This document shows, one piece after another, positions 1 to 64,000 of a stretch of DNA of 64,000 nucleotides. Location of the stretch: assembly GCA_964581035.1 (NCBI GenBank), contig CAZOLO010000001.1, forward strand, positions 7,190 to 71,189, in the 5' to 3' direction. Position numbers and translations under genes: made by a program. The notes beneath the pieces are model-generated. The model saw only the letters and a list, made by a program, of their open reading frames with translations, made no database searches and was not told where the DNA came from. This DNA comes from an uncultured Candidatus Saccharibacteria bacterium (GTDB lineage Bacteria; Patescibacteriota; Minisyncoccia; Phycocordibacterales; CSBR16-119). Numbering within the stretch: the first letter of the stretch is position 1; every line of letters begins with the position of its first letter.

Positions 1-18
1 ACAAATATTGATGGATAC

Positions 19-351
19 TTGGCCTCATCTAAGTTCATCACAAAAATGCTTGCTGTTCTTGTTATCGGAATAAATGGTGGAATTTTAAATCTTATAATAT
101 CTCCAAGAATTCAAGAGATCACATTTGGGGGGAAGCACACCCACCATGCTGGTGAGCTAGCAAGACTTAGAAAATTTGCATTTGCCACAGGTGCGATATC
201 TATTTCCTCATGGTTACTTGTTTTTGTTCTTGGTTCAATTAGGTCTATTCCATATACTGTAGGACAAGGTATTGGTTTATATGTAGTAGTTATATTACTG
301 GCTGTATTGGGAAGTCAGGTGTATGCTCACATGCTTTCTAAAAAGGCTTGA
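19..351 (+). CDS. hypothetical membrane protein
   Basis: 110-aa ORF with several hydrophobic segments; no recognisable motif. Confidence 0.4.
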   Translation: MASSKFITKMLAVLVIGINGGILNLIISPRIQEITFGGKHTHHAGELARLRKFAFATGAISISSWLLVFVLGSIRSIPYTVGQGIGLYVVVILLAVLGSQVYAHMLSKKA

Positions 352-418
352 TAAAAAGGCTTTTTTCAAGTATTCTTGTTTCTGCCGGCCTTAAAGTTAT
401 AGGTAGGCAGAAATATAT

Positions 419-494
419 GGTGGCTATGGTATAACGGTCATTACTTCGGTTTGTGGTACCGACAATTCGGGTTCGATTCCCGATAGTCACCCCA
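419..494 (+). tRNA. tRNA-His (anticodon GUG) with encoded G-1 and 3' CCA
   Basis: Hand-folded cloverleaf: acceptor stem gtggcta/tagtcac (one G-U), T-loop TTCGATT with stem tcggg/cccga, anticodon stem tcggt/accga, loop ttGTGgt, extra 5' G opposite discriminator C73, CCA encoded. Confidence 0.88.
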
Positions 495-575
495 TTCATA
501 TATATCAATGAGACCTTGTAATATAAGGTCTTTTTGATTGCTTGGATGATACCCCTAACAAGAAATCGAACTTTT
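487..575 (+). repeat. Intergenic repeat copy A (begins in tRNA-His 3' end; conserved hairpin agacctt..aaggtct + T-tract, then cacccctaacaRgaaatcgaa module)
   Basis: Near-identical to the copies at 3034, 4592 and 5558, aligned by eye. Confidence 0.75.
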
Positions 576-579
576 TGGT

Positions 580-1767
580 ATGATTTGTCTTATGGAAAAT
601 GAAAAATCAGAATATAAAGATCTAACTCAACACGAGCTTGAGGCACTAAAGAACGAATTTAATTTAGCAGATGCTCACACACACCAGTCTCAATCTGTAT
701 CACAGAGAAAAATTGTAGAAAGTCTGCCAGAAATTTGGTATGAATCTGAAAGACTAATGCAACACGAATCAGATGAACGTTTTATCAAGGCTTTTTTTAC
801 TTTTCATAAACAACCAAAAGCTCTGGAAACTCCATCAATGCTTGTTTATGCGTCATCTATTGCAATGGTTATTGCCTCTAATTATTTCAAGAAAAAAGAC
901 TTATCTGTCGCATTGATAAGTCCCTGCTTTGATAATCTTCCAGACATTATGAAGCATATGCAGATTCCTCTTGAGCCATTACTTGAAGAATGGATGCATA
1001 ACCCTGATGAGCTTTATGACAACCTTAAAAACAATGTTAAATCAGATGTTTTATTTATTGTAAGCCCAAACAATCCAACTGGATGGGAGCTCACAGGAGG
1101 GGTGGGGACAGACTTTAAGAAGGGATTTGAGGAGCTTATTAGATATGCAAAAGATCACAACAAGATTCTTTCTTTTGACTTTTGTTTTGCATCTGCAATT
1201 CTTCACGACGAAAATACGCCAACCTTTGATGTATATGGCCTCCTTGAAGAGTCTGGAGTTAGTTACGTTGCGTACGAGGACACAGGTAAAACCTGGCCTC
1301 TTCAAGATGCTAAAGCTGCCATCCTGAAATGTAGCAAGGATATTTACCCTGAACTGTACGATATTCATACTGCGTATCTTTTAAATGTTTCACCTTTTAT
1401 TTTGAATGTCATCACTGAGTACATAAATGATTCCATTAAAGATGGGGGAGATTCAATAATAGGCCTGCTTGAAAGAAATAAAGAGATAACAAAGAACTAT
1501 CTGGATGGTGAATATTTTGAAATGCATGAGCCTAAAATACCAATCAGCGTTGCTTGGTTAAAGATTAAAAATCCCAACATCAAAGCGACGGATCTTCAGA
1601 AAAAAATATACGAAAAAGCAAAAGTGTATGTGCTTCCTGGAACCTACTTCTTTTGGGATAACCCAGAAAAAGGAGAGAGGTACATAAGGCTCGCTCTTGC
1701 TCGTGATACAGAAATATTAGAAGGGGCAGTTAAGGCAATAGCAGAAATAATCCCAGATCTTAAATAA
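580..1767 (+). CDS. PLP-dependent aminotransferase (class I/II fold)
   Basis: SPNNPTG motif, candidate Lys in YEDTGKTW, C-terminal aminotransferase-like region; 395 aa. Confidence 0.6.
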   Translation: MICLMENEKSEYKDLTQHELEALKNEFNLADAHTHQSQSVSQRKIVESLPEIWYESERLMQHESDERFIKAFFTFHKQPKALETPSMLVYASSIAMVIASNYFKKKDLSVALISPCFDNLPDIMKHMQIPLEPLLEEWMHNPDELYDNLKNNVKSDVLFIVSPNNPTGWELTGGVGTDFKKGFEELIRYAKDHNKILSFDFCFASAILHDENTPTFDVYGLLEESGVSYVAYEDTGKTWPLQDAKAAILKCSKDIYPELYDIHTAYLLNVSPFILNVITEYINDSIKDGGDSIIGLLERNKEITKNYLDGEYFEMHEPKIPISVAWLKIKNPNIKATDLQKKIYEKAKVYVLPGTYFFWDNPEKGERYIRLALARDTEILEGAVKAIAEIIPDLK

Positions 1768-1768
1768 A

Positions 1769-2566
1769 ATGACAAAAAAAGGAGACATAAAAGGTTTATA
1801 TATTCCGATAATTACGCCTATGAAAAAGGGGAAGGTTGATCTTACCTCTATGGGTAGGTTGATGGATTTTGTTGATCCTTTTATTGATGGTTTTGCACCA
1901 TGCTTGTCTTCTGGGGAGGGTGATGTTTTAAATGATGAACAGTGGCAAGAGGTTGTTTCATTTGTTAAATCTAAAACCACTAAACCTATTTTTGTTGGAA
2001 TAAAAAGAGGATCAATTGAGGATGTATTAAGGTTAGCAAACGCTGCTAAAGAAATTGGGTGTGAAGGCCTTACAATTCCTGTCCCAAGTAATGATATAGA
2101 TGAAACAAAAAGATTTTTTGAAAAAATTACTTCTAACGTAGACTTACCAATTATTATTTATAATACGGAAACCAAAAACATAAAGACTCTCAGAGACCTA
2201 AAGGTCGTTGATGAAAATGAAAGGATTGTCGCCATTAAGGATAGCTCCATGAATAAAGGATTCTTTGAATCTGTTTGTTCTGCGCGGGTCTCAGGAGGGT
2301 TAAAAATGAACGCTTTGCAAGGATTAGAACACTTGTTGGATACTCCAGAGGGTTGTGACGGTTATTTGGTCTCACTCTTAAATGTGGAGCCAAAACTTAC
2401 AAAACAATACTTTCTTGAGAGGGGGGAAAAAGAACATCAAGAGATTATGGATAAGTTTTACGAGTATAACCTTGGCGGAGAATGGTTTGTTACATTAAAA
2501 GCACTGCTTTATGCGAGAGGTCTAATCTCTTCTGCTGAACAGGTTAAGCAAGAAATTAAAATATGA
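1769..2566 (+). CDS. DapA/N-acetylneuraminate-lyase family class I aldolase-like protein
   Basis: Pattern GLYIPIITP...VD...SSGEG...IYN...IVAIKDSS parallels the DHDPS/NAL layout including the Schiff-base Lys context; abuts the upstream gene. Confidence 0.5.
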   Translation: MTKKGDIKGLYIPIITPMKKGKVDLTSMGRLMDFVDPFIDGFAPCLSSGEGDVLNDEQWQEVVSFVKSKTTKPIFVGIKRGSIEDVLRLANAAKEIGCEGLTIPVPSNDIDETKRFFEKITSNVDLPIIIYNTETKNIKTLRDLKVVDENERIVAIKDSSMNKGFFESVCSARVSGGLKMNALQGLEHLLDTPEGCDGYLVSLLNVEPKLTKQYFLERGEKEHQEIMDKFYEYNLGGEWFVTLKALLYARGLISSAEQVKQEIKI

Positions 2567-3030
2567 AAAAATTTATAGACCACACTGTTTTTATGGGAAT
2601 GAATAGCTCTGATGATAAAGTTCGGATTGCTTGTAAAAACTTTTTTATCGAATCTTTAGAAAATAAAGAAAAGTTACATATGAGCCTTGAATCTGTTGGT
2701 ATGTGTGATGATATTGTTTGGGGCTACGAAAGAGAGGTGCAGGATAGTTATTATCCTTTTATGGACAAGTTACACACGGTTATGGATGTTGAAAGAATCG
2801 CCTATGGAGAAGAAGACATTTTAGGTATTAATTCAAACTCAAATCTTTCAATTACGGATATCCTGACGATAAACCAGTCTTTAAAAGGTATTCTATATAC
2901 TTTGAATAAAAAAATATTGTCTTCTGATAAAGAAAATATCATGTCGCCAGAGATGTCAAATGAAGAACTTGTTTTCCCTGATGGTTTGGAGGAAGACTAT
3001 CAAACCTCGCTTGTTTTAAGATATAAATAG
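2563..3030 (+). CDS. hypothetical protein
   Basis: 155-aa ORF; its start overlaps the upstream stop (ATGA), so likely the same operon. Confidence 0.4.
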   Translation: MKKFIDHTVFMGMNSSDDKVRIACKNFFIESLENKEKLHMSLESVGMCDDIVWGYEREVQDSYYPFMDKLHTVMDVERIAYGEEDILGINSNSNLSITDILTINQSLKGILYTLNKKILSSDKENIMSPEMSNEELVFPDGLEEDYQTSLVLRYK

Positions 3031-3033
3031 GTT

Positions 3034-3171
3034 TTTAGTTCTAAAACTTTCCACCAAACGACCCCATTCATATATATCAATGAGACCTTGTAATATAAGG
3101 TCTTTTTGATTTCTTGGGTTACACCCCTAACAGGAAATCGAAATAAGAGATTCGCTTAACGGCAGGGTTTT
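3034..3171 (+). repeat. Intergenic repeat copy B (agttctaaaactttccaccaaacgaccccattcatatatatcaatg + hairpin + cacccctaacaggaaatcgaa + ttaacggcagggttttt tail)
   Basis: Aligned by eye to copies A, C, D and E. Confidence 0.75.
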
Positions 3172-3174
3172 TGT

Positions 3175-3951
3175 TTACATTTTCTTTGATTTCTCCCAGA
3201 TAAAATCGAACCAGGTTGAAAGCATTATTGCCATGCTTTCATTCTCTATGAGTGTTCCAAATAGGTTATCCTTAAGAGAGTAAAGGGCAATCTTGTTATC
3301 CCAAATAATTATATTTGATTTCATTCTTATTTTACCTTTGGGTCTTTTTCTTAAGTCTCTTAGGTATTTTTTATCATTCTCAAAAACTTCACCAGGTAAT
3401 CTTTTTGAGTCAGGGCGAATACCTTTAAGTTTTTTGCTATCTCTAAATCGTTTCTCATGGTATTTAGTTATGAAATCCTTACCCAGCTTTTCTGCTACAT
3501 CTAATTCGGAACCTGCGATTCTAATAACACCATCCTCTGAATCAAGGCTCTTCCACAAAAGTTTTTGTAAATTATCAGCTCCCTCATAATAAGAAACTTT
3601 AGTTGTGGATGAAGTGTTGTCAGATTGTATATCCTCAAAGAAGGGGAGCAATGTATTAAGCTCATTTTTTAAGTCAGAGATATGGGACTCTTTATTCTCC
3701 AGAAGCTTAATAAGTTCTTGTGGTCTAACAGCCTCAAGTTTTTTCCCATAAGCCCCTCCTGTTGTATGACAGACCCCTTTCTTTTCCAGCTTTTTGGCTA
3801 TGTCATAAAGGTTCGTTCTTGTTGATTGGGTTCCTTTTGCCACGCTTGTCATCAGCTGGGGGCCTTTCTGTAGACAGTATAAATAAACACGAATCTCTTT
3901 CGTGGACAGTTCTAATTTTCCGAGAAACTGTTTTATTTTGTTGCTTTTCAT
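3175..3951 (-). CDS. TrmB-family transcriptional regulator
   Basis: N-terminal wHTH resembling TrmB (LELSTKEIRVYLYCLQKGPQLMTSVAKGTQSTRTNLYDIAKKLEKKG). Confidence 0.5.
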   Translation of the reverse strand: MKSNKIKQFLGKLELSTKEIRVYLYCLQKGPQLMTSVAKGTQSTRTNLYDIAKKLEKKGVCHTTGGAYGKKLEAVRPQELIKLLENKESHISDLKNELNTLLPFFEDIQSDNTSSTTKVSYYEGADNLQKLLWKSLDSEDGVIRIAGSELDVAEKLGKDFITKYHEKRFRDSKKLKGIRPDSKRLPGEVFENDKKYLRDLRKRPKGKIRMKSNIIIWDNKIALYSLKDNLFGTLIENESMAIMLSTWFDFIWEKSKKM

Positions 3952-4039
3952 GAAGTGTTGTCGAAAGTATTACGACATGTGTACATACTATTCTATATTC
4001 TATATATTGCAAGTAGATCAATCTTTAAAAAACAGAAAA

Positions 4040-4540
4040 ATGAAAAGGAGATTAATAGACGAGTATGTGCTTTATCCAGAATTATCGCAAAAATACTTCA
4101 AGCAGTATTTTGAAAGAGATACCAAAAGTCTTTATGAATTCTACAATTTAGATTTAACAGAAATTAAGGTGTTTAGAAATCTTCACATGTTAGAGGGCGT
4201 GGGTATGGAGTTAGAAATTCCAAAGAGGTTACAGGCTTTGAATAAAAATACCCATGGAGGATGCCTTTCTTTTATCTTTGACGCTGTTATGGGTGTCGGT
4301 CTGGGTTTTCCCATGCTTATGCCAGAAAACTGCATTATGCAAACACGAGAGATTACAAAGATTGAAATCTTTAAACCGGTACCCACAGGAGAGAAAGTTC
4401 TTATCGTAGCAGAGATTGTAAAGTCGGTGGAGAACAGGAAGTTCTGGGTGAGTTCAGAGATCAGGAACAAGCAAAGGGAGACCTTGGCTGTAGCTGAAGG
4501 TTTCTTTCTAAAGGTTCAGATAAATGACTTATTAGATTGA
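4040..4540 (+). CDS. PaaI/4HBT-type hotdog-fold thioesterase
   Basis: NTHGGCLSFIFDAVMG motif plus C-terminal hotdog pattern; start moved to internal ATG 4040 (MKRRLIDEY) because the track ORF start at 3902 overlaps the divergent regulator. Confidence 0.5.
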   Translation: MKRRLIDEYVLYPELSQKYFKQYFERDTKSLYEFYNLDLTEIKVFRNLHMLEGVGMELEIPKRLQALNKNTHGGCLSFIFDAVMGVGLGFPMLMPENCIMQTREITKIEIFKPVPTGEKVLIVAEIVKSVENRKFWVSSEIRNKQRETLAVAEGFFLKVQINDLLD

Positions 4541-4547
4541 AATATAA

Positions 4548-4575
4548 TAAAGCCCCTTCATATTTTGGAGGGGTT
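4548..4575 (+). terminator. rho-independent terminator hairpin
   Basis: cccct...agggg stem followed by TTTTT. Confidence 0.5.
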
Positions 4576-4591
4576 TTTAATTTGGCAATAT

Positions 4592-4701
4592 CTTAGTTTT
4601 AAAACATTCCACCAAACGACCCCATTCATATATATCAATGAGACCTTGAAACACAAGGTCTTTTTGATTACCCAGGTGGCACCCCTAACAGGAAATCGAA
4701 C
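4592..4701 (+). repeat. Intergenic repeat copy C (hairpin loop variant gaaacaca)
   Basis: Aligned by eye to copies A, B and D; contains inverted CCACC...GGTGG flanking the hairpin. Confidence 0.75.
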
Positions 4702-4834
4702 TAAAAATGTAGAATTTGTAATTTTTTGACAAATTTGCAAAAACATTTTTTGTTTGTTATTTTGTAAGTATAGACACCTTAGAACGTCATATATGGTGTA
4801 AAGGTAATTATTAGATTTAATTTTTTTAATAAAT

Positions 4835-5557
4835 ATGAAAACAAAAACAAAAGTTTTAACAAAAGAGGTAATGTCAGCAGTTGTTCTTATGTCATTCCTG
4901 CTTATACCACTCTTCGGAGCATCGGCTCAGATCGGATTGGATCTTAATGGAGAGACTAACTCTGAGACATCGGTAGGCGGAGACGGTGATGCCTCTATGG
5001 ATACAACATCAGAAGTTAACGTAAATCTTGACTCTAGCTCTAACACAAATACTAATAATGAAAATGGACTCACTGTTGAGGTTGATGGAGTAGATCTTTC
5101 AGTCGAATCATCATCTCAGGTAAATTCAGAAGCAGATCTTTCAGCATTTAGTTCTAATACTGAAATGAAGAACGAAAACATTGCAAAAGTTAAGGTTGGC
5201 GGTGATTCGTCAGGTGAAGCTGAGGCAAAGATTGTCTACAAGCATGATGCAAAATTCCTTGGATTTATTCCTGTAAAGATTAAATCTCGAACAACTGTTG
5301 AGTCAGAGACTCAGGGAGAAGTTAAGGTGCGATCAAGATTAGCTTGGTGGAGCTTCTTTGCAAGTAATATTGCATATAACAAATCAGACGTTGAGTCTCG
5401 AATTAAAAACAACGCACGAGTACAGGCCAGATCTCAAGTTGGACTTAATGCTAAAGCAAAAGCTGAAATTGCAGAGGAGGTCATTTCTGAAATTAAGGCA
5501 AGCACAGAAGCAGCTGCACAAGTAAAAGCTTCAGGTTCAGCATCAGTTGGATACTAA
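4835..5557 (+). CDS. secreted low-complexity (Ser/Thr/Asn/Glu-rich) protein
   Basis: N-terminal signal peptide (MKTKTKVL...LIPLFGASAQ), then compositionally biased sequence. Confidence 0.5.
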   Translation: MKTKTKVLTKEVMSAVVLMSFLLIPLFGASAQIGLDLNGETNSETSVGGDGDASMDTTSEVNVNLDSSSNTNTNNENGLTVEVDGVDLSVESSSQVNSEADLSAFSSNTEMKNENIAKVKVGGDSSGEAEAKIVYKHDAKFLGFIPVKIKSRTTVESETQGEVKVRSRLAWWSFFASNIAYNKSDVESRIKNNARVQARSQVGLNAKAKAEIAEEVISEIKASTEAAAQVKASGSASVGY

Positions 5558-5632
5558 AGTAGTTCTAAAACTTTCCACCAAACGACCCCATTCATATATA
5601 TCAATGAGACCTTGAAACACAAGGTCTTTTTG
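5558..5632 (+). repeat. Intergenic repeat copy D (left arm + hairpin; right arm replaced)
   Basis: Identical left arm and hairpin (loop variant gaaacaca); the downstream module differs from copies A-C. Confidence 0.7.
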
Positions 5633-5681
5633 AGGTGAGTCGCCATCTAGGTGGTAGAGGGCTCCCTGAGATAGGATTACT

Positions 5682-6236
5682 TTGATGTATAATAAAATTA
5701 TGAATCACGAACATCACAATCATTCAGGTATGAAAATTCATACCGAACAAAAGAAAGGTTTTAAACAGTTTATTCCACTTGTTTTTATGGCGGCAGTGGT
5801 GGTTGTACTCACTCTTGTTTTTAATGCAATCTGTCCACTAGAAGCACCTGTGCCAGTTATGAGAAATTTCATGGGTTCATTTTTCTTGGTCTTTGGACTC
5901 CTTAAACTTTTCAAGTTAAAAGATTTTGCTACTGCATATGCCAAGTATGATCTGCTAGCAATGAGATCAAAATTATATGCAAAAGCATATCCCTTTATTG
6001 AGCTTGCGTTGGCGGCGGTCTACTTGTTTAATTTTGAATTACTTATCACCAGCTGGGTGACTGCAGTTTTGATGCTTGTGGGTGCGCTTGGTGTGTATAT
6101 TAAACTTAGAAAGAAAGAAGAGATTCAGTGCGCATGTCTTGGAACCGTGTTTAAGCTGCCGATGACATATGTTACTCTTGTTGAAGACTTGCTTATGGCT
6201 GGCATGGCGATTTATATAATAATTAAATTAATTTAG
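5682..6236 (+). CDS. MauE/DoxX-like polytopic membrane protein
   Basis: Four or five TM segments with a C-terminal CACLG motif; family assignment is tentative. Confidence 0.4.
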   Translation: MMYNKIMNHEHHNHSGMKIHTEQKKGFKQFIPLVFMAAVVVVLTLVFNAICPLEAPVPVMRNFMGSFFLVFGLLKLFKLKDFATAYAKYDLLAMRSKLYAKAYPFIELALAAVYLFNFELLITSWVTAVLMLVGALGVYIKLRKKEEIQCACLGTVFKLPMTYVTLVEDLLMAGMAIYIIIKLI

Positions 6237-6241
6237 AAAAT

Positions 6242-6709
6242 ATGAATAAAAAAGTAACAAATATAATTTTAGGACTTATTGGAATAGGGGCTATTGTTCT
6301 TCTTGTTTGGGGAGGGGGTAATTCTTCGGTTGAAGAAAATCCAATTGTTTCAACAAGTGGAACAGAGGTTCCATGTCTTCCAAATGGTCACCAAGCTGTG
6401 GCTCAGCACATTCACCCAGTTATCAGCATTAGTGTTGATGGAGAAGAAGAGTTTATTCCAGCAAATGTTGGTATTGAGGGTCTGTGTATGAGAGAGGTTC
6501 ATACACATGACGCAACAGGGACGATTCATATCGAAACAAAAGAGGTAAACACGACATACACACTGCCTGACTTCTTTGCTGTGTTGGGAGCGCCTATGGA
6601 GCGAGAGGGGTACTCTATGACAGCAACAAAAGACGAGGAAGAGGTTTCTCCAGAAGAGCTGGTTTTCGAGGATGGCTCAATGGTAGAGGTTAGATACATT
6701 TCAATTTAG
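6242..6709 (+). CDS. membrane-anchored hypothetical protein with His-rich motifs
   Basis: N-terminal TM anchor; HIHPV...EVHTHDATGTIHIE motifs; two Cys residues. Confidence 0.45.
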   Translation: MNKKVTNIILGLIGIGAIVLLVWGGGNSSVEENPIVSTSGTEVPCLPNGHQAVAQHIHPVISISVDGEEEFIPANVGIEGLCMREVHTHDATGTIHIETKEVNTTYTLPDFFAVLGAPMEREGYSMTATKDEEEVSPEELVFEDGSMVEVRYISI

Positions 6710-6877
6710 TTCTAGCTCCTTCATTAAACGACTCAAAATAGACACAACAGTATATACATACCCCAGGACATCCTCTGTTTCGCTTTAAATTCAAAATAGG
6801 CGCACAGCTACTTTTTTCGCTCATCTTGAGCAAAGCTCAATTCACCTTAAAAACCTTGATTAACGGCAGGGTTTTTA
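6710..6877 (+). repeat. Degenerate repeat copy E ending in the ttaacggcagggttttt 17-mer
   Basis: agttcta...aaacgac left end is similar to copies B-D; the 3' 17-mer is identical to 3155-3171. Confidence 0.5.
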
Positions 6878-6900
6878 TTTTTTCTTGCTATACTTAACAA

Positions 6901-7659
6901 ATGGAAATATTAATTACATTACTGGTTTCGCTAGGTATTAATCTAACTATGTTTATACCGGCTTTTATATTTAAAACAGACAAATTAACCGACATTTCAT
7001 ATGCTGTTACCTTTGTTGTTGTTGCATTGTTTGGTTTATTATCTGGTGAAATCTCACTACTAAAAATTCTATATGTCGCAGCTATCGGTCTTTGGGCTAT
7101 TAGACTTGGCTCATATCTTCTTATTCGTATTCGAAAAATTGGTAGAGACAAAAGATTTGATGGCAAGAGAGATAATTTCTTTTGGTTTCTTCGGTTTTGG
7201 GTTTTGCAAGGTATTACTGTTTGGGTGGTGATGATACCGGGAACATATTTTCTAAATGGTTCAGTTTCAAAAAATCTTCTTTGGCCTATTTTGGGAATAA
7301 TTGTTTTTGTTGCAGGTCTTTTGATTGAGACTTTTGCTGATTTGCAAAAATATAGATTTATCAATAATCCTGAAAACAAAGGTCAGTGGATAGATTCTGG
7401 ATTATGGTCTATTTCTCGTCATCCAAACTATCTCGGGGAGATTATGGTTTGGGTGGGGCTCTATCTTTTTGCAGCTCCTTCGCTTGTCGGAAATACAATA
7501 TGGGTAGGACTAATTGGGCCAGGATTTATCGCTTATATGATTATTTTTGTTAGCGGAATACCTATTTTGGAAAAGGGGGCAGACAAGATGTGGGGTGATA
7601 ATCCTAGATACCAAGAATATAAAAATAGAGCAGGAATGCTGCTTCCAAAAATATTTTAA
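6901..7659 (+). CDS. DUF1295 / steroid-5-alpha-reductase-like membrane protein (ICMT/PEMT superfamily)
   Basis: SRHPNYLGEIMVWVGLYL signature; polytopic. Confidence 0.6.
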   Translation: MEILITLLVSLGINLTMFIPAFIFKTDKLTDISYAVTFVVVALFGLLSGEISLLKILYVAAIGLWAIRLGSYLLIRIRKIGRDKRFDGKRDNFFWFLRFWVLQGITVWVVMIPGTYFLNGSVSKNLLWPILGIIVFVAGLLIETFADLQKYRFINNPENKGQWIDSGLWSISRHPNYLGEIMVWVGLYLFAAPSLVGNTIWVGLIGPGFIAYMIIFVSGIPILEKGADKMWGDNPRYQEYKNRAGMLLPKIF

Positions 7660-7686
7660 AAAAACCTCATAAATGAGGTTTTTTAT
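7658..7686. terminator. bidirectional terminator hairpin
   Basis: aaaaaaacctcataaatgaggtttttt between convergent genes. Confidence 0.55.
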
Positions 7687-8321
7687 CTAATTTGAGGTGG
7701 TCTCCAAAATATGTTTTCCAGAACCCCGTGATTAGAACCTTTTTTAAGTTTTTTTGCATATTTTTCTCCTCTTTTTTTACATTTATTTAGGAGTGACTGG
7801 TTTTTCGAAGCTTCAATATCTCCGGTGTATATTGCTCCAAATACTCTTGCCCCAAAATATAGAAAGACTCCTCTGAGCCAAAAAGGAGGAAAGGTGAAAA
7901 AGAGTATTCTCTGAGCCCAGTTTGGTGTCCCTCCTGTGACCAGGAAATATGTGCCTAGGTGAGCAAGATTTCCTTTTGGCTGCCCGAGTCTTGTCTTCGA
8001 TTCCATATTCAGTGCAAAAAATCTCATTCGGTCTATAAAGTTTTTTAAGTGAGCGGGGACAGAGAAGTTGTATGTTGGTGTTGCGATAATTAGTCCTTCG
8101 GCCTCGGTCATAATTTTTCTAGAAAGCTCTCCAAAAGCTTCCTCATTTGGTAGAACGCCCTTGCTGTTTGTGTAATTATAAAGCTCAATATGTATGTCTT
8201 CAAGGTATATTTTCTCAACCTCTATACCATCTACACTTTCAGATCCAGAGATAAAACTATCTAGCATGGTATCCGAATTTCTTCCTCTAGATGGTGAGCA
8301 TGACAGCGCTACTATTTTCAT
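7683..8321 (-). CDS. NADPH-dependent FMN reductase-like flavoprotein
   Basis: Flavodoxin-like fold pattern MKIVALSCSP.RG.NS...LIIATPTYNFSVPAHLKNFIDR. Confidence 0.5.
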   Translation of the reverse strand: MKIVALSCSPSRGRNSDTMLDSFISGSESVDGIEVEKIYLEDIHIELYNYTNSKGVLPNEEAFGELSRKIMTEAEGLIIATPTYNFSVPAHLKNFIDRMRFFALNMESKTRLGQPKGNLAHLGTYFLVTGGTPNWAQRILFFTFPPFWLRGVFLYFGARVFGAIYTGDIEASKNQSLLNKCKKRGEKYAKKLKKGSNHGVLENIFWRPPQIR

Positions 8322-8419
8322 ATTTTTAGTATATCAGAAGGTTTCATTAATTATAATTTTTTAAAATTGTTTTAAACAAAAAACCATATAATTAATGTGG
8401 TTTTTGGTATAATAACCTA

Positions 8420-9547
8420 ATGAGTAATCGATTGGATAAATTTTTCCCAATGCCTGATTTTTTAAGAATGCCAGCTATTGGTTTAGATATTTCTGATCAT
8501 GCTGTCAAATACGTGGTACTAAAAAATACTAACAAGGGTTTGGCTGTGGAGGCTTTTGGACGTAGAGATCTAGAAGAGGGTATTATTAAGCATGGGGTTA
8601 TCCAAGATGAGAAAAAATTAATTGTTATTTTGAATGAGGTTCAGAAAGAGACCGGATTACATTTTGCCAGGGTGGCAATACCAGAGATGTTGGTTTATGG
8701 GTTTAATGTAAATATTCCAAAGGTTAATCATGATCAGATAAAACAGGCAATTGAGTTTCAAATAGAAGATCATGTTCCTATTCAAAAAGAGTCTTTAATT
8801 TTTGACTATGAAATTCTTTCTGAGGGTTCTAGGTCATACTTTATTAAGGTTAATGCAATACTAAAGAAGACATTTGAAAGTTATAACGAGGCTTTGATAA
8901 ATAGTGGCTTGTCTGTTGCTAGTTTTGAGCCAGAGCCAGAGTCAGTTTTTAGAGCCATCAGGTTAAAAGACGGACAGAAAAATGCCATTGTTATAGATCT
9001 GGGGTCTAGAAGAACAAGCTTGTCTATTGTTGGAGGTGAAAAGATTATCTCTTCTTCCACTGTTGATTTCAGCGGGAATCTTTTGGCTAATATTATAGCT
9101 GGAGATGGATCGTCTTTTGAGGAATTTGAAAAAGCAAAAAAAGGAATGATCTTGGGTGATGATGAAAAAAGTGAAAAAATAAAAAAGCAGATAGATATTC
9201 TAAATATAGAAATAAAAAAACATTTTAATTACTGGAAAGAGCATTTAGATATAGAAGATTCTCTGCCTTCTGAAGATACCTCTGTTGAGGTATTTAATGG
9301 AAAAGAGGGGAGTGTTTTAGATATTGAAAAATCAGGAATGATACCCGTTATTTTGAGCGGGGGATCTGCACACTTAAGCGGCCTTCCAGAATATATGAGT
9401 AAAAAGTTAAAAACCAATGTGTCTTTTGCAGATATTTGGACACAAAAATCTGATTCTAAATCTGGAGGAAAAAACATCTTAAAAGATGGCTTGTTAATTT
9501 ACGCTACAGCAATAGGTTTAGCATTATCTGATTTTAATTATGATTAA
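8420..9547 (+). CDS. pilM: type IV pilus assembly protein PilM
   Basis: Actin-like ATPase pattern (GLDISDHAVKYVVL...); first gene of pilMNO-BC synteny. Confidence 0.75.
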   Translation: MSNRLDKFFPMPDFLRMPAIGLDISDHAVKYVVLKNTNKGLAVEAFGRRDLEEGIIKHGVIQDEKKLIVILNEVQKETGLHFARVAIPEMLVYGFNVNIPKVNHDQIKQAIEFQIEDHVPIQKESLIFDYEILSEGSRSYFIKVNAILKKTFESYNEALINSGLSVASFEPEPESVFRAIRLKDGQKNAIVIDLGSRRTSLSIVGGEKIISSSTVDFSGNLLANIIAGDGSSFEEFEKAKKGMILGDDEKSEKIKKQIDILNIEIKKHFNYWKEHLDIEDSLPSEDTSVEVFNGKEGSVLDIEKSGMIPVILSGGSAHLSGLPEYMSKKLKTNVSFADIWTQKSDSKSGGKNILKDGLLIYATAIGLALSDFNYD

Positions 9548-10088
9548 TCTTCAATCGCAACAATCAAAGAAAGAGATAGCTAGGCAATATCATATGCGGG
9601 TTGTTTCTGTTGTATTTTTTCTTATAGCTAGTTTTTTAGTTCTTAGCTTTGCACTACTACTCCCTTCATATTTTATTGCGTTAGAAAAAGAGAATGCTGT
9701 AAAATCTTTTGTTGAAGAGATTCAGAGTGGAGAAGAGTTTCAAAAGAACAAAGAACTCAATACTCTTTTGGGTGATACAAAATTAAGGTTGGATGTATTC
9801 GGTAATTTAGATAAGTCTTTTGTCTCTGAATCTATAATAAAACCACTTCTTGATGAGGTATACATTCAAAACAATAAAATAAAGTTAAACTATATTAAAT
9901 ACTCTTCAGAGTCTAGATCTTTAGGGATAAGAGGTGTGTCTGCATCTAGAGATAGCCTTATTGATTTTGTGGAAACAATCCAAAAAAATGACAGATTTAG
10001 CAACGTAGAGGTTCCAGTTTCAAGTTTTGTGCAAAATACGAATATTATATTTGAAATGACGATGGATATTAACGAAGACTCATTATGA
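9540..10088 (+). CDS. pilN: type IV pilus assembly protein PilN
   Basis: Single N-terminal TM; position after pilM; overlapping start. Confidence 0.55.
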   Translation: MINLQSQQSKKEIARQYHMRVVSVVFFLIASFLVLSFALLLPSYFIALEKENAVKSFVEEIQSGEEFQKNKELNTLLGDTKLRLDVFGNLDKSFVSESIIKPLLDEVYIQNNKIKLNYIKYSSESRSLGIRGVSASRDSLIDFVETIQKNDRFSNVEVPVSSFVQNTNIIFEMTMDINEDSL

Positions 10089-10645
10089 AAAGAGAATTTA
10101 TAAAACCTAAATATAAACCAATAGTAATCTTGATAACCTCATTTTTAATGATAGTGATATTAGTCATAGTTTACTTTGGAGTTTTTGGAAAAATAAAACA
10201 AAAGACAATAGAAAGCAACAAGATTTTGTCTGAAATTCAAAATCAAAATAACTCTTTGGAGAACTTAAGAAAACAAGAGAGGTTGATTTCTGCTATTACA
10301 AATGAAAAAGACAAATTATTCTCTTTGTTCATTGATAAAAATTCGGTAGCCAGACTATTCGAAGAGCTTGAGTCTGTGGCTGAAGAGTCTGGGGTTGATT
10401 ACAGTGTTGTTTCGGCTAGAGAAGGTTTTAAGAATAACTCGGGTTTAACGATACAAGTAGCAGCTAATGGTTCATTTAAGGGTATTTATGAGTTCCTGCT
10501 TGGTTTAGAAGATCTACCTTTTGGGTTGAATTTAAAGAATGTTGTGATAGAAGCTAGATCTGAAGATTTTCAAGGGGAAGCACCAGACTACCCATGGGGC
10601 AGCTTACTTGAATTAGAGATTATTAGTTATTTGCAAGATAAATAG
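10085..10645 (+). CDS. pilO: type IV pilus assembly protein PilO
   Basis: Single TM plus coiled-coil; synteny. Confidence 0.5.
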   Translation: MKREFIKPKYKPIVILITSFLMIVILVIVYFGVFGKIKQKTIESNKILSEIQNQNNSLENLRKQERLISAITNEKDKLFSLFIDKNSVARLFEELESVAEESGVDYSVVSAREGFKNNSGLTIQVAANGSFKGIYEFLLGLEDLPFGLNLKNVVIEARSEDFQGEAPDYPWGSLLELEIISYLQDK

Positions 10646-10649
10646 ATCC

Positions 10650-10961
10650 ATGAATCTTATCAACAAAAAAACAGAAAAAATCAAAGGATTTAAGAACGGG
10701 TCTCTAAGACAGCTATTTTATTGGAGAATAGTCACACTGATTATGTTATTGGGTGTTGTTGGGATCTCTTCTCTAAGCCTTTATGTATTTATTCAGATAG
10801 ACAAAGAAAGTATTTTTACAGGAGAGTCTGATTTATCTACATCTGAGGAATTAAAAATAGACATAGATAGGCTAGAGGAAGTGATTCAGTATTTTAACGG
10901 GAAAGATGAGAGAAGGGGCTCTCACGAAACCCTTCTTTTAGAAATTAAAGATCCGGCATAA
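10650..10961 (+). CDS. small membrane protein in the PilP position
   Basis: 103 aa with one TM; synteny only. Confidence 0.3.
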   Translation: MNLINKKTEKIKGFKNGSLRQLFYWRIVTLIMLLGVVGISSLSLYVFIQIDKESIFTGESDLSTSEELKIDIDRLEEVIQYFNGKDERRGSHETLLLEIKDPA

Positions 10962-10997
10962 TCTAGTTTAATAGAATGATATTATATAAGAATTAGT

Positions 10998-12749
10998 ATG
11001 TATATTAATGATGAACAGTTAACAAAATATTTAATAGATAAAGATCTTATAAAAGAAAAAGATCTATCTTTATCTATTGAAAATGCTGCAAAGCACAATG
11101 TTCCTCTAATAGAGGCCTTTGTTCATGCTGGGATTTTTTCAGAAGAAAAAATCAGAGAAATTGTTGCTGAGATAAAAGGGGTTTCTTTTATTGATTTGTC
11201 TGAGATTAAAATAGAGCAGACGACCCTACAAAGAATACCTGAGTCTATTGCAAAAAAACACAACATAATTGCCTTCAAAGAAGAGGGGGGTGTTCTTAGT
11301 GTTGCGACCCTTGATATAGATAATTTGCCAATCATAGACTCAATTAGAAAATCAACAGGTCTTAAGATAGTTGTTTATGTTACAAACGCTACTTCTATGC
11401 AATCAGCGTTGGTTCAGTATAGAAGAAGTTTGAATATAGAGTTTGACGACATTATTAAAAAACAGGTATCAACCCTTAACTTGAAAGAGGGGGTTGATGA
11501 GAGTGATCTGTCTCCAGCTGAATTAAAAAAGATGGCTGAAGATCTTCCGATTATTAAGATAGTGGACACATTGATCTCACATGCAATCCTGCAGAATGCA
11601 TCAGATGTACACATAGAGCCAGAGGAAAATTCTCTTATTATAAGATTTAGAGTGGATGGAATCTTGCATGACGCCATGTCTCTACCAAAACAGATTACCC
11701 CAGGAGTTATTGTAAGAATAAAAGTTTTGGCTAATTTGAGATTAGATGAGAAGAGGCTTCCACAAGATGGAAGATTTAAAACCGTTTTCAATAGTCAGGA
11801 TGTTTCTTTTCGTGTATCAATACTACCAACATATTTTGGAGAAAAGGTTGTTATTCGTATTTTGAGGGAGAGTGCTCATGGGTTTAGTTTGGAGGCTATT
11901 GGTTTACACGGAGAAGGCCTAGAGCATGTTCATGAGGCAATGAGTCAGAAAACTGGTTTGATATTGGTATCTGGTCCAACTGGATCGGGTAAGACTACGA
12001 CCTTGTACACAATGTTAGACATTTTGAATACTACAGATGTTAATATTTCAACTGTAGAGGATCCAATTGAATATCAAGTTGATAGAATTAATCAAACTCA
12101 AGTTCGTTCAGATATTGGGTTAACATTTGCAGCTGGACTTAGGTCTCTGCTTCGTCAGGACCCAGACATACTTATGGTTGGTGAAATTAGAGATAAAGAG
12201 ACAGTCTCCTTAGCTGTTAATGCTGCTTTGACTGGTCACTTGGTTCTCTCTACCATCCACACAAACTCTGCGGCGGGGGTTATACCTAGGATGATTGACA
12301 TGGGAATTGAAACATTTCTGATCACATCAACTATTAAGACAATATCTGCTCAAAGGCTAGTTAGGGTACTTTGTGATTCAAAAGAAAAATATCACCTTTC
12401 GGATGAGGAAAAATCTAAACTTGAAAAGGTTGTTGATCTAGATAAAGTTTTGTCCTTTTTGAAAAAAGAAAAAATAGTAAAAGCTAAAGATACATGGAAG
12501 ACAATATATTTTTACAAAGCAGTTTCAACACCGGAGTGTGAAAGTGGGTATTCTGGTCGTATTGGTATTCATGAGGTCTTGCACTTAGATGAACCTATTA
12601 AAAAGCTGATCACTAGTGGAGCCACAGAGTCTGACATAGAAGAGATGGCTGTAAAGGGTGGTATGCTTACTATGATAGAAGACGGTATATTTAAAGCTGT
12701 CCAAGGAATGACTACAACAGAGGAGGTTTTAAGAGTTGTTTCAGATTAA
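10998..12749 (+). CDS. pilB: type IV pilus assembly ATPase PilB (GspE family)
   Basis: Walker A VSGPTGSGKTTTLYTML, Asp and His boxes, N-terminal GspII-like domain. Confidence 0.85.
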   Translation: MYINDEQLTKYLIDKDLIKEKDLSLSIENAAKHNVPLIEAFVHAGIFSEEKIREIVAEIKGVSFIDLSEIKIEQTTLQRIPESIAKKHNIIAFKEEGGVLSVATLDIDNLPIIDSIRKSTGLKIVVYVTNATSMQSALVQYRRSLNIEFDDIIKKQVSTLNLKEGVDESDLSPAELKKMAEDLPIIKIVDTLISHAILQNASDVHIEPEENSLIIRFRVDGILHDAMSLPKQITPGVIVRIKVLANLRLDEKRLPQDGRFKTVFNSQDVSFRVSILPTYFGEKVVIRILRESAHGFSLEAIGLHGEGLEHVHEAMSQKTGLILVSGPTGSGKTTTLYTMLDILNTTDVNISTVEDPIEYQVDRINQTQVRSDIGLTFAAGLRSLLRQDPDILMVGEIRDKETVSLAVNAALTGHLVLSTIHTNSAAGVIPRMIDMGIETFLITSTIKTISAQRLVRVLCDSKEKYHLSDEEKSKLEKVVDLDKVLSFLKKEKIVKAKDTWKTIYFYKAVSTPECESGYSGRIGIHEVLHLDEPIKKLITSGATESDIEEMAVKGGMLTMIEDGIFKAVQGMTTTEEVLRVVSD

Positions 12750-12752
12750 AAT

Positions 12753-13973
12753 ATGAAATTTCATTACAAAGCACAATCAAAAATAGGTGTCGTAATAGAG
12801 GACACTATCGAAGCTGAAAGCAAAGAAGCTGTCATAGCAAAGATTCGTGAAAACGGAGCAACTCCTGTGTTTGTTGAAGAAAAAGGGAATAAATCTCTTA
12901 ATATATCTATACCATTTATTGATAATTTGATAGGTGGTATAAATCTGCAAGATAAAGTTATTTTTGCCAAAAATCTTGCAAGAATGCTTAATGCGGGCCT
13001 ATCAACCTCAAGAGCTTTAAGAGTTCTTAAGAAGCAAACTACAAAAGAGTCTTTTAGGGTTGTCCTTGATCATCTGATCGCTGACATAAATAATGGAGAA
13101 TCATTAAGTGATGGTCTAGCTAAGTACCCAAAAGTATTCTCTCCTATGTTTATAGCGATGGTCCATGCTGGAGAAGAGTCAGGTAATATTGTGGGTAATC
13201 TACTAGAGATATCAGCCCAACTAGACAAAACATCAAAGCTTAGAAAAAAAATTAAAGGGGCAATGATTTATCCTGGAGTTATTCTAAGTGCTATGGTGAT
13301 AATAGGTGTATTGATGTTTATCTTTGTTGTTCCAACACTTCTTGCAACTTTTAAAAGTCTAGACATGGAGCTTCCAGCGAGCACTCAACTGATTATATTC
13401 CTTAGTGACAGTATTCAGGCACACACATTTCTTTTCTTAGTTTCAATAGTTGGTTTTTTTGCGGGCCTTATTACAATATTCCGATTGAAATCAATGGAAA
13501 AATACATTGATTTCATAGTTTTAAAAATACCCGTAACTGGAACTATAGCTATAGAAATGAATACTGCGATAGCAACAAGAACCCTTTCTTCTTTACTAGA
13601 ATCTGGTCTTTCTATAAGTCGAGCTCTTACTATCACAAAAGAAGTTCTTCAAAATACTCATTATAAAAAATCTTTAGAAGAAGGTATAAAAAGCATTGAA
13701 AAAGGAGGTCAACTATCCAAAATTTTCGAAGAAAGAAAAGATCTGTATCCCGTCATGATGGGTGAGATGGTCGAAGTTGGAGAAGAGACCGGTAAGCTGG
13801 TAGATATGCTAAAAGATGTTGCTGATTTTTATGAGTATGAAGTGGATAGTAAGACAAAAAATCTGTCGACAATTATAGAACCAGTTCTGATGCTTCTAAT
13901 TGGCTCTGCGGTAGGGTTCTTTGCCGTTTCGATAATGTCACCTATGTATTCTGTTCTTGAGGGTATTTCTTAA
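12753..13973 (+). CDS. pilC: type IV pilus platform protein PilC (GspF family)
   Basis: Two T2SS-F repeats, polytopic, follows pilB. Confidence 0.8.
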   Translation: MKFHYKAQSKIGVVIEDTIEAESKEAVIAKIRENGATPVFVEEKGNKSLNISIPFIDNLIGGINLQDKVIFAKNLARMLNAGLSTSRALRVLKKQTTKESFRVVLDHLIADINNGESLSDGLAKYPKVFSPMFIAMVHAGEESGNIVGNLLEISAQLDKTSKLRKKIKGAMIYPGVILSAMVIIGVLMFIFVVPTLLATFKSLDMELPASTQLIIFLSDSIQAHTFLFLVSIVGFFAGLITIFRLKSMEKYIDFIVLKIPVTGTIAIEMNTAIATRTLSSLLESGLSISRALTITKEVLQNTHYKKSLEEGIKSIEKGGQLSKIFEERKDLYPVMMGEMVEVGEETGKLVDMLKDVADFYEYEVDSKTKNLSTIIEPVLMLLIGSAVGFFAVSIMSPMYSVLEGIS

Positions 13974-13982
13974 TTTATAATT

Positions 13983-15776
13983 ATGTTTTTTATATCACAT
14001 GGCGAGATAAATAAATTCAAGGCTGGATTTAGCCTTATGGAGATGGTGGTGGCTATAGCCATTTTTTCTGTTCTTTCTATTTCTATATATCAAGGATATG
14101 CTCAAATATTTAAAACAACAAATTTTCTTAAAACAAAAACAGTTGCTACAAATCTAGCTAATGAACAAATAGAAATAATAAGAAACCTCCCTTATGACAA
14201 TGTAGGTACAATCGGAGGTATACCTTCTGGTGTTGTAGACCCTTCTCAGGAGATTACTAGGGAAGGTATAGATTTTGTCGTATTAACCACTATTAGAAAT
14301 ATCGATCTTCCATTTGATGGGACACTAGGTGGATCCCCAGATGATCTTTCTCCTGCGGATAATAAGCTTGTTGAAATAGAAATTCAATGCGCTTTGTGTC
14401 AGAATTTTTCGAACTTAGTATTTAACACAAATGTTGCTCCTCAAAGCTTAGAGAGTCTTTCTACAAATGGGGCATTGAGAATAAATGTTTTTGATGCAAA
14501 TGGAGAAGATATCTCTGGGGCTAATGTCTCAATTGTTAATAGTGGTATTTCTCCTAATATAGACATAGACGATGTTACTGGTAACAATGGAATACTTACC
14601 ATTGTGGACGCACCTCCATCCTTTGAATCTTATGAGCTACTAGTTACAAAAGGAGGCTATTCAATGGATCAAACTTATATCTCAGACATTAGTAACCCAA
14701 ACCCCATTAAACCTCATGTAACAGTGAGCCAGGGCCAGATTACTGATGTTAGTTTTATTATAGATGAAACAAGTACGATGAATATCTCTAGTGTTACTGA
14801 TACTTGCCAAGCAGTTTCGGCTTTTGATTTTGATCTTGTGAGTAGTAAGTTAATTGGAACAAACCCTGATGTTCTGAAATATGACAGTAATCATTCTACA
14901 AATGGAAGTGGTCTTCTTTCATTGAGTGATATGGAGTGGGGAACATACACCGTAAATACAACAGATTCAAGCTATGACGTTGCTGGGTTCAATCCCTTTA
15001 ATCCACTAACTATAACTCCGGGAGTAGATCAAGATTTAAAGATTACTTTATTCCCGAAAGATTCCCCTACAACTTTGTTTACCATAAAGGCGCAAGGTAC
15101 AGGAGATCCAATTTCTAATGCTGTGGTTAGTCTACAAAAAACAGGGTTTAATAAAACATTTCTTTCTGGTCAATCAGCAAAAACACAAACTGATTGGTCG
15201 GGTGGTCAAGGTCAAGTAAACTACTCAGATCCAACTGTGTATTCATCAGATGATGGAGGCATTAATGTTAACAATCCTATTGGTTCGATTCTTCTTTTTG
15301 AAGACATAGATGGATATGTCTCATCAGGAGAGTTGATTTCATCTACTTTTGATCTAGGTCCAGGAGTTACTTATCATGATTTGTCTTGGTCTGGGGACAT
15401 ACCAATTTCAACAGACATTCAAGTTCAGATAGCTACAACAAGCTCTGGTACCCCTACAGATTTCATTGGTCCAGATGGAACATCAAGTACATTTTTCACG
15501 TCAATTCCAACAGATATTCCAGCTATTTCAGATGGAGATAGATACTTTAGATATAAAGTATCTTTATCAACTTCAAATCCTTTGTTCACACCAACCTTTG
15601 ATAATTTAGAATTTAATTTTTCTGGTAACTGTGTTGCTCCGGGTCAAATCGCTTTTCAAGGATTATCTAATGGAACATATACTTTAACGGTAAACGCTGA
15701 TGGTTATCAAGAATTTAGTCAGGATATTGATTTAAATAATGCTTGGCAGGAGGTGTTAGTAGAGATGGATGAATAA
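13983..15776 (+). CDS. large prepilin-type protein (597 aa) with class III signal peptide
   Basis: KAG|FSLMEMVVAIAIFSVL prepilin cleavage/methylation motif; long Ser/Thr-rich C-terminal region. Confidence 0.65.
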   Translation: MFFISHGEINKFKAGFSLMEMVVAIAIFSVLSISIYQGYAQIFKTTNFLKTKTVATNLANEQIEIIRNLPYDNVGTIGGIPSGVVDPSQEITREGIDFVVLTTIRNIDLPFDGTLGGSPDDLSPADNKLVEIEIQCALCQNFSNLVFNTNVAPQSLESLSTNGALRINVFDANGEDISGANVSIVNSGISPNIDIDDVTGNNGILTIVDAPPSFESYELLVTKGGYSMDQTYISDISNPNPIKPHVTVSQGQITDVSFIIDETSTMNISSVTDTCQAVSAFDFDLVSSKLIGTNPDVLKYDSNHSTNGSGLLSLSDMEWGTYTVNTTDSSYDVAGFNPFNPLTITPGVDQDLKITLFPKDSPTTLFTIKAQGTGDPISNAVVSLQKTGFNKTFLSGQSAKTQTDWSGGQGQVNYSDPTVYSSDDGGINVNNPIGSILLFEDIDGYVSSGELISSTFDLGPGVTYHDLSWSGDIPISTDIQVQIATTSSGTPTDFIGPDGTSSTFFTSIPTDIPAISDGDRYFRYKVSLSTSNPLFTPTFDNLEFNFSGNCVAPGQIAFQGLSNGTYTLTVNADGYQEFSQDIDLNNAWQEVLVEMDE

Positions 15777-15778
15777 CT

Positions 15779-16393
15779 ATGTTTAATAATACTAAAAATA
15801 CAAAAGGGTTTACCTTAACAGAGATACTTGTTACTTTGGGTATTTTTAGCGTATTAGCTGTTGGCGCAACAAGTCTTCTTCGTGACTCATTTATTTTTAA
15901 GGGAATAGCTCAAACTGGATTAAATTCTATAGATGAGGGTAGAAAGATACTTAGGCCACTTGTTGGTGAAGTAAGAAGCGCTTCTCAGTCTCACAATGGA
16001 GCATATGTTATAGAAAATGCATCAGCTGAAACTTTTATATTTTATAGCGACATAGATAATGATGATTTGATTGAAAGAGTTAGATATTTCTTAGATGAAG
16101 ACACCCTTAAAAAAGGGGTAACAGAACCAAGTGGCAGCCCTCTATCTTATGATTTAAATAACGAAGAGATATCTTGGGTTATTCAAGATGTTGCAAATGG
16201 CGCTAGCCCAGTCTTTGAATATTTTGACACCAATTATGACGGAACTACAGACCCACTGGTTCAGCCTGTTTCTTCTGGAGATGTTCGATTGGTAAAGATA
16301 ACTATTATTATTGACCATGATCCAAACAGGCCGCCAGAAGCTGTAGAGCTTTCTACTCAGATGACCATTCGTAATCTAAAAGATAACTTATGA
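15779..16393 (+). CDS. prepilin-type minor pilin
   Basis: KG|FTLTEILVTLGIFSVLAV motif. Confidence 0.65.
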   Translation: MFNNTKNTKGFTLTEILVTLGIFSVLAVGATSLLRDSFIFKGIAQTGLNSIDEGRKILRPLVGEVRSASQSHNGAYVIENASAETFIFYSDIDNDDLIERVRYFLDEDTLKKGVTEPSGSPLSYDLNNEEISWVIQDVANGASPVFEYFDTNYDGTTDPLVQPVSSGDVRLVKITIIIDHDPNRPPEAVELSTQMTIRNLKDNL

Positions 16394-17826
16394 TTAGATC
16401 TAATAAAAAAGGTTATATAATTTTAACTCTTGTGCTTTTGATAAGCGTATTTGTTCCTCTTATGATTGTTTTTGTAAACTGGTCTGTTACAAGTCTTCAT
16501 GTGGTAGAAAGAAATTTACAAAGGGAGATATCCTTTCACATAGCTGAGGCTGGAATTGACTATTATAGGTGGCACCTGGCTCATGATCCAGAGGATTTTC
16601 AGGATGGCACAGGTGTTGCAGGCCCATATGTTCATGATTTTTCTGATAAGAACGGAACAATTATTGGAAGTTTTTCGCTAGATATTACACCTCCAGAAAT
16701 TGGCTCAACTCTTGTGGCGATTGAATCAACTGGTTCAACTCTGGCTCAGCCAAACATAACAAGGTCTATACGAGCGCAGCTGGCTGTTCCGTCACTGGCT
16801 ACTTTTGCTGTAGCAGCGAACAGCGCAATGAGATTTGGCGAGGGAACAGAGGTTTATGGTCCTATACATTCAAATGGTGGTATTCGTTTTGACGGCCTGG
16901 CTCACAATATTGTTACCAGTGCTAAAGAGACTTATACAGATACAGATGGTGACGCTTGTACAGGTAACTCCTGGGGAGTTCACACCTGTCTTTCTCCTGA
17001 TGATCCTTCTCCAACACTTGAGCCATCAGCTAGACCAGATGTTTTTGAGGCTGGAAGAGAGTATCCTGTACCTCAAGTTGATTTTACCGGTCTAACAAAC
17101 GACCTTTCTAATATTAAAAGTGAGGCTCAAGCAAGCGGTGAGTATTTTGGAGATTCCGGCAAGTCTGGATATAGAATTCTTTTGAAGACAGATGACACAT
17201 TTGATATATATAAAGTTAACAGCCTGGTTTCTGCACCTAGTGGGTGTTACTCTTCACAGGCTGACTGGGGGACATGGAGTGTAAACTCAGAAACATTTTT
17301 AGGTAATTATTCAAATCCGAGCAATGGATTAATTTTTGTTGAAGACGATCTCTGGGTTGAAGGTCAGATAGATGGGGCAAAACTTACAATTGCAGCTGGA
17401 GCTTTTCCTGACAATGCAAATACCAGAAAAAGCATAACGGTCAACAACGATCTTTTGTATACAAACTACGATGGTCAAGACGTTCTAGCTCTTATTTCTC
17501 AAAAGAATATAAATGCTGGATTGGTAAGTGCTGACACATATAGAATAGATGCAGCCTTGATTGCTCAAAACGGTAGGGTTGGTAGATTCTATTACGCACC
17601 ACCATCTGGATGGTCAAACAGATGTTCGCCTTACCATTCTAGAGATGAGATAACTCTATACGGTATGCTGGCTACAAATAATAGGTATGGTTTTGCTTAT
17701 ACAAACAATACTGGATATGTTCTTAGAAATATTATTTATGATGGGAACCTTCTTTATGGCCCACCACCAAACTTTCCTCTAACTTCAGACTCGTATCAGA
17801 TTCTTTCTTGGGAAGAGATAGAATAA
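16390..17826 (+). CDS. pilus-associated protein (PilX-like N-terminal anchor)
   Basis: N-terminal hydrophobic anchor after a basic stretch; overlapping start with the upstream pilin gene. Confidence 0.4.
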   Translation: MIRSNKKGYIILTLVLLISVFVPLMIVFVNWSVTSLHVVERNLQREISFHIAEAGIDYYRWHLAHDPEDFQDGTGVAGPYVHDFSDKNGTIIGSFSLDITPPEIGSTLVAIESTGSTLAQPNITRSIRAQLAVPSLATFAVAANSAMRFGEGTEVYGPIHSNGGIRFDGLAHNIVTSAKETYTDTDGDACTGNSWGVHTCLSPDDPSPTLEPSARPDVFEAGREYPVPQVDFTGLTNDLSNIKSEAQASGEYFGDSGKSGYRILLKTDDTFDIYKVNSLVSAPSGCYSSQADWGTWSVNSETFLGNYSNPSNGLIFVEDDLWVEGQIDGAKLTIAAGAFPDNANTRKSITVNNDLLYTNYDGQDVLALISQKNINAGLVSADTYRIDAALIAQNGRVGRFYYAPPSGWSNRCSPYHSRDEITLYGMLATNNRYGFAYTNNTGYVLRNIIYDGNLLYGPPPNFPLTSDSYQILSWEEIE

Positions 17827-17887
17827 GATCATAAAGCCTAATAAAATAAGGGCCAAATCGGCTCTTATTTGTTTATGTTGATGATGC

Positions 17888-17916
17888 TTGACAAATATGT
17901 TTGACTATGATATAGT
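17888..17916 (+). promoter_or_regulatory. sigma70-like promoter TTGACA-N17-TATAGT
   Basis: Hexamers read directly; 25 nt upstream of the ORF at 17942. Confidence 0.45.
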
Positions 17917-17941
17917 ATAATAAATCTTAAAAATTATAGCC

Positions 17942-18463
17942 ATGAGCGTTAGAAAAAACAAAGTAAGCAGACCTCAGAAAGTTGCATCTTCCAAGAAGGG
18001 TTTGAATCAATACAAAATTACCAAGAGTAAATTTGTAGGGGATGTAAAAACAAGAAAAGGCCTTATTGAGGTTGAGGTGGAGCACATTCTTATGATGCCG
18101 CCTCCCTTGTCTAAAAAGAATAAGGATGGAAAAATTGTTAAGCCTTATCTTGAGCATCACATGGAGTTAATTCGTGGATCAAAAGACTCTCCAAGCAATC
18201 TTGAGGAATACAATATTCTTCTTGAAGCAGAAGAGGCTGATGGAAAAGAAATGGCTTCTGCTTTTTCTAATTTGAAATCTGGAGAAGCTTTTCGTAAGTC
18301 AAGCTCTATGAGTATGCTGAATGATGAAGAAAGCCATTACGATGACTCTGATGAATCACTTGCCGCCAACGGCCTTGCTGTTGTAGGAAGTCCAAACTTC
18401 AGAAGGCTTAAGAACTTTGAACCTTCAAACCAGCTCATTGCTGGCAACAATTCTGTAGTCTAA
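17942..18463 (+). CDS. hypothetical protein
   Basis: 173-aa ORF, basic N-terminus, acidic C-terminus. Confidence 0.4.
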   Translation: MSVRKNKVSRPQKVASSKKGLNQYKITKSKFVGDVKTRKGLIEVEVEHILMMPPPLSKKNKDGKIVKPYLEHHMELIRGSKDSPSNLEEYNILLEAEEADGKEMASAFSNLKSGEAFRKSSSMSMLNDEESHYDDSDESLAANGLAVVGSPNFRRLKNFEPSNQLIAGNNSVV

Positions 18464-18485
18464 GGCGCAGTTCTTTTTTTGAAAA

Positions 18486-18518
18486 AGGCCGATCCAATTG
18501 GATCGGCCTTTCGTTTTG
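18486..18518 (+). terminator. rho-independent terminator
   Basis: aaggccgatccaattggatcggcctt followed by a T-run. Confidence 0.6.
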
Positions 18519-18750
18519 CATTATATATAAACAGTCCATTATCGGGTTGTTTTTTTGCTTTATAAGCCGAGTTCTTCCAAAAGACCTCTCCAGGTTCCGC
18601 CAAGTAGGGTAACTATTAAAAATGACGGCAGGTATATTGCTGATAGGAAAAGCAGGAGTATAGCCTTTAGAAATACAGTTATCATATAAGCTATTTGTAC
18701 CAGGAAATATGGAGTAAAACAACTTATATTCTTCATGCTACAATTGTGGT

Positions 18751-19755
18751 ATGGATACAAATAAATTACAACAAACAATAGAAGCCATGATGGCTCCCGG
18801 AAAAGGTATTTTGGCCATTGATGAAAGCACTGGAACAGCCAACAAAAAAAGGCTTGAGCCACTTGGAATAGAGGGGACTGAAGAAAACAGGAGAAGATTT
18901 AGAGAGCTTTTTCTAACAGTAGAGGGGGTTGAGAATCATCTGTCAGGGACAATTCTGTATGATGAGACCATGAGGCAGTCAGATACAGAAGGGAGAAGCT
19001 TTTTGGATATTTTGAAGGAAAAAGGAATTGCAATTGGTATAAAGGTGGATTCTGGAGCTAAAGACAGGGAAGAATTTCCTGGAGAGCAGATTACGTCTGG
19101 ATTGGGTGATTTGTCAGAGCGGCTAGATGAGTATGTCTCTATGGGTGCTGTTTTCTGTAAATGGAGAGCTGTTGTAAAAATAGATGAAGAAGCCGGTCTT
19201 CCAACTGATGGATCGATAAGAGAAAATTCAAAAATCCTGGCTCGCTATGCAGAGATGTGTCAGCAGAAAGGGTTGGTTCCCATGGTAGAGCCTGAGGTTC
19301 TTCTTCAGGGGAAACATTCAATAGATAAATCAGCTGAAGCCCTGACTCAAACGTTGGGCATTCTTTTTGAAGAATTAAACGCTCGTGGCGTGTATTTACC
19401 TGGTGTTGTTCTTAAGACAAGTATGGTTGTGCCTGGAAGCGAATCAGGAGAAGAGATGATAGATAAAGAGGTGGCAGAAAAAACAGTTGATGTATTACTG
19501 GCAAATGCCCCTCATGACTTAGGTGGGGTAGTATTCTTGTCTGGTGGGCAGTCCCATGTGCAAGCTACAAAGAACCTGAATGAAATAGCAAAGAGAGAAC
19601 CTCTTCCATGGCCCATAGCTTTTTCATACGCAAGAGCAATTCAAGGTCCTGTTTTAGAAGTATGGCAAGGAAAAGATGAGAATAAAGATGCTGCAATAGT
19701 AAAATACATGGAGGTCTTGAAGGAAGAATCATTAGCAGATCAAGGGTTGTTATAA
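18751..19755 (+). CDS. fba: fructose-bisphosphate aldolase, class I (eukaryote-type)
   Basis: GKGILAIDESTG...EENRRRFRELFLT closely parallels animal aldolase A; Schiff-base Lys region VVLKTSMV. Confidence 0.85.
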   Translation: MDTNKLQQTIEAMMAPGKGILAIDESTGTANKKRLEPLGIEGTEENRRRFRELFLTVEGVENHLSGTILYDETMRQSDTEGRSFLDILKEKGIAIGIKVDSGAKDREEFPGEQITSGLGDLSERLDEYVSMGAVFCKWRAVVKIDEEAGLPTDGSIRENSKILARYAEMCQQKGLVPMVEPEVLLQGKHSIDKSAEALTQTLGILFEELNARGVYLPGVVLKTSMVVPGSESGEEMIDKEVAEKTVDVLLANAPHDLGGVVFLSGGQSHVQATKNLNEIAKREPLPWPIAFSYARAIQGPVLEVWQGKDENKDAAIVKYMEVLKEESLADQGLL

Positions 19756-19759
19756 AAAC

Positions 19760-20227
19760 ATGAAAAAAATATTCATAGTATCAATAATCGGAGGGATAGC
19801 TTTAAATCTTGCGGGATTTTTAACATTCGGACTTCTTGGTACAGGAATGGACTTCAATGGAATACTGACTGGTCCAGGGATGCAAAATCAAAAAATTGTA
19901 GCTGTTTGGCATCATATAGAGCCACTTCCACTTTCTATGACAGACCCAATGATTATTGGAGCTGGATACTTTGTTTTAGCTTTTGTCTTCACTCTTATAT
20001 ACGTACTTTATATAGCAGGTAAATTTAGTCAGAAAAGAAGAGTTTTAAGACTATTTTATCTAATACTTATCCCGTTTTTCTTTTGGGAATTCAATACACC
20101 TATAAACTTGATGGGGGAGCCATGGCTTCTTGTTCTTATAGATATAGCATTTTGGAGTATTATGGCATTTGCTGGTGCTTTGGGAATTATATTGTCTTAT
20201 GATCGTTTAAAAAGCGTCATTAAGTAA
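19760..20227 (+). CDS. hypothetical membrane protein
   Basis: Four hydrophobic segments. Confidence 0.45.
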   Translation: MKKIFIVSIIGGIALNLAGFLTFGLLGTGMDFNGILTGPGMQNQKIVAVWHHIEPLPLSMTDPMIIGAGYFVLAFVFTLIYVLYIAGKFSQKRRVLRLFYLILIPFFFWEFNTPINLMGEPWLLVLIDIAFWSIMAFAGALGIILSYDRLKSVIK

Positions 20228-20277
20228 ATTTGTTATAATAGAAAACACTTACTAATAAGTTAATTTATTTACATACT

Positions 20278-20859
20278 ATGGATGATTTTTACGCAGAAAC
20301 TATTATAGGAAGCAAAATTGAAGAAGCTTCTTTTGAGATTTATCACGACGGAAAGATTAAAGATGTCTCTATTGAAGATTATAGAGGTAAATGGCTGATA
20401 CTATTTTTCTATCCAGCGAATTTTACTTTTGTTTGTCCTACAGAGCTTGAAGAGCTTGCTGGGCTATATGATGAATTCAAAAAGGAAGGCGCTGAAGTAA
20501 TATCTTTTTCTACTGACACCGCTTTTGCTCATAAGGCTTGGAAGGACAGCTCTCCTGCAATTGGAAAAGTAAAATTCCCGATGGGCTCTGATCCAACAGG
20601 GGAGATGGCAAAAATGCTTGGGGTATATTTGTACGATGAAGGGTTAGCTCTCAGAGGGACATTTATCTTAAATCCAGAAGGGGAAATAAAATCTATGGAA
20701 GTAAATGATAATTCAATTGGACGATCAGCAAAAGAGCTTCTTAGAAAGCTTCGAGCTGCGAAATTCGTCGCAGAGAACGATGGTTTGGTTTGCCCAGCAA
20801 GTTGGGAACCAGGAAATGATACACTGAAGCCAGGTGAAGACTTAATCGGTAAAATATAA
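20278..20859 (+). CDS. 2-Cys peroxiredoxin (AhpC/Prx1 family)
   Basis: FFYPANFTFVCPTELEE peroxidatic Cys and VCPASWEPG resolving Cys. Confidence 0.85.
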   Translation: MDDFYAETIIGSKIEEASFEIYHDGKIKDVSIEDYRGKWLILFFYPANFTFVCPTELEELAGLYDEFKKEGAEVISFSTDTAFAHKAWKDSSPAIGKVKFPMGSDPTGEMAKMLGVYLYDEGLALRGTFILNPEGEIKSMEVNDNSIGRSAKELLRKLRAAKFVAENDGLVCPASWEPGNDTLKPGEDLIGKI

Positions 20860-20864
20860 TTTAT

Positions 20865-21545
20865 ATGACAACAGAGCAAAAACAAGCAGGTATATCTACA
20901 GGAACAGCAATTATTATTGCAGGGATCTTAATTGCAGGGGCTATATTTTTCGTAATGGGGGATAATGGCTCAGGTAATGTTGCAAGCAACCCAGGTCAAG
21001 GAGGTTCAATAATGACAAATGTTACTGAGGATGACCATATTTATGGTGACCCTAAAGCACCTATAACTATCATTGAATATTCTGATTATGAGTGTCCATT
21101 TTGTTCTAGATTCCATCCTACAGTGGAGGATATAGTAAAAACAAACCCAGATGTTAAATGGGTGTATCGACACTTCCCATTGGGGAATCATAGAAATGCT
21201 AGGCCAGCTGCTCTAGCTGCTGAATGTGTTGCTGAGCTTGGTGGAAATGATATGTTCTGGGAATTTAGCTCATATTTATTTGCTAACCAGACTAGTCTGG
21301 GTGATGAATTATATTTGAATTTTGTTAACGAAAAAGGTATAGATGAGCAATCGTATATTTCATGTTACGAAAGTGAAAAGTACGCAGCAAAAATTGATGA
21401 TGATCAATTAGAAGGTCAACTTTCAGGTGCGTCAGGAACTCCATTTTCTGTTGTTGTTTCAAAGGGTGGTCAAGCTACACCATTTTCTGGTGCTCTGCCA
21501 ATAGACACAGTTCAGACATTGGTAAATAAAGTTAGGGGGAACTAG
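20865..21545 (+). CDS. DsbA-like thiol:disulfide oxidoreductase
   Basis: CPFC active site in a thioredoxin fold; N-terminal TM anchor. Confidence 0.7.
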   Translation: MTTEQKQAGISTGTAIIIAGILIAGAIFFVMGDNGSGNVASNPGQGGSIMTNVTEDDHIYGDPKAPITIIEYSDYECPFCSRFHPTVEDIVKTNPDVKWVYRHFPLGNHRNARPAALAAECVAELGGNDMFWEFSSYLFANQTSLGDELYLNFVNEKGIDEQSYISCYESEKYAAKIDDDQLEGQLSGASGTPFSVVVSKGGQATPFSGALPIDTVQTLVNKVRGN

Positions 21546-21547
21546 TT

Positions 21548-22306
21548 ATGATTGAGGTAACCATAGGATTAGCAGTCTCAGCTTTTATAGCTGGGCTGTT
21601 TATGTTTCTTGCCCCATGTACGCTACCTCTTGTTCCAGCCTATCTTGGGTTTATTTCTGGAGTTTCTGCAAAGGACTTAGAAGAGAATAGAGAAGGTTCA
21701 AACAAAAAGATCTTTTGGAATGGATTTTTCTTTATACTAGGATTTTCAGTTGTCTTTATTTTATTTGGAGTTATTGCCGGGTTTGCTGGTAGGCAACTAG
21801 TTCAATATCAGGATATCCTAGTTAAGATTGGGGGAGTAATGGTTATATTTTTTGGACTCTTCATTCTTGGTGTTTTTAATTTACCTTTCCTTCAGGCTGA
21901 GAAAAAATTATCTTTGCCTAAGTTTATAAAACCTGGAAACCCAGCATCTTCCTTTATTGTGGGGGCGGCATTCTCAATAGGGTGGTCACCATGTGTTGGT
22001 CCAATCTTAGGGTCCATTCTTCTCTTGGCTGGGACTCAAGGTACTGTTCTGTCTGGGGCTATTCTTCTCGCCATATTCTCGCTAGGTATGGGTCTTCCAT
22101 TTCTTTTGGTGGCTCTTGGTGTGTCAAAAGCTACAAAATATATTCAAAAAATAGAACCCGTAATGAAATGGGTGACAATAGTTGGCGGGGTATTCTTAAT
22201 ATTTCTTGGTGTATTACTCCTTACAAATAATTTAAGTCTACTTCTCGAGTGGGGTTACGGCATTGTGGGGGATGGATTCTACAATAAATTTCTTAATTTT
22301 TTGTAG
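21548..22306 (+). CDS. ccdA: cytochrome c-type biogenesis / thiol-disulfide transporter CcdA (DsbD TM domain)
   Basis: Two conserved Cys in TM helices (APCTLPLVP, SPCVGPIL). Confidence 0.75.
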   Translation: MIEVTIGLAVSAFIAGLFMFLAPCTLPLVPAYLGFISGVSAKDLEENREGSNKKIFWNGFFFILGFSVVFILFGVIAGFAGRQLVQYQDILVKIGGVMVIFFGLFILGVFNLPFLQAEKKLSLPKFIKPGNPASSFIVGAAFSIGWSPCVGPILGSILLLAGTQGTVLSGAILLAIFSLGMGLPFLLVALGVSKATKYIQKIEPVMKWVTIVGGVFLIFLGVLLLTNNLSLLLEWGYGIVGDGFYNKFLNFL

Positions 22307-22325
22307 TTTTCCTCTGTAATATAAA

Positions 22326-22350
22326 AAAGCCACCAAAATGAGGTGGCTTT
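22326..22350. terminator. bidirectional terminator hairpin
   Basis: gccaccaaaatgaggtggc between convergent genes. Confidence 0.5.
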
Positions 22351-22368
22351 CTAATTAACAAAGAGGCT

Positions 22369-23151
22369 CTAAAAACCAAATAATGTTATATACAATAGAA
22401 CAAATAACGATGTGACGCTGTACAATACCGAAATAGAAGAGTAGAATCTAGTTTTTCTCTTACCTTTGATTTTTTTTAGTATTTTGCCACAAACAAGTTG
22501 TCCACCATCAAGCTGCTTTATTGGCATAGCATTGAAAAAACCAAGCACTATACTTGAGTAAGCTGAGAATGTAAAAAATGATTCCCATGTAAGTGGCGCA
22601 TTTGTCATTTTGTCTAGCATCAATTTACAAATATTTGAACCTTCAAAAGGATCGAATATAAATATCATTAAACCAGAGAAAAGAATAGTCGTGCCAATTA
22701 AAACATAAACACTAGACATTAATGGTTTTTTAGAAAAAATACCAAGAAAGAATGATGTAAGCATAGCCGACACAGTAAGTACATCGATGTTCCCATGGCT
22801 AATGTATCCAGTCAGGATCCCCAAAAAAAGCAGCAAGCTTCCTAAGAGAAGATTCATAGCTATACCATTTGCTGAAACATACTCACAAGCTGAAGGGTTC
22901 TTCGATGTTAGTCGTAGATAGCTAATGTTTGACGGCCTTACAAAAGCGGCCAAAGGCAATAGTCGTATGTTTAGAGGTGTGTCACCAAAAACTTTGGTTA
23001 GTTTAAAAGAAAAAATTATCTTCCCAATACCAAGCAGGGTAATTTCCTTTATGTCTACACCAGACTTTTTAAGTGCGATAGCGTGACCGAGCTCATGAAG
23101 TGGAACAGAAAATAGGATGGTTACAAGTAATGTAAGGAACAAGAGTGTCAT
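22369..23151 (-). CDS. site-2-protease-like M50 family membrane metalloprotease
   Basis: HELGH zinc motif in the first TM region; polytopic; no PDZ domain. Confidence 0.6.
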   Translation of the reverse strand: MTLLFLTLLVTILFSVPLHELGHAIALKKSGVDIKEITLLGIGKIIFSFKLTKVFGDTPLNIRLLPLAAFVRPSNISYLRLTSKNPSACEYVSANGIAMNLLLGSLLLFLGILTGYISHGNIDVLTVSAMLTSFFLGIFSKKPLMSSVYVLIGTTILFSGLMIFIFDPFEGSNICKLMLDKMTNAPLTWESFFTFSAYSSIVLGFFNAMPIKQLDGGQLVCGKILKKIKGKRKTRFYSSISVLYSVTSLFVLLYITLFGF

Positions 23152-23287
23152 GATTTAATATTTTAAAGTTTGATTTATATTAACATAATAATTATAGATT
23201 GTCAATGATATAATATAAAACTCATAATCTGTAATATTAAGAGTTTTGTATATAATAATAGTTTTTTAAAATTGGTTTAAAAGTCTA

Positions 23288-23315
23288 TTGACAATAAAGC
23301 CCATTCTGATACAAT
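23288..23315 (+). promoter_or_regulatory. strong sigma70-like promoter TTGACA-N16-TACAAT
   Basis: Consensus -35 with near-consensus -10; ~50 nt upstream of the ORF at 23367. Confidence 0.55.
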
Positions 23316-23366
23316 CTTTCGCATTGTTCTTGTTTTTCAAGGACCGTGGTACACCCCCCGTGAACG

Positions 23367-24347
23367 GTGTTAGTACATTTTATAAACGCAAAAAACAAAA
23401 GCGTGAAAAAAACATTTTTAGTAGTAGTTGGTACAAACAAGGCGATAGCCCCAGGTATCATAATGGCAATTACCGGCATTCTGGCCGCTAATGGTGAAAA
23501 CAAGTGTATCGTTTTCGATTCAATTGATCGAACAAACACGGTTCCAGATTTAGGAAAATCACATGAGTATGTGACAATCGATCTGCCTACAGCGCTGACG
23601 AATGAGGATATAACATTTAAGGATTTGGTTCCTTATGTGTGGACTAATTACATGAGTCGAACTCAGACATCTGGTTTGGTCGAGATGATCTTAAACCAGA
23701 CTCAGAGGGTTATGGACATTCTCCCGATTGGCTGGACAGAAGAATCTTTCAAGAAGACAGCTGAATTGCTACCTTGGTTGAAGGATGTATCGATTGACTT
23801 TGTTACATTTGTTGATGGAGTACTTTTCACTGAAAAGGCTCAGATTAACACAACAAAAGCAGTTGTTTCTGCTAAGGTTAAGTTCGAGATGACTCGGACA
23901 GAATCGTTTGGTGGAAGCTTTGCTCACGTAGGAGAGGGGGAAGTTCCTTTCTCTGCGATTGTCTCGCCTTACGATAAGGCTAAGACTCCATGGGTTCTGA
24001 TTGTGGGTAATCAAAAGTGTAACAGCCTTTCTACGACTCTTTCGTCAATTAAGAATGTTTTCTCTGGAAATAAAAAGACAGAGAATCTTTTCTTAGCCAA
24101 GGTTGGCCAAAACCAATATCAGCTGGTGTCGGTTATGCCGGCCAAGGTGAACAAAAAAATGGAGGTTGAGGTTCCTTCCGTGATTGGTTTCATTACCGAT
24201 CGAACTGATAAGCAGTTAGTTCCTTACGAAATGTCTGGAAACACTGTTGTCTTCAAGGGGGATCTTGGTGCCATTCTTGGTAACATCACCAATTTGTTGA
24301 ATCAGTTTACCACGGTGACTGAGAAGAGCGGAGCTACTACCGCTTAA
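23367..24347 (+). CDS. hypothetical protein (326 aa), likely highly expressed
   Basis: No recognisable motif; flanked by a strong promoter and a strong terminator. Confidence 0.45.
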   Translation: MLVHFINAKNKSVKKTFLVVVGTNKAIAPGIIMAITGILAANGENKCIVFDSIDRTNTVPDLGKSHEYVTIDLPTALTNEDITFKDLVPYVWTNYMSRTQTSGLVEMILNQTQRVMDILPIGWTEESFKKTAELLPWLKDVSIDFVTFVDGVLFTEKAQINTTKAVVSAKVKFEMTRTESFGGSFAHVGEGEVPFSAIVSPYDKAKTPWVLIVGNQKCNSLSTTLSSIKNVFSGNKKTENLFLAKVGQNQYQLVSVMPAKVNKKMEVEVPSVIGFITDRTDKQLVPYEMSGNTVVFKGDLGAILGNITNLLNQFTTVTEKSGATTA

Positions 24348-24366
24348 CAAACGCTGAGTTTATTTT

Positions 24367-24399
24367 GAGCCCGTCTGCAATTTGCAGACGGGCTTTTTC
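24367..24399 (+). terminator. rho-independent terminator
   Basis: gagcccgtctgcaatttgcagacgggc + TTTTT. Confidence 0.65.
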
Positions 24400-24816
24400 T
24401 TTGGGTCATATAAAAAAGGCCATCCGATTGGATGACCTTCGTTTCTCTATATATTTTGGGCCGGAGCCATACTAAGTGTGTGGGCGCTCTTTGTCCATTC
24501 TTGCCCAGTTACCCTTGAGTAGCGAGGGTCTCTTTTCAAAATAAGATTTCTGAGGAATCCTATTTTTGATAAGTATGACCGAGGCCTCTATCGGGTTCAA
24601 TATGCCAGATTGAGTATTTAGACTATGATCTGGGTAATTTTGAATAAAAGATTTTTCTGAGCTGCTATATGTTGAGCCCATAATTAATGTAAAGATAATT
24701 ACATTTATGATCTCCATATGGCTATGTTCGATTTCGTTACAGACTAACGCAGCTGCCACTTATTGTCAAATACAGTCTATGTTTTAGATGGTTTGGTTGT
24801 CTGCTATAATAGTCTT

Positions 24817-25638
24817 ATGCTTATTACCAAATCAACAGGAGGTGAAGAGAAATTTAGCAAGGATAAGCTTTGCAATTCTTTTGTTGCTGCTGGAGCCCCA
24901 ATAGATCTTGCAAAAAATGTTTGCAATCTTGTCCAGAAGGACATTAAGCCATCTTTAAACACAAATCGTATTTATAGAATGGCGCTATCTCATTTAATGA
25001 AAGAAGATATAGATATTGCCGTGAGATACTCTCTTCGTAGAGGGCTAGAGAGACTTGGACCTGCTGGATTTCTCTTTGAGCAATACATAGAAGCTTTGTT
25101 TCAGGCTCATGGATACAAAACAAAAAGAAACCAAATAGTTCAAGGGGCTTGCGTGGATCATGAAATAGACGTAATGCTTGAAACAAAAAACAAAACCATT
25201 TTGATAGAAGTTAAATATAGAAATGAATCAAAAATAAAAACCCACCTAGATGTTGTAATGTATGCTGACGCAAGAAGGATGGATATCCAAGAGTATCAAA
25301 AGAAGCAGGGTAAACAATATGACATGTGGCTTATAACCAACACTCAATTTACTGACAAGTCTATCCAATACGGATCCTGTAAAAACCAAATGAAGTTAAT
25401 AGGTTGGGATTACCCAAATGGTAGGAGTTTAGAGGATATGATTATTGAGAAAAAAGTTTTCCCTGTTACGGTTCTGCCTTATATTACAAATCATCTATTG
25501 GATCAGTTTGCTCAAGCAGAGATAATTTTAATCAGTGATCTTATTCCATATTCTGAGAATGATTTAATCAAAAAATTTGGGATGACAGATAGTCGGGCTA
25601 AGTCTATAATGAAACGTGTTAAGGAGATTACCAATTAA
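24817..25638 (+). CDS. ATP-cone domain fused to a restriction-endonuclease-like (Mrr/PD-(D/E)xK) domain
   Basis: ITKSTGGEEKFSKDKL resembles an ATP-cone N-terminus; C-terminal GYKTKRN..DHEIDVMLE..ILIEVKYRN resembles Mrr_cat; start moved to ATG 24817, downstream of an extended -10 TGcTATAAT (24790-24798). Confidence 0.45.
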   Translation: MLITKSTGGEEKFSKDKLCNSFVAAGAPIDLAKNVCNLVQKDIKPSLNTNRIYRMALSHLMKEDIDIAVRYSLRRGLERLGPAGFLFEQYIEALFQAHGYKTKRNQIVQGACVDHEIDVMLETKNKTILIEVKYRNESKIKTHLDVVMYADARRMDIQEYQKKQGKQYDMWLITNTQFTDKSIQYGSCKNQMKLIGWDYPNGRSLEDMIIEKKVFPVTVLPYITNHLLDQFAQAEIILISDLIPYSENDLIKKFGMTDSRAKSIMKRVKEITN

Positions 25639-25656
25639 TAGTTTAAATATATAAAT

Positions 25657-26142
25657 ATGAAAAAAACAGGTGTTATAATATCATTTTTAATAGTAATAGG
25701 TCTTGTGGTTATGGCTGTATTCTCACCAGCAAAAGATAATGTTGGGGTAGATAGCAATAATGCAGAAGATAATATAAATACAATGGATCAAGAAAATACA
25801 AATACAGCAAATGAGGAAAGCGGGCTTATAGTTGAGGTTTTACAAGAAGGGAATGGTCAAGAGGCTAAAAATGGAGACGTTGTTTCTGTTCATTACACTG
25901 GAACACTTTTAGATGGAACAAAATTTGATTCATCAGTAGACAGAGGGACACCTTTTGATTTCAATCTAGGTGCTGGTCAAGTGATTGCTGGTTGGGATCA
26001 AGGAGTTCTAGGGATGAAAATTGGAGAAAAAAGAAAATTGATAATCCCAGCTGATCTTGCTTATGGTGACAGAGGTGCCGGAGGGCTAATTCCACCAGGG
26101 GCTACACTTGTCTTCGAAGTTGAGCTTTTGGCCATTAAATAA
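25657..26142 (+). CDS. FKBP-type peptidyl-prolyl cis-trans isomerase
   Basis: [16 protein letters not shown]...[27 protein letters not shown]; N-terminal signal/anchor. Confidence 0.8.
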
Positions 26143-26144
26143 TT

Positions 26145-27650
26145 ATGTTTCAAAAATCTTGGGATTTTATTAAAAGAAAAAAATGGTGGGTTATTGTCAC
26201 TGTTGTGATTTTGATAGTTGTTTTATTGGCAAGCGGGAAAAAGAAAGAAGAGTATCTATTTGAAACTGTTGCTATTGGGGATGTTGAGGAGACAATTCTA
26301 GCAACAGGACAGGTTGTTTCAGATACTGATTTGACTCTGTCTTTTTCTCAAAGCGGAATAGTTAGTTCAATACCCGTAAAGTTGGGTCAAAAAATCTACA
26401 AAGGCCAAATCCTTGCATCTCTTCAAAACAGATCAGCCTTAGCTAATCTTACTCAAGCAGAAGCCGCGCGGGACAGGGCAGAGGCTGCATATCAGCAGCT
26501 TTTAGATGGATCAACTAGTGAAGCCATAGAAGTTGCCAGAGTTGCTGTTAGAAATGCAGAAATAGACTATGCACAATCAAAGATACAGCAAGATAGACTA
26601 GTTGAAAACTACAAAAGGACACTTCTTTCTGGAGGACTTGAGGCTGTTCCAGAGGGCTCTAGCTCAGAAACAGCTCCAACTATATCTGGTACCTACAACG
26701 GTGAAGAAGAAGGTGTATATCGAATTAGGATGTATTCTTCAGGGTCTGGTAATAGATTTTCAATCAATGGTTTAGAGGTGGGTGATGGGTCTGTTGACAC
26801 TTCAAAACCTGTGGCGATTGGTACCAAAGGTTTGTTTATTCAGTTTTCATCAAGTAATGCATTAAACACAACCTGGGTTGTTGAAATACCAAACAAAAAA
26901 AGTTCTTCATATGTAACAAACCTAAATGCATATGAAGCAGCCCTTGAAACTAGAGATATTTCCCTAACTGTGAAGCAGTCAGTCATAGACACAGCTCGGG
27001 CAAATTTAAACAATTTGCTGGCAGATGCTACAAACTCTGAAGTTCTTCTAGCTAAATCTGACATTTTGTCTGCTCAAGGTAGAGTAGATGCTGCTTTGGC
27101 TGCAGTAGAAGACACCAGAATTAGGGCTCCTAAATCAGGTACGATTACAAGAATAGACGCAAACCCAGGAGAACTTATACAAGCTTATTCAAATGCTATT
27201 GTTCTTCAGGATGTAGATCAGCTATTGCTTGAGGCAAATATAAACGAAGCAAATATAAATAAGGTAAAACCAGGGATGCCTGTTGAGATTACATTTGACG
27301 CACTTTCTTTTGACGAGGTGTTTATGGCAGAGGTTACAAGCATAGACATTTCTTCGACTTTGGTTTCAGGTGTTGTAAATTACCGAATCAAGGCATCTTT
27401 AGTTGATGATCTGCCAAATCTTAGACCTGGTATGACAGCCAACATGACTCTTATTGTTGATAAGAAAGAAGGGGTGTTAAGTATTCCTGGAAGAGCTGTG
27501 ATAGAGAAAGACGATAAAACATATGTTTTAAAGAAAAATGGTAATGACGTAGAGGAGATAGAAATATCTGTCGGATTTAAAGGGGGTGGATCACTATTTG
27601 AAGTTATAGAAGGTTTGGCTGTTGAAGATGAAATTGTAATAAACCCTTAA
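26145..27650 (+). CDS. HlyD/MacA-family periplasmic adaptor subunit
   Basis: N-terminal TM, coiled-coil, C-terminal beta-barrel motif RIRAPKSGTITRIDANPGE; precedes the ABC genes. Confidence 0.6.
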   Translation: MFQKSWDFIKRKKWWVIVTVVILIVVLLASGKKKEEYLFETVAIGDVEETILATGQVVSDTDLTLSFSQSGIVSSIPVKLGQKIYKGQILASLQNRSALANLTQAEAARDRAEAAYQQLLDGSTSEAIEVARVAVRNAEIDYAQSKIQQDRLVENYKRTLLSGGLEAVPEGSSSETAPTISGTYNGEEEGVYRIRMYSSGSGNRFSINGLEVGDGSVDTSKPVAIGTKGLFIQFSSSNALNTTWVVEIPNKKSSSYVTNLNAYEAALETRDISLTVKQSVIDTARANLNNLLADATNSEVLLAKSDILSAQGRVDAALAAVEDTRIRAPKSGTITRIDANPGELIQAYSNAIVLQDVDQLLLEANINEANINKVKPGMPVEITFDALSFDEVFMAEVTSIDISSTLVSGVVNYRIKASLVDDLPNLRPGMTANMTLIVDKKEGVLSIPGRAVIEKDDKTYVLKKNGNDVEEIEISVGFKGGGSLFEVIEGLAVEDEIVINP

Positions 27651-27657
27651 CTAAATT

Positions 27658-28371
27658 ATGGCTCTTATTGAGATAAAAAAACTATCTAAAGAATATGTAA
27701 ATGACACCGTGGTAACTCCGGTGTTGTTTGATGTTGATCTTAAAATAGAGAAGGGGGAGTTTGTCGCAATTATGGGGCCATCTGGTTCTGGAAAATCAAC
27801 ATTAATGCATATTCTTGGATTTCTGGATCGAGGCTCAAGAGGTGAATTTCTTTTTGAAGGTAAAGACACTAGTGATTTAAATGATGACGCACTTGCAGAA
27901 ATTAGAAATGAGAAAGTTGGGTTCGTATTTCAAGCCTTTAATCTTCTACCCAGAACAACAGTTCTTGATAACGTTGTTCTTCCTCTTTTGTACAGTAGTA
28001 GACCTAGGGATACACATGAAAAAATGGGGCTAGATGCATTAGCTGCTGTTGATCTAACTGAAAGAGTTTCTTTCTACACCAATCAAATATCTGGTGGGCA
28101 AAAACAGAGGGTCGCCATAGCTCGGGCTTTGGTAAATGATCCAGACGTAATTTTTGCTGATGAGCCCACAGGTAATCTGGACTCAAAATCCGGAGAGGCT
28201 GTTATGGAAATACTTAGAAAACTAAATGAAAAGGGAAGAACTATTATTTTGGTAACTCATGAGCAAGAGACAGCTGAGTATGCCGATAGGATAATTACTA
28301 TTCGTGATGGAAAAATCACTAGCGATGAAAAGGCGGATGGTAAAAAATTAGAATACGGTAAGAAAAAATAA
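27658..28371 (+). CDS. ABC transporter ATP-binding protein (MacB/LolD/FtsE family)
   Basis: Walker [10 protein letters not shown], signature [15 protein letters not shown], Walker [12 protein letters not shown]. Confidence 0.85.
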
Positions 28372-28373
28372 TC

Positions 28374-29639
28374 ATGAGATTTATTTATATTCTCAAAGAT
28401 GCATTTAAAACCCTTTTTATAAAAAAAGCCAGAACGCTACTGACTATGCTTGGGATAATAATTGGGGTGGCTGGAGTTATTATAATTGTCTCTCTTGGGG
28501 TTGGGGCTCAGAGTCTTGTTTTATCTCAGATTACAAAACTTGGTTCTAATCTGGTGAGTGTCTTGCCTGGGGCTAGTGACGAAACAGGTCCGCCAGCCGC
28601 AGTTTTTGGTATTCAGATAGAGACATTGAAATTCTCTGATGCAGAAGCTATTGATAAAGATCCAAGATTAGATCATGTTTTAGCTGTAACTGCTGGAGCT
28701 AATGGGAATGGTACTGTTGTTTGGAAAGGAGAGTCTGTTGATACTGCCATAGCTGGGATAACTTATCAGTATCCCTCTGTTCAAGATATAGAGCTTTCAG
28801 AAGGTAGATTCTTTAATGAAGCTGAAGATAAAGCTTCTGCGTATGTTACCGTCCTAGGATCGTCTGTTAAGGAGTCTCTCTTTGGAGACAAGTCTGCAGT
28901 TGGGGAGGTTGTGAGGGTTAGGCTAAACTCAGCTGACAGCTCATCCTCGATCTCTTTAAGAGTTGTGGGAGTTACAAAAGAAAAGGGGTCAAGTATTTTC
29001 TTTAATCCTGATGATCAGATTTTAGCCCCACTAGCTGTTGTTCAGAGACAGCTTCTTGGAATAGATCACTTGCAGTTTATACAGGCTAAGATAGATGAGG
29101 GCGTAAATGTTAAACCAACCATCGAAGGTATTAGAGAGGTTCTACGCGAGGAGCACAAGATAAAAAATGCATCAGACGATGATTTTTCTGTGCGGGATTT
29201 AGCAGATGCTGTATCTCTTTTGACTGGAATCACAGATGCTCTACGATTGTTTCTTGGATTGATGGCAAGTATATCTCTTGTTGTTGGAGGAATTGGAATT
29301 ATGAATATTATGCTTGTTACTGTAACAGAGCGGACTAGAGAGATTGGACTAAGAAAGGCTGTTGGAGCGAGATCTTTTAATATCAGAATGCAATTCTTAA
29401 TTGAAGCAATTATTATAACAACCATTGGTGGGGTTATTGGTATTTTAGTGGGGTCACTCATATCTTGGTTGATTTCTATCGGTGCTCATTTTGCTGGGTT
29501 TGACTGGGTTTTCTCGGTTCCTCTTGGTTCAATATTTCTTGCTGTTGGGGTTTCTGTTTTCGTGGGTGTTGTATTCGGTTATTACCCAGCAGCTCAAGCC
29601 TCAAAGCTAGACCCTATTGAATCACTACGCTATGAGTAG
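28374..29639 (+). CDS. ABC transporter permease, FtsX/MacB-type
   Basis: N-terminal TM, large periplasmic domain, C-terminal FtsX four-TM domain. Confidence 0.75.
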   Translation: MRFIYILKDAFKTLFIKKARTLLTMLGIIIGVAGVIIIVSLGVGAQSLVLSQITKLGSNLVSVLPGASDETGPPAAVFGIQIETLKFSDAEAIDKDPRLDHVLAVTAGANGNGTVVWKGESVDTAIAGITYQYPSVQDIELSEGRFFNEAEDKASAYVTVLGSSVKESLFGDKSAVGEVVRVRLNSADSSSSISLRVVGVTKEKGSSIFFNPDDQILAPLAVVQRQLLGIDHLQFIQAKIDEGVNVKPTIEGIREVLREEHKIKNASDDDFSVRDLADAVSLLTGITDALRLFLGLMASISLVVGGIGIMNIMLVTVTERTREIGLRKAVGARSFNIRMQFLIEAIIITTIGGVIGILVGSLISWLISIGAHFAGFDWVFSVPLGSIFLAVGVSVFVGVVFGYYPAAQASKLDPIESLRYE

Positions 29640-29660
29640 GTATATAGATTTTTAAATATT

Positions 29661-30920
29661 ATGAAAAAACTTCTGGAACAATCCTATAAAGGTATAAAAG
29701 GCAATCGGTCTCGAGCTATTTTAACAATGCTTGGGATAGTTATTGGAGTTGCGACCATTATCTTGGTACTATCTGCTGGGGAAGGTTTTAAGAGTTATTT
29801 AAACTATCAAATAGAGCAGTTTGGTTCAAACACACTTACTATTGAGACAGTTGTGCCTCCCACAACTAAACAGAGAAATTCTGGAGGGATAAGTAGTGAG
29901 GGCAACTCTACTGCCTCTCAGGCTATTACGGTAGATACTTTTAAGACAAGAGATGTTGATTTAATAAAAAACCTTCCAAATATAAAAAATGTTTATGGGG
30001 CGGTTGTTAGTCAGGACATCGCTTCATACGAGGGGAAGACTAAAAATGCTTTTCTTTTTGGTTCTTCAGCAAGCCGTTTTCAAATAGACAAAGGTGATCT
30101 TGCTTACGGTAGAGGATATACTGAGGCAGAAGAAAAAAGCTTGGCACAAGTTGTTGTTTTGGGGTCAGATATCTCTGAATATTTTTTTGGTGAGAAAAAT
30201 CCAGTAGGGGAAATTATTAGGGTGGGTAGTCTGAATTTTAGGGTGGTAGGTGTTTATGAACCTCGTGGGTCTTTTGGCTTTTCAAATGATGACGAGCAAT
30301 TATTTTTACCATTGAGAACTCTCCAGAAAAAAGTTATGGGTATAGATTATTTGTTTTACGCAGTAGCTGAAGTAGAAGATGAAACTCTGGCTGAAATTAC
30401 AGCAGAGGATGTTAGAGATCTCCTTCGTAAAAGTCATCAGATTAGAATAGAAGGGAATGAAGATTTTCGAGTTGCTACTCAGAAACAAAATCTTTCAACC
30501 TTTGATACGATACTTAAGGCCACGACATTTTTGCTGTTAGCCGTCGCAGCAATATCCCTTATTGTAGGTGGGGTAGGTGTTATGAATATTATGTATGTTG
30601 TAGTAACAGAAAGGACGGCAGAAATTGGTCTTAAAAAAGCTTTGGGAGCCAAAGGTGTAGATATTAGGAACGAATTTTTAGCAGAAGCGGCACTGATTAC
30701 ATTTGTAGGTGGGTTTATAGGGGTCTTGTTCGGTGTTTTCTTGGCATACATAGTTTCTGTCTTTGCAAATAGTGCTGGCTTTTTCTGGGCGTTTAAAGTT
30801 CCCATCTCTGGTTTGATTCTTGGAATGGTTATCTCTGTAGGGATTGGTATATTTTTTGGAGTATTCCCGGCAATCCAAGCTGCGAAATTAGATCCAATTG
30901 AAGCACTTAGAAAAGAATAA
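29661..30920 (+). CDS. ABC transporter permease, FtsX/MacB-type (second copy)
   Basis: Same architecture as the upstream gene. Confidence 0.75.
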   Translation: MKKLLEQSYKGIKGNRSRAILTMLGIVIGVATIILVLSAGEGFKSYLNYQIEQFGSNTLTIETVVPPTTKQRNSGGISSEGNSTASQAITVDTFKTRDVDLIKNLPNIKNVYGAVVSQDIASYEGKTKNAFLFGSSASRFQIDKGDLAYGRGYTEAEEKSLAQVVVLGSDISEYFFGEKNPVGEIIRVGSLNFRVVGVYEPRGSFGFSNDDEQLFLPLRTLQKKVMGIDYLFYAVAEVEDETLAEITAEDVRDLLRKSHQIRIEGNEDFRVATQKQNLSTFDTILKATTFLLLAVAAISLIVGGVGVMNIMYVVVTERTAEIGLKKALGAKGVDIRNEFLAEAALITFVGGFIGVLFGVFLAYIVSVFANSAGFFWAFKVPISGLILGMVISVGIGIFFGVFPAIQAAKLDPIEALRKE

Positions 30921-31090
30921 TGTTATAATGAATGAGGTAAGGAATCTGGTTGACAGATGACTATATCGAATTTACGCAGAGTGCGAATGAAGCAAAGAGT
31001 TTTTATAGAAGACGAATATGCTGAATTTATTACAGAGCGTTTCCCATTTCAAATAGAGAGTGGTTTGTTTAGAAATTAAATTAAAATAAC

Positions 31091-31723
31091 ATGACATCAA
31101 AAACATTTTCAATAAAAAAAGCCTTTTCTGATTCTTGGGCTTTAGAAAAAGCAGAGCTTAGCAAGTTTATATTAGTTGCTGTTGTACTCCTTGGTGTATC
31201 CTTGGTTTCTGGTCTTGCTGAAGACCAAAGTTGGATACTTACCTTGCTATCATATTTTCTTCAAGTTTATCTTGGAATAATCTGGATTATTTTTGCTGTT
31301 CGTTCAGTGGAAAGTAAAAAGCTTGTATTTAAATCAGTTTTCAAGGAAATAAATGCAAATTTGTATTTTAAATTTTTCGTTTTAACAGTATTAGTTACAA
31401 TTCTTGTTGGTCTTGGAACAATCCTTCTTATTATTCCAGGAATCATAGCGGCTACAGGACTTCAGTTTGCGGGGTATTTTATGATTGACGAAAACGTTTC
31501 AATAAAAAAATCAATGAAGCTTAGTTGGGAAGCAACAAAAGGTGTTAGGTTAAAATTATTTTGGCTTATCATAGTATTAGGGCTAGTTAATATTCTAGGG
31601 ATGCTTCTATTTGGGATTGGCTTGTTAGTTACCATGCCTTTAACAAGTCTTGTCTTAGCCCATATCTATGTAGACTTCATTAAACATCGTAAGATTTCAA
31701 ATTCTCAAACGTCTTCTTCTTAG
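31091..31723 (+). CDS. hypothetical polytopic membrane protein
   Basis: Multiple TM segments. Confidence 0.45.
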   Translation: MTSKTFSIKKAFSDSWALEKAELSKFILVAVVLLGVSLVSGLAEDQSWILTLLSYFLQVYLGIIWIIFAVRSVESKKLVFKSVFKEINANLYFKFFVLTVLVTILVGLGTILLIIPGIIAATGLQFAGYFMIDENVSIKKSMKLSWEATKGVRLKLFWLIIVLGLVNILGMLLFGIGLLVTMPLTSLVLAHIYVDFIKHRKISNSQTSSS

Positions 31724-31745
31724 TTATTAGGTAATTTAATTAAAT

Positions 31746-32525
31746 ATGTTATTTACAAAAGATCAAAATCAATATGTTGGTAATTTAGTAATTATTGTAT
31801 TAGTCACATTGGCAATATTTTTAGTTGCTATGTCATTTAATGCTTTTAAAAGCTCAAGATACATTGGAACAGGAGGGGATGTTCCCAATACCCTGACTTT
31901 CTCTGGGGAGTCAGAAGTTAGGATTCAGCCTGATATGGCTACAATCTCTTTTTCTTTCGAAAAGGAGTCAGATGTTGTGGCTGATGCTCAGGAATTTGTT
32001 TCAGAAAAAATTTCATCTACTTTGAAAAGTTTAGATAGCTTAGGTATAAAAGAAAAAGATATAAGAACTTCTTCCTATAACACAAACCCAAGATATGATT
32101 GGAATGATGGAGAGCAGAAGTTAAAAGGCTATGTCGTTAGTCAGAGCGTTGATGTGATAATACGAGATATAAGTAAGACAAATGCTGTGGTGGCCCTTTT
32201 AGGGGAGATGGGTGTTACAAATCTTTCTGGTCCCTATTTTGACGTTGAAGATAAGGAGTCTTATGAAAGACTTGCAAGAAAAGAGGCCATAAATGCAGCT
32301 AGAGCTAAAGCTGAAGAACTTGCAGATGATCTTGGAGTAAAACTTATCCGAATTGTATCCTTTAATGAAGGAGGTAATGACACTTCATACCCTCAGCCAT
32401 ACATGACTGCTAGAAATGAAATGGTTTCAATGGATGCAGCTGGAGCACCAAAAGCATCTCCAGAAATTCCAATAGGGGAGAATGTTGTAACTGCCAATGT
32501 TACAATAACTTACGAAATCCAATAA
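31746..32525 (+). CDS. SIMPL/DUF541-domain protein (periplasmic, membrane-anchored)
   Basis: N-terminal anchor; overall pattern and C-terminal VTANVTITYEI resemble the BP26/SIMPL family. Confidence 0.45.
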   Translation: MLFTKDQNQYVGNLVIIVLVTLAIFLVAMSFNAFKSSRYIGTGGDVPNTLTFSGESEVRIQPDMATISFSFEKESDVVADAQEFVSEKISSTLKSLDSLGIKEKDIRTSSYNTNPRYDWNDGEQKLKGYVVSQSVDVIIRDISKTNAVVALLGEMGVTNLSGPYFDVEDKESYERLARKEAINAARAKAEELADDLGVKLIRIVSFNEGGNDTSYPQPYMTARNEMVSMDAAGAPKASPEIPIGENVVTANVTITYEIQ

Positions 32526-32530
32526 TATTA

Positions 32531-32553
32531 AAAACCACCGGAAGGTGGTTTTT
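32531..32553 (+). terminator. rho-independent terminator
   Basis: aaaaccaccggaaggtggttttt. Confidence 0.65.
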
Positions 32554-32577
32554 CTTTGATATACTTAAACAAAAACC

Positions 32578-32916
32578 ATGGATTTAAAAAGAATCGCTAA
32601 GAAAAAAATAAGCGATTCTTCTGGTGAAAGATTCGTTTATGTTTGGGAGCATACTGGTCTTGAAATAAAGGATGGTCTGTATGTGGCCAAAGTTAAGGGC
32701 TTAAGTCGGTTATCTAGAGTTTTTAGAAAAGAGGTCTTTATTTGGAAAAATCAAGAAGATAAGAATACTCATGACATGTTTGTTTTAAACAGTCTTGATA
32801 TACTAAGCCTTCCTGACGTTTTCGATCATAAATCTTATAGATTTTCATTTATGGAAAATTACCTAGGTGACGAAGGTTTGAAGCTTCTGATTGATAGGAC
32901 AAAAGAGCGTAAATAA
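32578..32916 (+). CDS. hypothetical protein
   Basis: 112-aa ORF. Confidence 0.4.
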   Translation: MDLKRIAKKKISDSSGERFVYVWEHTGLEIKDGLYVAKVKGLSRLSRVFRKEVFIWKNQEDKNTHDMFVLNSLDILSLPDVFDHKSYRFSFMENYLGDEGLKLLIDRTKERK

Positions 32917-32928
32917 ACGCTCTTTTTA
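32901..32928 (+). terminator. rho-independent terminator
   Basis: aaaagagcgtaaataaacgctcttttt. Confidence 0.55.
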
Positions 32929-33046
32929 ATTTAAATACTTAGACTTGCTTTTCTGTTTAATTAAGGTATTATGACTATATCAAAGGCCCCAAAAGGCCTT
33001 TTAAAAAAGCCAATTTTTCAATTAATAAATTAACTAAAAAAACATC

Positions 33047-33217
33047 ATGTTTGAATTCTTCAAAAAAGTAAAAGGTGAAATGACCCATACTGTTTGGCCA
33101 ACGAGAAATCAAACAATAGCTTTTACCGCTATTGTTATCGTAATCTCAATTGCTATTGCGTACTACCTTGGTTTGTTTGACTATATCTTCAGTCAGATTT
33201 TAGGAAGTCTTATATAA
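33047..33217 (+). CDS. secE: preprotein translocase subunit SecE (56 aa)
   Basis: Small single-TM ORF (MFEFFKKVKGEMTHTVWPTRNQTIAFTAIVIVISIAI...), absent from the track as <60 aa; directly upstream of nusG-rplK. Confidence 0.6.
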   Translation: MFEFFKKVKGEMTHTVWPTRNQTIAFTAIVIVISIAIAYYLGLFDYIFSQILGSLI

Positions 33218-33260
33218 TTCCACTTTTTATTAAAAACCTAATCATCTAAAATAATTAATT

Positions 33261-33809
33261 ATGGCAAAACAAGAAATACAAGGAATTAGGAATTGGTATG
33301 CTATTCATACCTACTCTGGATATGAGAATGCTGTTCTCAAAAATCTAAAGCAAAGAATCGATTCACTTGGAATGCAAGACAAGATATTTAACGTGGTTGT
33401 TCCAACCGAAAAGAAGATCAAGATTAAGGCGGGGAAGAGAGTAGAGGTGGAGGAGAAAATTTACCCTGGATATATTCTTGTGGACATGATGGTTACAGAT
33501 GATTCTTGGTATGTTGTCCGAAACACTCCAAGGGTTACGGGGTTCGTTGGTTCAGGAGTAACTCCTGTTCCAGTGTCAAAAGAGGAGATAGATTTCCTAT
33601 TTGCTCGAATGAAGGATCAAGATAGTGCAAAGCACAACATTGATATGGAGATTGGCGAAACTATACTTATCACAGATGGTCCGTTTAAGGAGCTTCAAGG
33701 TAAAATTAATGAAATCGACCAGGAGCGAGGTAAGATAAAGGTTCTTGTAGATATGTTTGGTCGAGAAACACCCGTAGAGCTAGATTTCTTGCAACTTAAG
33801 AAAATATAA
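33261..33809 (+). CDS. nusG: transcription termination/antitermination factor NusG
   Basis: NGN domain (WYAIHTYSGYE) plus KOW motif; synteny with secE and rplK. Confidence 0.85.
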   Translation: MAKQEIQGIRNWYAIHTYSGYENAVLKNLKQRIDSLGMQDKIFNVVVPTEKKIKIKAGKRVEVEEKIYPGYILVDMMVTDDSWYVVRNTPRVTGFVGSGVTPVPVSKEEIDFLFARMKDQDSAKHNIDMEIGETILITDGPFKELQGKINEIDQERGKIKVLVDMFGRETPVELDFLQLKKI

Positions 33810-33865
33810 GGTAATCTACTATTCGTTACGCGGTAAGCCTCAACTTACTATATAAAGATAAAAAC

Positions 33866-34291
33866 ATGGCAAAAAAAATAACTAAAAAACTAAAATTACA
33901 GGTTCCAGCAGGGGCAGCTACACCAGCTCCTCCTCTTGGTCCTGCACTTGGACAAGCTGGAGTAAATATTTCTCAGTTCGTAAATGATTTCAACGATCAG
34001 ACAAAAGACAAAAGAGGGGAGATCTGTTCTGTTGTTCTAAATGTATATGATGACCGATCATTTGATTTCTTGATTAAAACACCACCAGTTACAAGTCTTA
34101 TCTTGAAAGCTGCTGGAATCAAAGCTGGATCAGGAAAGAATAGAACAAAGAAAGTTGGAACAATTACAAAAGCTCAGGTAAAAGAAATTGCAGAAATTAA
34201 GATGCCTGACATCAACGCAAAAAATATTGAAGGAGCAATGAAGATCGTAGAAGGATCATGTCGCTCAATGGGTGTTGAAGTATCTGCTTAA
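33866..34291 (+). CDS. rplK: 50S ribosomal protein L11
   Basis: PAGAATPAPPLGPALGQAGVNI... Confidence 0.9.
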   Translation: MAKKITKKLKLQVPAGAATPAPPLGPALGQAGVNISQFVNDFNDQTKDKRGEICSVVLNVYDDRSFDFLIKTPPVTSLILKAAGIKAGSGKNRTKKVGTITKAQVKEIAEIKMPDINAKNIEGAMKIVEGSCRSMGVEVSA

Positions 34292-34310
34292 AGAAAAAAT
34301 TTACATTTAA

Positions 34311-34339
34311 AAAAGGCCCACCGAAAGGTGGGTCTTTTT
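34311..34339. terminator. bidirectional terminator
   Basis: aaaaggcccaccgaaaggtgggtcttttt between convergent rplK and folA. Confidence 0.65.
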
Positions 34340-34340
34340 G

Positions 34341-34901
34341 TTACATGGATTTCCTTTTGTAGATTTCAATTGAAAAACTAATAGGGGTTTTATCCCTGTA
34401 GAAACCTTCTTTTATCTCTTTTGATTCGAGGTTAAAATCATCCATCCATCCTGTTGGGAAGAATACATCAGCTTCAATTTCGTTTTTATCATTCACAACA
34501 GATAATATGATTTCATCAACCTCGATTTCATCAAATGATAGGTTGTATATCTCACCACCTCCTGCGATAAATATTTCCCGACCTGGGAATTTTCGCTGCA
34601 TGTCTTCAACGGATTTCTTGAGATCACCATATAGAGTTACCCCATCTGGAACATCAAGATTTTCTTGTCTAGTGATAACGACAGTCTCTCGACCTAGGTC
34701 AAAGGGTACATACTGTGGTGGAATAGTTTTGAAAGTCTTTCTTCCAGAGATAACTATTTTACCAGATGTTGTTTTCGCGAAGTGTCTTTTATCTATCGGG
34801 ATATCAAAAAGTAATTCTGAATGTTTCTCTCGATCCTTTGGAGCTATTGCCATGTCAGACTTTCTAACTGAAGCAATAAGTGTGATTTTTGATTTTTTCA
34901 T
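34341..34901 (-). CDS. folA: dihydrofolate reductase
   Basis: ITLIASV...GRKTFKTIP...IFIAGGGEIY pattern; start moved to the internal ATG because the track ORF begins at TTG. Confidence 0.65.
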   Translation of the reverse strand: MKKSKITLIASVRKSDMAIAPKDREKHSELLFDIPIDKRHFAKTTSGKIVISGRKTFKTIPPQYVPFDLGRETVVITRQENLDVPDGVTLYGDLKKSVEDMQRKFPGREIFIAGGGEIYNLSFDEIEVDEIILSVVNDKNEIEADVFFPTGWMDDFNLESKEIKEGFYRDKTPISFSIEIYKRKSM

Positions 34902-35006
34902 ACTATGACTATTTACATTTTTAATCACATTACCTAAATAATCTTTTTCTTGCAAGTCTTCTATTCGTGTGGTAATTTCAAATTAAACAAATTGAAAATA
35001 GAAAAC

Positions 35007-35624
35007 ATGAATATAGATAAAGATTTTAAATTTTCTTTTGAAACAAAGGTTGTTTCAGATTATGACAAACTTCAACAAATTGTTACTGGCCATAAGGCTC
35101 AAGGAAAGATAATCATTGCTGTTAGCGGTGTTTTTGACATGATACACGATGGTCATGTTAAGTACCTTGAAAAAGCTTCTCAATTAGGCGACATTTTAAT
35201 TCTCGGAGTTGACGATGATGAGTTAACAAGAAAGAATAAAGGAGAGGGTCGTCCTTTTGATGAGCTGGAGTCTAGATTAGCTGTTCTTGGTGGTTTGTCT
35301 TGTGTTGATCATATAAAAGTACGAGATGTGAAAGAAGGAGTGGGTGACTTTGTGACCAAGATTGAGCCGGATGTTTTAGTCATATCTTCTTCATCAACTC
35401 AATACGATGAGGATAAAGAGACATTTTCTCAGATAATAGATCGCATGTATGTCAAAACAGGTATAGCAAAAAAGGTTGTTAATTTTGAACCTCAATCTTC
35501 AAATTCTACAACGGCAAAAATACTGAAGCTAAAGAAAGAGGGGGCTAAACCTTTGATAGATGAACTAAGTGAAGTCATACTAAGACATACGGGAGAAAGT
35601 AAACAAGAAAAAAAGAAGTCATGA
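35007..35624 (+). CDS. cytidylyltransferase-like nucleotidyltransferase (HxGH family)
   Basis: AVSGVFDMIHDGH motif; track ORF begins at TTG 34950, ATG at 35007 preferred. Confidence 0.5.
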   Translation: MNIDKDFKFSFETKVVSDYDKLQQIVTGHKAQGKIIIAVSGVFDMIHDGHVKYLEKASQLGDILILGVDDDELTRKNKGEGRPFDELESRLAVLGGLSCVDHIKVRDVKEGVGDFVTKIEPDVLVISSSSTQYDEDKETFSQIIDRMYVKTGIAKKVVNFEPQSSNSTTAKILKLKKEGAKPLIDELSEVILRHTGESKQEKKKS

Positions 35625-36472
35625 AAAAAGCAATTTTAGCTTACGTGCCAGCTATTCATCAGGGATATTTAAATCTGTTCTCAGAAAACAATTGCGATAT
35701 CTACGTAATGGGCTCTGGTTTAATTAAGGAAATTATTTCTGAAGATGGCTTTAGTCATTACTCCAGAGATCTTCGAGCTGTTAATCCAAAATCAATTGTT
35801 CGCATGTTGAATTCTGAGCTTAAAGGTCAGTCAGCATCTTTGTTTGAGGTTGGATTGGTTGATCTGTTTAGAACCAGGTATTCAAAAATCATTCTTCCTG
35901 AAGAGGATATTAGCAAGTTTGTGGGGAAGAAATACCTTTCAGATTTTGAAGTAGAGTATTCAAGTAAACACTTTCTACGATATCATAAACAGATCACTCT
36001 AAGAGAATCTGAGTTTGATCCAGATGAGGAGGTTACCTTTGATGAAATGCATCAGAGGCTTATGTCTGAGGCCTTAGAAGAAGCCCAAAAGAGTGCTGAT
36101 TGGTGGAGACAAGTTGGGTTCGTTATAGTTACCTCAGGTGGGAAAATTGTAAAAGGGTTCAACTGTCATATGCCTACTCAGCATGAGCCAGATGTTGCTG
36201 GTGATGCTAGGTCTAACTTCAAGCCAGGCGAACATGCTGACCTATGTACAGCAATTCATTCGGAGCAGTTTGGGATAGCGACTTGTGCTAGACATGGTTA
36301 TGCCACAGACGGTGCGACAATCTACGTGACAACACTTCCTTGTCCAGTTTGTGCAAGAAATATTGTTGTAGCAGGAATACAGAATGTTTACTATGAAAGT
36401 GGATATTCAAAATTTGATGCTTATGAAATTTTCAAGAGCGGAGGGGTAAACCTTATCCGTGTTGGAAAATAA
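35621..36472 (+). CDS. dCMP/cytidine deaminase-family protein with N-terminal extension
   Basis: C-terminal zinc motifs CTAIHSE...PCPVCAR; ~130-aa N-terminal region of unknown function. Confidence 0.6.
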   Translation: MKKAILAYVPAIHQGYLNLFSENNCDIYVMGSGLIKEIISEDGFSHYSRDLRAVNPKSIVRMLNSELKGQSASLFEVGLVDLFRTRYSKIILPEEDISKFVGKKYLSDFEVEYSSKHFLRYHKQITLRESEFDPDEEVTFDEMHQRLMSEALEEAQKSADWWRQVGFVIVTSGGKIVKGFNCHMPTQHEPDVAGDARSNFKPGEHADLCTAIHSEQFGIATCARHGYATDGATIYVTTLPCPVCARNIVVAGIQNVYYESGYSKFDAYEIFKSGGVNLIRVGK

Positions 36473-36476
36473 AAAT

Positions 36477-36498
36477 GGCCACCCCAATTGGGGTGGCC
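36477..36498. terminator. bidirectional terminator
   Basis: ggccaccccaattggggtggcc between convergent genes. Confidence 0.6.
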
Positions 36499-36505
36499 TT
36501 TTAAA

Positions 36506-37483
36506 TTACAACTCAGTATCAACTCTCATCGCTGGATGAGGGTGATAGTCTTTTAAATGAAAATGCTCCGGACGAATCGCAAAGAAATCTGCAACAGGGT
36601 CTCCTGTAGTTTCAAACCGAAGTTCTACTGTAGGAAGACATCTAGGCTCTCTTTTTAGGAGCTCATATACGATCTTTCGCTGCTTCTCGTTGTACATATG
36701 GGAATCATTCATTATATGAATGTATGTTTTCATGGTGTATTCAAGCACACAAGAGAGCATCATACCTATTCCAGCATAGTGAATCATATTGTATGGTACA
36801 CCAGTTGGCATATCTGCGGCTCTTTGTGTATGAATTAGAGTAAGCTCTTTATGTTCTGGGTACAGTTCTATTTGAACGTCACCATGACATGGAGCAACGA
36901 CTACTTGGCGCTTACCATCTGGGACAATTATCCCTGGTGGGTACCAGTTTGTCACTCTATGAGTTAACGCGCTGGGATACTTGATCATTTGCTTAATGAC
37001 ATTTTCCCACTGGTTTATTTCAGTACCGTTTGGCCCAGGAAATCTACCCCAAATTCCACCATAAGAGAACCTCCCTAGATGTTCACCTTTGTCATTGTCA
37101 GGAAGGTCAAAGTGGCACTCACCACCCTTATCGCAAACACGATCAAGGTTTGTCCATCGTTCCCACCAGAACTTTGGTAAACCAAAGCTCTCTAGCTCTT
37201 TTAAAGTGGTGGCTCCATGAATAAATCCGATTACTTCAGCCATTGCGTATCTCAGCGCTGTCTCAGTGATCTTTCTCTCTGTTATAAGAGGGAAGCCATT
37301 TTTCATTGGAAACCTCATAATGTTTCCAAAATACTTTGACATGGTCCCTTCATGAAACTGAGGATCTCTAGTTTCTCCTGATAAGGATATATTCAGTAGA
37401 GCATTTCGATACTCAGAGCTTGGCGATCTTTCCTCAAATGGCAAGTACTTAACAATTGGCACTTTTTCAACTTTTTTGTTCAT
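36506..37483 (-). CDS. thyA: thymidylate synthase ThyA-family (long, divergent form)
   Basis: APCHGDVQ...TQRAADMPTGVPYNMIHYAGIGMML corresponds to the ThyA active-site Cys and folate-binding region; at 325 aa it is longer than typical ThyA. Confidence 0.7.
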   Translation of the reverse strand: MNKKVEKVPIVKYLPFEERSPSSEYRNALLNISLSGETRDPQFHEGTMSKYFGNIMRFPMKNGFPLITERKITETALRYAMAEVIGFIHGATTLKELESFGLPKFWWERWTNLDRVCDKGGECHFDLPDNDKGEHLGRFSYGGIWGRFPGPNGTEINQWENVIKQMIKYPSALTHRVTNWYPPGIIVPDGKRQVVVAPCHGDVQIELYPEHKELTLIHTQRAADMPTGVPYNMIHYAGIGMMLSCVLEYTMKTYIHIMNDSHMYNEKQRKIVYELLKREPRCLPTVELRFETTGDPVADFFAIRPEHFHLKDYHPHPAMRVDTEL

Positions 37484-37484
37484 T

Positions 37485-37955
37485 TCAATCTATTTTACAC
37501 CCAACATAAAGCGGTATCGCCTCGTTCGAGCTTGGTTCAACAATGTGAAAATGTAAATGTTTAACACTGGCGCCAGATAGGCGGGTGTCGCCATATCTCA
37601 TTAGTAACGCACCACCACAAATTTGGAACCTCAGGTTTATCTCAGACAGAGTCTTAAATGCATCTAGAATTTCCTCGCTTCTTAATTCTTCAGTGGTTTT
37701 AATAAACCTCTTAAGTATGACAACGAAATGATGCTTCCTTTTTGGATCCTTGTAGTGTTGATTTCGAATAACAATCCAATAATCTGTATCACTAATTATT
37801 TCATTTCCAAGATCTTCAATTTTGGACCTTTCTCCAAATGGATCATAATTCTTTTTGTAGATTTCAAGATACTTCTCCTGTTGAGAAGTGTTTCTGCAAT
37901 TTGCTAGGTCAACGAATTTGTTCTCGTCTAGCCTTTGTTTGAATTTCTCTTTCAT
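37485..37955 (-). CDS. HIT-family (histidine triad) protein
   Basis: C-terminal HLHFHIV triad. Confidence 0.55.
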   Translation of the reverse strand: MKEKFKQRLDENKFVDLANCRNTSQQEKYLEIYKKNYDPFGERSKIEDLGNEIISDTDYWIVIRNQHYKDPKRKHHFVVILKRFIKTTEELRSEEILDAFKTLSEINLRFQICGGALLMRYGDTRLSGASVKHLHFHIVEPSSNEAIPLYVGCKID

Positions 37956-38046
37956 GTTTCAATTTTCTGTTTATTTTCATACTACTGATTAAACCATTAT
38001 TAGTCAACCTTTGTATTAAGTATCTATTTCAAGTAACATAAGTCAT

Positions 38047-39243
38047 ATGAAAGATAAACAAATTGAGAAACTCCTAAAAAGTGAAAAGGCAAGACAGAAG
38101 AAAGTTATAAACCTTGTCGCTTCTGAGAACTACGTATCCAAAGATGTTATGGAGGCTCTAGGGTCCGAATTTACAAACAAGTATTCAGAAGGGTACTCAG
38201 GCGCAAGATACTATGGAGGTAACGAATTTATGGACAAGGTTGAAGATTTAGCACAAGAGCGAGCGCTGAAATTATTTAAACTATCAAAATCAAAATGGCA
38301 CGTGAATGTTCAGGCCCTTTCTGGGGCCCCAGCCAACATGGCTGTTTTCTCTGCTATCGTTCCATACGGAGCGAAGATTATGGGTATGACGCTGGATTCT
38401 GGTGGACATCTTTCTCATGGGTATAAAGTTTCAATAACAGGAAAGATGTGGAAGCAGGTTCCATACTCAGTAGATCCAGATACAGAAAAATTAAATTACG
38501 ATGCAATAATGAGAATTGCACTAAAGGAAAAACCAAAGATGATTGTCGCTGGTTTCTCTGCATATTCAAGAAAGGTTAATTGGAAGAAATTTCGAGAAAT
38601 CGCAGATGCTTGTGGGTCGATTCTAATGGTAGACATGGCACATATTGCAGGGCTTGTTGCCGGTGGGGCACACTCGAGCCCATTCCTACATGCTGATTTG
38701 GTGACAACAACGGTTCACAAAACTCTTCGTGGTCCAAGAGCAGCTCTTATTTTTTCTAGAAAAGATAAATCAGATTATTCAGAAAAAATAGACAAATCTG
38801 TTTTTCCTGGTATGCAGGGTGGACCACACATGAATCAAGTTTTAGCTACAGCTGTTGCCTTGGGCGAGGCTATGAAGTCAGACTTTAAAAAGTATGCTGA
38901 ACAAACTATTAAAAATGCAAAGGCTCTTAGTGATGAATTAAAGAATTTAGGCTGGAGAATTGTTTCCGGTGGAACTGATAACCATATAGTTTTGGTGGAT
39001 GTTTGGAGTACTTTAAATATTGGTGGTAAAGAGGTGAGTGAGGTGCTGGAGAGAAATAATATAATTGTAAACAAAAACCAAATACCCTATGACACAAAAA
39101 GTCCGGTCAACCCTTCTGGTGTTAGGCTTGGATCCCCAGCAGAAACTACACGAGGAAAAAAAGAAAAGGATTTTGCGGCTATAGCAAAAAAGATTGATAA
39201 GGTTTTAAGAGACTATGCTGATAAAAATAAAAAAACTTCATAA
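38047..39243 (+). CDS. glyA: serine hydroxymethyltransferase
   Basis: VTTTVHKTLRGPR PLP-Lys motif; overall SHMT pattern. Confidence 0.9.
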   Translation: MKDKQIEKLLKSEKARQKKVINLVASENYVSKDVMEALGSEFTNKYSEGYSGARYYGGNEFMDKVEDLAQERALKLFKLSKSKWHVNVQALSGAPANMAVFSAIVPYGAKIMGMTLDSGGHLSHGYKVSITGKMWKQVPYSVDPDTEKLNYDAIMRIALKEKPKMIVAGFSAYSRKVNWKKFREIADACGSILMVDMAHIAGLVAGGAHSSPFLHADLVTTTVHKTLRGPRAALIFSRKDKSDYSEKIDKSVFPGMQGGPHMNQVLATAVALGEAMKSDFKKYAEQTIKNAKALSDELKNLGWRIVSGGTDNHIVLVDVWSTLNIGGKEVSEVLERNNIIVNKNQIPYDTKSPVNPSGVRLGSPAETTRGKKEKDFAAIAKKIDKVLRDYADKNKKTS

Positions 39244-39643
39244 GGAAGCAAAGCTACCAACCTATGGTCACCCTGGTGATGCAGGTATGGATATTTATGC
39301 ATTAGCAGAAACTGCTGTTCCTGCTAATGGAACTAGTAAAATAAAAACAGGAATTGCAATTGAGATCCCAGAAGGCTACGTGGCTCTTTGTTGGGATAAA
39401 TCTGGACTCTCTTTAAATGAAGGAATAAAGGTTATTGGGGGAGTGTTTGACTCAGGGTACAGAGGTGAATACATCGTTGGAGTTTATAATATGAAAGATG
39501 AACCTTTTGTTTTTGGAAAAGGGCAAAAAATTATGCAAGTTCTGGTACAACCCGTTGTGGCTGGAGAGATATTGGAAGTGGATGAATTATCAGAGTCCTC
39601 TGGAAGGGGGGAATCCGGCAGAGGAAGCACTGGGTTACACTAA
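39215..39643 (+). CDS. dut: dUTP diphosphatase
   Basis: GDAGMDIYA, DSGYRGE and RGESGRGSTG motifs; overlaps the glyA 3' end by 29 nt. Confidence 0.85.
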   Translation: MLIKIKKLHKEAKLPTYGHPGDAGMDIYALAETAVPANGTSKIKTGIAIEIPEGYVALCWDKSGLSLNEGIKVIGGVFDSGYRGEYIVGVYNMKDEPFVFGKGQKIMQVLVQPVVAGEILEVDELSESSGRGESGRGSTGLH

Positions 39644-39699
39644 GACTTGCAAAGGCAGGTCTTTTTTATTAATGTAAGAAAAAACATAGATCTTGCAAT

Positions 39700-40263
39700 A
39701 TGTCACATTACTCAAAAATTCTTTTTGATCCAAAAAATAATAAGTTTTGTTTAGAACCTGAAGGTAGGGATAACCCTCCAAATATTACCGATGAGATGTT
39801 AGATACAGCCTCTAGGATACTTAATGTCATTCATAATGTTCTCGGTATTAAACCTGAAGACGTTCTGATAAAGACTAGAAAAAGAGAGATCACTGAGGCT
39901 AGGTATAACTTTTTTGCAATGATGAGATTCTCATTTTCAAAACTCTCATATCAAGAAATAGGGGCCTTTGTAGAAGGAAAGAAAAGTTCTATTGGCATGG
40001 ATCATTCTAGTGTTCATCATGCTGAAATAACTCACAATAATAATTGTGATACTGACTCTCAATATAGAATAAGGGCAAAAGCCATAGAAGATATCTTCAA
40101 AGAAAATGTTCTCCCTGAAGAAGCTCTTCTAAATAGGACTTTCTCTTTCAAGGAGATGAAGGAGGTTCTAATAAGAAATGGTGTACCTAGACCATTTTTC
40201 TCTAGAGAAATGTTTCCTGAGAAATTTGCCATGAAGGTAAAAACATCAGTCAATGAATTATGA
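39700..40263 (+). CDS. DnaA C-terminal-domain-like HTH protein (paralogue 1)
   Basis: KTRKREITEARYNFFAMMRF..SYQEIGAFVEGKKSSIGMDHSSVHHA parallels DnaA domain IV. Confidence 0.45.
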   Translation: MSHYSKILFDPKNNKFCLEPEGRDNPPNITDEMLDTASRILNVIHNVLGIKPEDVLIKTRKREITEARYNFFAMMRFSFSKLSYQEIGAFVEGKKSSIGMDHSSVHHAEITHNNNCDTDSQYRIRAKAIEDIFKENVLPEEALLNRTFSFKEMKEVLIRNGVPRPFFSREMFPEKFAMKVKTSVNEL

Positions 40264-40319
40264 TTAAAGACTTGCAAATGCAAGTTTTTTTTATTAATGT
40301 TGATTAAATTCATAATTAT

Positions 40320-40997
40320 TTGAAAATGTCGAAGAAAAAATTAAACCTAAGATTTCCTGTAATTGAGTATGATTCAGTTAAAAAGGAGTTTATATGGGAG
40401 ACTGTTAAGTCTAGAAGAATTACTAAAGATATCCTTTCTTCAGCACTGAGTCTACTTAATCTTATTTCTGAGATTTCAGATGTTGATGTTGAGGATCTAT
40501 TAAAGACAGGTAGAGAGAGAAGATTTGTTTATGGCAGAAATATTTTCATAGCCTTGATGCGAAAAAGATATCCTGAGATTAGCTATTCAGATATCGGCTC
40601 TTTTTTTGAAGGGGAAACTCTTAATCTTTCAAAGGATCATGCTTCAGTCATTCATGGCCGAAGAACCCACCATCAGCTTCTGAAGAAGAAGATCTGGTAC
40701 AAAGAGAGGTCTCAAAAGATAAGACTTACTTGGGAGCAGGGGTGGCTTACAGATGAAGAAATAGGAAGTCAAAAGTTTTCTATGGACGAGCTGAGGTCTA
40801 TCTTGGAAGGAAATGGTATTGAGTTTTTTGGTGCGAAAAATATACCCACTTCAGAGGAGAAGGAGGATCTACGGTTTAAACCAAAAGAAATTAGAAACCT
40901 TTTAAGGGGTAATGGTGTAATGAATCCTTTGATCACAAAAGGAATGTTGCCCTCAAGGTTTCTTTATGAACCCAAAGGGTTAGAGACGGTCACTTAG
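40320..40997 (+). CDS. DnaA C-terminal-domain-like HTH protein (paralogue 2)
   Basis: GRERRFVYGRNIFIALMRKRYPEISYSDIGSFFEGETLNLSKDHASVIHG; its upstream terminator/leader is duplicated from paralogue 1. Confidence 0.45.
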   Translation: MKMSKKKLNLRFPVIEYDSVKKEFIWETVKSRRITKDILSSALSLLNLISEISDVDVEDLLKTGRERRFVYGRNIFIALMRKRYPEISYSDIGSFFEGETLNLSKDHASVIHGRRTHHQLLKKKIWYKERSQKIRLTWEQGWLTDEEIGSQKFSMDELRSILEGNGIEFFGAKNIPTSEEKEDLRFKPKEIRNLLRGNGVMNPLITKGMLPSRFLYEPKGLETVT

Positions 40998-41039
40998 TTG
41001 GCCGTTTTTTTTATGCTCAGATCGTGATAAAGTAGCAGT

Positions 41040-42716
41040 ATGATAAAAGCATTATTGCAAAAAGAGATTAGCAGAGTAGTGTCTGATATTGGTCTTGAAA
41101 GTGTTCCGGTTGAGCTTTCTCACCCAGCTGATTTTTCTCATGGAGACTATGCTGCAAACACCGCCATGATTCTGGCAAAGAAAGCTGGTAAGAACCCTAT
41201 TGAAGTTGCCGGAGAAATTGTTAATGCTTTAAAAGAAAAAAAGATTGATTTTGTTTCAAAAATAGAAATAGCTGGTCCTGGTTTTATTAATTTTACACTT
41301 ACTCCTGAGTTTTTTGTAAAAGAGACAAAGGAGATTGTCTCAGTGGGGGAGAAGTATGGAGAATCAGAGATACACATAGGAAAGAAGATTCTTGTAGAGC
41401 ACTCAAGTCCCAACTTATTTAAACCTTTTCATATAGGTCATGTTATGAACAATGCTATTGGAGAGTCTATTTCTCGATTGGCAAAGTTCTCTGGAGCTGA
41501 TACAACTGTAATATCATTTCCTTCTGATATTTCTCTTGGTGTAGCTAAAGCGATATTTATTTTACTTGAAGAAGAGGGGGAGAGTTTCATTCCAACAGAT
41601 GTTGCTGTTCTTGGTGATGCATATGTTAAGGGGACAAAGCGATATGAAGAAGATGAATCAGTGCATTTAAGAATAAAGGAGATTGCTGACAATCTATATA
41701 GCAGGAGAGACTCTCCAGAACTAAGAATTTTTGATATATGTAAAAAATTTAATATTGAATACTTTGAAAAAGTTTTAGATAGACTGGGTACAAAAATTGA
41801 TGCATATATATATGAGAGTGAGGCGGGAATAGCTGGTGTTAATCTGGTGGGAGTAAACAAAGATATTTTTACTCAGAGCGACGGAGCTATTGTGTATATC
41901 CCAAGTGAAGATGATAAACACTTAAATACTGCGGTATTTATAAATAGCCAGGGAAATCCAACCTACGAAGCAAAAGACTTAGGTCTTTTGAAATTAAAGT
42001 TTGAGAAATATTCACCAGACTTATCTATCTTCATGACAGACAATCAGCAGATTTCTCACTTTAATGTTGTGTTAGATGCTGCAAAAAAAATAAACCCAGA
42101 GTGGTCAGAAAAAAGCATTCACCGATATCATGGAAGAATGAGTTTTCAAGGAAATAAGATGTCTTCTAGGCTTGGAGGAGTGCCTCTTGCTTCTGACCTT
42201 CTAGATGGTATTCATGAGGAAGTAAATGAGAAGAATAAAGAGGCCGATGAAAAACTGAAAGATCAGATTGCTATTGCCGCCCTGAAATTTACAATTCTAA
42301 AATCTCAAGCAGGTAAAAATATAAACTTTGATCCAGAGACTGATCTATCTTTTGAAGGGGATACTGGGCCATATATTCAATATACTATTGCTAGATGTAA
42401 TTCTGTTTTAGGAAAAGCTAATACCGAAGGTATTAAAGAGTCATTTGAAAAATCAGGAGAGGTGACAGACCTAGAAAGACTACTGTATAGATTCCCGGAG
42501 GTGGTTGAGTCATCTGCGAAAGAATGGGCGCCCCATCACTTGGTGAATTATGGGCTAGAACTTGCTAGAGCTTTCAATAGTTTCTATGGAAACACAAAAT
42601 TAATAGATAAAGATAATCTAGAAACTGGATATAATTTATCGCTAGTAAAGGCAACATCACAGGTTTTGAAAAACACACTTCAAATTCTAGGCATAGAAAG
42701 CCCAGAAAAGATGTAA
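41040..42716 (+). CDS. argS: arginyl-tRNA synthetase
   Basis: PFHIGH class I motif in an ArgS-like context; C-terminal DALR-type domain ending ...SPEKM as in ArgS. Confidence 0.8.
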   Translation: MIKALLQKEISRVVSDIGLESVPVELSHPADFSHGDYAANTAMILAKKAGKNPIEVAGEIVNALKEKKIDFVSKIEIAGPGFINFTLTPEFFVKETKEIVSVGEKYGESEIHIGKKILVEHSSPNLFKPFHIGHVMNNAIGESISRLAKFSGADTTVISFPSDISLGVAKAIFILLEEEGESFIPTDVAVLGDAYVKGTKRYEEDESVHLRIKEIADNLYSRRDSPELRIFDICKKFNIEYFEKVLDRLGTKIDAYIYESEAGIAGVNLVGVNKDIFTQSDGAIVYIPSEDDKHLNTAVFINSQGNPTYEAKDLGLLKLKFEKYSPDLSIFMTDNQQISHFNVVLDAAKKINPEWSEKSIHRYHGRMSFQGNKMSSRLGGVPLASDLLDGIHEEVNEKNKEADEKLKDQIAIAALKFTILKSQAGKNINFDPETDLSFEGDTGPYIQYTIARCNSVLGKANTEGIKESFEKSGEVTDLERLLYRFPEVVESSAKEWAPHHLVNYGLELARAFNSFYGNTKLIDKDNLETGYNLSLVKATSQVLKNTLQILGIESPEKM

Positions 42717-42760
42717 AGAAAAGGTTAAATTTGAATTAACCTTTTCTTTTTATAATCTAT

Positions 42761-43303
42761 TTGATAGAGTCATTTAAAAGAGAACTTATGGAGAAAGAGA
42801 TAATTGATTGTCTAGATTTTGGAGATATATTTGAAATGAATCCACACGGTGATCTGGATACCACAGATAATATTGAATCATTGTTTGCCCATCTTACAGA
42901 AGAGGGTAAATATGATTTACCTCCCAGAACCAAGATCAAGGTCTGGGGGTCAAACGTTAATTGGTCTAGTAAAGAAAATCCTTTTAGGTATAGTTTTGAA
43001 ATGGTTAGAACCCTGGGTCATCTCAAGAGATACTATCTTTCATGGAGCCATATTATTGAGGAATTCAATATTGAGAAGTATTATGATGGACAAGAATGGA
43101 AGATGGCACTTCTTGAGAAAGAAGGGGAAAGACGGACAGCTTTTGGTTTAATGAGAATGATTGGTGACTATAACCGCGCAACTCAATTGGAAGAAGATCA
43201 CAAAAAAGATCTCAAGGAAGCTTACGGTGATAAGAAAAAAATTGAGAAGATTGAGAAAGATTTTAAGAATCGCACTAGTAATCAAATGATGATTATTGGA
43301 TAA
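42761..43303 (+). CDS. hypothetical protein
   Basis: 180-aa ORF. Confidence 0.4.
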   Translation: MIESFKRELMEKEIIDCLDFGDIFEMNPHGDLDTTDNIESLFAHLTEEGKYDLPPRTKIKVWGSNVNWSSKENPFRYSFEMVRTLGHLKRYYLSWSHIIEEFNIEKYYDGQEWKMALLEKEGERRTAFGLMRMIGDYNRATQLEEDHKKDLKEAYGDKKKIEKIEKDFKNRTSNQMMIIG

Positions 43304-43358
43304 AGCCCTTACGGGCTTTTTTAGTTTTTATATTCAGAATAGGTCTATATTGAAGGTG

Positions 43359-43387
43359 TTGACACATAAAAATCAAGATGCTATCCT
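43359..43387 (+). promoter_or_regulatory. sigma70-like promoter TTGACA-N17-TATCCT
   Basis: Upstream of the ORF at 43415. Confidence 0.4.
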
Positions 43388-43414
43388 ATCGACCTAACTA
43401 AATTTGTACATTAC

Positions 43415-43930
43415 ATGAAGAATTTTAAAGTAGAAGACCTTTTTGGCAATAATCCAGAAGGCAGCCTTTGGGCAGAGTTATTAGCTGTCACAGACAATGA
43501 GGTAGCCAAGATGACCCTTGGTTCACCTGCAGTAGCTGATCACGAAACAGTGGTTGGTGACCTTTCTCTGATTGAGAAAAAACTCATTTTCCTTAACAGG
43601 AAAAAGAAAGATTGGATCAATGCATTGGTTAAAAAATCAGAAAAAGAAAATCTTGATGAGAAAGGTCTTGAGGCTCTCGTAGAAGAGACTCATCCTGTGC
43701 GTCATGATGTTGACGTTCTTGACGAGATAGTATGGAATTTGATCAAGATGAGAATTCCCGCTGCGGCAAGAACTTGCTCAGGTGTCGGATTTCGTGAAGG
43801 CGGGGTGATTGTGACCGGAGTTAAAAGCCAAGAGGAAATGCTCCTTCAAGAGTTTGGGGGAATGCTTTCCGCGATAATTTTCGGGGAAAGAAAAATGAGA
43901 ACAGAGCCAAAAGCGAAAGCTGAAGCTTAA
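43415..43930 (+). CDS. hypothetical protein
   Basis: 171-aa ORF. Confidence 0.4.
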   Translation: MKNFKVEDLFGNNPEGSLWAELLAVTDNEVAKMTLGSPAVADHETVVGDLSLIEKKLIFLNRKKKDWINALVKKSEKENLDEKGLEALVEETHPVRHDVDVLDEIVWNLIKMRIPAAARTCSGVGFREGGVIVTGVKSQEEMLLQEFGGMLSAIIFGERKMRTEPKAKAEA

Positions 43931-43952
43931 CAATACAGGTTTGGTGTGAGTA

Positions 43953-43986
43953 CGAAGGGTGACCGTTGGTCACCCTTTTTTATTTG
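43953..43986 (+). terminator. rho-independent terminator
   Basis: gggtgaccgttggtcaccc + T7. Confidence 0.65.
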
Positions 43987-44001
43987 AACAATTAAATAAA
44001 A

Positions 44002-44027
44002 AAAGAGCCGCTCAATTGAGCGGCTCT
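44002..44027 (-). terminator. terminator for the minus-strand gene
   Basis: agagccgctcaattgagcggctct with an A-run on plus (T-run on minus). Confidence 0.55.
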
Positions 44028-44037
44028 TCATCTTCAT

Positions 44038-44358
44038 TTATTTATTAAGAAACTCAGCTAGACCTGCAAAAGGGGAATCAACATCACCCTCCTTTTTGTC
44101 TGTGTAGGCTACGCGAAATGTTTTGGTTTCATTAAACAGATCTCCAAATACAGCTGTGTCAGCATGTTCAATAACGGGTTTTTCTGGCCACTCTCTCTCC
44201 ATCCATTCTATCTCATTTTTGGCATTCTCTCTTGATGCAACGAAGTGACCTTCTGGAGTGGCGTAGTAGCCGGCACTATTGGGTTTAGGGTTTTCGCGCT
44301 TGGATACTTTGAAAACAAAGTAGTTCCCATTTGCTGTTTGAATCATATTTAGTCTCAT
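44038..44358 (-). CDS. hypothetical protein
   Basis: 106-aa ORF. Confidence 0.4.
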   Translation of the reverse strand: MRLNMIQTANGNYFVFKVSKRENPKPNSAGYYATPEGHFVASRENAKNEIEWMEREWPEKPVIEHADTAVFGDLFNETKTFRVAYTDKKEGDVDSPFAGLAEFLNK

Positions 44359-44469
44359 GTGCTAGGGTTTAAATATTTAGCTCACTATATCACAAATAAA
44401 TGTTATGTCAATATAAGAAATATATAGCCTGAGTTGGGCTTTTTTTATTTAACCATTTTGCTATACTCT

Positions 44470-44668
44470 TATCTACAGGCGTTGAAGGGTCTAATCATCC
44501 CAGAGCTTCGGAAAGAAACCCTTTTAGGGGAGTAGAATTCGACGGTTAAGCCCGATATAGCTGTAATGAGGCCAGACCAATAGGTGAGGCGAAACAAGGT
44601 GGTACCACGAGAAGAAGCTCGTCCTTGGGTTATGACATTTGTTGTAATTCACGGACGAGTTTTTTAAT
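44470..44668 (+). promoter_or_regulatory. T-box riboswitch leader (probable Ile specifier) with intrinsic terminator
   Basis: T-box core aaacaaGGTGGTACCACGag at 44592-44613; terminator ctcgtcc...ggacgag + T6 at 44619-44665; AUC-containing candidate specifier region gggtctAATCAtccc; extended -10 TGcTATACT at 44459-44467; lies directly upstream of ileS. Confidence 0.6.
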
Positions 44669-44686
44669 TAATATATAAATAAAATT

Positions 44687-47600
44687 ATGAGGAATAACGA
44701 AAAAGAAAAATCAGAAGTAGCGCTTCGAGAAGAAGCTGTCTTAAAATTTTGGAAAGAAAATGATATTTTCAAAAAAACGTTAAATAAGCCATCAACAGAA
44801 GGTGAGTTTGTTTTCTATGATGGGCCTCCATATGCAACAGGTCTGCCACACTATGGACACCTTCTTCCTGGAACAATCAAAGACGTAATTCCTAGATACA
44901 AAACAATGAAAGGCTTTTCTGTTCCTCGTCGTTGGGGTTGGGATTGTCATGGATTACCAATTGAAAACTTGATTCAAAAAGAATTGGATCTTCCAACAAA
45001 ACATGATGTTGCGGAATATGGAATAGGAAAGTTCAACGATGCTGCTAGAGCTTCTGTTCTTCGTTATGAAGCTTCTTGGAAGGAATATATTCCAAGAGTG
45101 GGTAGGTTTGTTGATATGGATTATCCATATATGACTATGACACCAGACTTCATGGAAAGTATTTGGTGGGTATTTAAAACACTTCACGATAAAGGTTTGG
45201 TTTATAAAGGGTACAAATCTATGTATGTTTCTCCTCCACTAGAGACCGTACTTTCTAATCAAGAAGTAAACATGGGAGGGTATAAAGATGTCACAGACAT
45301 GTCTGTGACTGCGAAGTTTACATTGAAGGATGGAGGTCATGCTGGTGCGCACATGCTTGCCTGGACAACAACACCATGGACACTTCCAGGAAACGTACTC
45401 TTGGCTGTAGGGTCTGATATTAAATATAATCTAGTTTCTTTGGATGGAGAGAAGTATGTAGTCGGATCGGAATTACTAGAAAAAGTTTTTGAAGGTAAGG
45501 AGTATTCAGTAGAGGGAGAATTAAAAGGGTCCGACTTGGTTGGTTCTACATATGAACCAGTATTTCCATATTATTCTAATCATGAAAATGCATTCCGAGT
45601 AGTGCCTGCTGGTTTTGTAACAACAGAAGACGGAACAGGAATCGTGCACATTGCTCCAGGGTTTGGTCAGGATGATCTAGAGCTTGGACAAAAAGAAAAT
45701 GTAGAACCAATTCAGCATGTCCAGATGGATGGGCACTTTGTGCCAGAGATAAAAAAGGCTTTGGTAGATGAAGGATATGACGTTGCAGATTGGGCCGTTA
45801 GAAATGTTAAAGATCACATGCATGTAGATGTGGAGATTGTGAAGTACTTGGCGCATCATGGAAAGCTTTTTGAAAAGAAAAAATATATTCACAGCTATCC
45901 AATGTGTTGGCGAACAGATTGTCCTTTGATTAATTACGCTACCGATAGTTGGTTTATAGATGTTCAGAAAATAAAAGAGAATTTAATAAAAAATAACAAA
46001 GAAACAAACTGGGTTCCTCAGCATGTTCGTGATGGAAGATTTGGAAAGTGGCTCGAAGATGTTCGTGACTGGTCAGTTTCAAGAAGTAGATTCTGGGGGA
46101 CACCTATTCCTATTTGGCAAAATGAAAATACAAAAGAATATAAAGTTCTTGGGTCTATAGAAGACTTGAGGAAATACTCAGGAGATGCGATCACTAGGGT
46201 TGTATTTGTTAGACATGGAGAGAGTATTAAGAATGTTGAAAATAGAATGAGTAGTGCAATTGATAAGCATCCTCTAACAGAAAAAGGGGATAAGGTTGCT
46301 CATGAGGCTGGAGAAAAATTGAAAGATTTTAATGTTGATGTGATCTACTCATCTCCAGTTCTTAGAGCTAAGCAAACTGCAGAAATAATTGGGGGGTCTC
46401 TAAACATGGACGTTGTCTTTGATGAAGACATTATAGAGATCTCGAGCGGAGAATGGGAGGAAAAAACAATAAATGAAATAAGTGATTTTGATGAGCGTGC
46501 GGATTATTTGAACATGTCTATTGAGGACAGGTATAAAGCAAAGAGAGGAAAGACTGGAGAGTCTTGGGAGGATGTAGAAAAAAGACTGAAACGATTCTTA
46601 GATAGAGTTCAAAAAGAACATCAGGGAAAAACAATTGTTGTGGTTTCTCATATGGGGACAAATACTATGGGTATGAAGATATTAAAAAGTTTAACCAATC
46701 ATCAGGTTGATGCTATCTATACAAACCCTAGATTTACTAGCCATGCTACACCTGTTTCTATTCATACATATTCTGAGACGGGATTAGAGGTGGATCTACA
46801 TCGTCCATTTATAGACGATATTAAGCTTGTAGATGAGGACGGCTCAAACCTAAAGAGGGTAGAAGATGTATTCGATGTGTGGTTTGACTCAGGGTCTATG
46901 CCATATGCTCAGCAACACTTTATGGGAGGCAAAGATATGCCAGATAGATTCCCGGCTGACTTTATTGCAGAAGGGCAGGATCAGACTCGCGGATGGTTCT
47001 ACGTACTTTCTGTTTTAGGTACAGCTTTGTTTGACAAGTTTCCATTTAAGGAGGTTATTGTAAACGGAATGGTCTTAGCAGAAGATGGGAAGAAAATGTC
47101 AAAGAGATTAAAAAACTATCCAGAAATTGATGTCGTTTTGAATAAATATGGAGCTGATGCTCTTAGGTTATTCTTAATGGCTTCTCCGGCTGTTCATGCA
47201 GAAGATGTTAACTTTGTAGAAAAAACAGTTAGCGAGGTTCAAAGCAAAGTCCTAGGTAGGCTTCGAAATGTGGTTGAGTTCTACAAGATGTATGAAAAAG
47301 GAGAAGATGCAAAAAATGATAGTAAAAATATTTTAGACCAATGGATCTTATCTCGACTATCTGAAACTCAAACAGAGATGGAAAAAGGTCTTGAGGGATA
47401 TGAAATAGATAAAGGAGCAAGACCTATATTTGATTTTGTGGATGATTTGTCTACATGGTATGTACGAAGAAGTAGAGATAGGTTTAAAGGAGAAGGGGAA
47501 GATAAAAAATCTTCAATAGAGACAACCCGATTTGTGCTTAGAGAATTCTCAAAATTAATTGCTCCATATATTCCATTTGTAGCAGAAGAAGTTTATAAAG

Positions 47601-48091
47601 ATGTTGGAGGTGAACTTGAGTCAGTTCATTTAGAATCTTGGCCAGAATTAGTAATAAAAGGAAAAGGTGATGTTCTTGAGAACATGACAACAGTAAGAGA
47701 GGTTGTTAGGCTTGGGCTAGAAGCTAGGCAGAAAGCTGGTGTAAAAGTTAGACAACCTTTGCAGAAAATTCAAATAACAGAAAAGTTAGACCAAGAATAT
47801 CTAGATGTTATTGCGGATGAGCTAAATGTTAAAGAAGTATATATTGGATCAGATCTTGTACTTGATACAGTTATTACTCCAGAACTAGAAAAGGAAGGGC
47901 AGGCGAGAGAACTTATTCGAGAAATACAAAAAATGAGAAAAGAGGCTGGTCTGAACCCGGAAGACAAAATTAAGTTGAATATTCCAGAAGAATCAAAAGA
48001 TGTATATGAAGATTTCCAAGAGGAAATAAAAAACATAACCAATGTGATAGATGTTTCATTTGGTGGTGAAATTGTAATAGAAAAATTGTAA
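44687..48091 (+). CDS. ileS: isoleucyl-tRNA synthetase (type 2) with inserted histidine-phosphatase-like domain
   Basis: FYDGPPYATGLPHYGHLL (HYGH), WSVSRSRFWGTPIPIW, KMSKRLKNYP; at 1134 aa, residues ~505-690 (VVFVRHGES...VVVSHMGT) resemble the phosphoglycerate-mutase/His_Phos_1 family. Confidence 0.85.
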   Translation: MRNNEKEKSEVALREEAVLKFWKENDIFKKTLNKPSTEGEFVFYDGPPYATGLPHYGHLLPGTIKDVIPRYKTMKGFSVPRRWGWDCHGLPIENLIQKELDLPTKHDVAEYGIGKFNDAARASVLRYEASWKEYIPRVGRFVDMDYPYMTMTPDFMESIWWVFKTLHDKGLVYKGYKSMYVSPPLETVLSNQEVNMGGYKDVTDMSVTAKFTLKDGGHAGAHMLAWTTTPWTLPGNVLLAVGSDIKYNLVSLDGEKYVVGSELLEKVFEGKEYSVEGELKGSDLVGSTYEPVFPYYSNHENAFRVVPAGFVTTEDGTGIVHIAPGFGQDDLELGQKENVEPIQHVQMDGHFVPEIKKALVDEGYDVADWAVRNVKDHMHVDVEIVKYLAHHGKLFEKKKYIHSYPMCWRTDCPLINYATDSWFIDVQKIKENLIKNNKETNWVPQHVRDGRFGKWLEDVRDWSVSRSRFWGTPIPIWQNENTKEYKVLGSIEDLRKYSGDAITRVVFVRHGESIKNVENRMSSAIDKHPLTEKGDKVAHEAGEKLKDFNVDVIYSSPVLRAKQTAEIIGGSLNMDVVFDEDIIEISSGEWEEKTINEISDFDERADYLNMSIEDRYKAKRGKTGESWEDVEKRLKRFLDRVQKEHQGKTIVVVSHMGTNTMGMKILKSLTNHQVDAIYTNPRFTSHATPVSIHTYSETGLEVDLHRPFIDDIKLVDEDGSNLKRVEDVFDVWFDSGSMPYAQQHFMGGKDMPDRFPADFIAEGQDQTRGWFYVLSVLGTALFDKFPFKEVIVNGMVLAEDGKKMSKRLKNYPEIDVVLNKYGADALRLFLMASPAVHAEDVNFVEKTVSEVQSKVLGRLRNVVEFYKMYEKGEDAKNDSKNILDQWILSRLSETQTEMEKGLEGYEIDKGARPIFDFVDDLSTWYVRRSRDRFKGEGEDKKSSIETTRFVLREFSKLIAPYIPFVAEEVYKDVGGELESVHLESWPELVIKGKGDVLENMTTVREVVRLGLEARQKAGVKVRQPLQKIQITEKLDQEYLDVIADELNVKEVYIGSDLVLDTVITPELEKEGQARELIREIQKMRKEAGLNPEDKIKLNIPEESKDVYEDFQEEIKNITNVIDVSFGGEIVIEKL

Positions 48092-48104
48092 TCATAAAAG
48101 CTTT

Positions 48105-48530
48105 ATGTCACCAATAAAGAAAATAAAAAAATTACATCCAAAACTTCGAACCTACCATTTTGAAGAATTGTTTGTATTAGTGGCTTTAGTGGTTGTTGGG
48201 TTATTTTCGGGTAAGGGTCTAATTGAGTGGATTGGTGTAGCCGCTGTATTTTTTACATTTAAGCATACAATCATTAGTGAGAGACTTCAGGAGGCCGAAG
48301 CAGAAAGAGCTAGGGTTGAGGGTTTAGAATCTGTTACTGTTGAGTGTTACCCAAAGCTAGGTCAGAACTTTATTATTAAAGAATGTCTTTGGTTTGTGTA
48401 TTTTGCATTGCTTGGAGCTTGGTCTGCGTTGGCTGGAGTTATAATATTTCTACTATATCCAGTATGGAGAAAGTATTATCGAAAACATAACCCACTATCA
48501 GAAAGAAAGATTAGAAAAACTAATGTATGA
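48105..48530 (+). CDS. hypothetical membrane protein
   Basis: Two or three TM segments. Confidence 0.4.
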
Positions 48531-49456
48531 AAAAAGATTCAAAAATTTATGTAGCAGGACATAATGGTCTAGTTGGTTCATCTATTGTGAGAGCCTTGCT
48601 TGCTAATGGGTATGTCAATATTGTTACAAGGTCTCACAAGGATCTGGATCTAGTTAATCAGGAAGCAGTAAATAATTTCTTTGGTGAAGAAAAGCCCGAA
48701 TACGTTTTTCTCGCGGCTGCAAAGGTTGGAGGGATTCATGCAAATAGCACTTATCCAGCGGAGTTTCTTTATGATAATTTGATGATTGAATCAAATATTA
48801 TAAGAGCAAGTCATGTTAATGGGGTAGAGAAACTTCTATTCCTGGGAAGCTCATGCATATATCCTAAATTTGCAGAACAGCCAATAAAAGAAGAAAGCCT
48901 TCTTACTGGACCACTAGAGCCTACAAATGATGCTTATGCTATTGCAAAGATAGCCGGAATAAAACTCTGTCAGTCATACATGAATCAGTATGGATCAAGA
49001 TTTATTTCTGTAATGCCAACAAATTTATATGGTCCTGGAGATAATTATCACCCAGAGAATTCTCATGTATTACCATCTCTTATTCGAAGGTTCCATGAAG
49101 CAAAAAAGAACGATTCTAAAGAAGTCATAATTTGGGGTTCTGGTAATCCACTTCGTGAATTTTTATTTGTTGATGATTTAGCTAGAGCCTGTATTTTTCT
49201 AATGAATAACTATGAAGAAGAGGGACATATAAATGTTGGTAGTGGTAAAGAAATTTCAATTATGGAATTAGCAAAACTAGTTTCAAGCACTGTTGGTTAT
49301 GAAGGATCTATTTCAAACGATGAAACTAAGCCAGATGGTACGCCCAGGAAGCTAATGGATAATTCTAAGATACGTTCACTTGGGTGGAGGCCAGAAGTAC
49401 CTCTTGAAGAGGGAATAAAAATTGCTTATAAAGATTTTATTGAAAATTATACTTAA
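48527..49456 (+). CDS. fcl: GDP-L-fucose synthase (GDP-4-keto-6-deoxymannose 3,5-epimerase/4-reductase)
   Basis: [19 protein letters not shown] Rossmann motif, [28 protein letters not shown] catalytic YxxxK. Confidence 0.8.
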
Positions 49457-50034
49457 TGGCGTATCCAATTTATACAACCCCAGGATTTGTTTTAAGTTCG
49501 TATAAAATAGGGGAAGCTGACAGACTTCTTCAGATTTTTACTCGTGACTTAGGTGTGGTATTTGCAAAGGCTACTGGAATAAGAAAATTAAAATCTAAAT
49601 TACGCGGTCATGTTCAGGATTATAATTTGGGGTTATTTAGCATGGTTCATGGGAAGTCAGGTTGGAAACTTACAAATGGTGATGTTTATGAGTCTGGAGA
49701 ATACAGAAGTTTTAGTCTAAGACAGAAAGAGGTGTTGGCGAGAGTTGCTAGCCTGCTTCGCAGGCTGTATGTAGGAGAGGAACCAAACGAAAAGCTTTTT
49801 GAGACAATTATATCGTTTTTCTCTCATGAGATGTTTTTAAAAGAAGATAAGATTGGTGTTTTTGAGCTTGTTGTAGGGGTTAATATTTTAAGTCAATTAG
49901 GGTATGTGGGTGATGAATCCATAACATCGAATGTGGTTCAAATGGGTCATGAAATAGATTCTGACTTTGTTTTGGAAAATAAGAAGAAAATAATTTTAGA
50001 AATAAACAGTGCGCTTTCTGATAGTCAATTGTAA
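49456..50034 (+). CDS. RecO-like DNA repair protein (short form)
   Basis: N-terminal OB-fold pattern GFVLSSYKIGEADRLLQIFTRDLGVVFAKATGIRKLKSKLRGHVQ resembles the RecO N-terminus. Confidence 0.4.
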   Translation: MAYPIYTTPGFVLSSYKIGEADRLLQIFTRDLGVVFAKATGIRKLKSKLRGHVQDYNLGLFSMVHGKSGWKLTNGDVYESGEYRSFSLRQKEVLARVASLLRRLYVGEEPNEKLFETIISFFSHEMFLKEDKIGVFELVVGVNILSQLGYVGDESITSNVVQMGHEIDSDFVLENKKKIILEINSALSDSQL

Positions 50035-50065
50035 GATGATATACTAATAACACGTTATATAATAT

Positions 50066-51937
50066 ATGGATAATCTAGATAAAAAACAGGATATTCTATA
50101 TGGCCACAAAGGTGTGTCAGATAGAAAGAGAAAGGGTGTAAAAAAGAATCGTGATCGAGATGTAAAGAAGGATTGGGGGTCAGCGAAATCTGAGTATAAA
50201 CCAAAAAAGAAGCGACCCATAGCTAAAACAATTTTTGGCTTTTCTTTGGTATTTTTTGTTTTTGCTGTTTTATTTTTAGCCTTTCAATTTATAACTGGTA
50301 ATGGAAATGTTTCAACAAAAAATGTAGACATAGATATTCTTGGCAACACTTTCACAGCAGGAGGAGAAGAGCTTCCTCTTCAGATTCAAATAACAAACAG
50401 AAACTCGGTTCCTTTAGAGTACAGTGATTTGATTATTGAATATCCTGATGGGGCAGGTGATAAGGTTCGGGAGAGAGTTTCTATGGGGACAATAAAGCAA
50501 AATGAAACAGTTGTAGAATCAAGAGATGTAGTTCTGTTTGGTCAGCAAGGCTCACTTCAAGAAATACAAGCCACTATAGAGTACAGAATCAAAGGTTCTA
50601 ATGCGATATTTTTTAAACCCTTGTCTCATTTTGTAACTCTTAACTCAGCCCCCATTGATCTTGCTGTTAGTGCAAACGGAAATGTTGTTTCTGGTCAGAG
50701 ATCTTCATTTACCATAAAGATAAGAACAAACAACTCTGTAACAACTCAAGACATCGGAGTTAAGGTTGAATACCCAACAGGATTTAGATTTGAAGAGTCT
50801 GATGTTGACCCAGTTTTTGGTGACAACATATGGCATCTTGGTGATTTGGCCCCAGGATCAGAAAAAGAAATTACATTTTCGGGTATTTTGTTTGGAGAAG
50901 AGCGAGATGAAAGAGCTTTTCGGTTCTTTGTTGGACCATATACAAACTTCTCTAATGCGGAATTAGCTCAAGTGTATAGTTCATACATACATACAGCGAC
51001 AATCAGCAAGCCTTTTATTGGGGCTCAGGTTTTGATTGCTGGAATAGAAGATGAAGTAGTTGCTATGAATTCTGAAGAATTAATTCCGGTGACTATTAAG
51101 TGGTCAAACAATCTTCCAACAAGAATTGATGACGTTGTTTTGGAGATAAAGATAGATGGAGACATAGTAAATGAATCGAGTATTCAGAGTTCAGGTGGTT
51201 TCTATGATTCAAATACTAGGACTTTACGCTGGGATAAGACAAACTATGGATCTTTTGCTTCTGTTCAACCAGGAACAAGAAGTAATATAAACTTTAGTTT
51301 AGCTTCAATTCCTTTGTATCAAGGCGGAGATCTTGCTAAAGATGAAGAGATTACCTTGTCAGTGTCAGTAAGTGGTAAAAAACCAACAGAAGGGGGATCT
51401 CTAGAGACTATAAAAAACTCTTCACAAAAAATAGTTAAAATAAATTCAGATCTCTTTGTTACAGCTGATGGATTTTTCCGATCAGGTCCATTTAATAACA
51501 TAGGGTCAATTCCTCCAGTAGTAGGTCAAGAGACGGAGTATACAATCATATGGTCTGTTACGAATTCAGCCAACTCTGTTTCTGGAGCTAAAGTTACAGC
51601 TATACTACCGCCTTATGTTGAGTATAAGAATCAGATTTCTCCAATCTCAGAATCTGTAATATTTAATCCAAACACCAGAGAGGTAACATGGAACATAGGA
51701 GCTGTTTCAAGGGGTGTAGGGCTTACACAATCAAGTAAGGAAATATCATTCCTTGTAGGTCTCACTCCTTCTATTTCTCAAGTAGGAAGCTCTCCTATAC
51801 TAATAAATAGCACAAGGATAACCGCTAGAGATTTATTTACAGATGAGACTCTATCTGACTCTAGTCGAGAGGTGACTACAAAAATAATTAATGACACGGG
51901 TTATGTGAGCGCGGAAAGTCGTGTTGTTGCACAATAA
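50066..51937 (+). CDS. large membrane-anchored extracellular protein (hypothetical)
   Basis: Basic N-terminus, single TM (IAKTIFGFSLVFFVFAVLFLAF), ~550-aa ectodomain. Confidence 0.45.
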   Translation: MDNLDKKQDILYGHKGVSDRKRKGVKKNRDRDVKKDWGSAKSEYKPKKKRPIAKTIFGFSLVFFVFAVLFLAFQFITGNGNVSTKNVDIDILGNTFTAGGEELPLQIQITNRNSVPLEYSDLIIEYPDGAGDKVRERVSMGTIKQNETVVESRDVVLFGQQGSLQEIQATIEYRIKGSNAIFFKPLSHFVTLNSAPIDLAVSANGNVVSGQRSSFTIKIRTNNSVTTQDIGVKVEYPTGFRFEESDVDPVFGDNIWHLGDLAPGSEKEITFSGILFGEERDERAFRFFVGPYTNFSNAELAQVYSSYIHTATISKPFIGAQVLIAGIEDEVVAMNSEELIPVTIKWSNNLPTRIDDVVLEIKIDGDIVNESSIQSSGGFYDSNTRTLRWDKTNYGSFASVQPGTRSNINFSLASIPLYQGGDLAKDEEITLSVSVSGKKPTEGGSLETIKNSSQKIVKINSDLFVTADGFFRSGPFNNIGSIPPVVGQETEYTIIWSVTNSANSVSGAKVTAILPPYVEYKNQISPISESVIFNPNTREVTWNIGAVSRGVGLTQSSKEISFLVGLTPSISQVGSSPILINSTRITARDLFTDETLSDSSREVTTKIINDTGYVSAESRVVAQ

Positions 51938-51963
51938 GCTATAGATAGAGTAGTATACAAGTT

Positions 51964-53346
51964 ATGGAACAAGATCAAGATTTAATGCAAAAAATAGTTA
52001 GCTTAGCTAAAAGGCGAGGTTTTATATTTCCTGGTTCTGAAATTTATGGAGGATTATCTGGTACATATGATTATGGACCTCTTGGGTCACAGTTAAAGAA
52101 AAATATAAAAGACTCTTGGTGGAAGAAGTTTGTGGAGTCAAGAGAAGATACTTATGGACTTGATGCAGCAATACTGATGAATCAAAAGGTTTGGGAAGCG
52201 ACTGGTCATGTTGATGAATTTCATGACATGCTTGTTGAAGATATCAAAACAAACAAAAGATATCGTGCGGATCACTTACTTGAAGATGCGGGGGTGTCTG
52301 ATGCTGATGGTATGTCTGCAGAGCAGATGTCTGAAAAAATTCAGGAGTTAGATTTGAAATCACCCGAAGGAAACCCTTTAAGTGAAGTTAAGCAATTCAA
52401 CATGATGCTTCAAACAAAAGTTGGGGTTACAGACGATGGGGGAACGACTAGTTATTTAAGACCAGAGACAGCTCAAGGTATTTTTGTAAATTACAAAAAC
52501 ATACTCGACACCATGAGCCCTAAAATTCCTTTTGGTATAGCTCAAATAGGTAAGGCTTTTAGGAATGAGATTACTCCAAAAGATTTTACTTTTAGACAGA
52601 GAGAGTTTGAACAGATGGAAATAGAGTATTTTATTAAAGAATCAGACTGGGAAAAACAATTTACTTACTGGGTCGAAGAGCAACAAGAGTGGTTTACTGG
52701 TATTGGTCTTGATGAGACCAAGCTCCATGAGCACGAGCATCCAAAAGAAGCATTGAGTCACTATTCTAAGAGAACAATGGATTGGAACTTTGATTTTCCT
52801 TTTGGAAGAAGTGAGCTATGCGGTCTTGCTTACAGAACTGACTTTGACCTATCAAGGCACGCTGAGGCTTCTAAACAAAAACTTCAGTACACAGATCCTC
52901 ACACTGGAGAGACTTTTGTACCCCATGTCATAGAGCCTTCATTTGGTCTAGATAGAACAATTTTGGCTTTACTGGTATCAGCTTATAGAGAGGAAAATCC
53001 AGGAAAAGAAGATGAAAGAGTCTATTTAGCCCTGAAGCCTTCTGTTGCGCCTGTTCTTTGTGCGGTTTCACCGTTGGTGAAAAATAAAGAAGATATAGTG
53101 GACAGAGCAAGAATGATTTTTGGAAAACTGAAAGCGGAATTCGGAAGAGTAATGTGGGATGATAACGGAAATGTAGGGAAGAGATATCGAAGACAAGACG
53201 AGATTGGAACACCATTTTGTATTGTAATTGATTACGAGACCATGGATGGAGAGGGTGTAACTATTCGAAATAGAGATACTGGAGATCAAGACAGGATAAA
53301 AGAAGAAGATCTTGTTGAGTACTTAAGAGAAAAATTCGAAGACTAG
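51964..53346 (+). CDS. glyQS: glycyl-tRNA synthetase (dimeric class II type)
   Basis: RRGFIFPGSEIYGGLSGTYDYGPLG and class II motifs. Confidence 0.85.
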   Translation: MEQDQDLMQKIVSLAKRRGFIFPGSEIYGGLSGTYDYGPLGSQLKKNIKDSWWKKFVESREDTYGLDAAILMNQKVWEATGHVDEFHDMLVEDIKTNKRYRADHLLEDAGVSDADGMSAEQMSEKIQELDLKSPEGNPLSEVKQFNMMLQTKVGVTDDGGTTSYLRPETAQGIFVNYKNILDTMSPKIPFGIAQIGKAFRNEITPKDFTFRQREFEQMEIEYFIKESDWEKQFTYWVEEQQEWFTGIGLDETKLHEHEHPKEALSHYSKRTMDWNFDFPFGRSELCGLAYRTDFDLSRHAEASKQKLQYTDPHTGETFVPHVIEPSFGLDRTILALLVSAYREENPGKEDERVYLALKPSVAPVLCAVSPLVKNKEDIVDRARMIFGKLKAEFGRVMWDDNGNVGKRYRRQDEIGTPFCIVIDYETMDGEGVTIRNRDTGDQDRIKEEDLVEYLREKFED

Positions 53347-53370
53347 AAAAACCGCCGAAAGGCGGTTTCG
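53347..53370 (+). terminator. rho-independent terminator
   Basis: aaaaaccgccgaaaggcggttt. Confidence 0.6.
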
Positions 53371-53426
53371 TTGACAGTGGCTGTCTGATGAGTAATATGA
53401 AAAGAAAAAATTAAAAATAAATACAC

Positions 53427-53780
53427 ATGCCGTTTGTGGAAACATATTACGATCCTAAATGGATTTCAGAGAAGCCTATGCGAGTGCTTATAGATGATAT
53501 TTCAAAATCGATAGCCTGGCGGCTATTAAAAAAGCGTGATTATAAAACCATAAGAAGGGTTAAAATTATATGGAAACCAAACCCTGAAAAATCAATTAAT
53601 ATGCCAAAGATTTTTATTAAAATATCTTCAGGCCATTTTAATAAAGACGCAAATTGTCCGTCAAAGGTTTTAGAATTAATAAAGTTTGATTTAAGGAAAA
53701 ATCCGGCCATTAAATCTTTGCCAGAAGATTCTGTCATTCTAAAGGCCGTCTGGGAAGATTCCCATGTTTTAAAATATTAG
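53427..53780 (+). CDS. hypothetical protein
   Basis: 117-aa ORF. Confidence 0.35.
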   Translation: MPFVETYYDPKWISEKPMRVLIDDISKSIAWRLLKKRDYKTIRRVKIIWKPNPEKSINMPKIFIKISSGHFNKDANCPSKVLELIKFDLRKNPAIKSLPEDSVILKAVWEDSHVLKY

Positions 53781-53786
53781 CTTTTC

Positions 53787-53818
53787 AATCACCAGTGTTA
53801 CTGGTGGTTTTTATTTTC
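53787..53818 (+). terminator. rho-independent terminator
   Basis: caccagtgttactggtg + T-run. Confidence 0.55.
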
Positions 53819-53897
53819 CCACAAGTTTAATAAATATGAATCTAAAAATCTTTTTGCATGTTATTATATTAGTAGTTAATTAATATCTTCTTATATC

Positions 53898-55010
53898 ATG
53901 GCAACAAAAAAAGATTCTACAATTTCAATCAACATCACAACAGGGGCTATTGTAAAAGTTCTTGTCTTTGCTCTTATTGTTGCAGCAGTCTTTGCTTTGA
54001 AGGATCTTGTACTTGTTGTTATGACATCTATCGTTATTGCTTCTTTTGTCGGTAACGCAGCCACCGCAGTAGAGAAGTATAAACTAGGAAGAACCCTATC
54101 TGTGGTTTTGATATATACGCTTTCCATTGGTTTGTTAGCCGGTGTATTCTATTTGTTTGTACCAGTCCTGGTAGTTGAATCAGCGAATGTAATCGACGTT
54201 CTAGGAGAGTACCTCCCAGACTCAGAGACTATTAATAATATTAAAGAGAGTGTGGCCGCTGGAGCCAAGAGCTTCACAAGTCTAAGTTCAGGTAATATAG
54301 GAAGCCTTGTTAGTGACTCTGCTGGAGTAGCCTCAGACGTAAGTGCAAACTTCTTTAGTGCTATTTCTGCTATATTCGGAGGTATCTTGAATCTTATACT
54401 TATTGTGGTTATATCTTTCTATTTATCTATAGAGAAAGGGGGGATTGAGCACTTCCTTAGAATTGTTATCCCTCTCTCACATGAAGACTATGCTATAGGT
54501 CTGTGGAATCGATCTCAAAGGAAAATCGCTCTCTGGATGCAGGGTCAAATGGTTCTAGGTCTTCTTGTTGGTGTTCTTACATATTTAGGACTGTCTATTC
54601 TTGGTGTTAAGTACGCCCTAATGCTTGCTCTTGTTGCTGGAATTATGGAGCTTATACCATTTGGAATTATTCTAGCTGCTATCCCCGCAATATCTTTCGG
54701 TTACCTAGATGGGGGATTCACAATGGGATTTCTTGTTGCGGGATTCTACCTAATTGTTCAGCAATTTGAAAACTATCTTATCGCACCACTTGTTGTTCAG
54801 AAGGTTACAGGGGTTTCTCCTCTGGTTGTTATTTTAGCGGTTCTTGTTGGTACTCAGCTAGCTGGATTCTGGGGTCTTATATTGGCCATCCCTGTGGCTG
54901 TGGTCTTGATGGAGTTTGCTAGTGATATAGAAAACCAAAAGGTTGTCGCTAAGGTTGCCAAAGTAGCTCGTTCTGCGAGAAAGGTTGCAAAGAAGTCTAC
55001 TTCAGGGTAA
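53898..55010 (+). CDS. AI-2E family transporter (PerM/UPF0118)
   Basis: Polytopic; conserved C-terminal LILAIPVAVVLMEF region. Confidence 0.65.
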   Translation: MATKKDSTISINITTGAIVKVLVFALIVAAVFALKDLVLVVMTSIVIASFVGNAATAVEKYKLGRTLSVVLIYTLSIGLLAGVFYLFVPVLVVESANVIDVLGEYLPDSETINNIKESVAAGAKSFTSLSSGNIGSLVSDSAGVASDVSANFFSAISAIFGGILNLILIVVISFYLSIEKGGIEHFLRIVIPLSHEDYAIGLWNRSQRKIALWMQGQMVLGLLVGVLTYLGLSILGVKYALMLALVAGIMELIPFGIILAAIPAISFGYLDGGFTMGFLVAGFYLIVQQFENYLIAPLVVQKVTGVSPLVVILAVLVGTQLAGFWGLILAIPVAVVLMEFASDIENQKVVAKVAKVARSARKVAKKSTSG

Positions 55011-55019
55011 AAATGAAGT

Positions 55020-56486
55020 ATGTCAAAAAAACCATTTTATATAACAACAACTCTTCCATACTTAAACGCTAGCCCTCATATAGGTTTTGCGCTTGAGATT
55101 ATTCGAGCAGATGCTATTGCTCGATATAAAGATCTTATGGGCCATGAGGTGTTTTTTAATACCGGAACAGATGAGCATGGCCAGAAGATATACCAAGCTG
55201 CTCTAGATCAAGGAAAGGATCCTCAAGCTTATGTAGATGAAATTGCAAAAGAGTTCCAGGGACTTAAGGAGAAGCTTGGATTGTATAACGACATACATTT
55301 TGTCAGAACAACAGATGTTCACCACAAAAGTTCAGCTCAACACTTCTGGAAGATATGTGATGAGGCTGGATATATCTACAAGAAGAAATACAAAGGGCTT
55401 TACTGTGTTGGTTGTGAATTGTTTAAAACTGAAAAGGAGCTTATAAATGAAGAGTGTCCAGTTCACCCCGGTAAGAAGCCAGATGAGATCGAGGAGGAAA
55501 ATTATTTCTTCAAGTTTTCATCTTTCACAGATGATCTAATTGCTTTGTATAACGCAAGAGAAGATTTTGTAAAACCAGACTTTAGATATAACGAAATAAA
55601 AAACTTTGTAAAAGGTGGGTTGGAAGACTTTTCTATTTCACGAGTAAAAGATCGAATGCCATGGGGTGTTCCAGTTCCTGGTGATGAAGACCAAGTAATG
55701 TATGTTTGGTTTGACGCACTCACAAACTATATTTCTACTTTAGGTTGGCCAGAAGATTCTAAGACTTTTGAGAAATTCTGGGTAAATGGAACAACTCTTC
55801 AAATTGCTGGAAAGGATAATCTTCGTCAGCAGTCTGCTATGTGGCAAGCCATGCTTATGGCGGCAAACCTTCCTCCAACAGACAATATTATAATCAATGG
55901 ATTCATTGTTTCTGATGGTCAAAAAATGAGCAAGTCTCTTGGAAATGTAATAAACCCATATGACTTAGTAGATGAGTTTGGGGTAGATGCACTTAGATAT
56001 TTTATACTTAGGCATGTTGGACTGAGTGAAGACTCTGATGTAACTGTTGAGAAATTTAAAGACGCTTACAATGCAAATCTAGCAAACGGAATAGGGAACT
56101 TAGTAAGTCGGATTCTAAAAATGGTAACTAGCTACAGTGTAATTTTTGAATTCCCAGACAGAGAAGATTCCCTTGAAGAAATTCAAAAGGAAGAAAGTTT
56201 CCAGGAATACAGAGAAGCTTTGGAAAGTTACGACTTTAATAAAGCTATGGATTTCATCTGGAAAGAAGTGGGGGACATGGATGAATTCATTGCTAAAGAG
56301 CAACCATTTAAGAAGATAAAAGAAGATGAAGATACCGCTAAAGAGGATTTAGCAAAACTGCTTCTAAATCTTTGGTATGTTTCAATTCTTCTTGAGCCAC
56401 TATTACCGAACACAGCAGAAAAAATTCAAGAACATCTCGCAGAGCTAAAAATGCCAGAAGAGCCACTGTTTGTTCGAAAAGATTAA
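55020..56486 (+). CDS. metG: methionyl-tRNA synthetase (short form)
   Basis: KMSKSLGNVINP; Zn knuckle CVGC...ECPVH; DFSISR..WGVPVP..YVWFDALTNYIS; HIGH motif reads HIGF. Confidence 0.8.
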   Translation: MSKKPFYITTTLPYLNASPHIGFALEIIRADAIARYKDLMGHEVFFNTGTDEHGQKIYQAALDQGKDPQAYVDEIAKEFQGLKEKLGLYNDIHFVRTTDVHHKSSAQHFWKICDEAGYIYKKKYKGLYCVGCELFKTEKELINEECPVHPGKKPDEIEEENYFFKFSSFTDDLIALYNAREDFVKPDFRYNEIKNFVKGGLEDFSISRVKDRMPWGVPVPGDEDQVMYVWFDALTNYISTLGWPEDSKTFEKFWVNGTTLQIAGKDNLRQQSAMWQAMLMAANLPPTDNIIINGFIVSDGQKMSKSLGNVINPYDLVDEFGVDALRYFILRHVGLSEDSDVTVEKFKDAYNANLANGIGNLVSRILKMVTSYSVIFEFPDREDSLEEIQKEESFQEYREALESYDFNKAMDFIWKEVGDMDEFIAKEQPFKKIKEDEDTAKEDLAKLLLNLWYVSILLEPLLPNTAEKIQEHLAELKMPEEPLFVRKD

Positions 56487-56487
56487 C

Positions 56488-56512
56488 AAAAGCTCCGCAA
56501 GGGGCTTTTGTT
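56488..56512 (+). terminator. rho-independent terminator
   Basis: agctccgcaaggggct + TTTTG. Confidence 0.5.
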
Positions 56513-56553
56513 GACTTTACTATCAATAATAAGTAGTATTTCTTTAAACAAAT

Positions 56554-57234
56554 TTGCACATGAAAATGTTTAAAAAGCTGGCTAATTACATATTGAATTT
56601 TTTTCAAGATGAAAAGCAAAAAAGTGAGCCAATAAGGGCTTCAATGCAATCACTCTGGTCATATTTGGTTGATCATAAAGAGAACTTATTTAACTCAGAG
56701 AATTTGGAGATCTTTAATGAGAGTTTTAATAAACTTAACGATTCCAGGGAAGAGATAAGAAAATTCAAAGGCGAATCAGAAAATATAATACTCGAAAGTG
56801 ATAAAGAGGTTGATCTGATTGTTAAAGATGAAAAAGCAAAGCCCACAGGCTATATCTTTGATTTAGGTGACCGAAAGTATCTCCGTGACTCAAGTATCGA
56901 GCTGCAAGGTTTTGCTGCTAAAGGTGCTACAAAGATTAGCCTAAAATGCTCTTTGATTTCATTAGAGTTAAGGCTTGTAGAATTTTGGGTTCAATCACTT
57001 GGTCAAGGTGTTGCTTTAATTGAACCTGGATATAAAGATTTTGCTGTAGTTAATGATTTAATTGCAAAAATTTTTTCAGAAACCAACTGTCTTCTGGAGT
57101 CTAAGTCATTGGATGACTTAAGTTTCGGTGAGGAGTATGCGGTAGATAATGCGATTTCTTTTTTCTCTTATGCTAACTTAGAAAATCAAGTTATTATCTT
57201 AAAAAAAATAAGAGATCCTTTGTTGATTGGTTAA
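56554..57234 (+). CDS. hypothetical protein
   Basis: 226-aa ORF. Confidence 0.4.
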   Translation: MHMKMFKKLANYILNFFQDEKQKSEPIRASMQSLWSYLVDHKENLFNSENLEIFNESFNKLNDSREEIRKFKGESENIILESDKEVDLIVKDEKAKPTGYIFDLGDRKYLRDSSIELQGFAAKGATKISLKCSLISLELRLVEFWVQSLGQGVALIEPGYKDFAVVNDLIAKIFSETNCLLESKSLDDLSFGEEYAVDNAISFFSYANLENQVIILKKIRDPLLIG

Positions 57235-57299
57235 TTTAGAGTCCGGCAATTGCTGGGCTTTTTTATTTAATTGACCTATTTTACAGTTTGAGGTAATCT

Positions 57300-57977
57300 T
57301 TGGGAAAATTAAAAAAAATGATAGGAATAGGAATTGTTTGTATTTTAGTCATTACAGGACTTGTAATGTATGCTCACGCTACTCTAATGTCTGTAATATC
57401 CTCAAATGAAATGTATTTCAATGGAGTCTTATTTTCATATGAAAAGCTCAAAGAGTATCTTGAAGGTAAAGCCGCATCTTTTGACAATCAAGAAGTGAAT
57501 GACCACTTTTTTCAAAGAATGATTGCTCTGTCCAAACATAGAGATTTGGTTGAAAAAATGGACAAAGAGTTGGAAAGGCAAGTTCTTTTCATGGATGATA
57601 ATTCTTTAGGTATTGGATTTTCTGATGGGGCATTCAATGCATACTTGAATAACTCGACTTATCATATAAATTATATGACCGAGACATATAAGATGAGGTA
57701 CGCTTTGATAAATCACAAATTTGATTATCTAAAGGATCTTGTTCAGCACTTTGTTTTAGAGAGGGGTCTAACGGTAGATCTTGCTAGATTAAAAGACTCT
57801 TTGATTTACAACCTACAACAATTTTTTCTTGATAAAGAGAATATTGAAGTGCTTAAAATTTCCCCTGATCAAAACCTTTGTTTGAATGAAATCTTTGAGG
57901 TTTTAAAACTCTTAGGTGAAGAGGATTTGTCAAAGCAATTCATAGAAAAAACAAAAGCCGAGCAGTTTGCAAGGTGA
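57300..57977 (+). CDS. hypothetical membrane-anchored protein
   Basis: N-terminal TM. Confidence 0.4.
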   Translation: MGKLKKMIGIGIVCILVITGLVMYAHATLMSVISSNEMYFNGVLFSYEKLKEYLEGKAASFDNQEVNDHFFQRMIALSKHRDLVEKMDKELERQVLFMDDNSLGIGFSDGAFNAYLNNSTYHINYMTETYKMRYALINHKFDYLKDLVQHFVLERGLTVDLARLKDSLIYNLQQFFLDKENIEVLKISPDQNLCLNEIFEVLKLLGEEDLSKQFIEKTKAEQFAR

Positions 57978-57998
57978 GACCCGAAAGGGTCTTTTTTA
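57976..57998 (+). terminator. rho-independent terminator
   Basis: gagacccgaaagggtctc + T6. Confidence 0.65.
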
Positions 57999-58026
57999 AT
58001 TCCTTAAATTTTGTATAGTTAGTTGT

Positions 58027-58821
58027 ATGAAATATTTTGACATCCATTCACACTTGAATTTAGAACAGTTCCACGATGATTATCGTGAGGTTATTTCTTT
58101 ACTTGAAGAAAAAGAAGTTGGAACAATAACTGTCGGGGTAGATGAAGGTAGTTCGGCTAGGGCAGTAGAACTTTCTTCTATGTCAGAAAATCTTTATGCC
58201 GCTGTGGGGCTTCATCCAACAGAGACAGACAGAGAGTCTTTTAATTCTGAGTTTTACGAGAAATTGATAACCAATCCAAAGGTGGTTTGTGTAGGGGAGT
58301 GTGGACTAGATTACTTCCGAATGAGTGAGTCAGATATAGGGGTAAAAGACCGACAGAAAGCTCAATTTCGAGCTCAGATTGAGTTTGCTATAAAGTATGA
58401 CAAACCGCTTATGCTTCACATTAGACCTTCTAAAAACTCATTTGACGCCTATGAGGACGTGCTTGAAATACTGTTAGAATATAAGGCTGAAGCCGGGAAA
58501 AAATTGCGTGGAGATGCCCACTTTTTCGCGGGAAATCTGGATATTGCCCGTAAATTCATTGACTTGGGGTTCTATATATCCCTTACAGGGGTAATCACCT
58601 TTACTCATGATTATGATGAGGTGGTTAGGGGTATACCAATAGATAAGATGCTTTCTGAGACAGATGCTCCATATGTCGCCCCCGTGCCATACAGAGGGAA
58701 AAGAGCTGAGCCTTGGTATGTGATCTCTGTGGTTGAGAAACTGGCAGAGCTTCGAGAAATTCCACTTGAAGAGATGAAAATACAACTTCTCAAAAACACA
58801 AAAAGTCTTTTTAATATATAA
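58027..58821 (+). CDS. tatD: TatD-family metal-dependent hydrolase/DNase
   Basis: DIHSHLNL, GECGLDY, LHIR, SETDAPY motifs. Confidence 0.85.
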   Translation: MKYFDIHSHLNLEQFHDDYREVISLLEEKEVGTITVGVDEGSSARAVELSSMSENLYAAVGLHPTETDRESFNSEFYEKLITNPKVVCVGECGLDYFRMSESDIGVKDRQKAQFRAQIEFAIKYDKPLMLHIRPSKNSFDAYEDVLEILLEYKAEAGKKLRGDAHFFAGNLDIARKFIDLGFYISLTGVITFTHDYDEVVRGIPIDKMLSETDAPYVAPVPYRGKRAEPWYVISVVEKLAELREIPLEEMKIQLLKNTKSLFNI

Positions 58822-58824
58822 AAA

Positions 58825-58845
58825 CCGCCCCAGATTTTGGGGCGG
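58825..58845. terminator. bidirectional terminator
   Basis: ccgccccagattttggggcgg between convergent genes. Confidence 0.6.
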
Positions 58846-58850
58846 CATAA

Positions 58851-59393
58851 CTATTTTTTTGTCTTCTTTCTCCTATTAATGAAAGGTCTAGTTTTTGAAT
58901 GTAGATATTTTTTCTTTAATCCATACCTTACACCATAACCATGGCCATTATCATCTTCTTTTGTTAAATAACCTTCATGAAGCCATCTATGAATGGCTGT
59001 ATGAACACTATCAATGGATGCATTTTTGCCAGTTCTTTCTTGTATGTTCATGGCAATATCTCCTTCACTAATGCATCTAATAGATAAATCAAGAGAAGCT
59101 TCCTGTAATATTTTAAAGATCAAGTCTGAGAGTTCCCCTTTTGAGAATAGCTCTAGCATGGGGATTTCTTTATCCGCTATTTCATAAATAGCCTTTCTTT
59201 TTGTTTTGGATACGTTTTTAAGATATCCGTCCTTACTTCTTCTCATGAGAAAGGTTGCCACGGTACCCACCTTTAGATTTAGAGCTAGTGCTACCTCTGA
59301 AGAGGTTATAGTTTCTCCTTCTTCTTTTTCATTAACCCATTCGGTGATTCGTTTGTAAAAATCATTCTTGAGCCTAGGCCCCTTGTTGTTCAT
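58851..59393 (-). CDS. hypothetical protein (possible wHTH, basic C-terminus)
   Basis: 180-aa ORF. Confidence 0.4.
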   Translation of the reverse strand: MNNKGPRLKNDFYKRITEWVNEKEEGETITSSEVALALNLKVGTVATFLMRRSKDGYLKNVSKTKRKAIYEIADKEIPMLELFSKGELSDLIFKILQEASLDLSIRCISEGDIAMNIQERTGKNASIDSVHTAIHRWLHEGYLTKEDDNGHGYGVRYGLKKKYLHSKTRPFINRRKKTKK

Positions 59394-59508
59394 AGTTAAG
59401 ATTTTATGTATACGAGTTTTTGACAGATTACCATGTTATTAAATAGGTGTCAAGTAATATGCTGCTACAAAAAGATTAAATAGAAACCGAGATGCATCAT
59501 TATTGTTT

Positions 59509-59537
59509 TTGACATATAGTCCAATTCCTGCTAATAT
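59509..59537 (+). promoter_or_regulatory. sigma70 promoter TTGACA-N17-TAATAT for the rpsF-ssb-rpsR operon
   Basis: Near-consensus hexamers at exact spacing; ~100-nt leader follows. Confidence 0.6.
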
Positions 59538-59640
59538 CCTTTTTGTCTGTTCGATGCGCACTGATAGCGTATCGCTTAGGTTCGAGACAGACATAGCCTT
59601 TAAATAAAGGCTTTTATAAAATAAATTTAGAATTATAAAA

Positions 59641-60165
59641 ATGATTTACGAAACAACATTCTTGTTTCTTCCAACTCTTTCAAGTGAAGACTTGGCGGTA
59701 CAAGTAGGGAAACTAAAGGAAATAATCACTTCAAATGGTGGTGAAATTATCTCAGATGAGTATCCTCAGATGGTTAGCCTTGCCTATACACTGCGACATA
59801 GACTTGAAAACAAGTATACAAACTATGACACAGCAAACCTTGGTTGGGTTAAATATAACCTAGACCCAGAAGCAGCTCCAAAAGTTAAAAAGCAGGCTGA
59901 TCTTATTAAGTCTCTACTTAGATACTTAACATTGAAGACTGTCTCTGAAAATACAATGATCTCAAAAAATGTTTTTGCAATGTTGCAAGGAAAAGAGATT
60001 TTTGCTGCAGCTCCAAAGGAGTATAAGAAACCAGTAGCTCCTGTTGTAGAAGAAGGGGAAATGGTTAAAGAAGAAGTTGATGAAGAGCTAGATAAGATGT
60101 TAGATGACTCTGAAGAAGTAGCTGAAGATGAGGCTAAAGAAACTAAAGAGGAATCAGGATCTTAA
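59641..60165 (+). CDS. rpsF: 30S ribosomal protein S6 with acidic C-terminal extension
   Basis: MIYETTFLFLP...LAYTL pattern; rpsF-ssb-rpsR synteny. Confidence 0.7.
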   Translation: MIYETTFLFLPTLSSEDLAVQVGKLKEIITSNGGEIISDEYPQMVSLAYTLRHRLENKYTNYDTANLGWVKYNLDPEAAPKVKKQADLIKSLLRYLTLKTVSENTMISKNVFAMLQGKEIFAAAPKEYKKPVAPVVEEGEMVKEEVDEELDKMLDDSEEVAEDEAKETKEESGS

Positions 60166-60221
60166 GCAGGTTTAAGGTATAATAAAGTTATACAAATTAT
60201 TAATTAAATCTTAAACAAATT

Positions 60222-60668
60222 ATGTATCTAAACAAAGCTATAATTATTGGAAACCTTACACGGGATCCAGAACTAAAAGCACTCCCTTCAGGAATAAAAG
60301 TTGCTTCATTTAGTCTAGCGACTAATAGAACATGGAAAGGAGCTGATGGCCAAAAGAAAGAAGAGGTCCAGTTCCACAACATAGTGGTCTTCGGAAGACA
60401 AGCTGAGACAGTTTCTCAGTATATGAAAAAAGGAAGCTCTTTACTTGTAGAAGGTAGAATGCAAACTCGAAGCTGGGATGGTCAAGATGGTAAGAAAAAT
60501 TACCGAACAGAGATCGTTGCTGACAGAGTTCAGTTTGGAGCTAGAGCAGAAGGGGGTTCTGCAGGATCAAGCTCTTCTTCATCATCTACAAAAGAAGAAC
60601 CACAACAGGAGGCGCCAGAGATAGATTATCCTGATGTAGATATCAACCCAGACGACATTCCATTTTAA
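60222..60668 (+). CDS. ssb: single-stranded DNA-binding protein
   Basis: OB-fold pattern; Gly/Ser-rich linker; C-terminal acidic tip ending DIPF. Confidence 0.85.
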   Translation: MYLNKAIIIGNLTRDPELKALPSGIKVASFSLATNRTWKGADGQKKEEVQFHNIVVFGRQAETVSQYMKKGSSLLVEGRMQTRSWDGQDGKKNYRTEIVADRVQFGARAEGGSAGSSSSSSSTKEEPQQEAPEIDYPDVDINPDDIPF

Positions 60669-60721
60669 TCTATTGATTGAAATAGAAGGAGATAAAATAA
60701 ACATTAACTAAAACTATTATT

Positions 60722-60922
60722 ATGAAACAAGATTACTTTACACAAAACAATATCAAGCATATCGACTTTCGAGATATTGATATTCTAGGTAAATTCATCA
60801 ACCCAAGTGGTAGAATTCAATCACGACGGCGAACAGGATTGACCGCAAAAAACCAAAGAAGGGTAGCGGAAGCTATCAAACATGCACGATTTATGTCACT
60901 TATGGCATACGTCGCTGAATAA
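60722..60922 (+). CDS. rpsR: 30S ribosomal protein S18
   Basis: QRRVAEAIKHARFMSLMAY. Confidence 0.85.
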   Translation: MKQDYFTQNNIKHIDFRDIDILGKFINPSGRIQSRRRTGLTAKNQRRVAEAIKHARFMSLMAYVAE

Positions 60923-60923
60923 C

Positions 60924-60952
60924 AAAAAAACCACCGAAAGGTGGTTTTTTGT
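60924..60952. terminator. bidirectional terminator
   Basis: aaaaaaaccaccgaaaggtggtttttt between rpsR and convergent efp. Confidence 0.7.
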
Positions 60953-60959
60953 TTGTATA

Positions 60960-61538
60960 TTATTTTGCTCTTTCCAGGTACTCTCCTTTACTTGTATTTA
61001 CAAGGATATTTTCTCCAGCTTCTATGAAAAGAGGAACTGTTAGCTTTGTGCCATTTTCAAGTGTGACCAATTTATCACCTCCCGTAGCTGTATTTCCTTT
61101 AATAGATGGAGGGGCTTCTTTAACAATGAACTCCATTTTCATGGGAAGTTCTACTCCAATTACTTTTTCTTCATCGTTGTATTCAAATATCAGTAGTTCA
61201 GCAGGGAAGTTTGCCTTTAGGAATTTAATTGTGTCATCTCCGATCTCTTTTGCTGTGAGTGTAAATCTGGCGCTTTTGTCGCCATCTTCGTGGAACCAGT
61301 ATTCTCCTTTTGCTTCATATAGGAAAATAACCTTCTTCTTTGAAAGATCAGCTTCCTCAGCTTTGTCAGAAACATGGAAAGAGTGCTCTATGGCTTTTCC
61401 TGTATTAAGATTCTTTAGTTTAGTCTGGTTTACTGGCTTTCTTTGTTGTTTCCTGAAGACATGAGAAGAGATAACCTCGCATGGTTCATCGTTAAATATT
61501 ATAATCTTTCTCTCTTTAATTTCATTGTAATTTAACAT
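60960..61538 (-). CDS. efp: elongation factor P
   Basis: KOW-like N-terminal domain pattern; 192 aa. Confidence 0.8.
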   Translation of the reverse strand: MLNYNEIKERKIIIFNDEPCEVISSHVFRKQQRKPVNQTKLKNLNTGKAIEHSFHVSDKAEEADLSKKKVIFLYEAKGEYWFHEDGDKSARFTLTAKEIGDDTIKFLKANFPAELLIFEYNDEEKVIGVELPMKMEFIVKEAPPSIKGNTATGGDKLVTLENGTKLTVPLFIEAGENILVNTSKGEYLERAK

Positions 61539-61634
61539 AATGGGCCTATTATAATCAAAATATATAAAGTATCAATAGGGGGTCATGGTTTGCTATCCAT
61601 GTAATAAAAAACTCACAGTATTGTGAGTTTTTTA

Positions 61635-62483
61635 TTATGCAGCTTCGCTTTTGTCACTTTTATCATCTTCTGAGAATAATTCTTTTAGTTTCCCAAAAAA
61701 ACCTTTTCGAGGCTCTGCTATATTTCGTGCTGCACGGTAAGCTTCTTTCTTCTTCTGTAGTTTGTAGTTTTTGTGCACAGAGTTTCTCTTGCTGAAATCT
61801 CGCTTTTCCCAATGATCAATCATCTCTCCACTACTTAAATGTCCTTTCATACTTTTATTGAAAGCCTGAGGATTATCTTCAGGATACAGTCTTTGGAGGG
61901 TTTCGTTTTTTCTCTCATCAGCTTTTATGCTGCCAAGATCAGACATCTCTCTTTCAGAGATCTTTCTACCGTACCTTTCGAGGTCTTCTATCTCTTGTTT
62001 CTTTGCAAGGATGGCAGCCTGATTATGATACTCTTCATCCTCAAGGTCTCTTCCAAGCTCATGAGTTTCTCCAAAAGATTCATATTCGTCACTTTGGTCC
62101 GACACCTCTTCTATCGGCACGTAGTTTCTCAAGGGGTCATTTTTGTCAACAAAATCCTCATCATCAATTTCATCTTGGCTTCGGAAGTCTAAAGGCTGGC
62201 TGTAGTCACCAGATCTTTCTGTTCCTGTAATCAAGGGGTCCCCAGCTTTTGATGGATGCGTTTTGTATCTTTCTGAAAGGTCAATAGGTTGCCCAGTTCC
62301 TTTTTTGGCAAGTTCTTCGGCTTCCTTTTCAAAATCAGTCCTCCTGTCGTTAGTCCAATTGCCATACATGGACTTATGTTCCTTAACAAGTCCTTTTTTC
62401 TTAATTAATTCAGCGTATTCTTCTGACCCTCGAGTTGGCATTTTTCCGTCTGGGTAATTGGGTTTGTGTTCAAATTTTTCCAT
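61635..62483 (-). CDS. hypothetical charged (Lys/Glu/Asp-rich) protein
   Basis: 282-aa ORF immediately downstream of recA. Confidence 0.4.
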   Translation of the reverse strand: MEKFEHKPNYPDGKMPTRGSEEYAELIKKKGLVKEHKSMYGNWTNDRRTDFEKEAEELAKKGTGQPIDLSERYKTHPSKAGDPLITGTERSGDYSQPLDFRSQDEIDDEDFVDKNDPLRNYVPIEEVSDQSDEYESFGETHELGRDLEDEEYHNQAAILAKKQEIEDLERYGRKISEREMSDLGSIKADERKNETLQRLYPEDNPQAFNKSMKGHLSSGEMIDHWEKRDFSKRNSVHKNYKLQKKKEAYRAARNIAEPRKGFFGKLKELFSEDDKSDKSEAA

Positions 62484-62488
62484 AGTAT

Positions 62489-63589
62489 TTATTGATTTAA
62501 TTCATCCTTCAATCCTTTCTGTACATCCTTTAGTAGGGAAGCAAGGATTTTTTTATTCTCCTTATCTTCAAGTACTTTTCGAGTTGCGTCATATCCTCGA
62601 GCAAGTTTTATCTCATCACTTCCATCTAGCGGTAGGTAGCTGTATGAAGCTCCAGCCTTCTTAATGATCTTCATTTTCTCGCCTAGAGCAAGCAGTTCTC
62701 CTGAGCGTGAGATTCCTTCGTTGTAGATAATATCAAACTCTGTCTTTTTGAATGGGGAAGCTACTTTGTTTTTTACAACCTTAACTCTAGTTCGGGCCCC
62801 AACTACATCTTCTCCTTTTTTAATCTGAGCAATTCTTCGGATATCAAGACGTACTGATGTGTAGAACTTTAGAGCTTTTCCTCCTGGGGTAGTTTCTGGT
62901 GATCCAAACATAACTCCAATTTTCATTCTAATTTGGTTGATGAAGATAACCATTGTCTTACTCTTAGCTGTTAGAGCAGTAAGCTTTCGAAGAGCTTGTG
63001 ACATAAGTCTAGCTTGCTTACCAACATGGTGAGCACCCATATCTCCTTCAATTTCGTCTTTTGGTGTTAGGGCGGCTACAGAGTCCACTACAATAACGTC
63101 GATCTTTCCAGATCGAACCAGACTCTCTGTGATCTCCAGAGCTTGCTCTCCTGTGTCAGGTTGAGATATAAGTAGGTTTTCGATGTCTACTCCAAGCTTT
63201 TTAGAGTAGTCTGGGTCCATACCATGCTCAGCATCAATAAAAGCACAAACTCCTCCCATTTTTTGAGCTTCAGCAATTACATGCAGGGTAAGAGTCGTCT
63301 TACCAGAAGACTCTGGTCCATATATTTCTATAATTCTACCTTTAGGTAGCCCACCTATTCCAAGTGCATGATCAAGACCTAGTGATCCCGTTGGTATAGC
63401 TCCAATATCCACCTTTGGAGTGCTTCCAAGCTTCATTATTGAACCTTCTCCAAACTTTGTCTGGATAGATCGAATTGTATCTTGAATGTCAGAATTATTG
63501 ATTCCTGATGTGTCTTTTACAACCTCATCGCCTGAAGTTTTTTTAGTTTCTTTTTTCGCTGCTTTTTTTGTTGTTTTTTTCGCTGCCAT
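62489..63589 (-). CDS. recA: recombinase RecA
   Basis: Walker [10 protein letters not shown]; [24 protein letters not shown]; L1/L2 loops. Confidence 0.95.
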
Positions 63590-63596
63590 AGTATTT

Positions 63597-63986
63597 TTAG
63601 TTATTTGATAATTTATTTACTCCGTTAATTCTTAATGTTTCTCTTGATACATTTTTAAACTTATCTTCTGCCTCAATATTTATTTCATTGTAACCTATGT
63701 GAATCGGGATAGGGTAGGAGAACGATCCATCTTCTCCTACAAATGTATTGTTACCATTTACGGACAGCTTTATAGCTTTAGGTGCGATCCCTTCTATATA
63801 TGTTATTGAATTCAGAAGAGAGGCACCTTCTCTGGGAGAGAGTATCGTAAGGGTAACACCACTCCAGAGGCCTCTTGTTTTACTAAAAGTAAAAATACCA
63901 AGAAAGGTAAAAAAGATTATAAGCCCCATATACATAGAGATCTTTTTGTAATCAAAGTGAATTGTCCTACTCCTCATCCTCATCAT
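63597..63986 (-). CDS. hypothetical membrane-anchored protein
   Basis: 129-aa ORF with one TM. Confidence 0.35.
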
Positions 63987-64000
63987 AGTCTTGATTGTCG

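Follow-up and report, generated by a model that had tools for sequence, protein, structure and literature searches.

The window analysed here, a stretch of 64,000 nucleotides from an uncultured Candidatus Saccharibacteria bacterium assigned to the Paceibacteria (CPR), carries close to its start a gene for tRNA-His(GUG) on the forward strand (420-494; G-1 lies at 419 and CCA is encoded), as identified by ARAGORN, Rfam (tRNA, 56 bits) and its sequence. Directly 3' of this gene, as originally predicted, lies an array of small gene cassettes with copies of a shared repeat, each of which follows a gene block according to the ORFs and Pfam assignments. The 29-nt repeat core (CCCCATTCATATATATCAATGAGACCTTG) occurs in exactly four copies without mismatches, at 490, 3062, 4620 and 5586, all on the forward strand; no further match with up to three mismatches was found in the 64 kb, and none is expected from shuffled sequences. 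A repeat search returned a single 112-nt family at 463-574, 3035-3146, 4593-4704 and 5559-5670. The predicted arms were recovered as well: a 27-nt left arm (GTTCTAAAACTTTCCACCAAACGACCC) occurs in the window only at 3038, 4596 (with two mismatches) and 5562, and a right arm (CACCCCTAACARGAAATCGAA) is common to copies A to C and missing in D.

All junctions are oriented like the tRNA gene and follow one plan, in which the 27-nt cassette-side arm is fused at ACCC(C)A, also the end of the tRNA, to a copy of a tRNA-His 3' flank. This flank copy contains an AT-rich palindrome centred on TATATA (with the palindrome arms ATTCG/CGAAT and CATTCA/TCAATG) and an intrinsic terminator, often together with an inverted arm copy and an extended -10 promoter. 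In junction A (489-584, forward strand like all the others), the tRNA 3' end replaces the left arm and is followed by the AT-rich near-palindrome CATTCATATATATCAATG (493-510), the intrinsic terminator (510-538, predicted at 510-532), the right arm (538-575), where AATCGAAC inverts the T-loop sequence GTTCGATT of the tRNA, and the extended -10 element TGGTATGAT (576-584), for which a promoter-like site was predicted at 555-584, preceded by TG. Junction B (3035-3176; 60.9 bits with profile R1) consists of the left arm (3035-3064), the core with palindrome and terminator (3061-3109), the right arm (3110-3146) and what is left of a second type of terminator, its 3' half (TTAACGGCAGGGTTTTT, 3156-3172). 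Junction C (4593-4702; 56 bits) combines a left arm with two mismatches, the identical core with AAACAC as terminator loop, and the right arm, while junction D (5559-5633; 60.3 bits) has a left arm without mismatches and the core but no right arm; behind it, a promoter-like site containing a TATAAT hexamer was predicted (5666-5693). The degenerate fifth copy, E (6710-6880), forms the distal end of the array and scores below the profile R1 threshold: about 19 of the 27 left-arm positions match, the AT-rich middle is scrambled, and an expansion of about 95 nt and a type-2 terminator (6848-6877) are present. The 17-nt TTAACGGCAGGGTTTTT in E recurs unchanged at 3156-3172 and in junctions of related genomes; E is a genuine though decayed junction. 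The following DUF1295 gene (6901-7659, forward strand), with 62-79% amino acid identity in relatives, is the first post-array gene conserved there and thus marks the right border.

The layout of these copies, with tRNA, core and right arm in A, left arm, core and right arm in B and C, and left arm and core in D, reads as attL-like for A, attP-like for B and C, and attR-like for D, as expected from tandem insertion at an att site. The original prediction had also taken the repeats for att duplications of the tRNA 3' end, and this part stands in a reduced form: tRNA and repeat agree from A489 onwards (ACCCCA), which limits the shared part to the final 6 nt of the tRNA (489-494). These open the repeat, and the tRNA gene as a whole is the anchor of the array. 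With a tRNA duplication of only 4-6 nt in the window, as in most junctions, the bulk of the presumed att identity belongs to the tRNA 3' flank.

Cassette 1 (580-3030, forward strand) is a three-gene operon coding for an aminotransferase (580 or 592-1767), a DHDPS-family aldolase (1769-2566) and a DUF6190 protein (2563-3030), all assigned by Pfam. The same three genes occur in the same order in unrelated organisms, and the nearest homologues of the DUF6190 protein, one of them labelled Thaumarchaeota, share this gene order at only 51-55% identity. Cassette 2 (3175-4573) has genes on both strands, namely a Pfam-assigned TrmB-family regulator on the reverse strand (3175-3951) and a 166-aa protein on the forward strand (4040-4540), and a predicted terminator of its own (4554-4573). 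Cassette 3 consists of a single gene for a 240-aa protein (4835-5557, forward strand), which is found in the same context and gene order on 22 contigs; those compared as DNA are 100% identical to the window. Cassette 4 (5700-6709, forward strand) encodes a MauE-family membrane protein (5700-6236; Pfam) and a 155-aa protein (6242-6709). The predicted cargo labels therefore hold for the Pfam-assigned proteins, but the 166-aa protein, formerly labelled a thioesterase, and the 240-aa and 155-aa proteins gave no Pfam match at E<=0.01. At least two cassettes start with a promoter-like site of their own and complete genes. The GC and GC3 values of the cassettes, proposed earlier as a check, do not look foreign.

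Neither a recombinase of the tyrosine or serine type nor a transposase was found among the window ORFs tested, in line with the earlier statement that the window has no integrase; the suggested position upstream of the window yielded none in the 10 kb read, and none was found in the fetched flanks of related arrays. About 20 cassettes from eight genomes, each 0.9-2.6 kb in size, contain neither an integrase nor a recognisable fragment of one. The one recombinase that turned up, of the large serine type, resides in a separate island of genome L022 at tRNA-Arg/tRNA-Val.

A view on related Paceibacteria genomes shows that VKOR-tRNA-His is kept in the same place in eight of them, with a junction in seven. 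The flanks, VKOR-tRNA-His and/or DUF1295, are conserved in L017, L019, L022, L004, L027, L025 and L039, the cassette proteins of which show no similarity to those of the window, and the genes between the junctions differ almost completely among relatives with shared flanking genes, as the proposed alignment was meant to reveal. An empty site with tRNA-His followed by DUF1295 was not found among the relatives, and neither a circular form nor a rearrangement within a population was seen. The left arm matches at 27 of 27 positions in junctions B and D of the window, in L017, in L004 and in junction B of L019, representing four species, and is thereby more conserved than the tRNA (92-93% identity), the VKOR-tRNA spacer (about 72%) or the VKOR and DUF1295 genes (67-74% at the nucleotide level, 47% at third codon positions). 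Behind the arm there is in every case some variant of a tRNA-His flank; four terminator types each occur both beside tRNAs and within arrays, in different combinations. The left palindrome half, the right half and the terminator type are combined in many ways. A single sharp crossover point is not readable, and homologous recombination would also yield this pattern.

Going away from the tRNA, the arm mismatches amount to 0, 1, 4, 6 and then none in L019, and to 0, 2, 0 and about 8 in the window, and this growth of arm decay with distance gives the arrays a polarity. Most of the few cassettes common to several genomes lie far from the tRNA; the cassettes next to the tRNA have no counterpart in other genomes, except for the first cassette of L022. 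The orientation of the junctions stays constant even beside minus-strand genes (3175-3951 in the window; 15539-16783 in L019). An intact tRNA-adjacent palindrome goes along with intact arms (window, L017, L004, L019) and is missing from L022, L039 and L044, whose arms have decayed or are lacking. Finally, L027 contains a small insert between direct repeats of about 65 nt, which include 17 nt of the tRNA-His 3' end and represent a classical integration scar.

The locus appears to be a variable genomic island seeded at the tRNA-His 3' end and growing by repeated insertion of cassettes in the same orientation. We tentatively favour the reading, at slightly less than even odds, that cassettes lacking a recombinase were inserted successively, always beside the tRNA, by an enzyme encoded elsewhere. 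A circular or otherwise incoming cassette would carry a site composed of arm, palindrome and terminator, which would be joined to the tRNA end and its palindrome by a site-specific recombinase whose gene lies on a helper element or at another place in the genome. Every new insertion would displace the older cassettes from the tRNA, the older junctions would decay thereafter, and homologous recombination among junctions may shuffle their halves. This reading is favoured by the confinement of the repeat to the array in the 344 kb searched, the tandem layout, the conserved locus with variable cargo, the arm identity across species, the copies of the tRNA flank after the arms, the polarity, the fixed orientation, the scar in L027, the co-occurrence of palindrome and arms, and the presence of the cassette 1 operon in unrelated organisms. 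The points counted against it are the lack of a recombinase near the arrays and of any observed circle, empty site or rearrangement, the mosaic junction halves, the tRNA duplication of 4-6 nt, and the cassette GC and GC3 values.

The main rival, which we consider rather unlikely, is the uptake of DNA followed by cassette exchange through homologous recombination, with no site-specific enzyme involved. The junctions would then be conserved terminator-promoter insulators doubling as portable homology, and DNA from relatives would replace or add blocks via RecA-mediated crossovers in the junctions or the flanking core genes. The mosaic of junction halves and terminator types without a single breakpoint, the presence of RecA (62489-63589) and of a type IV pilus or T2SS-like gene set (8420-17826) in the window, the lack of recombinases near any array and the unremarkable cassette composition all fit this explanation. 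However, homology alone leaves unexplained why, between species, a 27-nt arm is better conserved than the tRNA, why it is fused to the exact ACCC(C)A of the tRNA end, why the orientation is strictly uniform, why decay increases away from the tRNA and why intact palindromes are linked to intact arms, and repeats of 75-110 bp are short substrates for RecA. Still less probable is an origin of the blocks as leftovers of ordinary integrase-bearing islands or prophages that have since lost the integrase, with the junctions as old attR scars. This would follow the standard route of tRNA island formation, as described in the Islander article (PMC4383910) and for tycheposon islands (bioRxiv 10.1101/2020.12.28.424599), and would agree with the partial-tRNA scar in L027 and the decay of distal junctions. 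The small, integrase-free cassettes of all eight genomes speak against it, as do those that open with a promoter-like site and complete genes, and an identical arm beside unrelated cargo in different species indicates one shared site rather than independent elements.

With a slightly lower probability again, arm, palindrome and terminator might form a cis-acting RNA or regulatory element, such as a 3'-UTR, sRNA or insulator module duplicated between operons, to which the gene turnover at the locus would be unconnected. Every junction contains a terminator and many an extended -10 element, and the arm, rich in pyrimidines (TTTCCACC / CCTCCACC), looks like an anti-Shine-Dalgarno sequence; yet the arm decays away from the tRNA instead of being kept at each operon, adjoins minus-strand genes at junction E of L019 and junction B of the window, and is part of an element that gave no Rfam match, exhibits no conserved fold beyond the terminator and does not occur in any other intergenic region of the window. 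We regard a MITE- or REP-type repeat bounded by terminal inverted repeats (TAGTTCTAA...TTAGAACTA) and landing here several times by chance as very improbable, even though some junctions carry perfect inverted repeats of 8-9 nt at their outer ends, about 85-90 nt apart, and junction C of L019 folds end to end (z about -5). The approximately 17 copies in eight genomes all lie 3' of tRNA-His in one orientation, and in the 344 kb searched profile R1 matched nothing but junctions of the arrays and flanks of tRNA-His, each time on the strand of the tRNA, contrary to a genome-wide repeat; moreover, the right arm is missing from many junctions, and the tRNA itself forms the left end of the first copy. 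The least probable alternative, a true integron or an attC cluster without integrase (CALIN), is suggested by ordered cassettes with a repeat after each and by the insertion polarity. The integron-like reading of the original prediction was rejected nonetheless: no IntI was found among the window ORFs tested or in the 10 kb upstream, the boxes read GTTCTAA...TTAGAAC instead of RYYYAAC...GTTRRRY, the junctions are conserved in sequence whereas attC sites conserve structure, the bottom strand gives no consistent hairpin, and some cassettes have their own promoter-like sites. The same results bear out the earlier remark that the repeat is unlike canonical attC sites, without R''/R' boxes or a consistent hairpin spanning the element.

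By analogy, the island resembles known cases of accretion at tRNA genes. The tycheposon-built, tRNA-seeded variable islands of Prochlorococcus (Hackl et al., bioRxiv 10.1101/2020.12.28.424599) also occupy a fixed position beside a tRNA gene, where successive integrations at the same site displace older elements inward, and show junction-marking repeats, decayed remnants further inside and cargo varying between close relatives. However, tycheposons span many kb and bring along a tyrosine recombinase and genes for replication, and the partial tRNA copies that remain after them are about 40 nt long, whereas the units here measure 0.9-2.6 kb, lack a recombinase and share only 4-6 nt with the tRNA, and their junctions add a conserved non-tRNA arm and the downstream flank of the tRNA. 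Comparable tandem accretion at att sites is known for the CIMEs of the ICESt1/ICESt3 family (PMC5704250), which are bordered by att-type repeats, adjoin the 3' end of their target gene, possess no genes for integration or transfer and could be mobilised in cis or trans by the integrase of a helper. CIMEs are considered to be decayed ICEs or IMEs, and a related helper ICE is known, whereas no helper or integrase was seen in the eight genomes, the units are much smaller and there is no sign of conjugative descent.

Integrons, including sedentary chromosomal ones and CALINs, share with the array the ordered small cassettes ending in a repeat that resembles a recombination site, the anchor-proximal insertion, the decay of distal sites and an enzyme not borne by the cassettes, but the array has a tRNA gene as anchor and no IntI, attI or Pc, and its sequence-conserved repeat includes a terminator. 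Xer-dependent elements, such as IMEXs at dif and the pdif modules of Acinetobacter plasmids, are recombinase-less modules with short dyad-symmetric sites around an AT-rich 6-bp centre, which use a host tyrosine recombinase and can form tandem arrays at a single chromosomal site. The array resembles them in its recombinase-less modules, the dyad site around an AT-rich 6-bp centre and the tandem arrangement at one site. In pdif modules the site orientation alternates, whereas all junctions here are direct and located at a tRNA rather than at the terminus dif, the window contains no Xer gene, and the palindrome arms do not match what we take to be the XerC/XerD arm consensus. The minimal mobile elements of Neisseria and similar hotspots of replacement via flanking homology likewise combine constant, conserved neighbouring genes with differing gene blocks in between. 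They occur in naturally competent bacteria and involve no dedicated enzyme, but are not known to have an internal conserved junction repeat, a tRNA anchor or a polarity.

The terminator and promoter of the junctions probably insulate each cassette transcriptionally, and a new family of recombination sites is possibly involved. With the same junctions in the same place and almost entirely different genes between them in the relatives, the locus looks like a hotspot of gene capture.

The tRNA-His(GUG) gene at 420-494 is the sole tRNA gene recognized in the window by ARAGORN and Rfam, and Rfam returned no matches other than tRNA. As read from the sequence, its G-1 at 419 pairs with C73 and the CCA end is encoded; the gene is intact, and the array of four gene cassettes that reaches from it to the DUF1295 gene (6901-7659) begins at the last 6 nt of the tRNA. 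The cassettes are bounded by five repeat copies, referred to as junctions A to E (489-584, 3035-3176, 4593-4702, 5559-5633, and 6710-6880). The 29-nt core CCCCATTCATATATATCAATGAGACCTTG is present in four mismatch-free copies at 490, 3062, 4620, and 5586, which fall in one 112-nt repeat family in a repeat search, and no match was detected elsewhere in the 64 kb even when 3 mismatches were allowed, the chance expectation being none. The left arm GTTCTAAAACTTTCCACCAAACGACCC occurs only at 3038, 4596 (2 mismatches), and 5562, and the right arm CACCCCTAACARGAAATCGAA is common to copies A-C and missing from D. The fifth copy is a decayed junction, which matches the arm in about 19 of 27 positions and carries an expansion of about 95 nt; its 17-nt TTAACGGCAGGGTTTTT recurs unchanged at 3156-3172 and in junctions of the relatives. 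With the cores, the arms, and the decayed fifth copy all located, the repeat array beside tRNA-His is correct as first described; the repeat indeed starts in the tRNA end, but its identity with the tRNA is limited to the last 6 nt. This shared stretch is ACCCCA in the window and ACCC in the relatives, and an alignment by hand gives the left arm a similarity of about 60% with the T-arm/acceptor 3' half of the tRNA. Among the loci fetched from other genomes (designated by L numbers), the CCA of tRNA-His is encoded in L017 (…CACCCCA) as in the window (489-494), while L004 (11184-11190), L019 (11127-11133), and L022 contain the gene without an encoded CCA (…CACCC, then A); the joint between arm and core shows the same CCA difference in each genome. 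In L039, the 5' part of tRNA-His is partially duplicated (GGTCCTTATGGTGTAA..., 5195-5260), with the duplicate some 50 nt upstream of the intact gene.

The junctions are ordered as arm, ACCC(C)A (corresponding to the tRNA end), and a variant of the tRNA-His 3' flank of one of the genomes. This flank first contains an AT-rich palindrome with a TATATA centre, represented by the perfect 16-mer ATTCGTATATACGAAT in L019, by CATTCATATATATCAATG in the window and L017, and by TGTATATACA in L004, and then an intrinsic terminator, of which four types occur. After terminator types 1 and 3 comes a right arm, which is a diverged inverted copy of either the left arm or the tRNA T-arm; the inverted pairs are TAGTTCTAA and TTAGAACTA in junction C of L019 (9/9 matching, 90 nt apart) and GTTCGATT and AATCGAAC in junction A of the window (8/8 matching, 85 nt apart). 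The left and right halves of the palindrome and the terminator type combine in many ways across the junctions, and no single crossover point is readable from their comparison. As judged from consensus matches, a terminator is predicted in four of the five window junctions, and promoter-like sites precede cassettes 1 and 4, that of cassette 1 with an extended -10 element; the same motif recurs in the relatives. Many junctions are closed by the extended -10 TTTGGTATGMTT about 8-12 nt ahead of the next ATG, a spacing which suggests that the cassette mRNAs may be leaderless or carry short leaders. At 576-594 of the window, the first ATG of cassette 1 (580) lies within the extended -10 TGGTATGAT, suggesting a leaderless mRNA for this cassette; the second ATG at 592 agrees with the 391-aa gene call on other contigs. 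The extended -10 motif of 576-594 is also found ahead of cassette genes in L004, L017, L019, L022, and L027.

The nearest relatives are Paceibacteria/Parcubacteria metagenome-assembled genomes, whose loci were fetched via homologues of DUF1295 and of VKOR, the gene upstream of tRNA-His; in addition, contig JAACPS010000003.1 of GCA_009995395.1 carries the same sequence as the window. The VKOR amino acid identities are 77% for L017, 74% for L019/L020, 68% for L022/L023, 63% for L004, and 48% for L044, and those of DUF1295 are 71% for L027, 78% for L025, and 65% for L039. VKOR-tRNA-His is present in all fetched loci that extend far enough, and the genes from the tRNA to DUF1295 or to a flavodoxin-like gene differ in every genome, so that the predicted cassette variation is indeed seen, with non-homologous cargo despite the same flanks. 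The same left arm nevertheless ends the gene blocks: it matches in 27/27 positions in L017, L004, and junction B of L019, with 1, 4, and 6 mismatches in junctions C, D, and E of L019, and with 4 mismatches in L027, while L039 contains a diverged form and L022 and L025 interrupted or decayed forms. For scale, nucleotide identities are 67-74% for VKOR and DUF1295 (47% at third codon positions), about 72% for the VKOR-tRNA spacer, and 92-93% for the tRNA gene. An arm identical beside unrelated cargo in four species would point either to strong constraint or to a shared mobile pool. A profile built solely from the sequence of arm and palindrome (A2/R1) was searched over 344 kb (the window and the fetched loci); all matches fell in array junctions or 3' flanks of tRNA-His and on the strand of the tRNA, and the possibility that the repeats occur between core genes throughout the genome therefore found no support within these 344 kb. 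No R1 match was obtained in L044, the relative with 48% VKOR identity, and the cassette system thus seems to be confined to one clade. Exact scans with a 23-nt window core found no match in collections of genomes, viruses, and metagenomes, so that the source species is not among the GTDB representatives, and scans of metagenome and viral collections with the cross-species arm likewise found none; a search for the tRNA-His 3' end in viral contigs matched only a complete tRNA-His within an unrelated phage tRNA cluster, which was discarded. Neither an empty site among the related loci examined nor circular or excised cassette forms in the sequences examined were found. The gene order is the same in all 22 contigs with the cassette-3 protein, and those compared at the DNA level are 100% identical to the window and say nothing on array dynamics.

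A view on the decay of the arms reveals a polarity: counted outward from the tRNA, the mismatches are 0, 1, 4, and 6 in L019, whose last boundary has no arm, and 0, 2, 0, and about 8 in the window. Few cassettes are common to more than one genome, and these are mostly distal to the tRNA. Cassette 5 of L019 is similar to cassette 1 of L022 and to a short ORF in L025, and an NHL-repeat protein of L022 is similar to L025 4417-5889; since cassette 1 of L022 adjoins the tRNA, it is an exception to this pattern, and all other tRNA-proximal cassettes have no counterpart in another genome. Where the tRNA-adjacent palindrome is intact, so are the arms (window, L017, L004, and L019), and it is missing from L022, L039, and L044, whose arms are decayed or lacking. 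The orientation of the junctions is constant, even next to minus-strand genes. In the region 340-600 of L027, directly 3' of tRNA-His, there is a GC-rich insert of about 120 nt without Rfam match, bounded by a direct repeat of about 65 nt, whose copies are about 85% identical and take in the terminator and 17 nt of the tRNA 3' end; this repeat is a classical integration scar at the tRNA-His site.

The integrase suggested to lie upstream of position 1 was not found: the 10 kb upstream of the window code for VTT, PilM, a kinase, a pseudouridine synthase, L19, a P-type ATPase, an Na/Ca exchanger, and VKOR, without any recombinase. Pfam searches of about 50 window ORFs (all but those at 42761-43303, 44687-48091, 49456-50034, 50066-51937, 56554-57234, and 57300-57977) identified housekeeping genes, a type IV pilus/T2SS set, RecA, and aminoacyl-tRNA synthetases, and no Phage_integrase, integrase, resolvase, or transposase domain. 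Likewise, XerD of E. coli and lambda Int, used as tblastn queries, gave no match in the window or the related loci, while Xer homologues were matched as positive controls in two distant Patescibacteria loci, L011 and L013. The only recombinase in the gene tables of the fetched loci is a large serine recombinase of L022 (5800-7368; Resolvase, Recombinase, and Zn_ribbon domains), which is encoded with three unannotated ORFs in a separate 7.1-kb island (674-7368) between tRNA-Arg(tct) and tRNA-Val(tac). Because no more than 40-760 nt separate these two tRNA genes in the window lineage, L004, L017, and L019, the island marks a second tRNA-associated variable site of the clade.

Cassette 1 (580-3030) is a three-gene operon of an aminotransferase, a DHDPS-family protein, and DUF6190, whose nearest homologues are 51-55% identical and belong to the same operon of unrelated organisms, one of them labelled Thaumarchaeota. 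This gene order is kept in unrelated organisms, e.g., at L041:2908-5465, and no function is assigned to the operon. The composition of the cassettes does not indicate a foreign origin, as their GC and GC3 values lie within the range of the window, except for the GC3 of 4040-4540 (z = 3). Other features of the window include two tandem paralogues (39642-40997; genes at 39700-40263 and 40320-40997), each with a Bac_DnaA_C helix-turn-helix and each with a terminator-like repeat of 34 nt ahead of it (39642-39675 and 40267-40300, nearly identical to each other), and an ORF at 24763-25638 that joins a restriction-endonuclease domain (Mrr_cat) to a C-terminal domain like that of AF1548, matches the ATP-cone weakly, and is conserved in L022 and L025 in the same place. 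Gene orientation and cumulative GC skew both reverse at 58800-61600, near the S6-SSB-S18 operon and followed by RecA on the minus strand (62489-63589); this region may represent a replication terminus or origin. No dif site was recognised at the flip (about 59-61 kb), and the idea was dropped. The dif-like sites of Xer-dependent elements (IMEXs and pdif modules) consist of 28 bp with an 11-nt XerC arm, a 6-nt centre, and an 11-nt XerD arm; the junction palindrome has a TATATA centre, and its arms differ from the dif consensus, which may not be that of this phylum.

Integron attC sites are defined by RYYYAAC and GTTRRRY boxes and a bottom-strand hairpin spanning an otherwise variable sequence, and integrons carry an IntI-type tyrosine recombinase beside an array whose cassettes mostly lack promoters and are transcribed from a common Pc. 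The junctions end in GTTCTAA ... TTAGAAC or AATCGAAC, as read from the sequence, so that GTT is 5' and AAC 3', without the R/Y pattern of attC; the original statement that the repeat differs from canonical attC boxes is borne out. Folding revealed only the terminator hairpin as consistent between junctions, and an end-to-end stem forms in junction C of L019 and junction A of the window and is absent from B, C, and D of the window, so an attC-like bottom-strand hairpin is inconsistent between copies; unlike in attC, the junction sequence itself is highly conserved. No IntI-type recombinase was found beside the array (window ORFs scanned, 10 kb upstream, tblastn in related loci), and together with the promoter-like sites before at least two cassettes this makes a true integron/CALIN the least probable explanation. 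MITE or REP elements occur in many copies around a genome and in both orientations; within 344 kb, the confinement to junctions and tRNA-His flanks in one orientation renders them very improbable as well. Transposons with terminal inverted repeats were rejected, since the best inverted match lies at the junction ends instead of the cassette ends and many junctions lack a right arm. A purely regulatory or RNA element is also improbable, as the decay gradient and the minus-strand neighbours speak against it. Only slightly more credible are decayed integrase-bearing elements, an unparsimonious explanation given some 20 small cassettes without an integrase remnant. Cassette exchange via homologous recombination after DNA uptake would account for the junction mosaics and the missing enzyme, but leaves the conservation of the arm, its fusion to the tRNA end, and the polarity unexplained, and we regard it as unlikely.

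In the Islander definition (PMC4383910), tRNA islands have a site at the 3' end of an intact tRNA gene, a displaced tRNA fragment at the far end, an island integrase, and variable presence or content. The array shares the site at an intact tRNA 3' end and a content varying among related genomes; what it repeats of the tRNA is no more than ACCCCA in the window and ACCC in the relatives, with a clear fragment, of 17 nt, in L027. It differs from classical tRNA islands in that no cassette of 8 genomes encodes an integrase. As in CIMEs (PMC5704250), every cassette is junction-bounded and without integration or transfer genes, a match in structure only, and no helper ICE or IME of the kind from which CIMEs derive, and whose integrase mobilises them at a common att site, was detected among the window and fetched loci. 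The two systems closest in working are CIME arrays, with their tandem accretion, and the tycheposon islands of Prochlorococcus, which are tRNA-seeded and grow by successive integrations (bioRxiv 10.1101/2020.12.28.424599); integrons share the insertion polarity and an enzyme encoded off the cassette. Searches of the literature turned up no account of arrays of this kind from CPR bacteria, which is a weak sign of novelty.

The best fit, which we hold tentatively and at somewhat less than even confidence, is serial insertion: cassettes without a recombinase of their own would have been inserted one by one beside tRNA-His by an enzyme that we infer from the pattern, older junctions would decay after later insertions, and homologous recombination would shuffle the junction halves. 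This reading follows from the layout, the polarity, the fixed orientation, the species-spanning arm, the association with the palindrome, and the L027 scar. Possible, though doubtful, is the further step to a hitherto undescribed gene-cassette capture system of CPR bacteria, integron-like in working but unrelated. In such a system, the tRNA-His 3' end and the adjacent TATATA-centred palindrome would serve as fixed acceptor equivalent to attI, the conserved arm of about 27 nt plus palindrome would be the site borne by the cassette, and a recombinase encoded elsewhere in the very small genome would act in trans to insert cassettes next to the tRNA.

CPR/Patescibacteria have tiny genomes with few recognised mobile elements, and their gain of accessory genes is poorly understood. 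The array is real and conserved in related species: the locus is kept across several of them, yet small junction-bounded gene blocks turn over, with the sequence-conserved junction fused to a tRNA end. If a trans-acting enzyme drives the locus, it would represent a compact gene-capture system working like an integron with other parts, and would also provide a defined short DNA site that is testable and reusable. Even if homologous recombination is responsible, the locus would be a specific hotspot, and profile R1 a marker, for accessory-gene flow in uncultured Paceibacteria.

Follow-up and report, generated by a model that had tools for sequence, protein, structure and literature searches.

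The locus analyzed here raises the question of what kind of site a repeated, hairpin-bearing unit between short gene cassettes represents in the CPR (Patescibacteria), bacteria that have tiny genomes with few recognisable mobile elements, and in which mobile DNA and gene flow are poorly understood. A sequence-only reading of the stretch of DNA under study (64,000 nucleotides, referred to in the following as the window) had proposed that the unit is a cassette-bounding recombination site, and that its hairpin probably terminates transcription and could belong to a longer fold resembling the attC sites of integrons. In the following, we address (i) how the units are built and arranged; (ii) whether they fold beyond the hairpin; (iii) how the units and the genes between them vary among related species; and (iv) which mechanism best accounts for them.

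Repeat units form an array behind a tRNA-His gene

The repeat was found where the sequence-only reading had placed it, in four clear direct copies, A (463/489–574), B (3035–3146), C (4593–4704) and D (5559–5634), and a fifth, degenerate copy, E, at about 6707–6880. A tRNA-His gene is joined to copy A, which begins inside its 3′ end (ACCCCA); that reading had missed this. In copies B, C and D, the tRNA body is replaced by a 30-nt left arm (LA). The repeated part contains only 6 nt of the tRNA (ACCCCA), the remaining 43 nt or more being trailer. Past ACCC(C)A, an AT dyad centred on TATATA is followed by a terminator and, in A, B and C though not in D, by a right arm (RA). Accordingly, A consists of tRNA, core and RA; B and C of LA, core and RA; and D of LA and core only. 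The features of the region, in window coordinates, are as follows.

420–494, + strand: tRNA-His (GTG) with encoded CCA, the anchor of the array (ARAGORN; Rfam tRNA, 56.2 bits)
489–494, + strand: last 6 nt of tRNA-His, ACCCCA, the opening bases of copy A
489–584, + strand: unit A, the tRNA-proximal junction, with ACCCCA, core, terminator and right arm, and without a left arm
493–510, + strand: AT dyad core of unit A, directly 5′ of the terminator stem
511–531, + strand: terminator stem of unit A, with the T-run at 531–535 (terminator scan)
551–570, + strand: right arm of unit A
576–584, + strand: TGGTATGAT, an extended −10-like box formed by the last bases of unit A
580–3030, + strand: cassette 1, encoding a class I/II aminotransferase, a DHDPS-family protein and a DUF6190 protein (Pfam)
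3035–3064, + strand: left arm of unit B, TTAGTTCTAAAACTTTCCACCAAACGACCC, which holds the TTTCC and CCACC boxes of the sequence-only reading
3065–3082, no strand assigned: AT-rich dyad core of unit B, CATTCA-TATATA-TCAATG, the candidate crossover region (junction table)
3083–3107, + strand: hairpin of unit B, with stem 3083–3090/3096–3103, loop TAATA and T-run 3103–3107
3123–3142, + strand: right arm of unit B, ACCCCTAACAGGAAATCGAA, present in three copies in the window against 0 expected
3156–3172, + strand: truncated copy of a second-type terminator, TTAACGGCAGGGTTTTT, an exact 17-mer repeat with 6860–6876
3175–4540: cassette 2, encoding a TrmB-like HTH protein (3175–3951, − strand) and a 166-aa protein (4040–4540, + strand), with its own terminator at 4554–4573
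4593–4704, + strand: unit C, with LA (2 mismatches), core, terminator and RA (4681–4700)
4641–4661, + strand: terminator stem of unit C, loop AAACA
4835–5557, + strand: cassette 3, a single gene for a 240-aa secreted-looking protein
5559–5634, + strand: unit D, the distal junction, with LA, core and terminator (stem 5607–5627) and no right arm
5682–6709, + strand: genes for a MauE/DoxX-like membrane protein and a 155-aa protein
6707–6880, + strand: unit E, degenerate, with an LA-like start (TTAGTTCTAGCTCCTTCATTAAACGAC), a type-2-like AT spacer and about 95 nt of extra sequence
6848–6877, + strand: type-2 terminator of unit E
6901–8321: core genes bounding the variable region, DUF1295 (6901–7659, + strand) and FMN reductase (7683–8321, − strand)

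The likeness of unit D to the other units stops past TTTTTGA, and the flank beyond it is unrelated. When compared with PHROGs, the cassette proteins gave no match to a phage function and a single match to a family of unknown function (the aminotransferase), and PADLOC returned nothing for them. A homologue search with the cassette 3 protein retrieved only the protein itself, making it an ORFan. The genes at 5682–6709, for which no homologue was found in the arrays of the relatives described below, are either an older cassette or ancestral flank. Rfam detected only the tRNA, and GC content gave no island signature.

The hairpin is a predicted intrinsic terminator

All four clear copies contain a hairpin followed by TTTTT, with folding energies of −14.7 to −15.7 kcal/mol, that is terminator-like in a terminator scan. 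It reads AGACCTTG-TAATA-TAAGGTCT in copies A and B, in which the eighth pair is G.T, and AGACCTTG-AAACA-CAAGGTCT in copies C and D, in which it is G-C; therefore, seven pairs are invariant. The sequence-only reading was correct about the hairpin and those seven pairs, but not about the invariance of the entire 8-bp AGACCTTG/CAAGGTCT stem. Copies A and B are distinguished from C and D by three differences (T>A, T>C, T>C), which affect the loop and the 3′ base of the closing pair. These had been described as compensatory loop changes, a term that does not apply, because changes in a loop cannot be compensatory and because no double-sided stem change occurs in the seven type-1 units. In these seven units, the helix is paired throughout (100%), six of the eight stem pairs are constant and two vary on one side only. 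The clustering of differences between copies B and D near the loop, on the other hand, is real: they differ at only 4 of 75 aligned positions, of which three are no more than 6 nt away from the loop, and the remaining one is the first base of the left arm.

Like other intrinsic terminators, the hairpin combines a GC-containing 8-bp stem (seven Watson-Crick pairs and a G.T or G-C pair), a 5-nt loop and a T-run (TTTTT), with an A-tract upstream, and is placed directly past a tRNA gene and cassette ORFs. In unit A, it begins 17 nt past the CCA of tRNA-His; the other copies lie past cassette ORFs. The suggestion that hairpin and T-run act as a terminator is thus borne out, at the level of prediction, by form, folding energy and terminator scan. 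We conclude that the hairpin is, as predicted from its sequence, the intrinsic terminator belonging to the trailer of tRNA-His, of which every unit has a copy, and that it would stop transcription arriving from the tRNA or from the preceding cassette. It differs from an otherwise ordinary terminator in being embedded in a recombination junction and copied with it.

The units do not fold like attC sites

Beyond the hairpin, the sequence-only reading had pointed to inverted flanking boxes, CCACC/GGTGG and TTTCC/GGAAA, that might pair into a longer structure. TTTCC/GGAAA does exist, but it was equalled in 1513 of 2000 shuffles and shows no covariation. CCACC is part of the conserved left arm, while GGTGG lies inside the repeat in copy C only, that of copy D falling in the unrelated flank; a CCACC/GGTGG helix is paired in 43% of cells and is not conserved. 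RNAalifold, applied to the seven units, returned a consensus that contains the terminator hairpin and an A/T-tract extension and nothing else. Single-strand DNA folds of both strands were no better than those of shuffled sequences, with z-scores of no more than −0.8 to −1.5; besides the terminator hairpin, the centroids contained one further local stem at most. With a consensus reduced to the terminator and no covariation in the outer boxes, the attC-like extended fold has to be abandoned.

A search for attC cores at the unit boundaries found no GTTRRRY/RYYYAAC, confirming the remark in the same reading that the integron consensus GTTRRRY is not matched. In the alignment, units open with TTAGTTCTAA and close with ATCGAAC, and the polarity of these boundaries (GTTC...GAAC) is opposite to that of RYYYAAC...GTTRRRY; furthermore, GTTCTAA violates RRR. 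No intI, attI or Pc was found next to the array. Rather than folded attC sites, the units resemble att-type junctions in duplex DNA at a tRNA gene. Taken narrowly, these findings are ordinary: the hairpin is, by prediction, a tRNA terminator, and the proposed attC-like fold is nonexistent.

The left arm is conserved while the cassettes differ between species

The left arm occurs three times in the window against 0 expected, and is 30/30 identical across four related Paceibacteria-like species, with copies in the relatives L020, L022 and L027 (nhmmer, E = 1e-10). In the same four species, VKOR genes are only 65–72% identical at the nucleotide level and the neighbouring intergenic DNA is 41–72% identical; the conservation of LA equals or exceeds that of the tRNA. 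Searches with LA and with a whole-unit covariance model, covering the 64-kb window and about 210 kb of related loci, gave no match other than 3′ of tRNA-His, with the orientation constant throughout, and LA was not present at any other gene end in the window. The bases past LA copy the tRNA end of the respective genome, CCCCA in the window and L020, CCCA in L022 and L027. LA is not a degenerate 3′ half of tRNA-His, a possibility rejected on alignment (7 of 26 ungapped matches to the tRNA body), and a search for a conserved pairing partner of LA found none.

Four relatives (L020, L022, L024 and L027) share the VKOR-tRNA-His synteny (protein identity 63–77%), but have entirely different genes between tRNA-His and the conserved genes for DUF1295, FMN reductase and aldolase. 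The conserved flank of the window is readily recognized, DUF1295 (Pfam) being 76% identical to its counterpart in L022 and the FMN reductase (FMN_red/Flavodoxin_2) 67% identical to that in L024. Cassette 1 is missing from the same position in all four relatives. In their arrays, LA closes every cassette between tRNA-His and the core genes. A homologous 156/158-aa cassette occupies different array positions in L022 and L027, preceded in both by the same unit type; other homologues of this 156-aa gene lie beside parB in a core context, not in arrays. A cassette common to L022 and L024 starts 60–80 nt past the terminator. Among more distant VKOR relatives (at most 48% identity), the VKOR-tRNA-His arrangement is kept in L029 and L032 and not in L033, and an LA array was found in none of these three. 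The cassette-wise variation in the four related species bears out the view of the sequence-only reading that the units are recombination sites bounding cassettes; we consider the unit very probably to be a recombination-related site of this kind.

Within the species, all ten loci carrying DUF6190 are collinear with the window and 99.97–100% identical, and all 22 contigs with cassette 3, which come from many samples, have the gene order of the window. Among these loci and contigs we saw neither an excised circle nor an empty site nor a different order of the cassettes; mobility is therefore deduced solely from the comparison between species.

Pattern scans of viral, genome and metagenome collections gave no unit copies and no parent element of the cassettes: exact type-1 core (viral_contigs, genome_contigs), LA (metagenome_contigs, viral_contigs) and type-2 terminator (viral_contigs) each gave 0 matches, in collections that evidently lack these contigs. 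Contigs carrying the sequence exist in JGI, ENA and NCBI. The 16-mer TTCCACCAAACGACCC had six viral matches, all of them chance matches outside any LA context. Three contigs (L002, L020 and L028) end at units. Since the repeats break assemblies, the accessory genes of these organisms are probably under-recovered.

Core symmetry, right arm and unit types

The dyad symmetry of the core is kept through paired changes (ATTCG..CGAAT, ATG..CAT, ATTCA..TCAAT), and in L022 the core is a perfect 16-bp palindrome, ATTCGTATATACGAAT. As an RNA hairpin the dyad is weak (−1 to −4 kcal/mol). The core matches no known recombinase site among those tested; by eye, it shows no convincing match to the dif sites of E. 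coli and B. subtilis. The reverse complement of RA, GTTCGATTTCC, resembles the T-loop/arm of tRNA-His. RA also pairs locally with TTGATTTC just past the T-run, in a helix that is 72–83% paired and without double changes; in the shuffle test, RA was equalled by 22–68 of 2000 shuffles.

Five unrelated terminator sequences occur behind LA or the tRNA. All units of the window and of L020 belong to type 1, and most of those in L027 to type 2; the type-2 terminator is the standard unit terminator in L022 and L027. Type-2 units have no right arm, and in L022 and L027 they are closed by the same TTTGGTATGAT box as unit A. Mosaic units change type at or near TATATA: the L022 unit at 17004 combines a left half of type 3 with a right half of type 1, the two meeting at the TATATA centre, and in the L022 tRNA unit a left half of type 2 is followed by a right half of type 3. 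Exceptions exist, such as the L022 unit at 15475, which changes type about 8 nt to the right of TATATA. In unit B, a truncated type-2 terminator is joined past RA. A true tRNA-His fragment of 20 nt was seen once, in the L027 array.

The arrays encode no recognizable recombinase

Pfam analysis of the 50 window proteins detected no recombinase, and none was found in the 7.4 kb upstream. No integrase domain was present in any cassette of the window, L020, L022, L024 or L027 (Pfam/gene tables), and the arrays leave no room for an integrase gene. Three large serine recombinases (LSRs) associated with tRNA-His gave tblastn matches only to the antisense strand of the tRNA itself, hence no LSR homologue was identified by this method. 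A derivation of the type-1 trailer from the C-terminal coding region of a recombinase was also considered, and dismissed because the similarity is confined to the tRNA. The window does encode RecA (62489–63589) and RecO.

A model for the array and its alternatives

We consider it rather probable that the units are att-type junctions resulting from serial site-specific integration of small, circular, integrase-less cassettes behind tRNA-His. In this model, a cassette would end with the 30-nt LA followed by ACCC(C)A, reproducing the last bases of the tRNA; strand exchange would probably occur at the TATATA-centred AT dyad; and beyond the dyad would lie a spacer, the intrinsic terminator, RA in some unit types and often the promoter-like TGGTATGAT box. 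Each integration next to the tRNA would supply it with a fresh trailer and terminator from the incoming cassette and push older units downstream. Because integration would be tRNA-proximal and displace older units, A would be a B-O-P′ junction, B and C would be P-O-P′ junctions, and D a P-O-B′ junction with unrelated flank. The distribution of LA and RA is exactly that expected for attL, hybrid and attR, which supports an att-type nature of the junctions. The model is further supported by the fusion of copy A to tRNA-His, the restriction of LA and of whole units to one orientation behind that gene, the different cassettes of the relatives with LA at the end of each block, the identity of LA across species, the match of the bases past LA to each genome's own tRNA end, the five unrelated terminators, the maintained symmetry of the core, the mosaic units, the 156/158-aa cassette at different array positions, and the lack of an integrase gene in the arrays. 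The recombinase, not encoded in the array, would act in trans, and may be a host Xer-like tyrosine recombinase or one of the large serine recombinases whose targets in related genomes are tRNA 3′ ends. Several observations speak against the att reading: no recombinase was found among the 50 window proteins, in the 7.4 kb upstream or by tblastn with LSRs; the loci and contigs compared within the species showed no sign of mobility; not all type switches fall at TATATA, a truncated type-2 terminator being joined past RA in unit B and the cassette common to L022 and L024 starting 60–80 nt past the terminator; type-2 units lack a right arm; only 6 nt of tRNA are duplicated; LA is not tRNA-like; and the core matches no known recombinase site among those tested.

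A tentative extension of this model, for which we see a real though minor chance, is that Paceibacteria-like CPR have a new cassette-capture platform analogous to integrons, consisting of the tRNA-His trailer, integrase-less cassettes of 0.2–2.5 kb and a trans-acting recombinase. The cassettes would then never have carried an integrase, would bear a 30-nt arm and a dyad core, and, each with its own terminator and often a promoter, would be transcriptionally insulated; the enzyme might be a chromosomal Xer-like one or an LSR whose gene overlaps tRNA 3′ ends in related genomes.

Several features of the array can also be explained without a dedicated recombinase. DNA sharing the 85–110-nt module might integrate Campbell-style through RecA, the modules being homogenised afterwards, so that the repeats would be portable trailer-terminator-promoter modules of the tRNA. 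RecA and RecO are present, units are far more alike within than between genomes, type-switch points are not all at one position, and the searches found no recombinase. However, homologous recombination and gene conversion leave unexplained why LA is 100% conserved amid intergenic DNA of 41–72% identity, why the dyad core is kept through paired changes, and why all units have a single orientation; moreover, LA cannot serve Campbell integration at the tRNA because it lacks homology to it. We regard this alternative as fairly unlikely. That the unit is instead a non-autonomous, MITE-like element of about 112 nt with short inverted ends (TTAGTTC...GAACTAA), inserted repeatedly between genes, would fit its size, the 9-nt inverted ends of copy C (12 of 2000 shuffles score as well) and the inverted TAGTTCTAA in the right arm of L022 (59 of 2000 shuffles). 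Yet, across the 64 kb of the window and some 210 kb of related loci, it occurs in one orientation and only behind tRNA-His; the left end is missing from A and the right end from D, precisely the pattern of att hybrids; in type-2 units a right end is lacking altogether; and no target-site duplications were found, which together make such an element improbable.

Two further alternatives were considered. LA, ACCCCA and the hairpins might act at the RNA level, as a mimic of a tRNA 3′ end that serves in processing or stabilising cassette mRNAs at their 3′ ends, in which case the repeats would be the outcome of selection for an RNA function instead of recombination; in line with this, LA is followed by the exact terminus and trailer of the tRNA, and other CPR loci contain small structured inserts that terminate in tRNA 3′ ends. 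We nevertheless judge it very improbable in view of the missing conserved pairing partner for LA, the absence of an Rfam match, the lack of LA at all other gene ends of the window, and an orientation that does not change when the neighbouring cassette gene is encoded on the other strand (as in cassette 2 and at L022 15539–16783). The units might, alternatively, be integron-like attC sites, single-stranded DNA hairpins of R″/L″-L′/R′ architecture recombined by an integron-type integrase. Short integrase-less cassettes with a conserved 3′ site, and stop codons that often lie inside the start of LA, recall such sites, and it is the folding and boundary results reported above (a consensus that is terminator only, DNA folds matched by shuffles, poorly paired or chance-level boxes, reversed boundary polarity, and an array without neighbouring intI, attI or Pc) that make them very improbable here.

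Comparison with known systems

At this locus, several related species maintain a hypervariable slot immediately behind tRNA-His, filled with short integrase-less cassettes. If a recombinase acting in trans moves these cassettes, streamlined genomes would possess a compact, integron-like means of exchanging accessory genes, and LA would offer a simple sequence tag with which thousands of MAGs could be searched for such slots and for the recombinase behind them.

The likeness to integrons lies in the short recombinase-less cassettes, the conserved recombination-type site at their 3′ end and the apparent insertion at one fixed platform site. In contrast to integrons, folded attC sites, an R′/R″ consensus and an adjacent intI or Pc are lacking, and the platform is the trailer of tRNA-His. 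A terminator, often accompanied by a promoter-like box, is part of the units, so that cassettes seem to be insulated in their transcription and not read from a shared promoter. Xer modules (Acinetobacter pdif/dif, IMEX; PMC6449649) are likewise gene modules without a recombinase of their own, for whose movement a host enzyme is assumed, and they too are bounded by short sites with a dyad core around a 6-bp centre, TATATA in the present units. A dif-type site measures 28 bp, with an 11-bp recombinase-binding arm on either side of that centre, and the known dif consensus is not matched by the core described here. Their sites alternate in orientation and reside on plasmids, whereas all units described here are direct repeats on a chromosome at a tRNA gene, and an involvement of Xer is pure conjecture.

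Islands in which elements are separated by partial tRNAs have a precedent in the tycheposons of Prochlorococcus (10.1101/2020.12.28.424599). As here, the host genome is streamlined, the islands are anchored at specific tRNA genes, the cargo is metabolic or of unknown function, and copies related to the tRNA end separate the elements; but the separators here are not partial tRNAs, and the tyrosine or large serine recombinase and replication genes that tycheposons carry were not found at this locus. Integrase-less CIMEs, which accrete site-specifically in streptococci (PMC5704250), are bounded by att sites, contain no integration genes, follow one another in tandem behind a tRNA gene or another target gene, at its 3′ end, and are mobilised, if at all, by the integrase of another element. 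Cassettes 1–3 have this structure, with attL/attR-type flanks and no integration or transfer genes. CIMEs, however, are decayed ICEs or IMEs that usually lie beside a functional relative, whereas at least 14 cassettes in five genomes show neither a decayed integrase nor an intact element alongside. Together with the strong conservation of the arm, this suggests that the cassettes were without an integrase from the start, rather than being decay products.

Tandem genomic islands at tRNA genes (Islander/TIGER; PMC4383910) have a similar architecture: an intact tRNA gene is followed by foreign blocks, the newest next to the tRNA, each closed by a direct repeat of tRNA end and trailer, and the arm content of the junctions follows the logic of attL, hybrid and attR. 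Classical islands of this kind carry their own integrase and duplicate 15–100 nt of the tRNA body. In contrast, no cassette of the window, L020, L022, L024 or L027 has an integrase of its own; the direct repeats are correctly oriented for displaced tDNA, but take only ACCCCA (6 nt) from the tRNA; the blocks measure only 0.2–2.5 kb; and a 30-nt arm that is not derived from the tRNA is conserved across species. The locus is best read as a new variant of tRNA-anchored islands, in which att-type junctions would bound cassettes mobilised in trans.

A repeated unit behind tRNA-His and its terminator

The hairpin lies in unit B of a series of direct repeats behind tRNA-His(GTG) (420-494), the sole tRNA gene in the window. 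We found four clear copies of the roughly 112-nt unit and one degenerate copy, with gene cassettes between them:

463/489-574, unit A, clear direct repeat
580-3030, cassette: aminotransferase, DHDPS-like protein and DUF6190
3035-3146, unit B, clear direct repeat, holding the hairpin under study
3175-4540, cassette: TrmB-like HTH protein (minus strand) and 166-aa protein
4593-4704, unit C, clear direct repeat
4835-5557, cassette: 240-aa ORFan
5559-5634, unit D, clear direct repeat
5682-6709, gene block: MauE-like protein and 155-aa protein
near 6707-6880, unit E, degenerate fifth copy

All four clear copies contain GAGACCTTG-N6-AAGGTCTTTTT. The hairpin reads AGACCTTG-TAATA-TAAGGTCT in units A and B, with a G.T eighth pair, and AGACCTTG-AAACA-CAAGGTCT in units C and D, with G-C at that position. 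The sequence-only reading had described an invariant 8-bp stem with compensatory loop changes; seven pairs are indeed invariant and the eighth is not, and the three differences are confined to the loop and to the 3' base of the closing pair, so that nothing about them is compensatory. Units B and D differ at only 4 of 75 aligned positions, three of them no more than 6 nt from the loop and the other at the first base of the left arm described below. The suggestion that the hairpin and its T-run form a terminator is borne out by a terminator scan and by folding energies of -14.7 to -15.7 kcal/mol. As unit A starts within the 3' end of tRNA-His, its identity to the other copies beginning at ACCCCA (489-494) and continuing through the tRNA trailer and terminator, we take the hairpin to be an ordinary tRNA terminator, the predicted trailer terminator of tRNA-His. 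The second cassette has a separate terminator-like hairpin (4554-4573; CCCTTCATATTTTGGAGGGG, then a T-run) directly before unit C, and the unit terminator is therefore not its sole stop signal.

An attC-like extended fold, in which CCACC/GGTGG and TTTCC/GGAAA boxes outside the hairpin would pair, is refuted by the criterion set in the sequence-only reading. For the seven units with the window's type of terminator and trailer (type 1), the RNAalifold consensus holds only the terminator and an A/T-tract extension, with no double-sided pair changes. Nested TTTCC/GGAAA and (CC)ACC/GGT(GG) helices show covariation no greater than shuffles; the second is 43% paired, and 1513 of 2000 shuffles do as well as TTTCC/GGAAA by itself. 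Pairing is 72-83% in a second, local hairpin (TTGATTnC.../...GAAATCGAA), which has no double changes, and single-strand DNA folds of either strand are no better than shuffles.

Anatomy of the junctions

A 30-nt left arm (LA), TTAGTTCTAAAACTTTCCACCAAACGACCC, takes the place of the tRNA body in units B, C and D; it has three matches in the window against zero expected. LA was also considered as a tRNA-body-like sequence and rejected, the alignment giving only 7 of 26 ungapped matches. A right arm (RA), ACCCCTAACAGGAAATCGAA, is common to units A, B and C and missing from unit D, which runs into unrelated sequence beyond TTTTTGA.

When 19 junctions were lined up, LA or the tRNA was followed by ACCC(C)A, always matching the genome's own tRNA end: CCCCA in the window and in L020, CCCA in L022 and L027 (tRNA-His loci of related species, as is L024). 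In the window (489-494) and L020, the tRNA-His gene includes a complete CCA (…CACCCCA), which is not encoded in L022 (11127-11130) or L027 (11053-11056), where the gene ends in …CACCCA. Next comes an AT-rich dyad core centered on TATATA:

Window: CATTCA-TATATA-TCAATG
L022: ATTCG-TATATA-CGAAT, a perfect 16-bp palindrome
L022 type-2 units: AAATG-TATATA-CATAT

As RNA, these dyads form only weak hairpins (-1 to -4 kcal/mol) while paired changes preserve their symmetry, which argues against an RNA structure and for a putative DNA site bound by protein. A weaker point is that short inverted, putatively protein-binding boxes may flank the core in some unit types, since RA nearly repeats the tRNA T-loop/arm in inverted form (GTTCGATTTCC; equaled by 22-68 of 2000 shuffles) and the L022 right arm carries an inverted TAGTTCTAA taken from the LA start (59 of 2000).

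The terminator comes after the core, and five unrelated terminator sequences are in use. The 17-mer TTAACGGCAGGGTTTTT, found twice in the window (3156, 6860), is the type-2 terminator, the predominant one in L022 and L027; its copy at 6860 marks unit E as a decayed type-2 unit. Many units finish in TTTGGTATGAT, an extended -10-like box just ahead of the next cassette's first start codon.

Unit halves of different types are joined in L022:

Unit 17004: type 3 up to TATATA, type 1 beyond
tRNA-proximal unit: type-2 left half, type-3 right half
Unit 15475: type 3 left, type-2 terminator, switching about 8 nt right of the core

Some type switches and one cassette boundary fall outside the core.

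Conservation among relatives

Contigs of 'Candidatus Parcubacteria' MAG GCA_009995395.1 carry sequence identical to the window, and within the species the array is fixed, 22 of 22 contigs from many samples being collinear. Loci of relatives were fetched via VKOR, whose gene lies just ahead of tRNA-His (protein 77, 74, 68 and 63% identical in L020, L022, L024 and L027, respectively). VKOR precedes tRNA-His in all four, and farther along lie the conserved genes DUF1295 (76% identity with L022), FMN reductase (67% with L024) and aldolase. What lies between tRNA-His and these genes differs completely from one species to the next.

LA closes each gene block in L020, L022 and L027, and is identical at 30 of 30 positions among these and the window, compared with nucleotide identities of 65-72% for VKOR genes, 41-72% for the VKOR-tRNA spacer and 91-97% for the tRNA. 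L024 has one degenerate LA-like copy only. Diverged LA-like motifs close a 3.3-kb block behind tRNA-His in a Pacebacteria MAG (L015) and a short block with a 140-aa ORF in another locus (L011); more distant VKOR relatives yielded no array. An LA profile (nhmmer) and a whole-unit covariance model, searched against the 64-kb window and about 210 kb of related loci, matched only tRNA-His arrays, with every copy on the same strand as the tRNA. Breaks in independent assemblies fall at or just past units (start of L002, equivalent to window 489; ends of L020, 13179, and L028, 12595), so the arrays are probably under-assembled in MAGs.

A homologous cassette gene (156/158 aa, 53% identical) comes second in the L022 array and fourth in that of L027, and in both the same type-2 unit precedes it. 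It thus appears that a cassette carries along the region right of the core ahead of it and the LA behind it. Homologues of this gene also lie right behind parB in conserved core context (L036 1337-2026, L037 10001-10420, L035 6066-6791), one on a scaffold of L022's own assembly, which points to a chromosomal paralogue family.

GC content is flat at about 35%. No cassette gene in the window encodes an integrase, and the intergenic gaps are too short for one; the cassette proteins have no PADLOC match and no phage-function match in PHROGs (one match, to a family of unknown function).

Other mobile or repeated features

Elsewhere among CPR genomes, genes for large serine recombinases run into a tRNA gene on the opposite strand and end there; the T-arm and acceptor of tRNA-His, read in antisense, code for their C-terminal ...WGDYRESNP:

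L014 4590-6242 (-), tRNA-oriented coordinates
L019 405-2012 (-), tRNA-oriented coordinates
L012 5366-6799 (-), tRNA-oriented coordinates
L024 5800-7368 (+)

The recombinase-bearing element of L024 (5.3 kb) has the tRNA-Val 3' end on both sides as 19-bp direct repeats and sits in a tRNA-Arg/tRNA-Val gap that measures 40-330 nt in relatives.

Small GC-rich non-coding inserts (150-430 nt), without Rfam match, follow a complete tRNA and terminator:

L016 7609-7815, reverse-oriented
L018 5373-5585
L024 159-350
L027 12790-12955

At the end of each, 17-20 nt from the 3' end of the tRNA recur as a direct repeat. Those of L016, L018 and L024 begin with an inverted tRNA-end copy, so that a 12-16 bp helix formed by the two ends closes off a structured domain; they share GAGTGAG, and L018 and L024 share GAACGAAGTGAGT. 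The right flank of unit D (5635-5680) is unusually GC-rich and contains GGTGAGTCGCC, which recalls the GAGTGAG motifs; it may be a remnant of such an insert. Elsewhere in the window, tandem paralogous small proteins with a DnaA C-terminal HTH domain (39700-40263, 40320-40997) are each preceded by a 34-nt terminator-like repeat (39642-39675, 40267-40300; 91% identical).

Proposed serial integration and rival homologous recombination

The observed repeat anatomy, tRNA fusion, cross-species cassette variation, LA conservation and mosaic units could be accommodated by circular elements integrating serially at one attachment site behind tRNA-His. Unit A would be B-O-P' (tRNA, core, RA), units B and C P-O-P' (LA, core, RA), and unit D P-O-B' (LA, core, old flank); we favor this reading because the arm content of the four units matches its prediction. 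Strand exchange would occur at TATATA, cassettes would pass through circular intermediates, and a recombinase acting in trans would move them.

We detected no recombinase among 50 window proteins scanned or within 7.4 kb of upstream sequence, and a tblastn search using large serine recombinases as queries found none. Together with the fixed array, the switches and boundary off the core, and the presence of RecA and RecO, this makes homologous recombination between repeated modules a serious rival, although we consider it unlikely, as it leaves both LA and the dyad core unexplained.

Comparison with known systems

Tandem islands at tRNA genes (PMC4383910), accretion of integrase-less CIMEs (PMC5704250) and Prochlorococcus islands, whose elements are separated by partial tRNAs (10.1101/2020.12.28.424599), are established precedents. 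In contrast to these, neither an integrase nor any remnant of one occurs in a cassette of any of the five genomes, cassette size is very small, the tRNA duplication is only 6 nt, and a non-tRNA arm is kept at least as well as the tRNA. From these differences, we take the cassettes to have been without an integrase from the outset and suggest that they would be moved in trans. By its sequence, the unit is a putative att-type junction within an array of cassettes that has tRNA-His as its anchor. In the loci compared, this array is conserved as a system among several Paceibacteria-like species, with its content varying from one to another; it merits a full census and a recombinase search. Close in logic to integron cassettes and to Xer-dependent dif modules (PMC6449649), though a member of neither, it would represent a variant of tRNA-anchored genomic islands.

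Follow-up and report, generated by a model that had tools for sequence, protein, structure and literature searches.

A predicted histidine phosphatase domain nested in a type-2 isoleucyl-tRNA synthetase of Patescibacteria

The ileS gene in the window (the whole stretch of DNA analysed here, 64 kb long) very probably encodes a native, functional type-2 (archaeal/eukaryote-like) isoleucyl-tRNA synthetase (IleRS) of a Paceibacteria-like bacterium from the ultra-small Patescibacteria/CPR, in which a complete and, by prediction, catalytically competent short histidine phosphatase is nested. Few enzymes are as conserved as the aminoacyl-tRNA synthetases, and their catalytic region rarely gains a further catalytic domain. 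The CP1 editing domain, the only universal case, proved to be crucial for the fidelity of translation. In the present family, a second and unrelated hydrolase with an intact predicted active site has been kept in IleRS across a large part of Patescibacteria. The literature searched contained no account of an IleRS with a nested phosphatase or GNAT. As far as the sequences indicate, the new elements are the presence of the same domain at no fewer than four sites, sometimes in two copies, the GNAT, serine-hydrolase and kinase-like inserts found elsewhere, and the existence of close relatives that are free of inserts. The fusion protein is readily amenable to standard assays on the recombinant enzyme and a single point mutant.

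Host synthetase and insertion point

The ileS ORF (Table 1) is a continuous reading frame with no stops and no frameshifts, and its product scored 854.3 bits against the ileS equivalog model TIGR00392 (cutoff 621.4). Pfam placed tRNA-synt_1 on both sides of the insert, followed by Anticodon_1 and DUF5915. The assignment to type 2 rests on a stronger match to IleRS2 (8c8u, E=4e-207) than to IleRS1 (8c9e, E=2e-102), and on a type-2 C-terminal organisation, with DUF5915 present and the IleRS1 zinc-binding domain absent. The protein is collinear over its full length with IleRS2 of Priestia megaterium (8C8U/8C8V) and of the yeast cytoplasm (8WND), with Foldseek TMt values of 0.72-0.79, and has in common with them HYGH, KMSKR, the motifs for editing and C-terminal domains of type 2. 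The full-length AlphaFold model (pLDDT 88.5, pTM 0.81) likewise had 8c8u as its top Foldseek match (TMt 0.79). Besides the Thr-rich editing motif, a further CP1 editing motif, GTGIVHIAPGFG, lies at aa 316-327. The mupirocin-resistance models MupA and MupB gave 704 and 666 bits, below their cutoff of 1900. A tRNA-His at 420-494 was the sole match in Rfam and tRNA scans, so that ileS is preceded by neither a T-box nor another leader known to these scans.

The part of the protein before the insert comprises the first Rossmann/HUP half, the CP1 editing domain and the connective peptide through the first half of a degenerate zinc knuckle, and the part after it comprises the second zinc-knuckle half (Cys lost), the second HUP half, the anticodon-binding domain and the type-2 C-terminal domains. 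Because the alignment to the solved structure 8c8u breaks between query residues 499 and 701, the insertion is placed at approximately aa 500-700. It begins with DAITRV, ends at the junction SETGL/EVDLH, and is joined to the synthetase by linkers of at most about 5 residues on either side. In insert-free relatives, the same place is a loop of 4-8 residues, KKVD being a four-residue example; in P. megaterium IleRS2 (PmIleRS2), it is the 5-residue loop 479-485, in place of which about 200 aa stand here. This point belongs to the connective peptide, where it falls in an often degenerate zinc-knuckle loop about 28 residues upstream of the resumed second half of the Rossmann/HUP fold. In contrast to PmIleRS2, the window protein has lost the Cys residues of the knuckle around the insertion loop, which are kept in some insert-bearing relatives. 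The HUP core of PmIleRS2 consists of residues 40-168 and 513-632 (PMC10485003), and since the insert maps to 479-485, it is nested in the insertion region of the catalytic domain and not in the core beta-alpha-beta. The zinc-knuckle loop forms a surface hairpin of the connective peptide that carries the phosphatase at its tip, immediately ahead of the second Rossmann half.

A preliminary description of this DNA had proposed an in-frame insertion within one 1134-aa polypeptide without frameshift, flanked on both sides by IleS-typical sequence. Both points are borne out by the continuous ORF, in which all of the quoted peptides are present, and by the tRNA-synt_1 matches and the 8c8u alignment on either side. 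The location that it gave (46199-46756, aa 505-690) stands, but its length of about 185 aa has to be extended to about 200 aa according to the type-2 IleS alignment. Its placement of the domain in the class I catalytic core is right for the insertion region of the catalytic domain and wrong for the core beta-alpha-beta itself.

Table 1. Features of the window ileS gene and its product (positions in the window)
Feature	Position	Strand	Evidence or remark
ileS	44687..48091	+	One ORF, 1134 aa, stop codon within coordinates; type-2 IleRS with nested histidine phosphatase
IleRS N-terminal part, aa 1-499	44687..46183	+	phmmer query 13-499 = 8c8u 12-479; tRNA-synt_1 aa 18-496
HIGH-type signature HYGH, H55-Y56-G57-H58	44849..44860	+	H55, G57, H58 invariant (77 sequences)
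Editing-site Thr-rich motif T227-T228-T229-P230-W231	45365..45379	+	Within WTTTPWTLPGN (aa 226-236); invariant columns (77-sequence alignment)
Nested branch-1 histidine phosphatase (predicted), aa 500-700	46184..46786	+	PF00300; phmmer and relatives alignments; domain model
RHG motif R509-H510-G511	46211..46219	+	R and H 121/121, G 117/121; aligned to PhoE R9-H10; H510 is the predicted phospho-accepting nucleophile
E584, predicted general acid/base	46436..46438	+	120/121; PhoE E83 equivalent
H655, second catalytic His (SHMG)	46649..46651	+	121/121; aligned to PhoE H151
IleRS C-terminal part, aa 701-1134	46787..48088	+	phmmer query 701-1072 = 8c8u 485-870; Anticodon_1 884-1028 (E=2e-31); DUF5915 1058-1125
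KMSKS-type loop KMSKR, K803-M804-S805-K806-R807	47093..47107	+	K803, M804, K806 invariant; S805 >=90% conserved

That the architecture is an artefact, namely an assembly chimera, a frameshifted gene pair or an intein, can practically be dismissed. An assembly chimera or frameshifted gene pair was rejected on the basis of the continuous frame, the host-like composition and the recurrence of the architecture in syntenic orthologous loci and in over 170 proteins, each set drawn from independent assemblies; with so many assemblies in agreement, a split ORF is very unlikely. Homologues and syntenic loci also show that the insert is neither a known IleS-specific insertion nor a two-gene assembly join, the two objections raised at the outset. 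An intein was rejected as well, in agreement with the preliminary description, since no Hint/intein family appeared among the Pfam matches. Recent horizontal insertion was rejected in view of the continuous frame and host-like codon usage: the insert resembles the rest of ileS in GC, GC3 and codon usage (codon cosine 0.893 vs. control 0.902 +/- 0.024). Gene order around ileS is conserved (ThyA-SHMT-ArgRS-IleRS-RecO-GlyRS-MetRS). Compared with the L081 orthologue, the insert has a dN of 0.187 with saturated synonymous sites (pS 0.78), and the rest of ileS has a dN of 0.157 and a dN/dS of 0.07. By these values, the phosphatase insert evolves under purifying selection like its host gene.

Family and active site of the nested phosphatase

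Pfam His_Phos_1 (PF00300) matched aa 505-676 with E=2.1e-39 (135.7 bits vs. a cutoff of 21.7) and covered positions 1-168 of the 194 in the profile, so that both profiles expected in the protein, tRNA-synt_1 and His_Phos_1, are found. The catalytic signature suggested earlier is complete: R509, H510, N516, R560, E584 and H655 align to R9, H10, N16, R59, E83 and H151 of PhoE. Across 121 homologues this set is invariant, save for E584 (120/121), and the domain as a whole has 22-46% identity to that of the query in more distant members. Catalytic substitutions were observed in isolated homologues only, namely E584N in P0188 and E625Q together with R633Q in the first copy of P0166. AlphaFold modelled the isolated domain with a pLDDT of 95 and the same insert within the full protein with a pLDDT of 92-98. 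The domain model is predicted to adopt the alpha/beta fold with a central sheet that characterizes the branch-1 superfamily, with TM scores of 0.84 to iPSP1, the phosphoserine phosphatase of Hydrogenobacter (4ij5/4ij6), and 0.82 to PhoE (1h2e).

Short branch-1 phosphatases offer the closest comparison, including Geobacillus PhoE (1H2E/1EBB), Hydrogenobacter iPSP1 (4IJ5), the CobC alpha-ribazole phosphatase (6NRU, 6E4B) and the riboflavin-pathway HFP (9MMH). They share with the insert the fold (TM 0.82-0.84, rmsd 2.0-2.6 Angstrom), about 30% identity, the R-H-G...N...R...E...H set, a length of about 200 aa and the lack of mutase-type extensions. However, they are free-standing, whereas the window domain is nested in another enzyme with both termini tied. 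The dPGM models TIGR01258 and NF038349 stayed below their cutoffs (81.7 and 225 bits) with the insert alone (44.9 and 115.5 bits) and with the full protein (40 and 110.1 bits). The same was true of the equivalog models PspA (104.9 vs. 350 bits), CobC (95.3 vs. 162.9) and SixA (33.9 vs. 74.5), and every functionally specific NCBIfam model examined (dPGM_arch, PspA, CobC, SixA and GpmB) was far under its cutoff. The residues conserved in the insert are the family-general ones only. By sequence, the insert is therefore classed as a short (~200-aa) phosphatase of the PhoE/iPSP/CobC type and not as a mutase; the PGM/cobC-type identity first suggested is right at the level of the superfamily, but its mutase part is not, all subfamily models being under their cutoffs. 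With a median net charge of -5 and a pI of 5.9, the surface of the domain is slightly acidic, which gives no support for general RNA binding.

Over 120 sequences, and both copies of the tandem forms, agree in the nucleophile, the acid/base and every residue that binds phosphate, a pattern typical of an active enzyme. The protein would then be bifunctional, combining normal tRNA-Ile charging with a separate hydrolysis of phosphomonoesters that would proceed through a phospho-H510 intermediate with E584 as the proton donor. The same invariance, with substitutions confined to isolated members, makes it highly improbable that the domain is a non-catalytic module, kept for structural reasons, to sense phosphate or to bind the 5' phosphate of tRNA but incapable of turnover, even though the model shows it well packed and firmly anchored (pTM 0.81) and pseudo-enzymes are common among the appended domains of synthetases.

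Fusions of branch-1 histidine phosphatases to a second enzyme are known from the RNase H/acid phosphatase of the PRK07238 type, the Nudix protein MutT1 and PFK-2/FBPase-2. The C-terminal half of PRK07238 matched the window protein with 98 bits, and MutT1 gave a weak score. These proteins are end-to-end fusions in which the partner activities are related to that of the phosphatase, whereas the window fusion is nested and its partner is an aminoacyl-tRNA synthetase without an obvious phosphomonoester substrate. A conceptual precedent for the nesting is the CP1 editing domain, a hydrolytic domain in the Rossmann connective peptide of the class Ia synthetases IleRS, ValRS and LeuRS. Unlike the window phosphatase, CP1 is universal in its family, has a different fold, cleaves aminoacyl esters and has a known proofreading role.

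Distribution, multiple sites, gain and loss

The search for the same insertion in related genomes was successful: PF00300 is present in 120/120 of the best database homologues (48-100% identity, from many independent assemblies), and a junction-alignment search found the fusion in at least 23 GTDB species loci. Among the 133 near-full-length representatives, which are those of at least 900 aa among the 150 nearest 50%-identity cluster representatives, 57 have the insert. The architecture is thus widespread in Patescibacteria, with variants, and not unique to the window genome. In relatives, four or more different places near the KMSKS loop host the His_Phos insert (sites 1, 1b, 2 and 3), and two-copy forms of IleRS exist in which both copies retain the catalytic set. 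In insert-free numbering, the four sites range from about 105 residues ahead of KMSKS to about 65 residues past it, a span of about 170 residues. Close IleRS relatives are cleanly without any insert, and a crude tree of the 133 sequences requires about 23 gains or losses; the function of IleRS is thus considered to be independent of the insert.

In a small BLAST comparison, the embedded phosphatase copies were nearer to one another than to a few free-standing outgroups, which is suggestive of a single origin of the embedded copies. When the site-3 domain was used as the query, 12 weak free-standing phosphatases were recovered, its own parent not being among them. At depth, the phosphatase domain evolves faster than the IleRS core. 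A separate His_Phos gene adjoining ileS, the 'Rosetta stone' state in insert-free loci, was found in none of 80 ileS loci, and no further His_Phos gene is present elsewhere in the 64-kb window.

It is quite possible, if on the doubtful side, that the domain is a housekeeping small-molecule phosphatase (acting, e.g., on phosphoserine, a sugar phosphate or a nucleotide) that was captured once by ileS in a streamlined lineage and kept as the sole copy, uncoupled from aminoacylation. Its nearest relatives in sequence and fold are metabolic or broad-specificity phosphatases, and its acidic surface, its frequent loss from IleRS proteins that stay intact, its faster evolution at depth and the lack of another His_Phos gene in the window all agree with such a passenger. 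Because the embedded copies look mutually related, local duplication and loss can also account for the multiple sites. On the other hand, the domain stays in one host protein at four or more sites, some lineages retain two intact copies, and none of the 80 loci has the separate neighbouring gene. The accumulation of a GNAT and a serine hydrolase in the same IleRS clade further hints at a host-specific theme. A mere passenger would provide a clear case of genome-reduced bacteria packing unrelated enzymes into essential genes and would show the permissiveness of these IleRS loops.

Candidate substrates and other guest domains

We tentatively favour, with a little less than even confidence, a substrate that the phosphatase meets at the synthetase itself, such as a nucleotide, a tRNA end or a Ser of the KMSKS loop that carries a phosphate, the housekeeping phosphatase described above being the main alternative. 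Such a substrate is favoured because the domain is found at four or more sites in one enzyme, all within about 170 residues around KMSKS, and is attached by short linkers. Local intragenic duplication from one insertion could alone cluster the sites near KMSKS, and this counts against a synthetase-associated substrate. A phosphatase directed at the synthetase, at the tRNA or at ligands of the enzyme would represent a new layer of translation regulation, repair or self-defence.

One specific form of a synthetase-associated role is an eraser or repair module, acting in cis or on bound tRNA, which would clear a phosphate placed on S805 by HipA/HipT-like kinase toxins or a (pyro)phosphate that blocks charging at the tRNA 3' end. 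HipA phosphorylates S239 in the KLSKR of GltX and HipT phosphorylates S197 in the KMSKS of TrpS, so that kinase toxins are known to inactivate class I synthetases at exactly the KMSKS loop (PMC6581861). The window IleRS carries KMSKR with the conserved S805, all four insertion sites surround this loop, the linkers are short and rigid-looking, and the top fold match is a phosphoserine phosphatase. Nevertheless, we consider this role rather improbable: it is purely inferential, a kinase toxin was not identified in the window or the loci, and a neutral explanation exists for the clustering of the sites. In addition, the domain resembles small-molecule enzymes and not the protein phosphatases of the family (PGAM5, Sts and SixA, the last with a score under its cutoff), and PADLOC-DB defence models matched 0 families in the window protein, the insert alone and four variant proteins.

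A wider and still unlikely proposal is that the phosphatase serves as a built-in antidote near the synthetic site, stripping phosphates from the KMSKS-loop Ser (left by HipA/HipT-like kinase toxins) or from a (pyro)phosphorylated tRNA 3' end, and that IleRS2 of Patescibacteria and neighbouring lineages has time and again taken up modifying enzymes that act in cis (phosphatase, GNAT, serine hydrolase, kinase-like and possibly BECR-type nuclease), which would protect or regulate an essential, often attacked enzyme. If the antidote reading were true, IleRS would be a self-repairing enzyme.

Further guest domains were detected in related IleRS, either alone or together with His_Phos: GNATs (Acetyltransf_3/1/7/10), a serine hydrolase (PF06821) and a P-loop kinase-like domain, the last as a weak match. 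For the kinase-like insert, in P0160, all PDB matches had E>0.02 (APS, shikimate and Pnkp1 kinases), and Pfam AAA_18/AAA_33 were at or under their cutoffs. These enzymes, which share the IleRS clade, and the existence of an NCBIfam 'ileS_w_GNAT' model bring up target-attached detoxification, in which natural inhibitors of IleRS, or compounds that mimic aminoacyl-adenylate, would meet the inserted enzymes at their target and be inactivated there. It would suit such a function that antibiotics of the aminoacyl-nucleotide kind are acetylated by RimL/MccE-type GNATs and that mupirocin has the structure of an ester. However, IleRS inhibitors are not known to bear a phosphomonoester, adenylate-type diesters and phosphoramidates would be poor substrates because histidine phosphatases require a terminal phosphate, and no support was found in the literature searched. 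It is thus very unlikely that the phosphatase plays this part.

The window protein itself scored 302.9 bits against ileS_w_GNAT (NF040702; cutoff 1999) and had no GNAT match. The proteins described by this model (isoleucine--tRNA ligase, N-acetyltransferase domain-containing) are similar to the window IleRS in that a small-molecule-modifying enzyme domain is nested in IleRS, and five GNAT-bearing IleRS were found here (P0191, P0256, P0228, P0220 and P0246). In contrast to the window IleRS, their guest is a GNAT, and its site is mostly a different one, in the CP1/editing region (~aa 300-445) or at site 2.

The IleRS host and its nested phosphatase domain

The window protein was found, as the preliminary description had proposed, to be a single in-frame polypeptide of 1134 amino acids, and all peptide strings quoted there are present in its uninterrupted ORF. 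A Pfam scan returned both expected families: tRNA-synt_1 flanks a His_Phos_1 (PF00300) match on both sides (aa 505-676; E=2.1e-39; 135.7 bits, gathering score 21.7), followed by Anticodon_1 and DUF5915. The NCBIfam ileS equivalog TIGR00392 scored 854 bits (cutoff 621). In an alignment of 77 sequences, HYGH (aa 55-58), KMSKR (aa 803-807), the editing motifs WTTTPWTLPGN and GTGIVHIAPGFG, and many further class Ia residues are invariant. The full-length AlphaFold model (mean pLDDT 88.5, pTM 0.81) was matched best by Foldseek to IleRS2 (8c8u, TMt 0.79) and then to yeast and Thermus IleRS. By these motifs and the model, the IleRS portion looks fully functional, and by all tests run the protein belongs to IleRS2.

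Sequence comparison with solved structures places the insert closest to Geobacillus PhoE (1h2e/1ebb, E=2e-19), the Hydrogenobacter phosphoserine phosphatase (4ij5) and CobC. In pairwise alignments R509, H510, N516, R560, E584 and H655 correspond to PhoE R9, H10, N16, R59, E83 and H151, bearing out the claim of a complete catalytic signature. When the query and 120 homologues were aligned with MAFFT, R509, H510, N516, S556, R560, E625 and H655 were conserved in 121 of 121 sequences and E584, G588 and R633 in 120, even though the domain shares only 22-46% identity among more distant members, versus ~50-64% for the whole proteins. The isolated domain, of the short phosphatase type (~200 aa), was modelled with a pLDDT of 95 and superposes on iPSP1 (TM 0.84, rmsd 2.0), PhoE (0.82) and the riboflavin-pathway HFP 9mmh (0.82). 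It is apparently a complete and active histidine phosphatase. The function-specific NCBIfam models dPGM, PspA, CobC, GpmB and SixA all scored well under cutoff for the insert, and none points to a substrate; the insert is a member of PF00300, yet of none of its characterised subfamilies.

Insertion boundaries and nativeness of the fusion

Residues 13-499 of the query align to 12-479 of the solved Priestia megaterium IleRS2 chain (8c8u), and 701-1072 to 485-870; therefore, ~200 residues (aa 500-700) occupy the place of five. The location in the preliminary description thus holds, while its size of ~185 aa is too small. At the identical point, insert-free relatives from the representative library show 4-8 residues (e.g. 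...ELEKLSG-KKVD-DLHRPYID...). In 8c8u and many relatives this point is flanked by two zinc-knuckle halves, CxxC before and CxC/CxxC after; the cysteines are lost in the window protein (QNEN ... VDEDGS; aa 473-498 and 701-728) and retained in some insert-bearing relatives. According to the model and alignment, the first strand of the domain begins 2-3 residues past G499 and the last ends ~5 residues before IleRS sequence restarts. Since PmIleRS2 has its HUP catalytic core at residues 40-168 and 513-632 (PMC10485003), an insertion at Pm 479-485 falls in the connective-peptide region, with ~28 residues to go until the second core segment starts. The domain is accordingly within a connective peptide of the catalytic region, as one proposed outcome of structure prediction had it, and not in the Rossmann/HUP core itself. 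Among the connective peptides named for IleRS, i.e. CP core, CP1 (editing domain), CP2 and CP3 (PMC11685878), we infer that the insertion hairpin belongs to CP3.

GC content has no discontinuity over 46000-46900, and in GC, GC3 and codon usage the insert cannot be told apart from the remaining gene (codon cosine 0.893 vs 0.902 +/- 0.024 for blocks drawn at random from that gene). Selection was assessed by Nei-Gojobori counts against locus L081, the nearest orthologue with retrievable DNA (77% identity). The insert gave a dN of 0.187 with saturated synonymous sites (pS 0.78), and the rest of the gene a dN of 0.157, a dS of 2.1 and a dN/dS of 0.07; the strength of purifying selection on the insert is comparable to that on the synthetase itself. 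The gene order ThyA, SHMT, ArgRS, small ORFs, IleRS, RecO, DUF11 protein, GlyRS, AI-2E transporter, MetRS, TatD is common to the window and the contigs of the homologues P0002 and P0004. An artefactual join of two genes, which the preliminary description had allowed for, was rejected: the frame is continuous, composition is gene-like, synteny is shared, and the same fusion occurs in many independent assemblies (ENA, JGI, NCBI and Logan). The protein is firmly a genuine, native, single-chain IleRS2, and its nested domain, as judged from sequence comparison, firmly has all that a branch-1 histidine phosphatase needs and is preserved by selection. The initial observation is confirmed, and its interpretation is supported with the above refinements.

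Features of the window (nucleotide positions) and insertion points of the phosphatase domain in IleRS homologues
Feature	Position	Strand	Remarks
Type IV pilus cluster	8420-17826		PilM, T2SSE ATPase, T2SSF platform protein, pilin-like protein
ArgRS	41040-42716		first of four synthetase genes within 16 kb
ArgRS-IleRS interval: three small ORFs	42761-44358	+, +, -	180 aa, 171 aa and 106 aa, respectively
IleRS (ileS ORF)	44687-48091	+	single uninterrupted reading frame, 1134 aa
Zinc-knuckle halves	46103-46180 and 46787-46870		cysteines lost
Insert	46184-46786		extent by 8c8u alignment
GlyRS	51964-53346
MetRS	55020-56486
Site 1	window's site		most members
Site 1b	between DLHKxxVD...ITW and KRIPEVLDCWFESGS		P0166 copy 1, P0136 copy 2
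Site 2	between WFESGSMPYAQxHYPF and FPADFIAEGxDQTRGWF		P0139, P0129, P0126, P0166 copy 2, P0185 copy 1, P0188, P0170
Site 3	past KMSKS, between ...TYAxIDGW and LDxWIxSEL, anticodon-binding domain start		P0155 copy 2, P0185 copy 2, P0204

Distribution and positions of the inserts

All 120 best matches in a collection of 5.8 billion proteins carry both PF00300 and PF00133 (48-100% identity; 1117-1246 aa except one partial record of 937 aa), under source-given names such as Paceibacterota, Nomurabacteria, Campbellbacteria, Wolfebacteria and Patescibacteria group. A scan that sampled the species genomes of GTDB found the fusion in at least 23 loci titled Paceibacteria, Minisyncoccia, Spechtbacterales, Patescibacteria group, Peregrinibacteria, Peribacteria or 'Saccharibacteria', and also returned insert-free Patescibacteria (loci L044, L047, L050 and L066). 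The suggested check of related genomes was thus positive. A few fusion-bearing records have other labels, namely L001 (Gammaproteobacteria) and P0067 (Crocinitomicaceae); because they are 41-51% identical to the window protein, they are probably MAG contigs with the wrong bin or label.

We also searched a library of 1.84 billion representatives with only the N-terminal 499 aa, so that the insert does not affect ranking, and scanned the 150 best matches with an HMM of the insert. About half of them contain the domain, with insert-free sequences interleaved, and ~23 state changes are needed on a crude neighbour-joining tree of 133 IleRS cores, a number taken to mean no more than a patchy distribution with repeated loss or gain.

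The same phosphatase domain has four or more insertion points in IleRS, spanning ~170 residues, all at ~500 to 668 in insert-free numbering (KMSKS at ~603). Two phosphatase domains, in tandem or at separate sites (1+1b, 1b+2, 1+3 or 2+3), are present in P0136, P0155, P0166, P0185, P0128, L021:4501-8961 and L022:4531-8946, which include Peregrinibacteria/Peribacteria MAGs. Both copies have the full catalytic set in every case but one, the first copy of P0166 (E625Q, R633Q). In BLAST comparisons among domains, copies at sites 1b, 2 and 3 matched site-1 copies with 86-124 bits but 14 free-standing phosphatases with only 62-85 bits, this outgroup (12 from the site-3-domain search plus PhoE and PspA) being small and biased. 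Such scores are suggestive of a single capture, after which the domain was duplicated within the gene and relocated.

Other enzyme domains have also entered IleRS of this clade. GNATs accompany His_Phos at site 2 in P0170 and P0188, and Acetyltransf_3-type GNATs lie within the CP1 region in P0191, P0256 and P0228; P0246 has two GNAT-containing regions and P0220 up to three, no stretch of the third passing alone. P0204 combines a PF06821 serine hydrolase at site 2 (aa 562-734, 69.6 bits) with a site-3 phosphatase. P0160 has a site-1 phosphatase and, at site 2, a weak P-loop kinase-like insert (aa 737-869; AAA_18 28.9 bits, cutoff 29.4) with no convincing PDB relative. A 1356-aa IleRS from a MAG labelled Segetibacter sp. 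(Bacteroidota; L064:4381-8451) bears a different insert of ~290 aa at site 1, with a borderline match (aa 629-731, 27.4 bits, cutoff 27.6) to PBECR1, a phage Barnase-EndoU-ColicinE5/D-RelE-like nuclease family. An IleRS-with-GNAT model already exists in NCBIfam (NF040702, 'ileS_w_GNAT'), for which no paper was found in the literature searched.

Possible function and genomic surroundings

Histidine phosphatases nested in or fused to other enzymes have precedents (RNase H/acid phosphatase, MutT1, PFK-2/FBPase-2), and so does a hydrolase nested in class Ia synthetases (CP1). The literature searched contained no description of a histidine phosphatase or GNAT nested in an aminoacyl-tRNA synthetase, and a 2026 preprint on IleRS domain evolution mentions no phosphatase, acetyltransferase or Patescibacteria. 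Automated pipelines name such proteins 'class I tRNA ligase family protein' or 'isoleucyl-tRNA synthetase/predicted acetyltransferase'; therefore, the sequences are already in databases, and it is the architecture that appears not to have been analysed previously. An intact phosphatase active site inside IleRS, repeatedly repositioned, would surprise a specialist in these enzymes.

From the intact native IleRS2 and the complete, conserved phosphatase we infer a bifunctional enzyme, and classify the fusion as a bifunctional synthetase that has an accessory hydrolase nested in it. The IleRS half would carry out normal aminoacylation and editing, and the other half would hydrolyse a phosphomonoester via phospho-H510 with E584 as acid. 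The phosphatase may act on something at the synthetase, a reading to which we give slightly less than even confidence: this one host has kept the domain at four or more sites clustered around the KMSKS loop, linkers are short, some lineages keep two intact copies, and further modifying enzymes accumulate in the same host. However, close relatives show clean losses, the conserved residues are generic to the phosphatase family, the domain has a mildly acidic surface (median net charge -5, pI 5.9), and local duplication could explain the clustering neutrally. That the phosphatase is a housekeeping passenger is a possibility we regard as real if rather doubtful, and a detoxification role, a non-catalytic role or an artefact are unlikely even when taken together.

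If the phosphatase does act at the synthetase, one hypothesis is that it would erase inhibitory phosphorylation. HipA places a phosphate on S239 in the KLSKR of GltX, and HipT on S197 in the KMSKS of TrpS (PMC6581861); thus, kinase toxins are known to inactivate class I synthetases at the very loop where the inserts cluster. The window IleRS has KMS805KR, but no such kinase was identified in the window or the loci.

The window is otherwise an ordinary low-GC (36.8%) chromosomal stretch with a type IV pilus cluster, a class I aldolase, RecA and four synthetase genes, whose order is conserved in two related contigs. ArgRS, GlyRS and MetRS are of ordinary size and without extra domains. The three small ORFs upstream of ileS have no Pfam match, and the equivalent place in related contigs is also occupied by small unannotated ORFs. 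The pilin-like protein of the pilus cluster combines an N-methylation motif with a CarboxypepD_reg domain.
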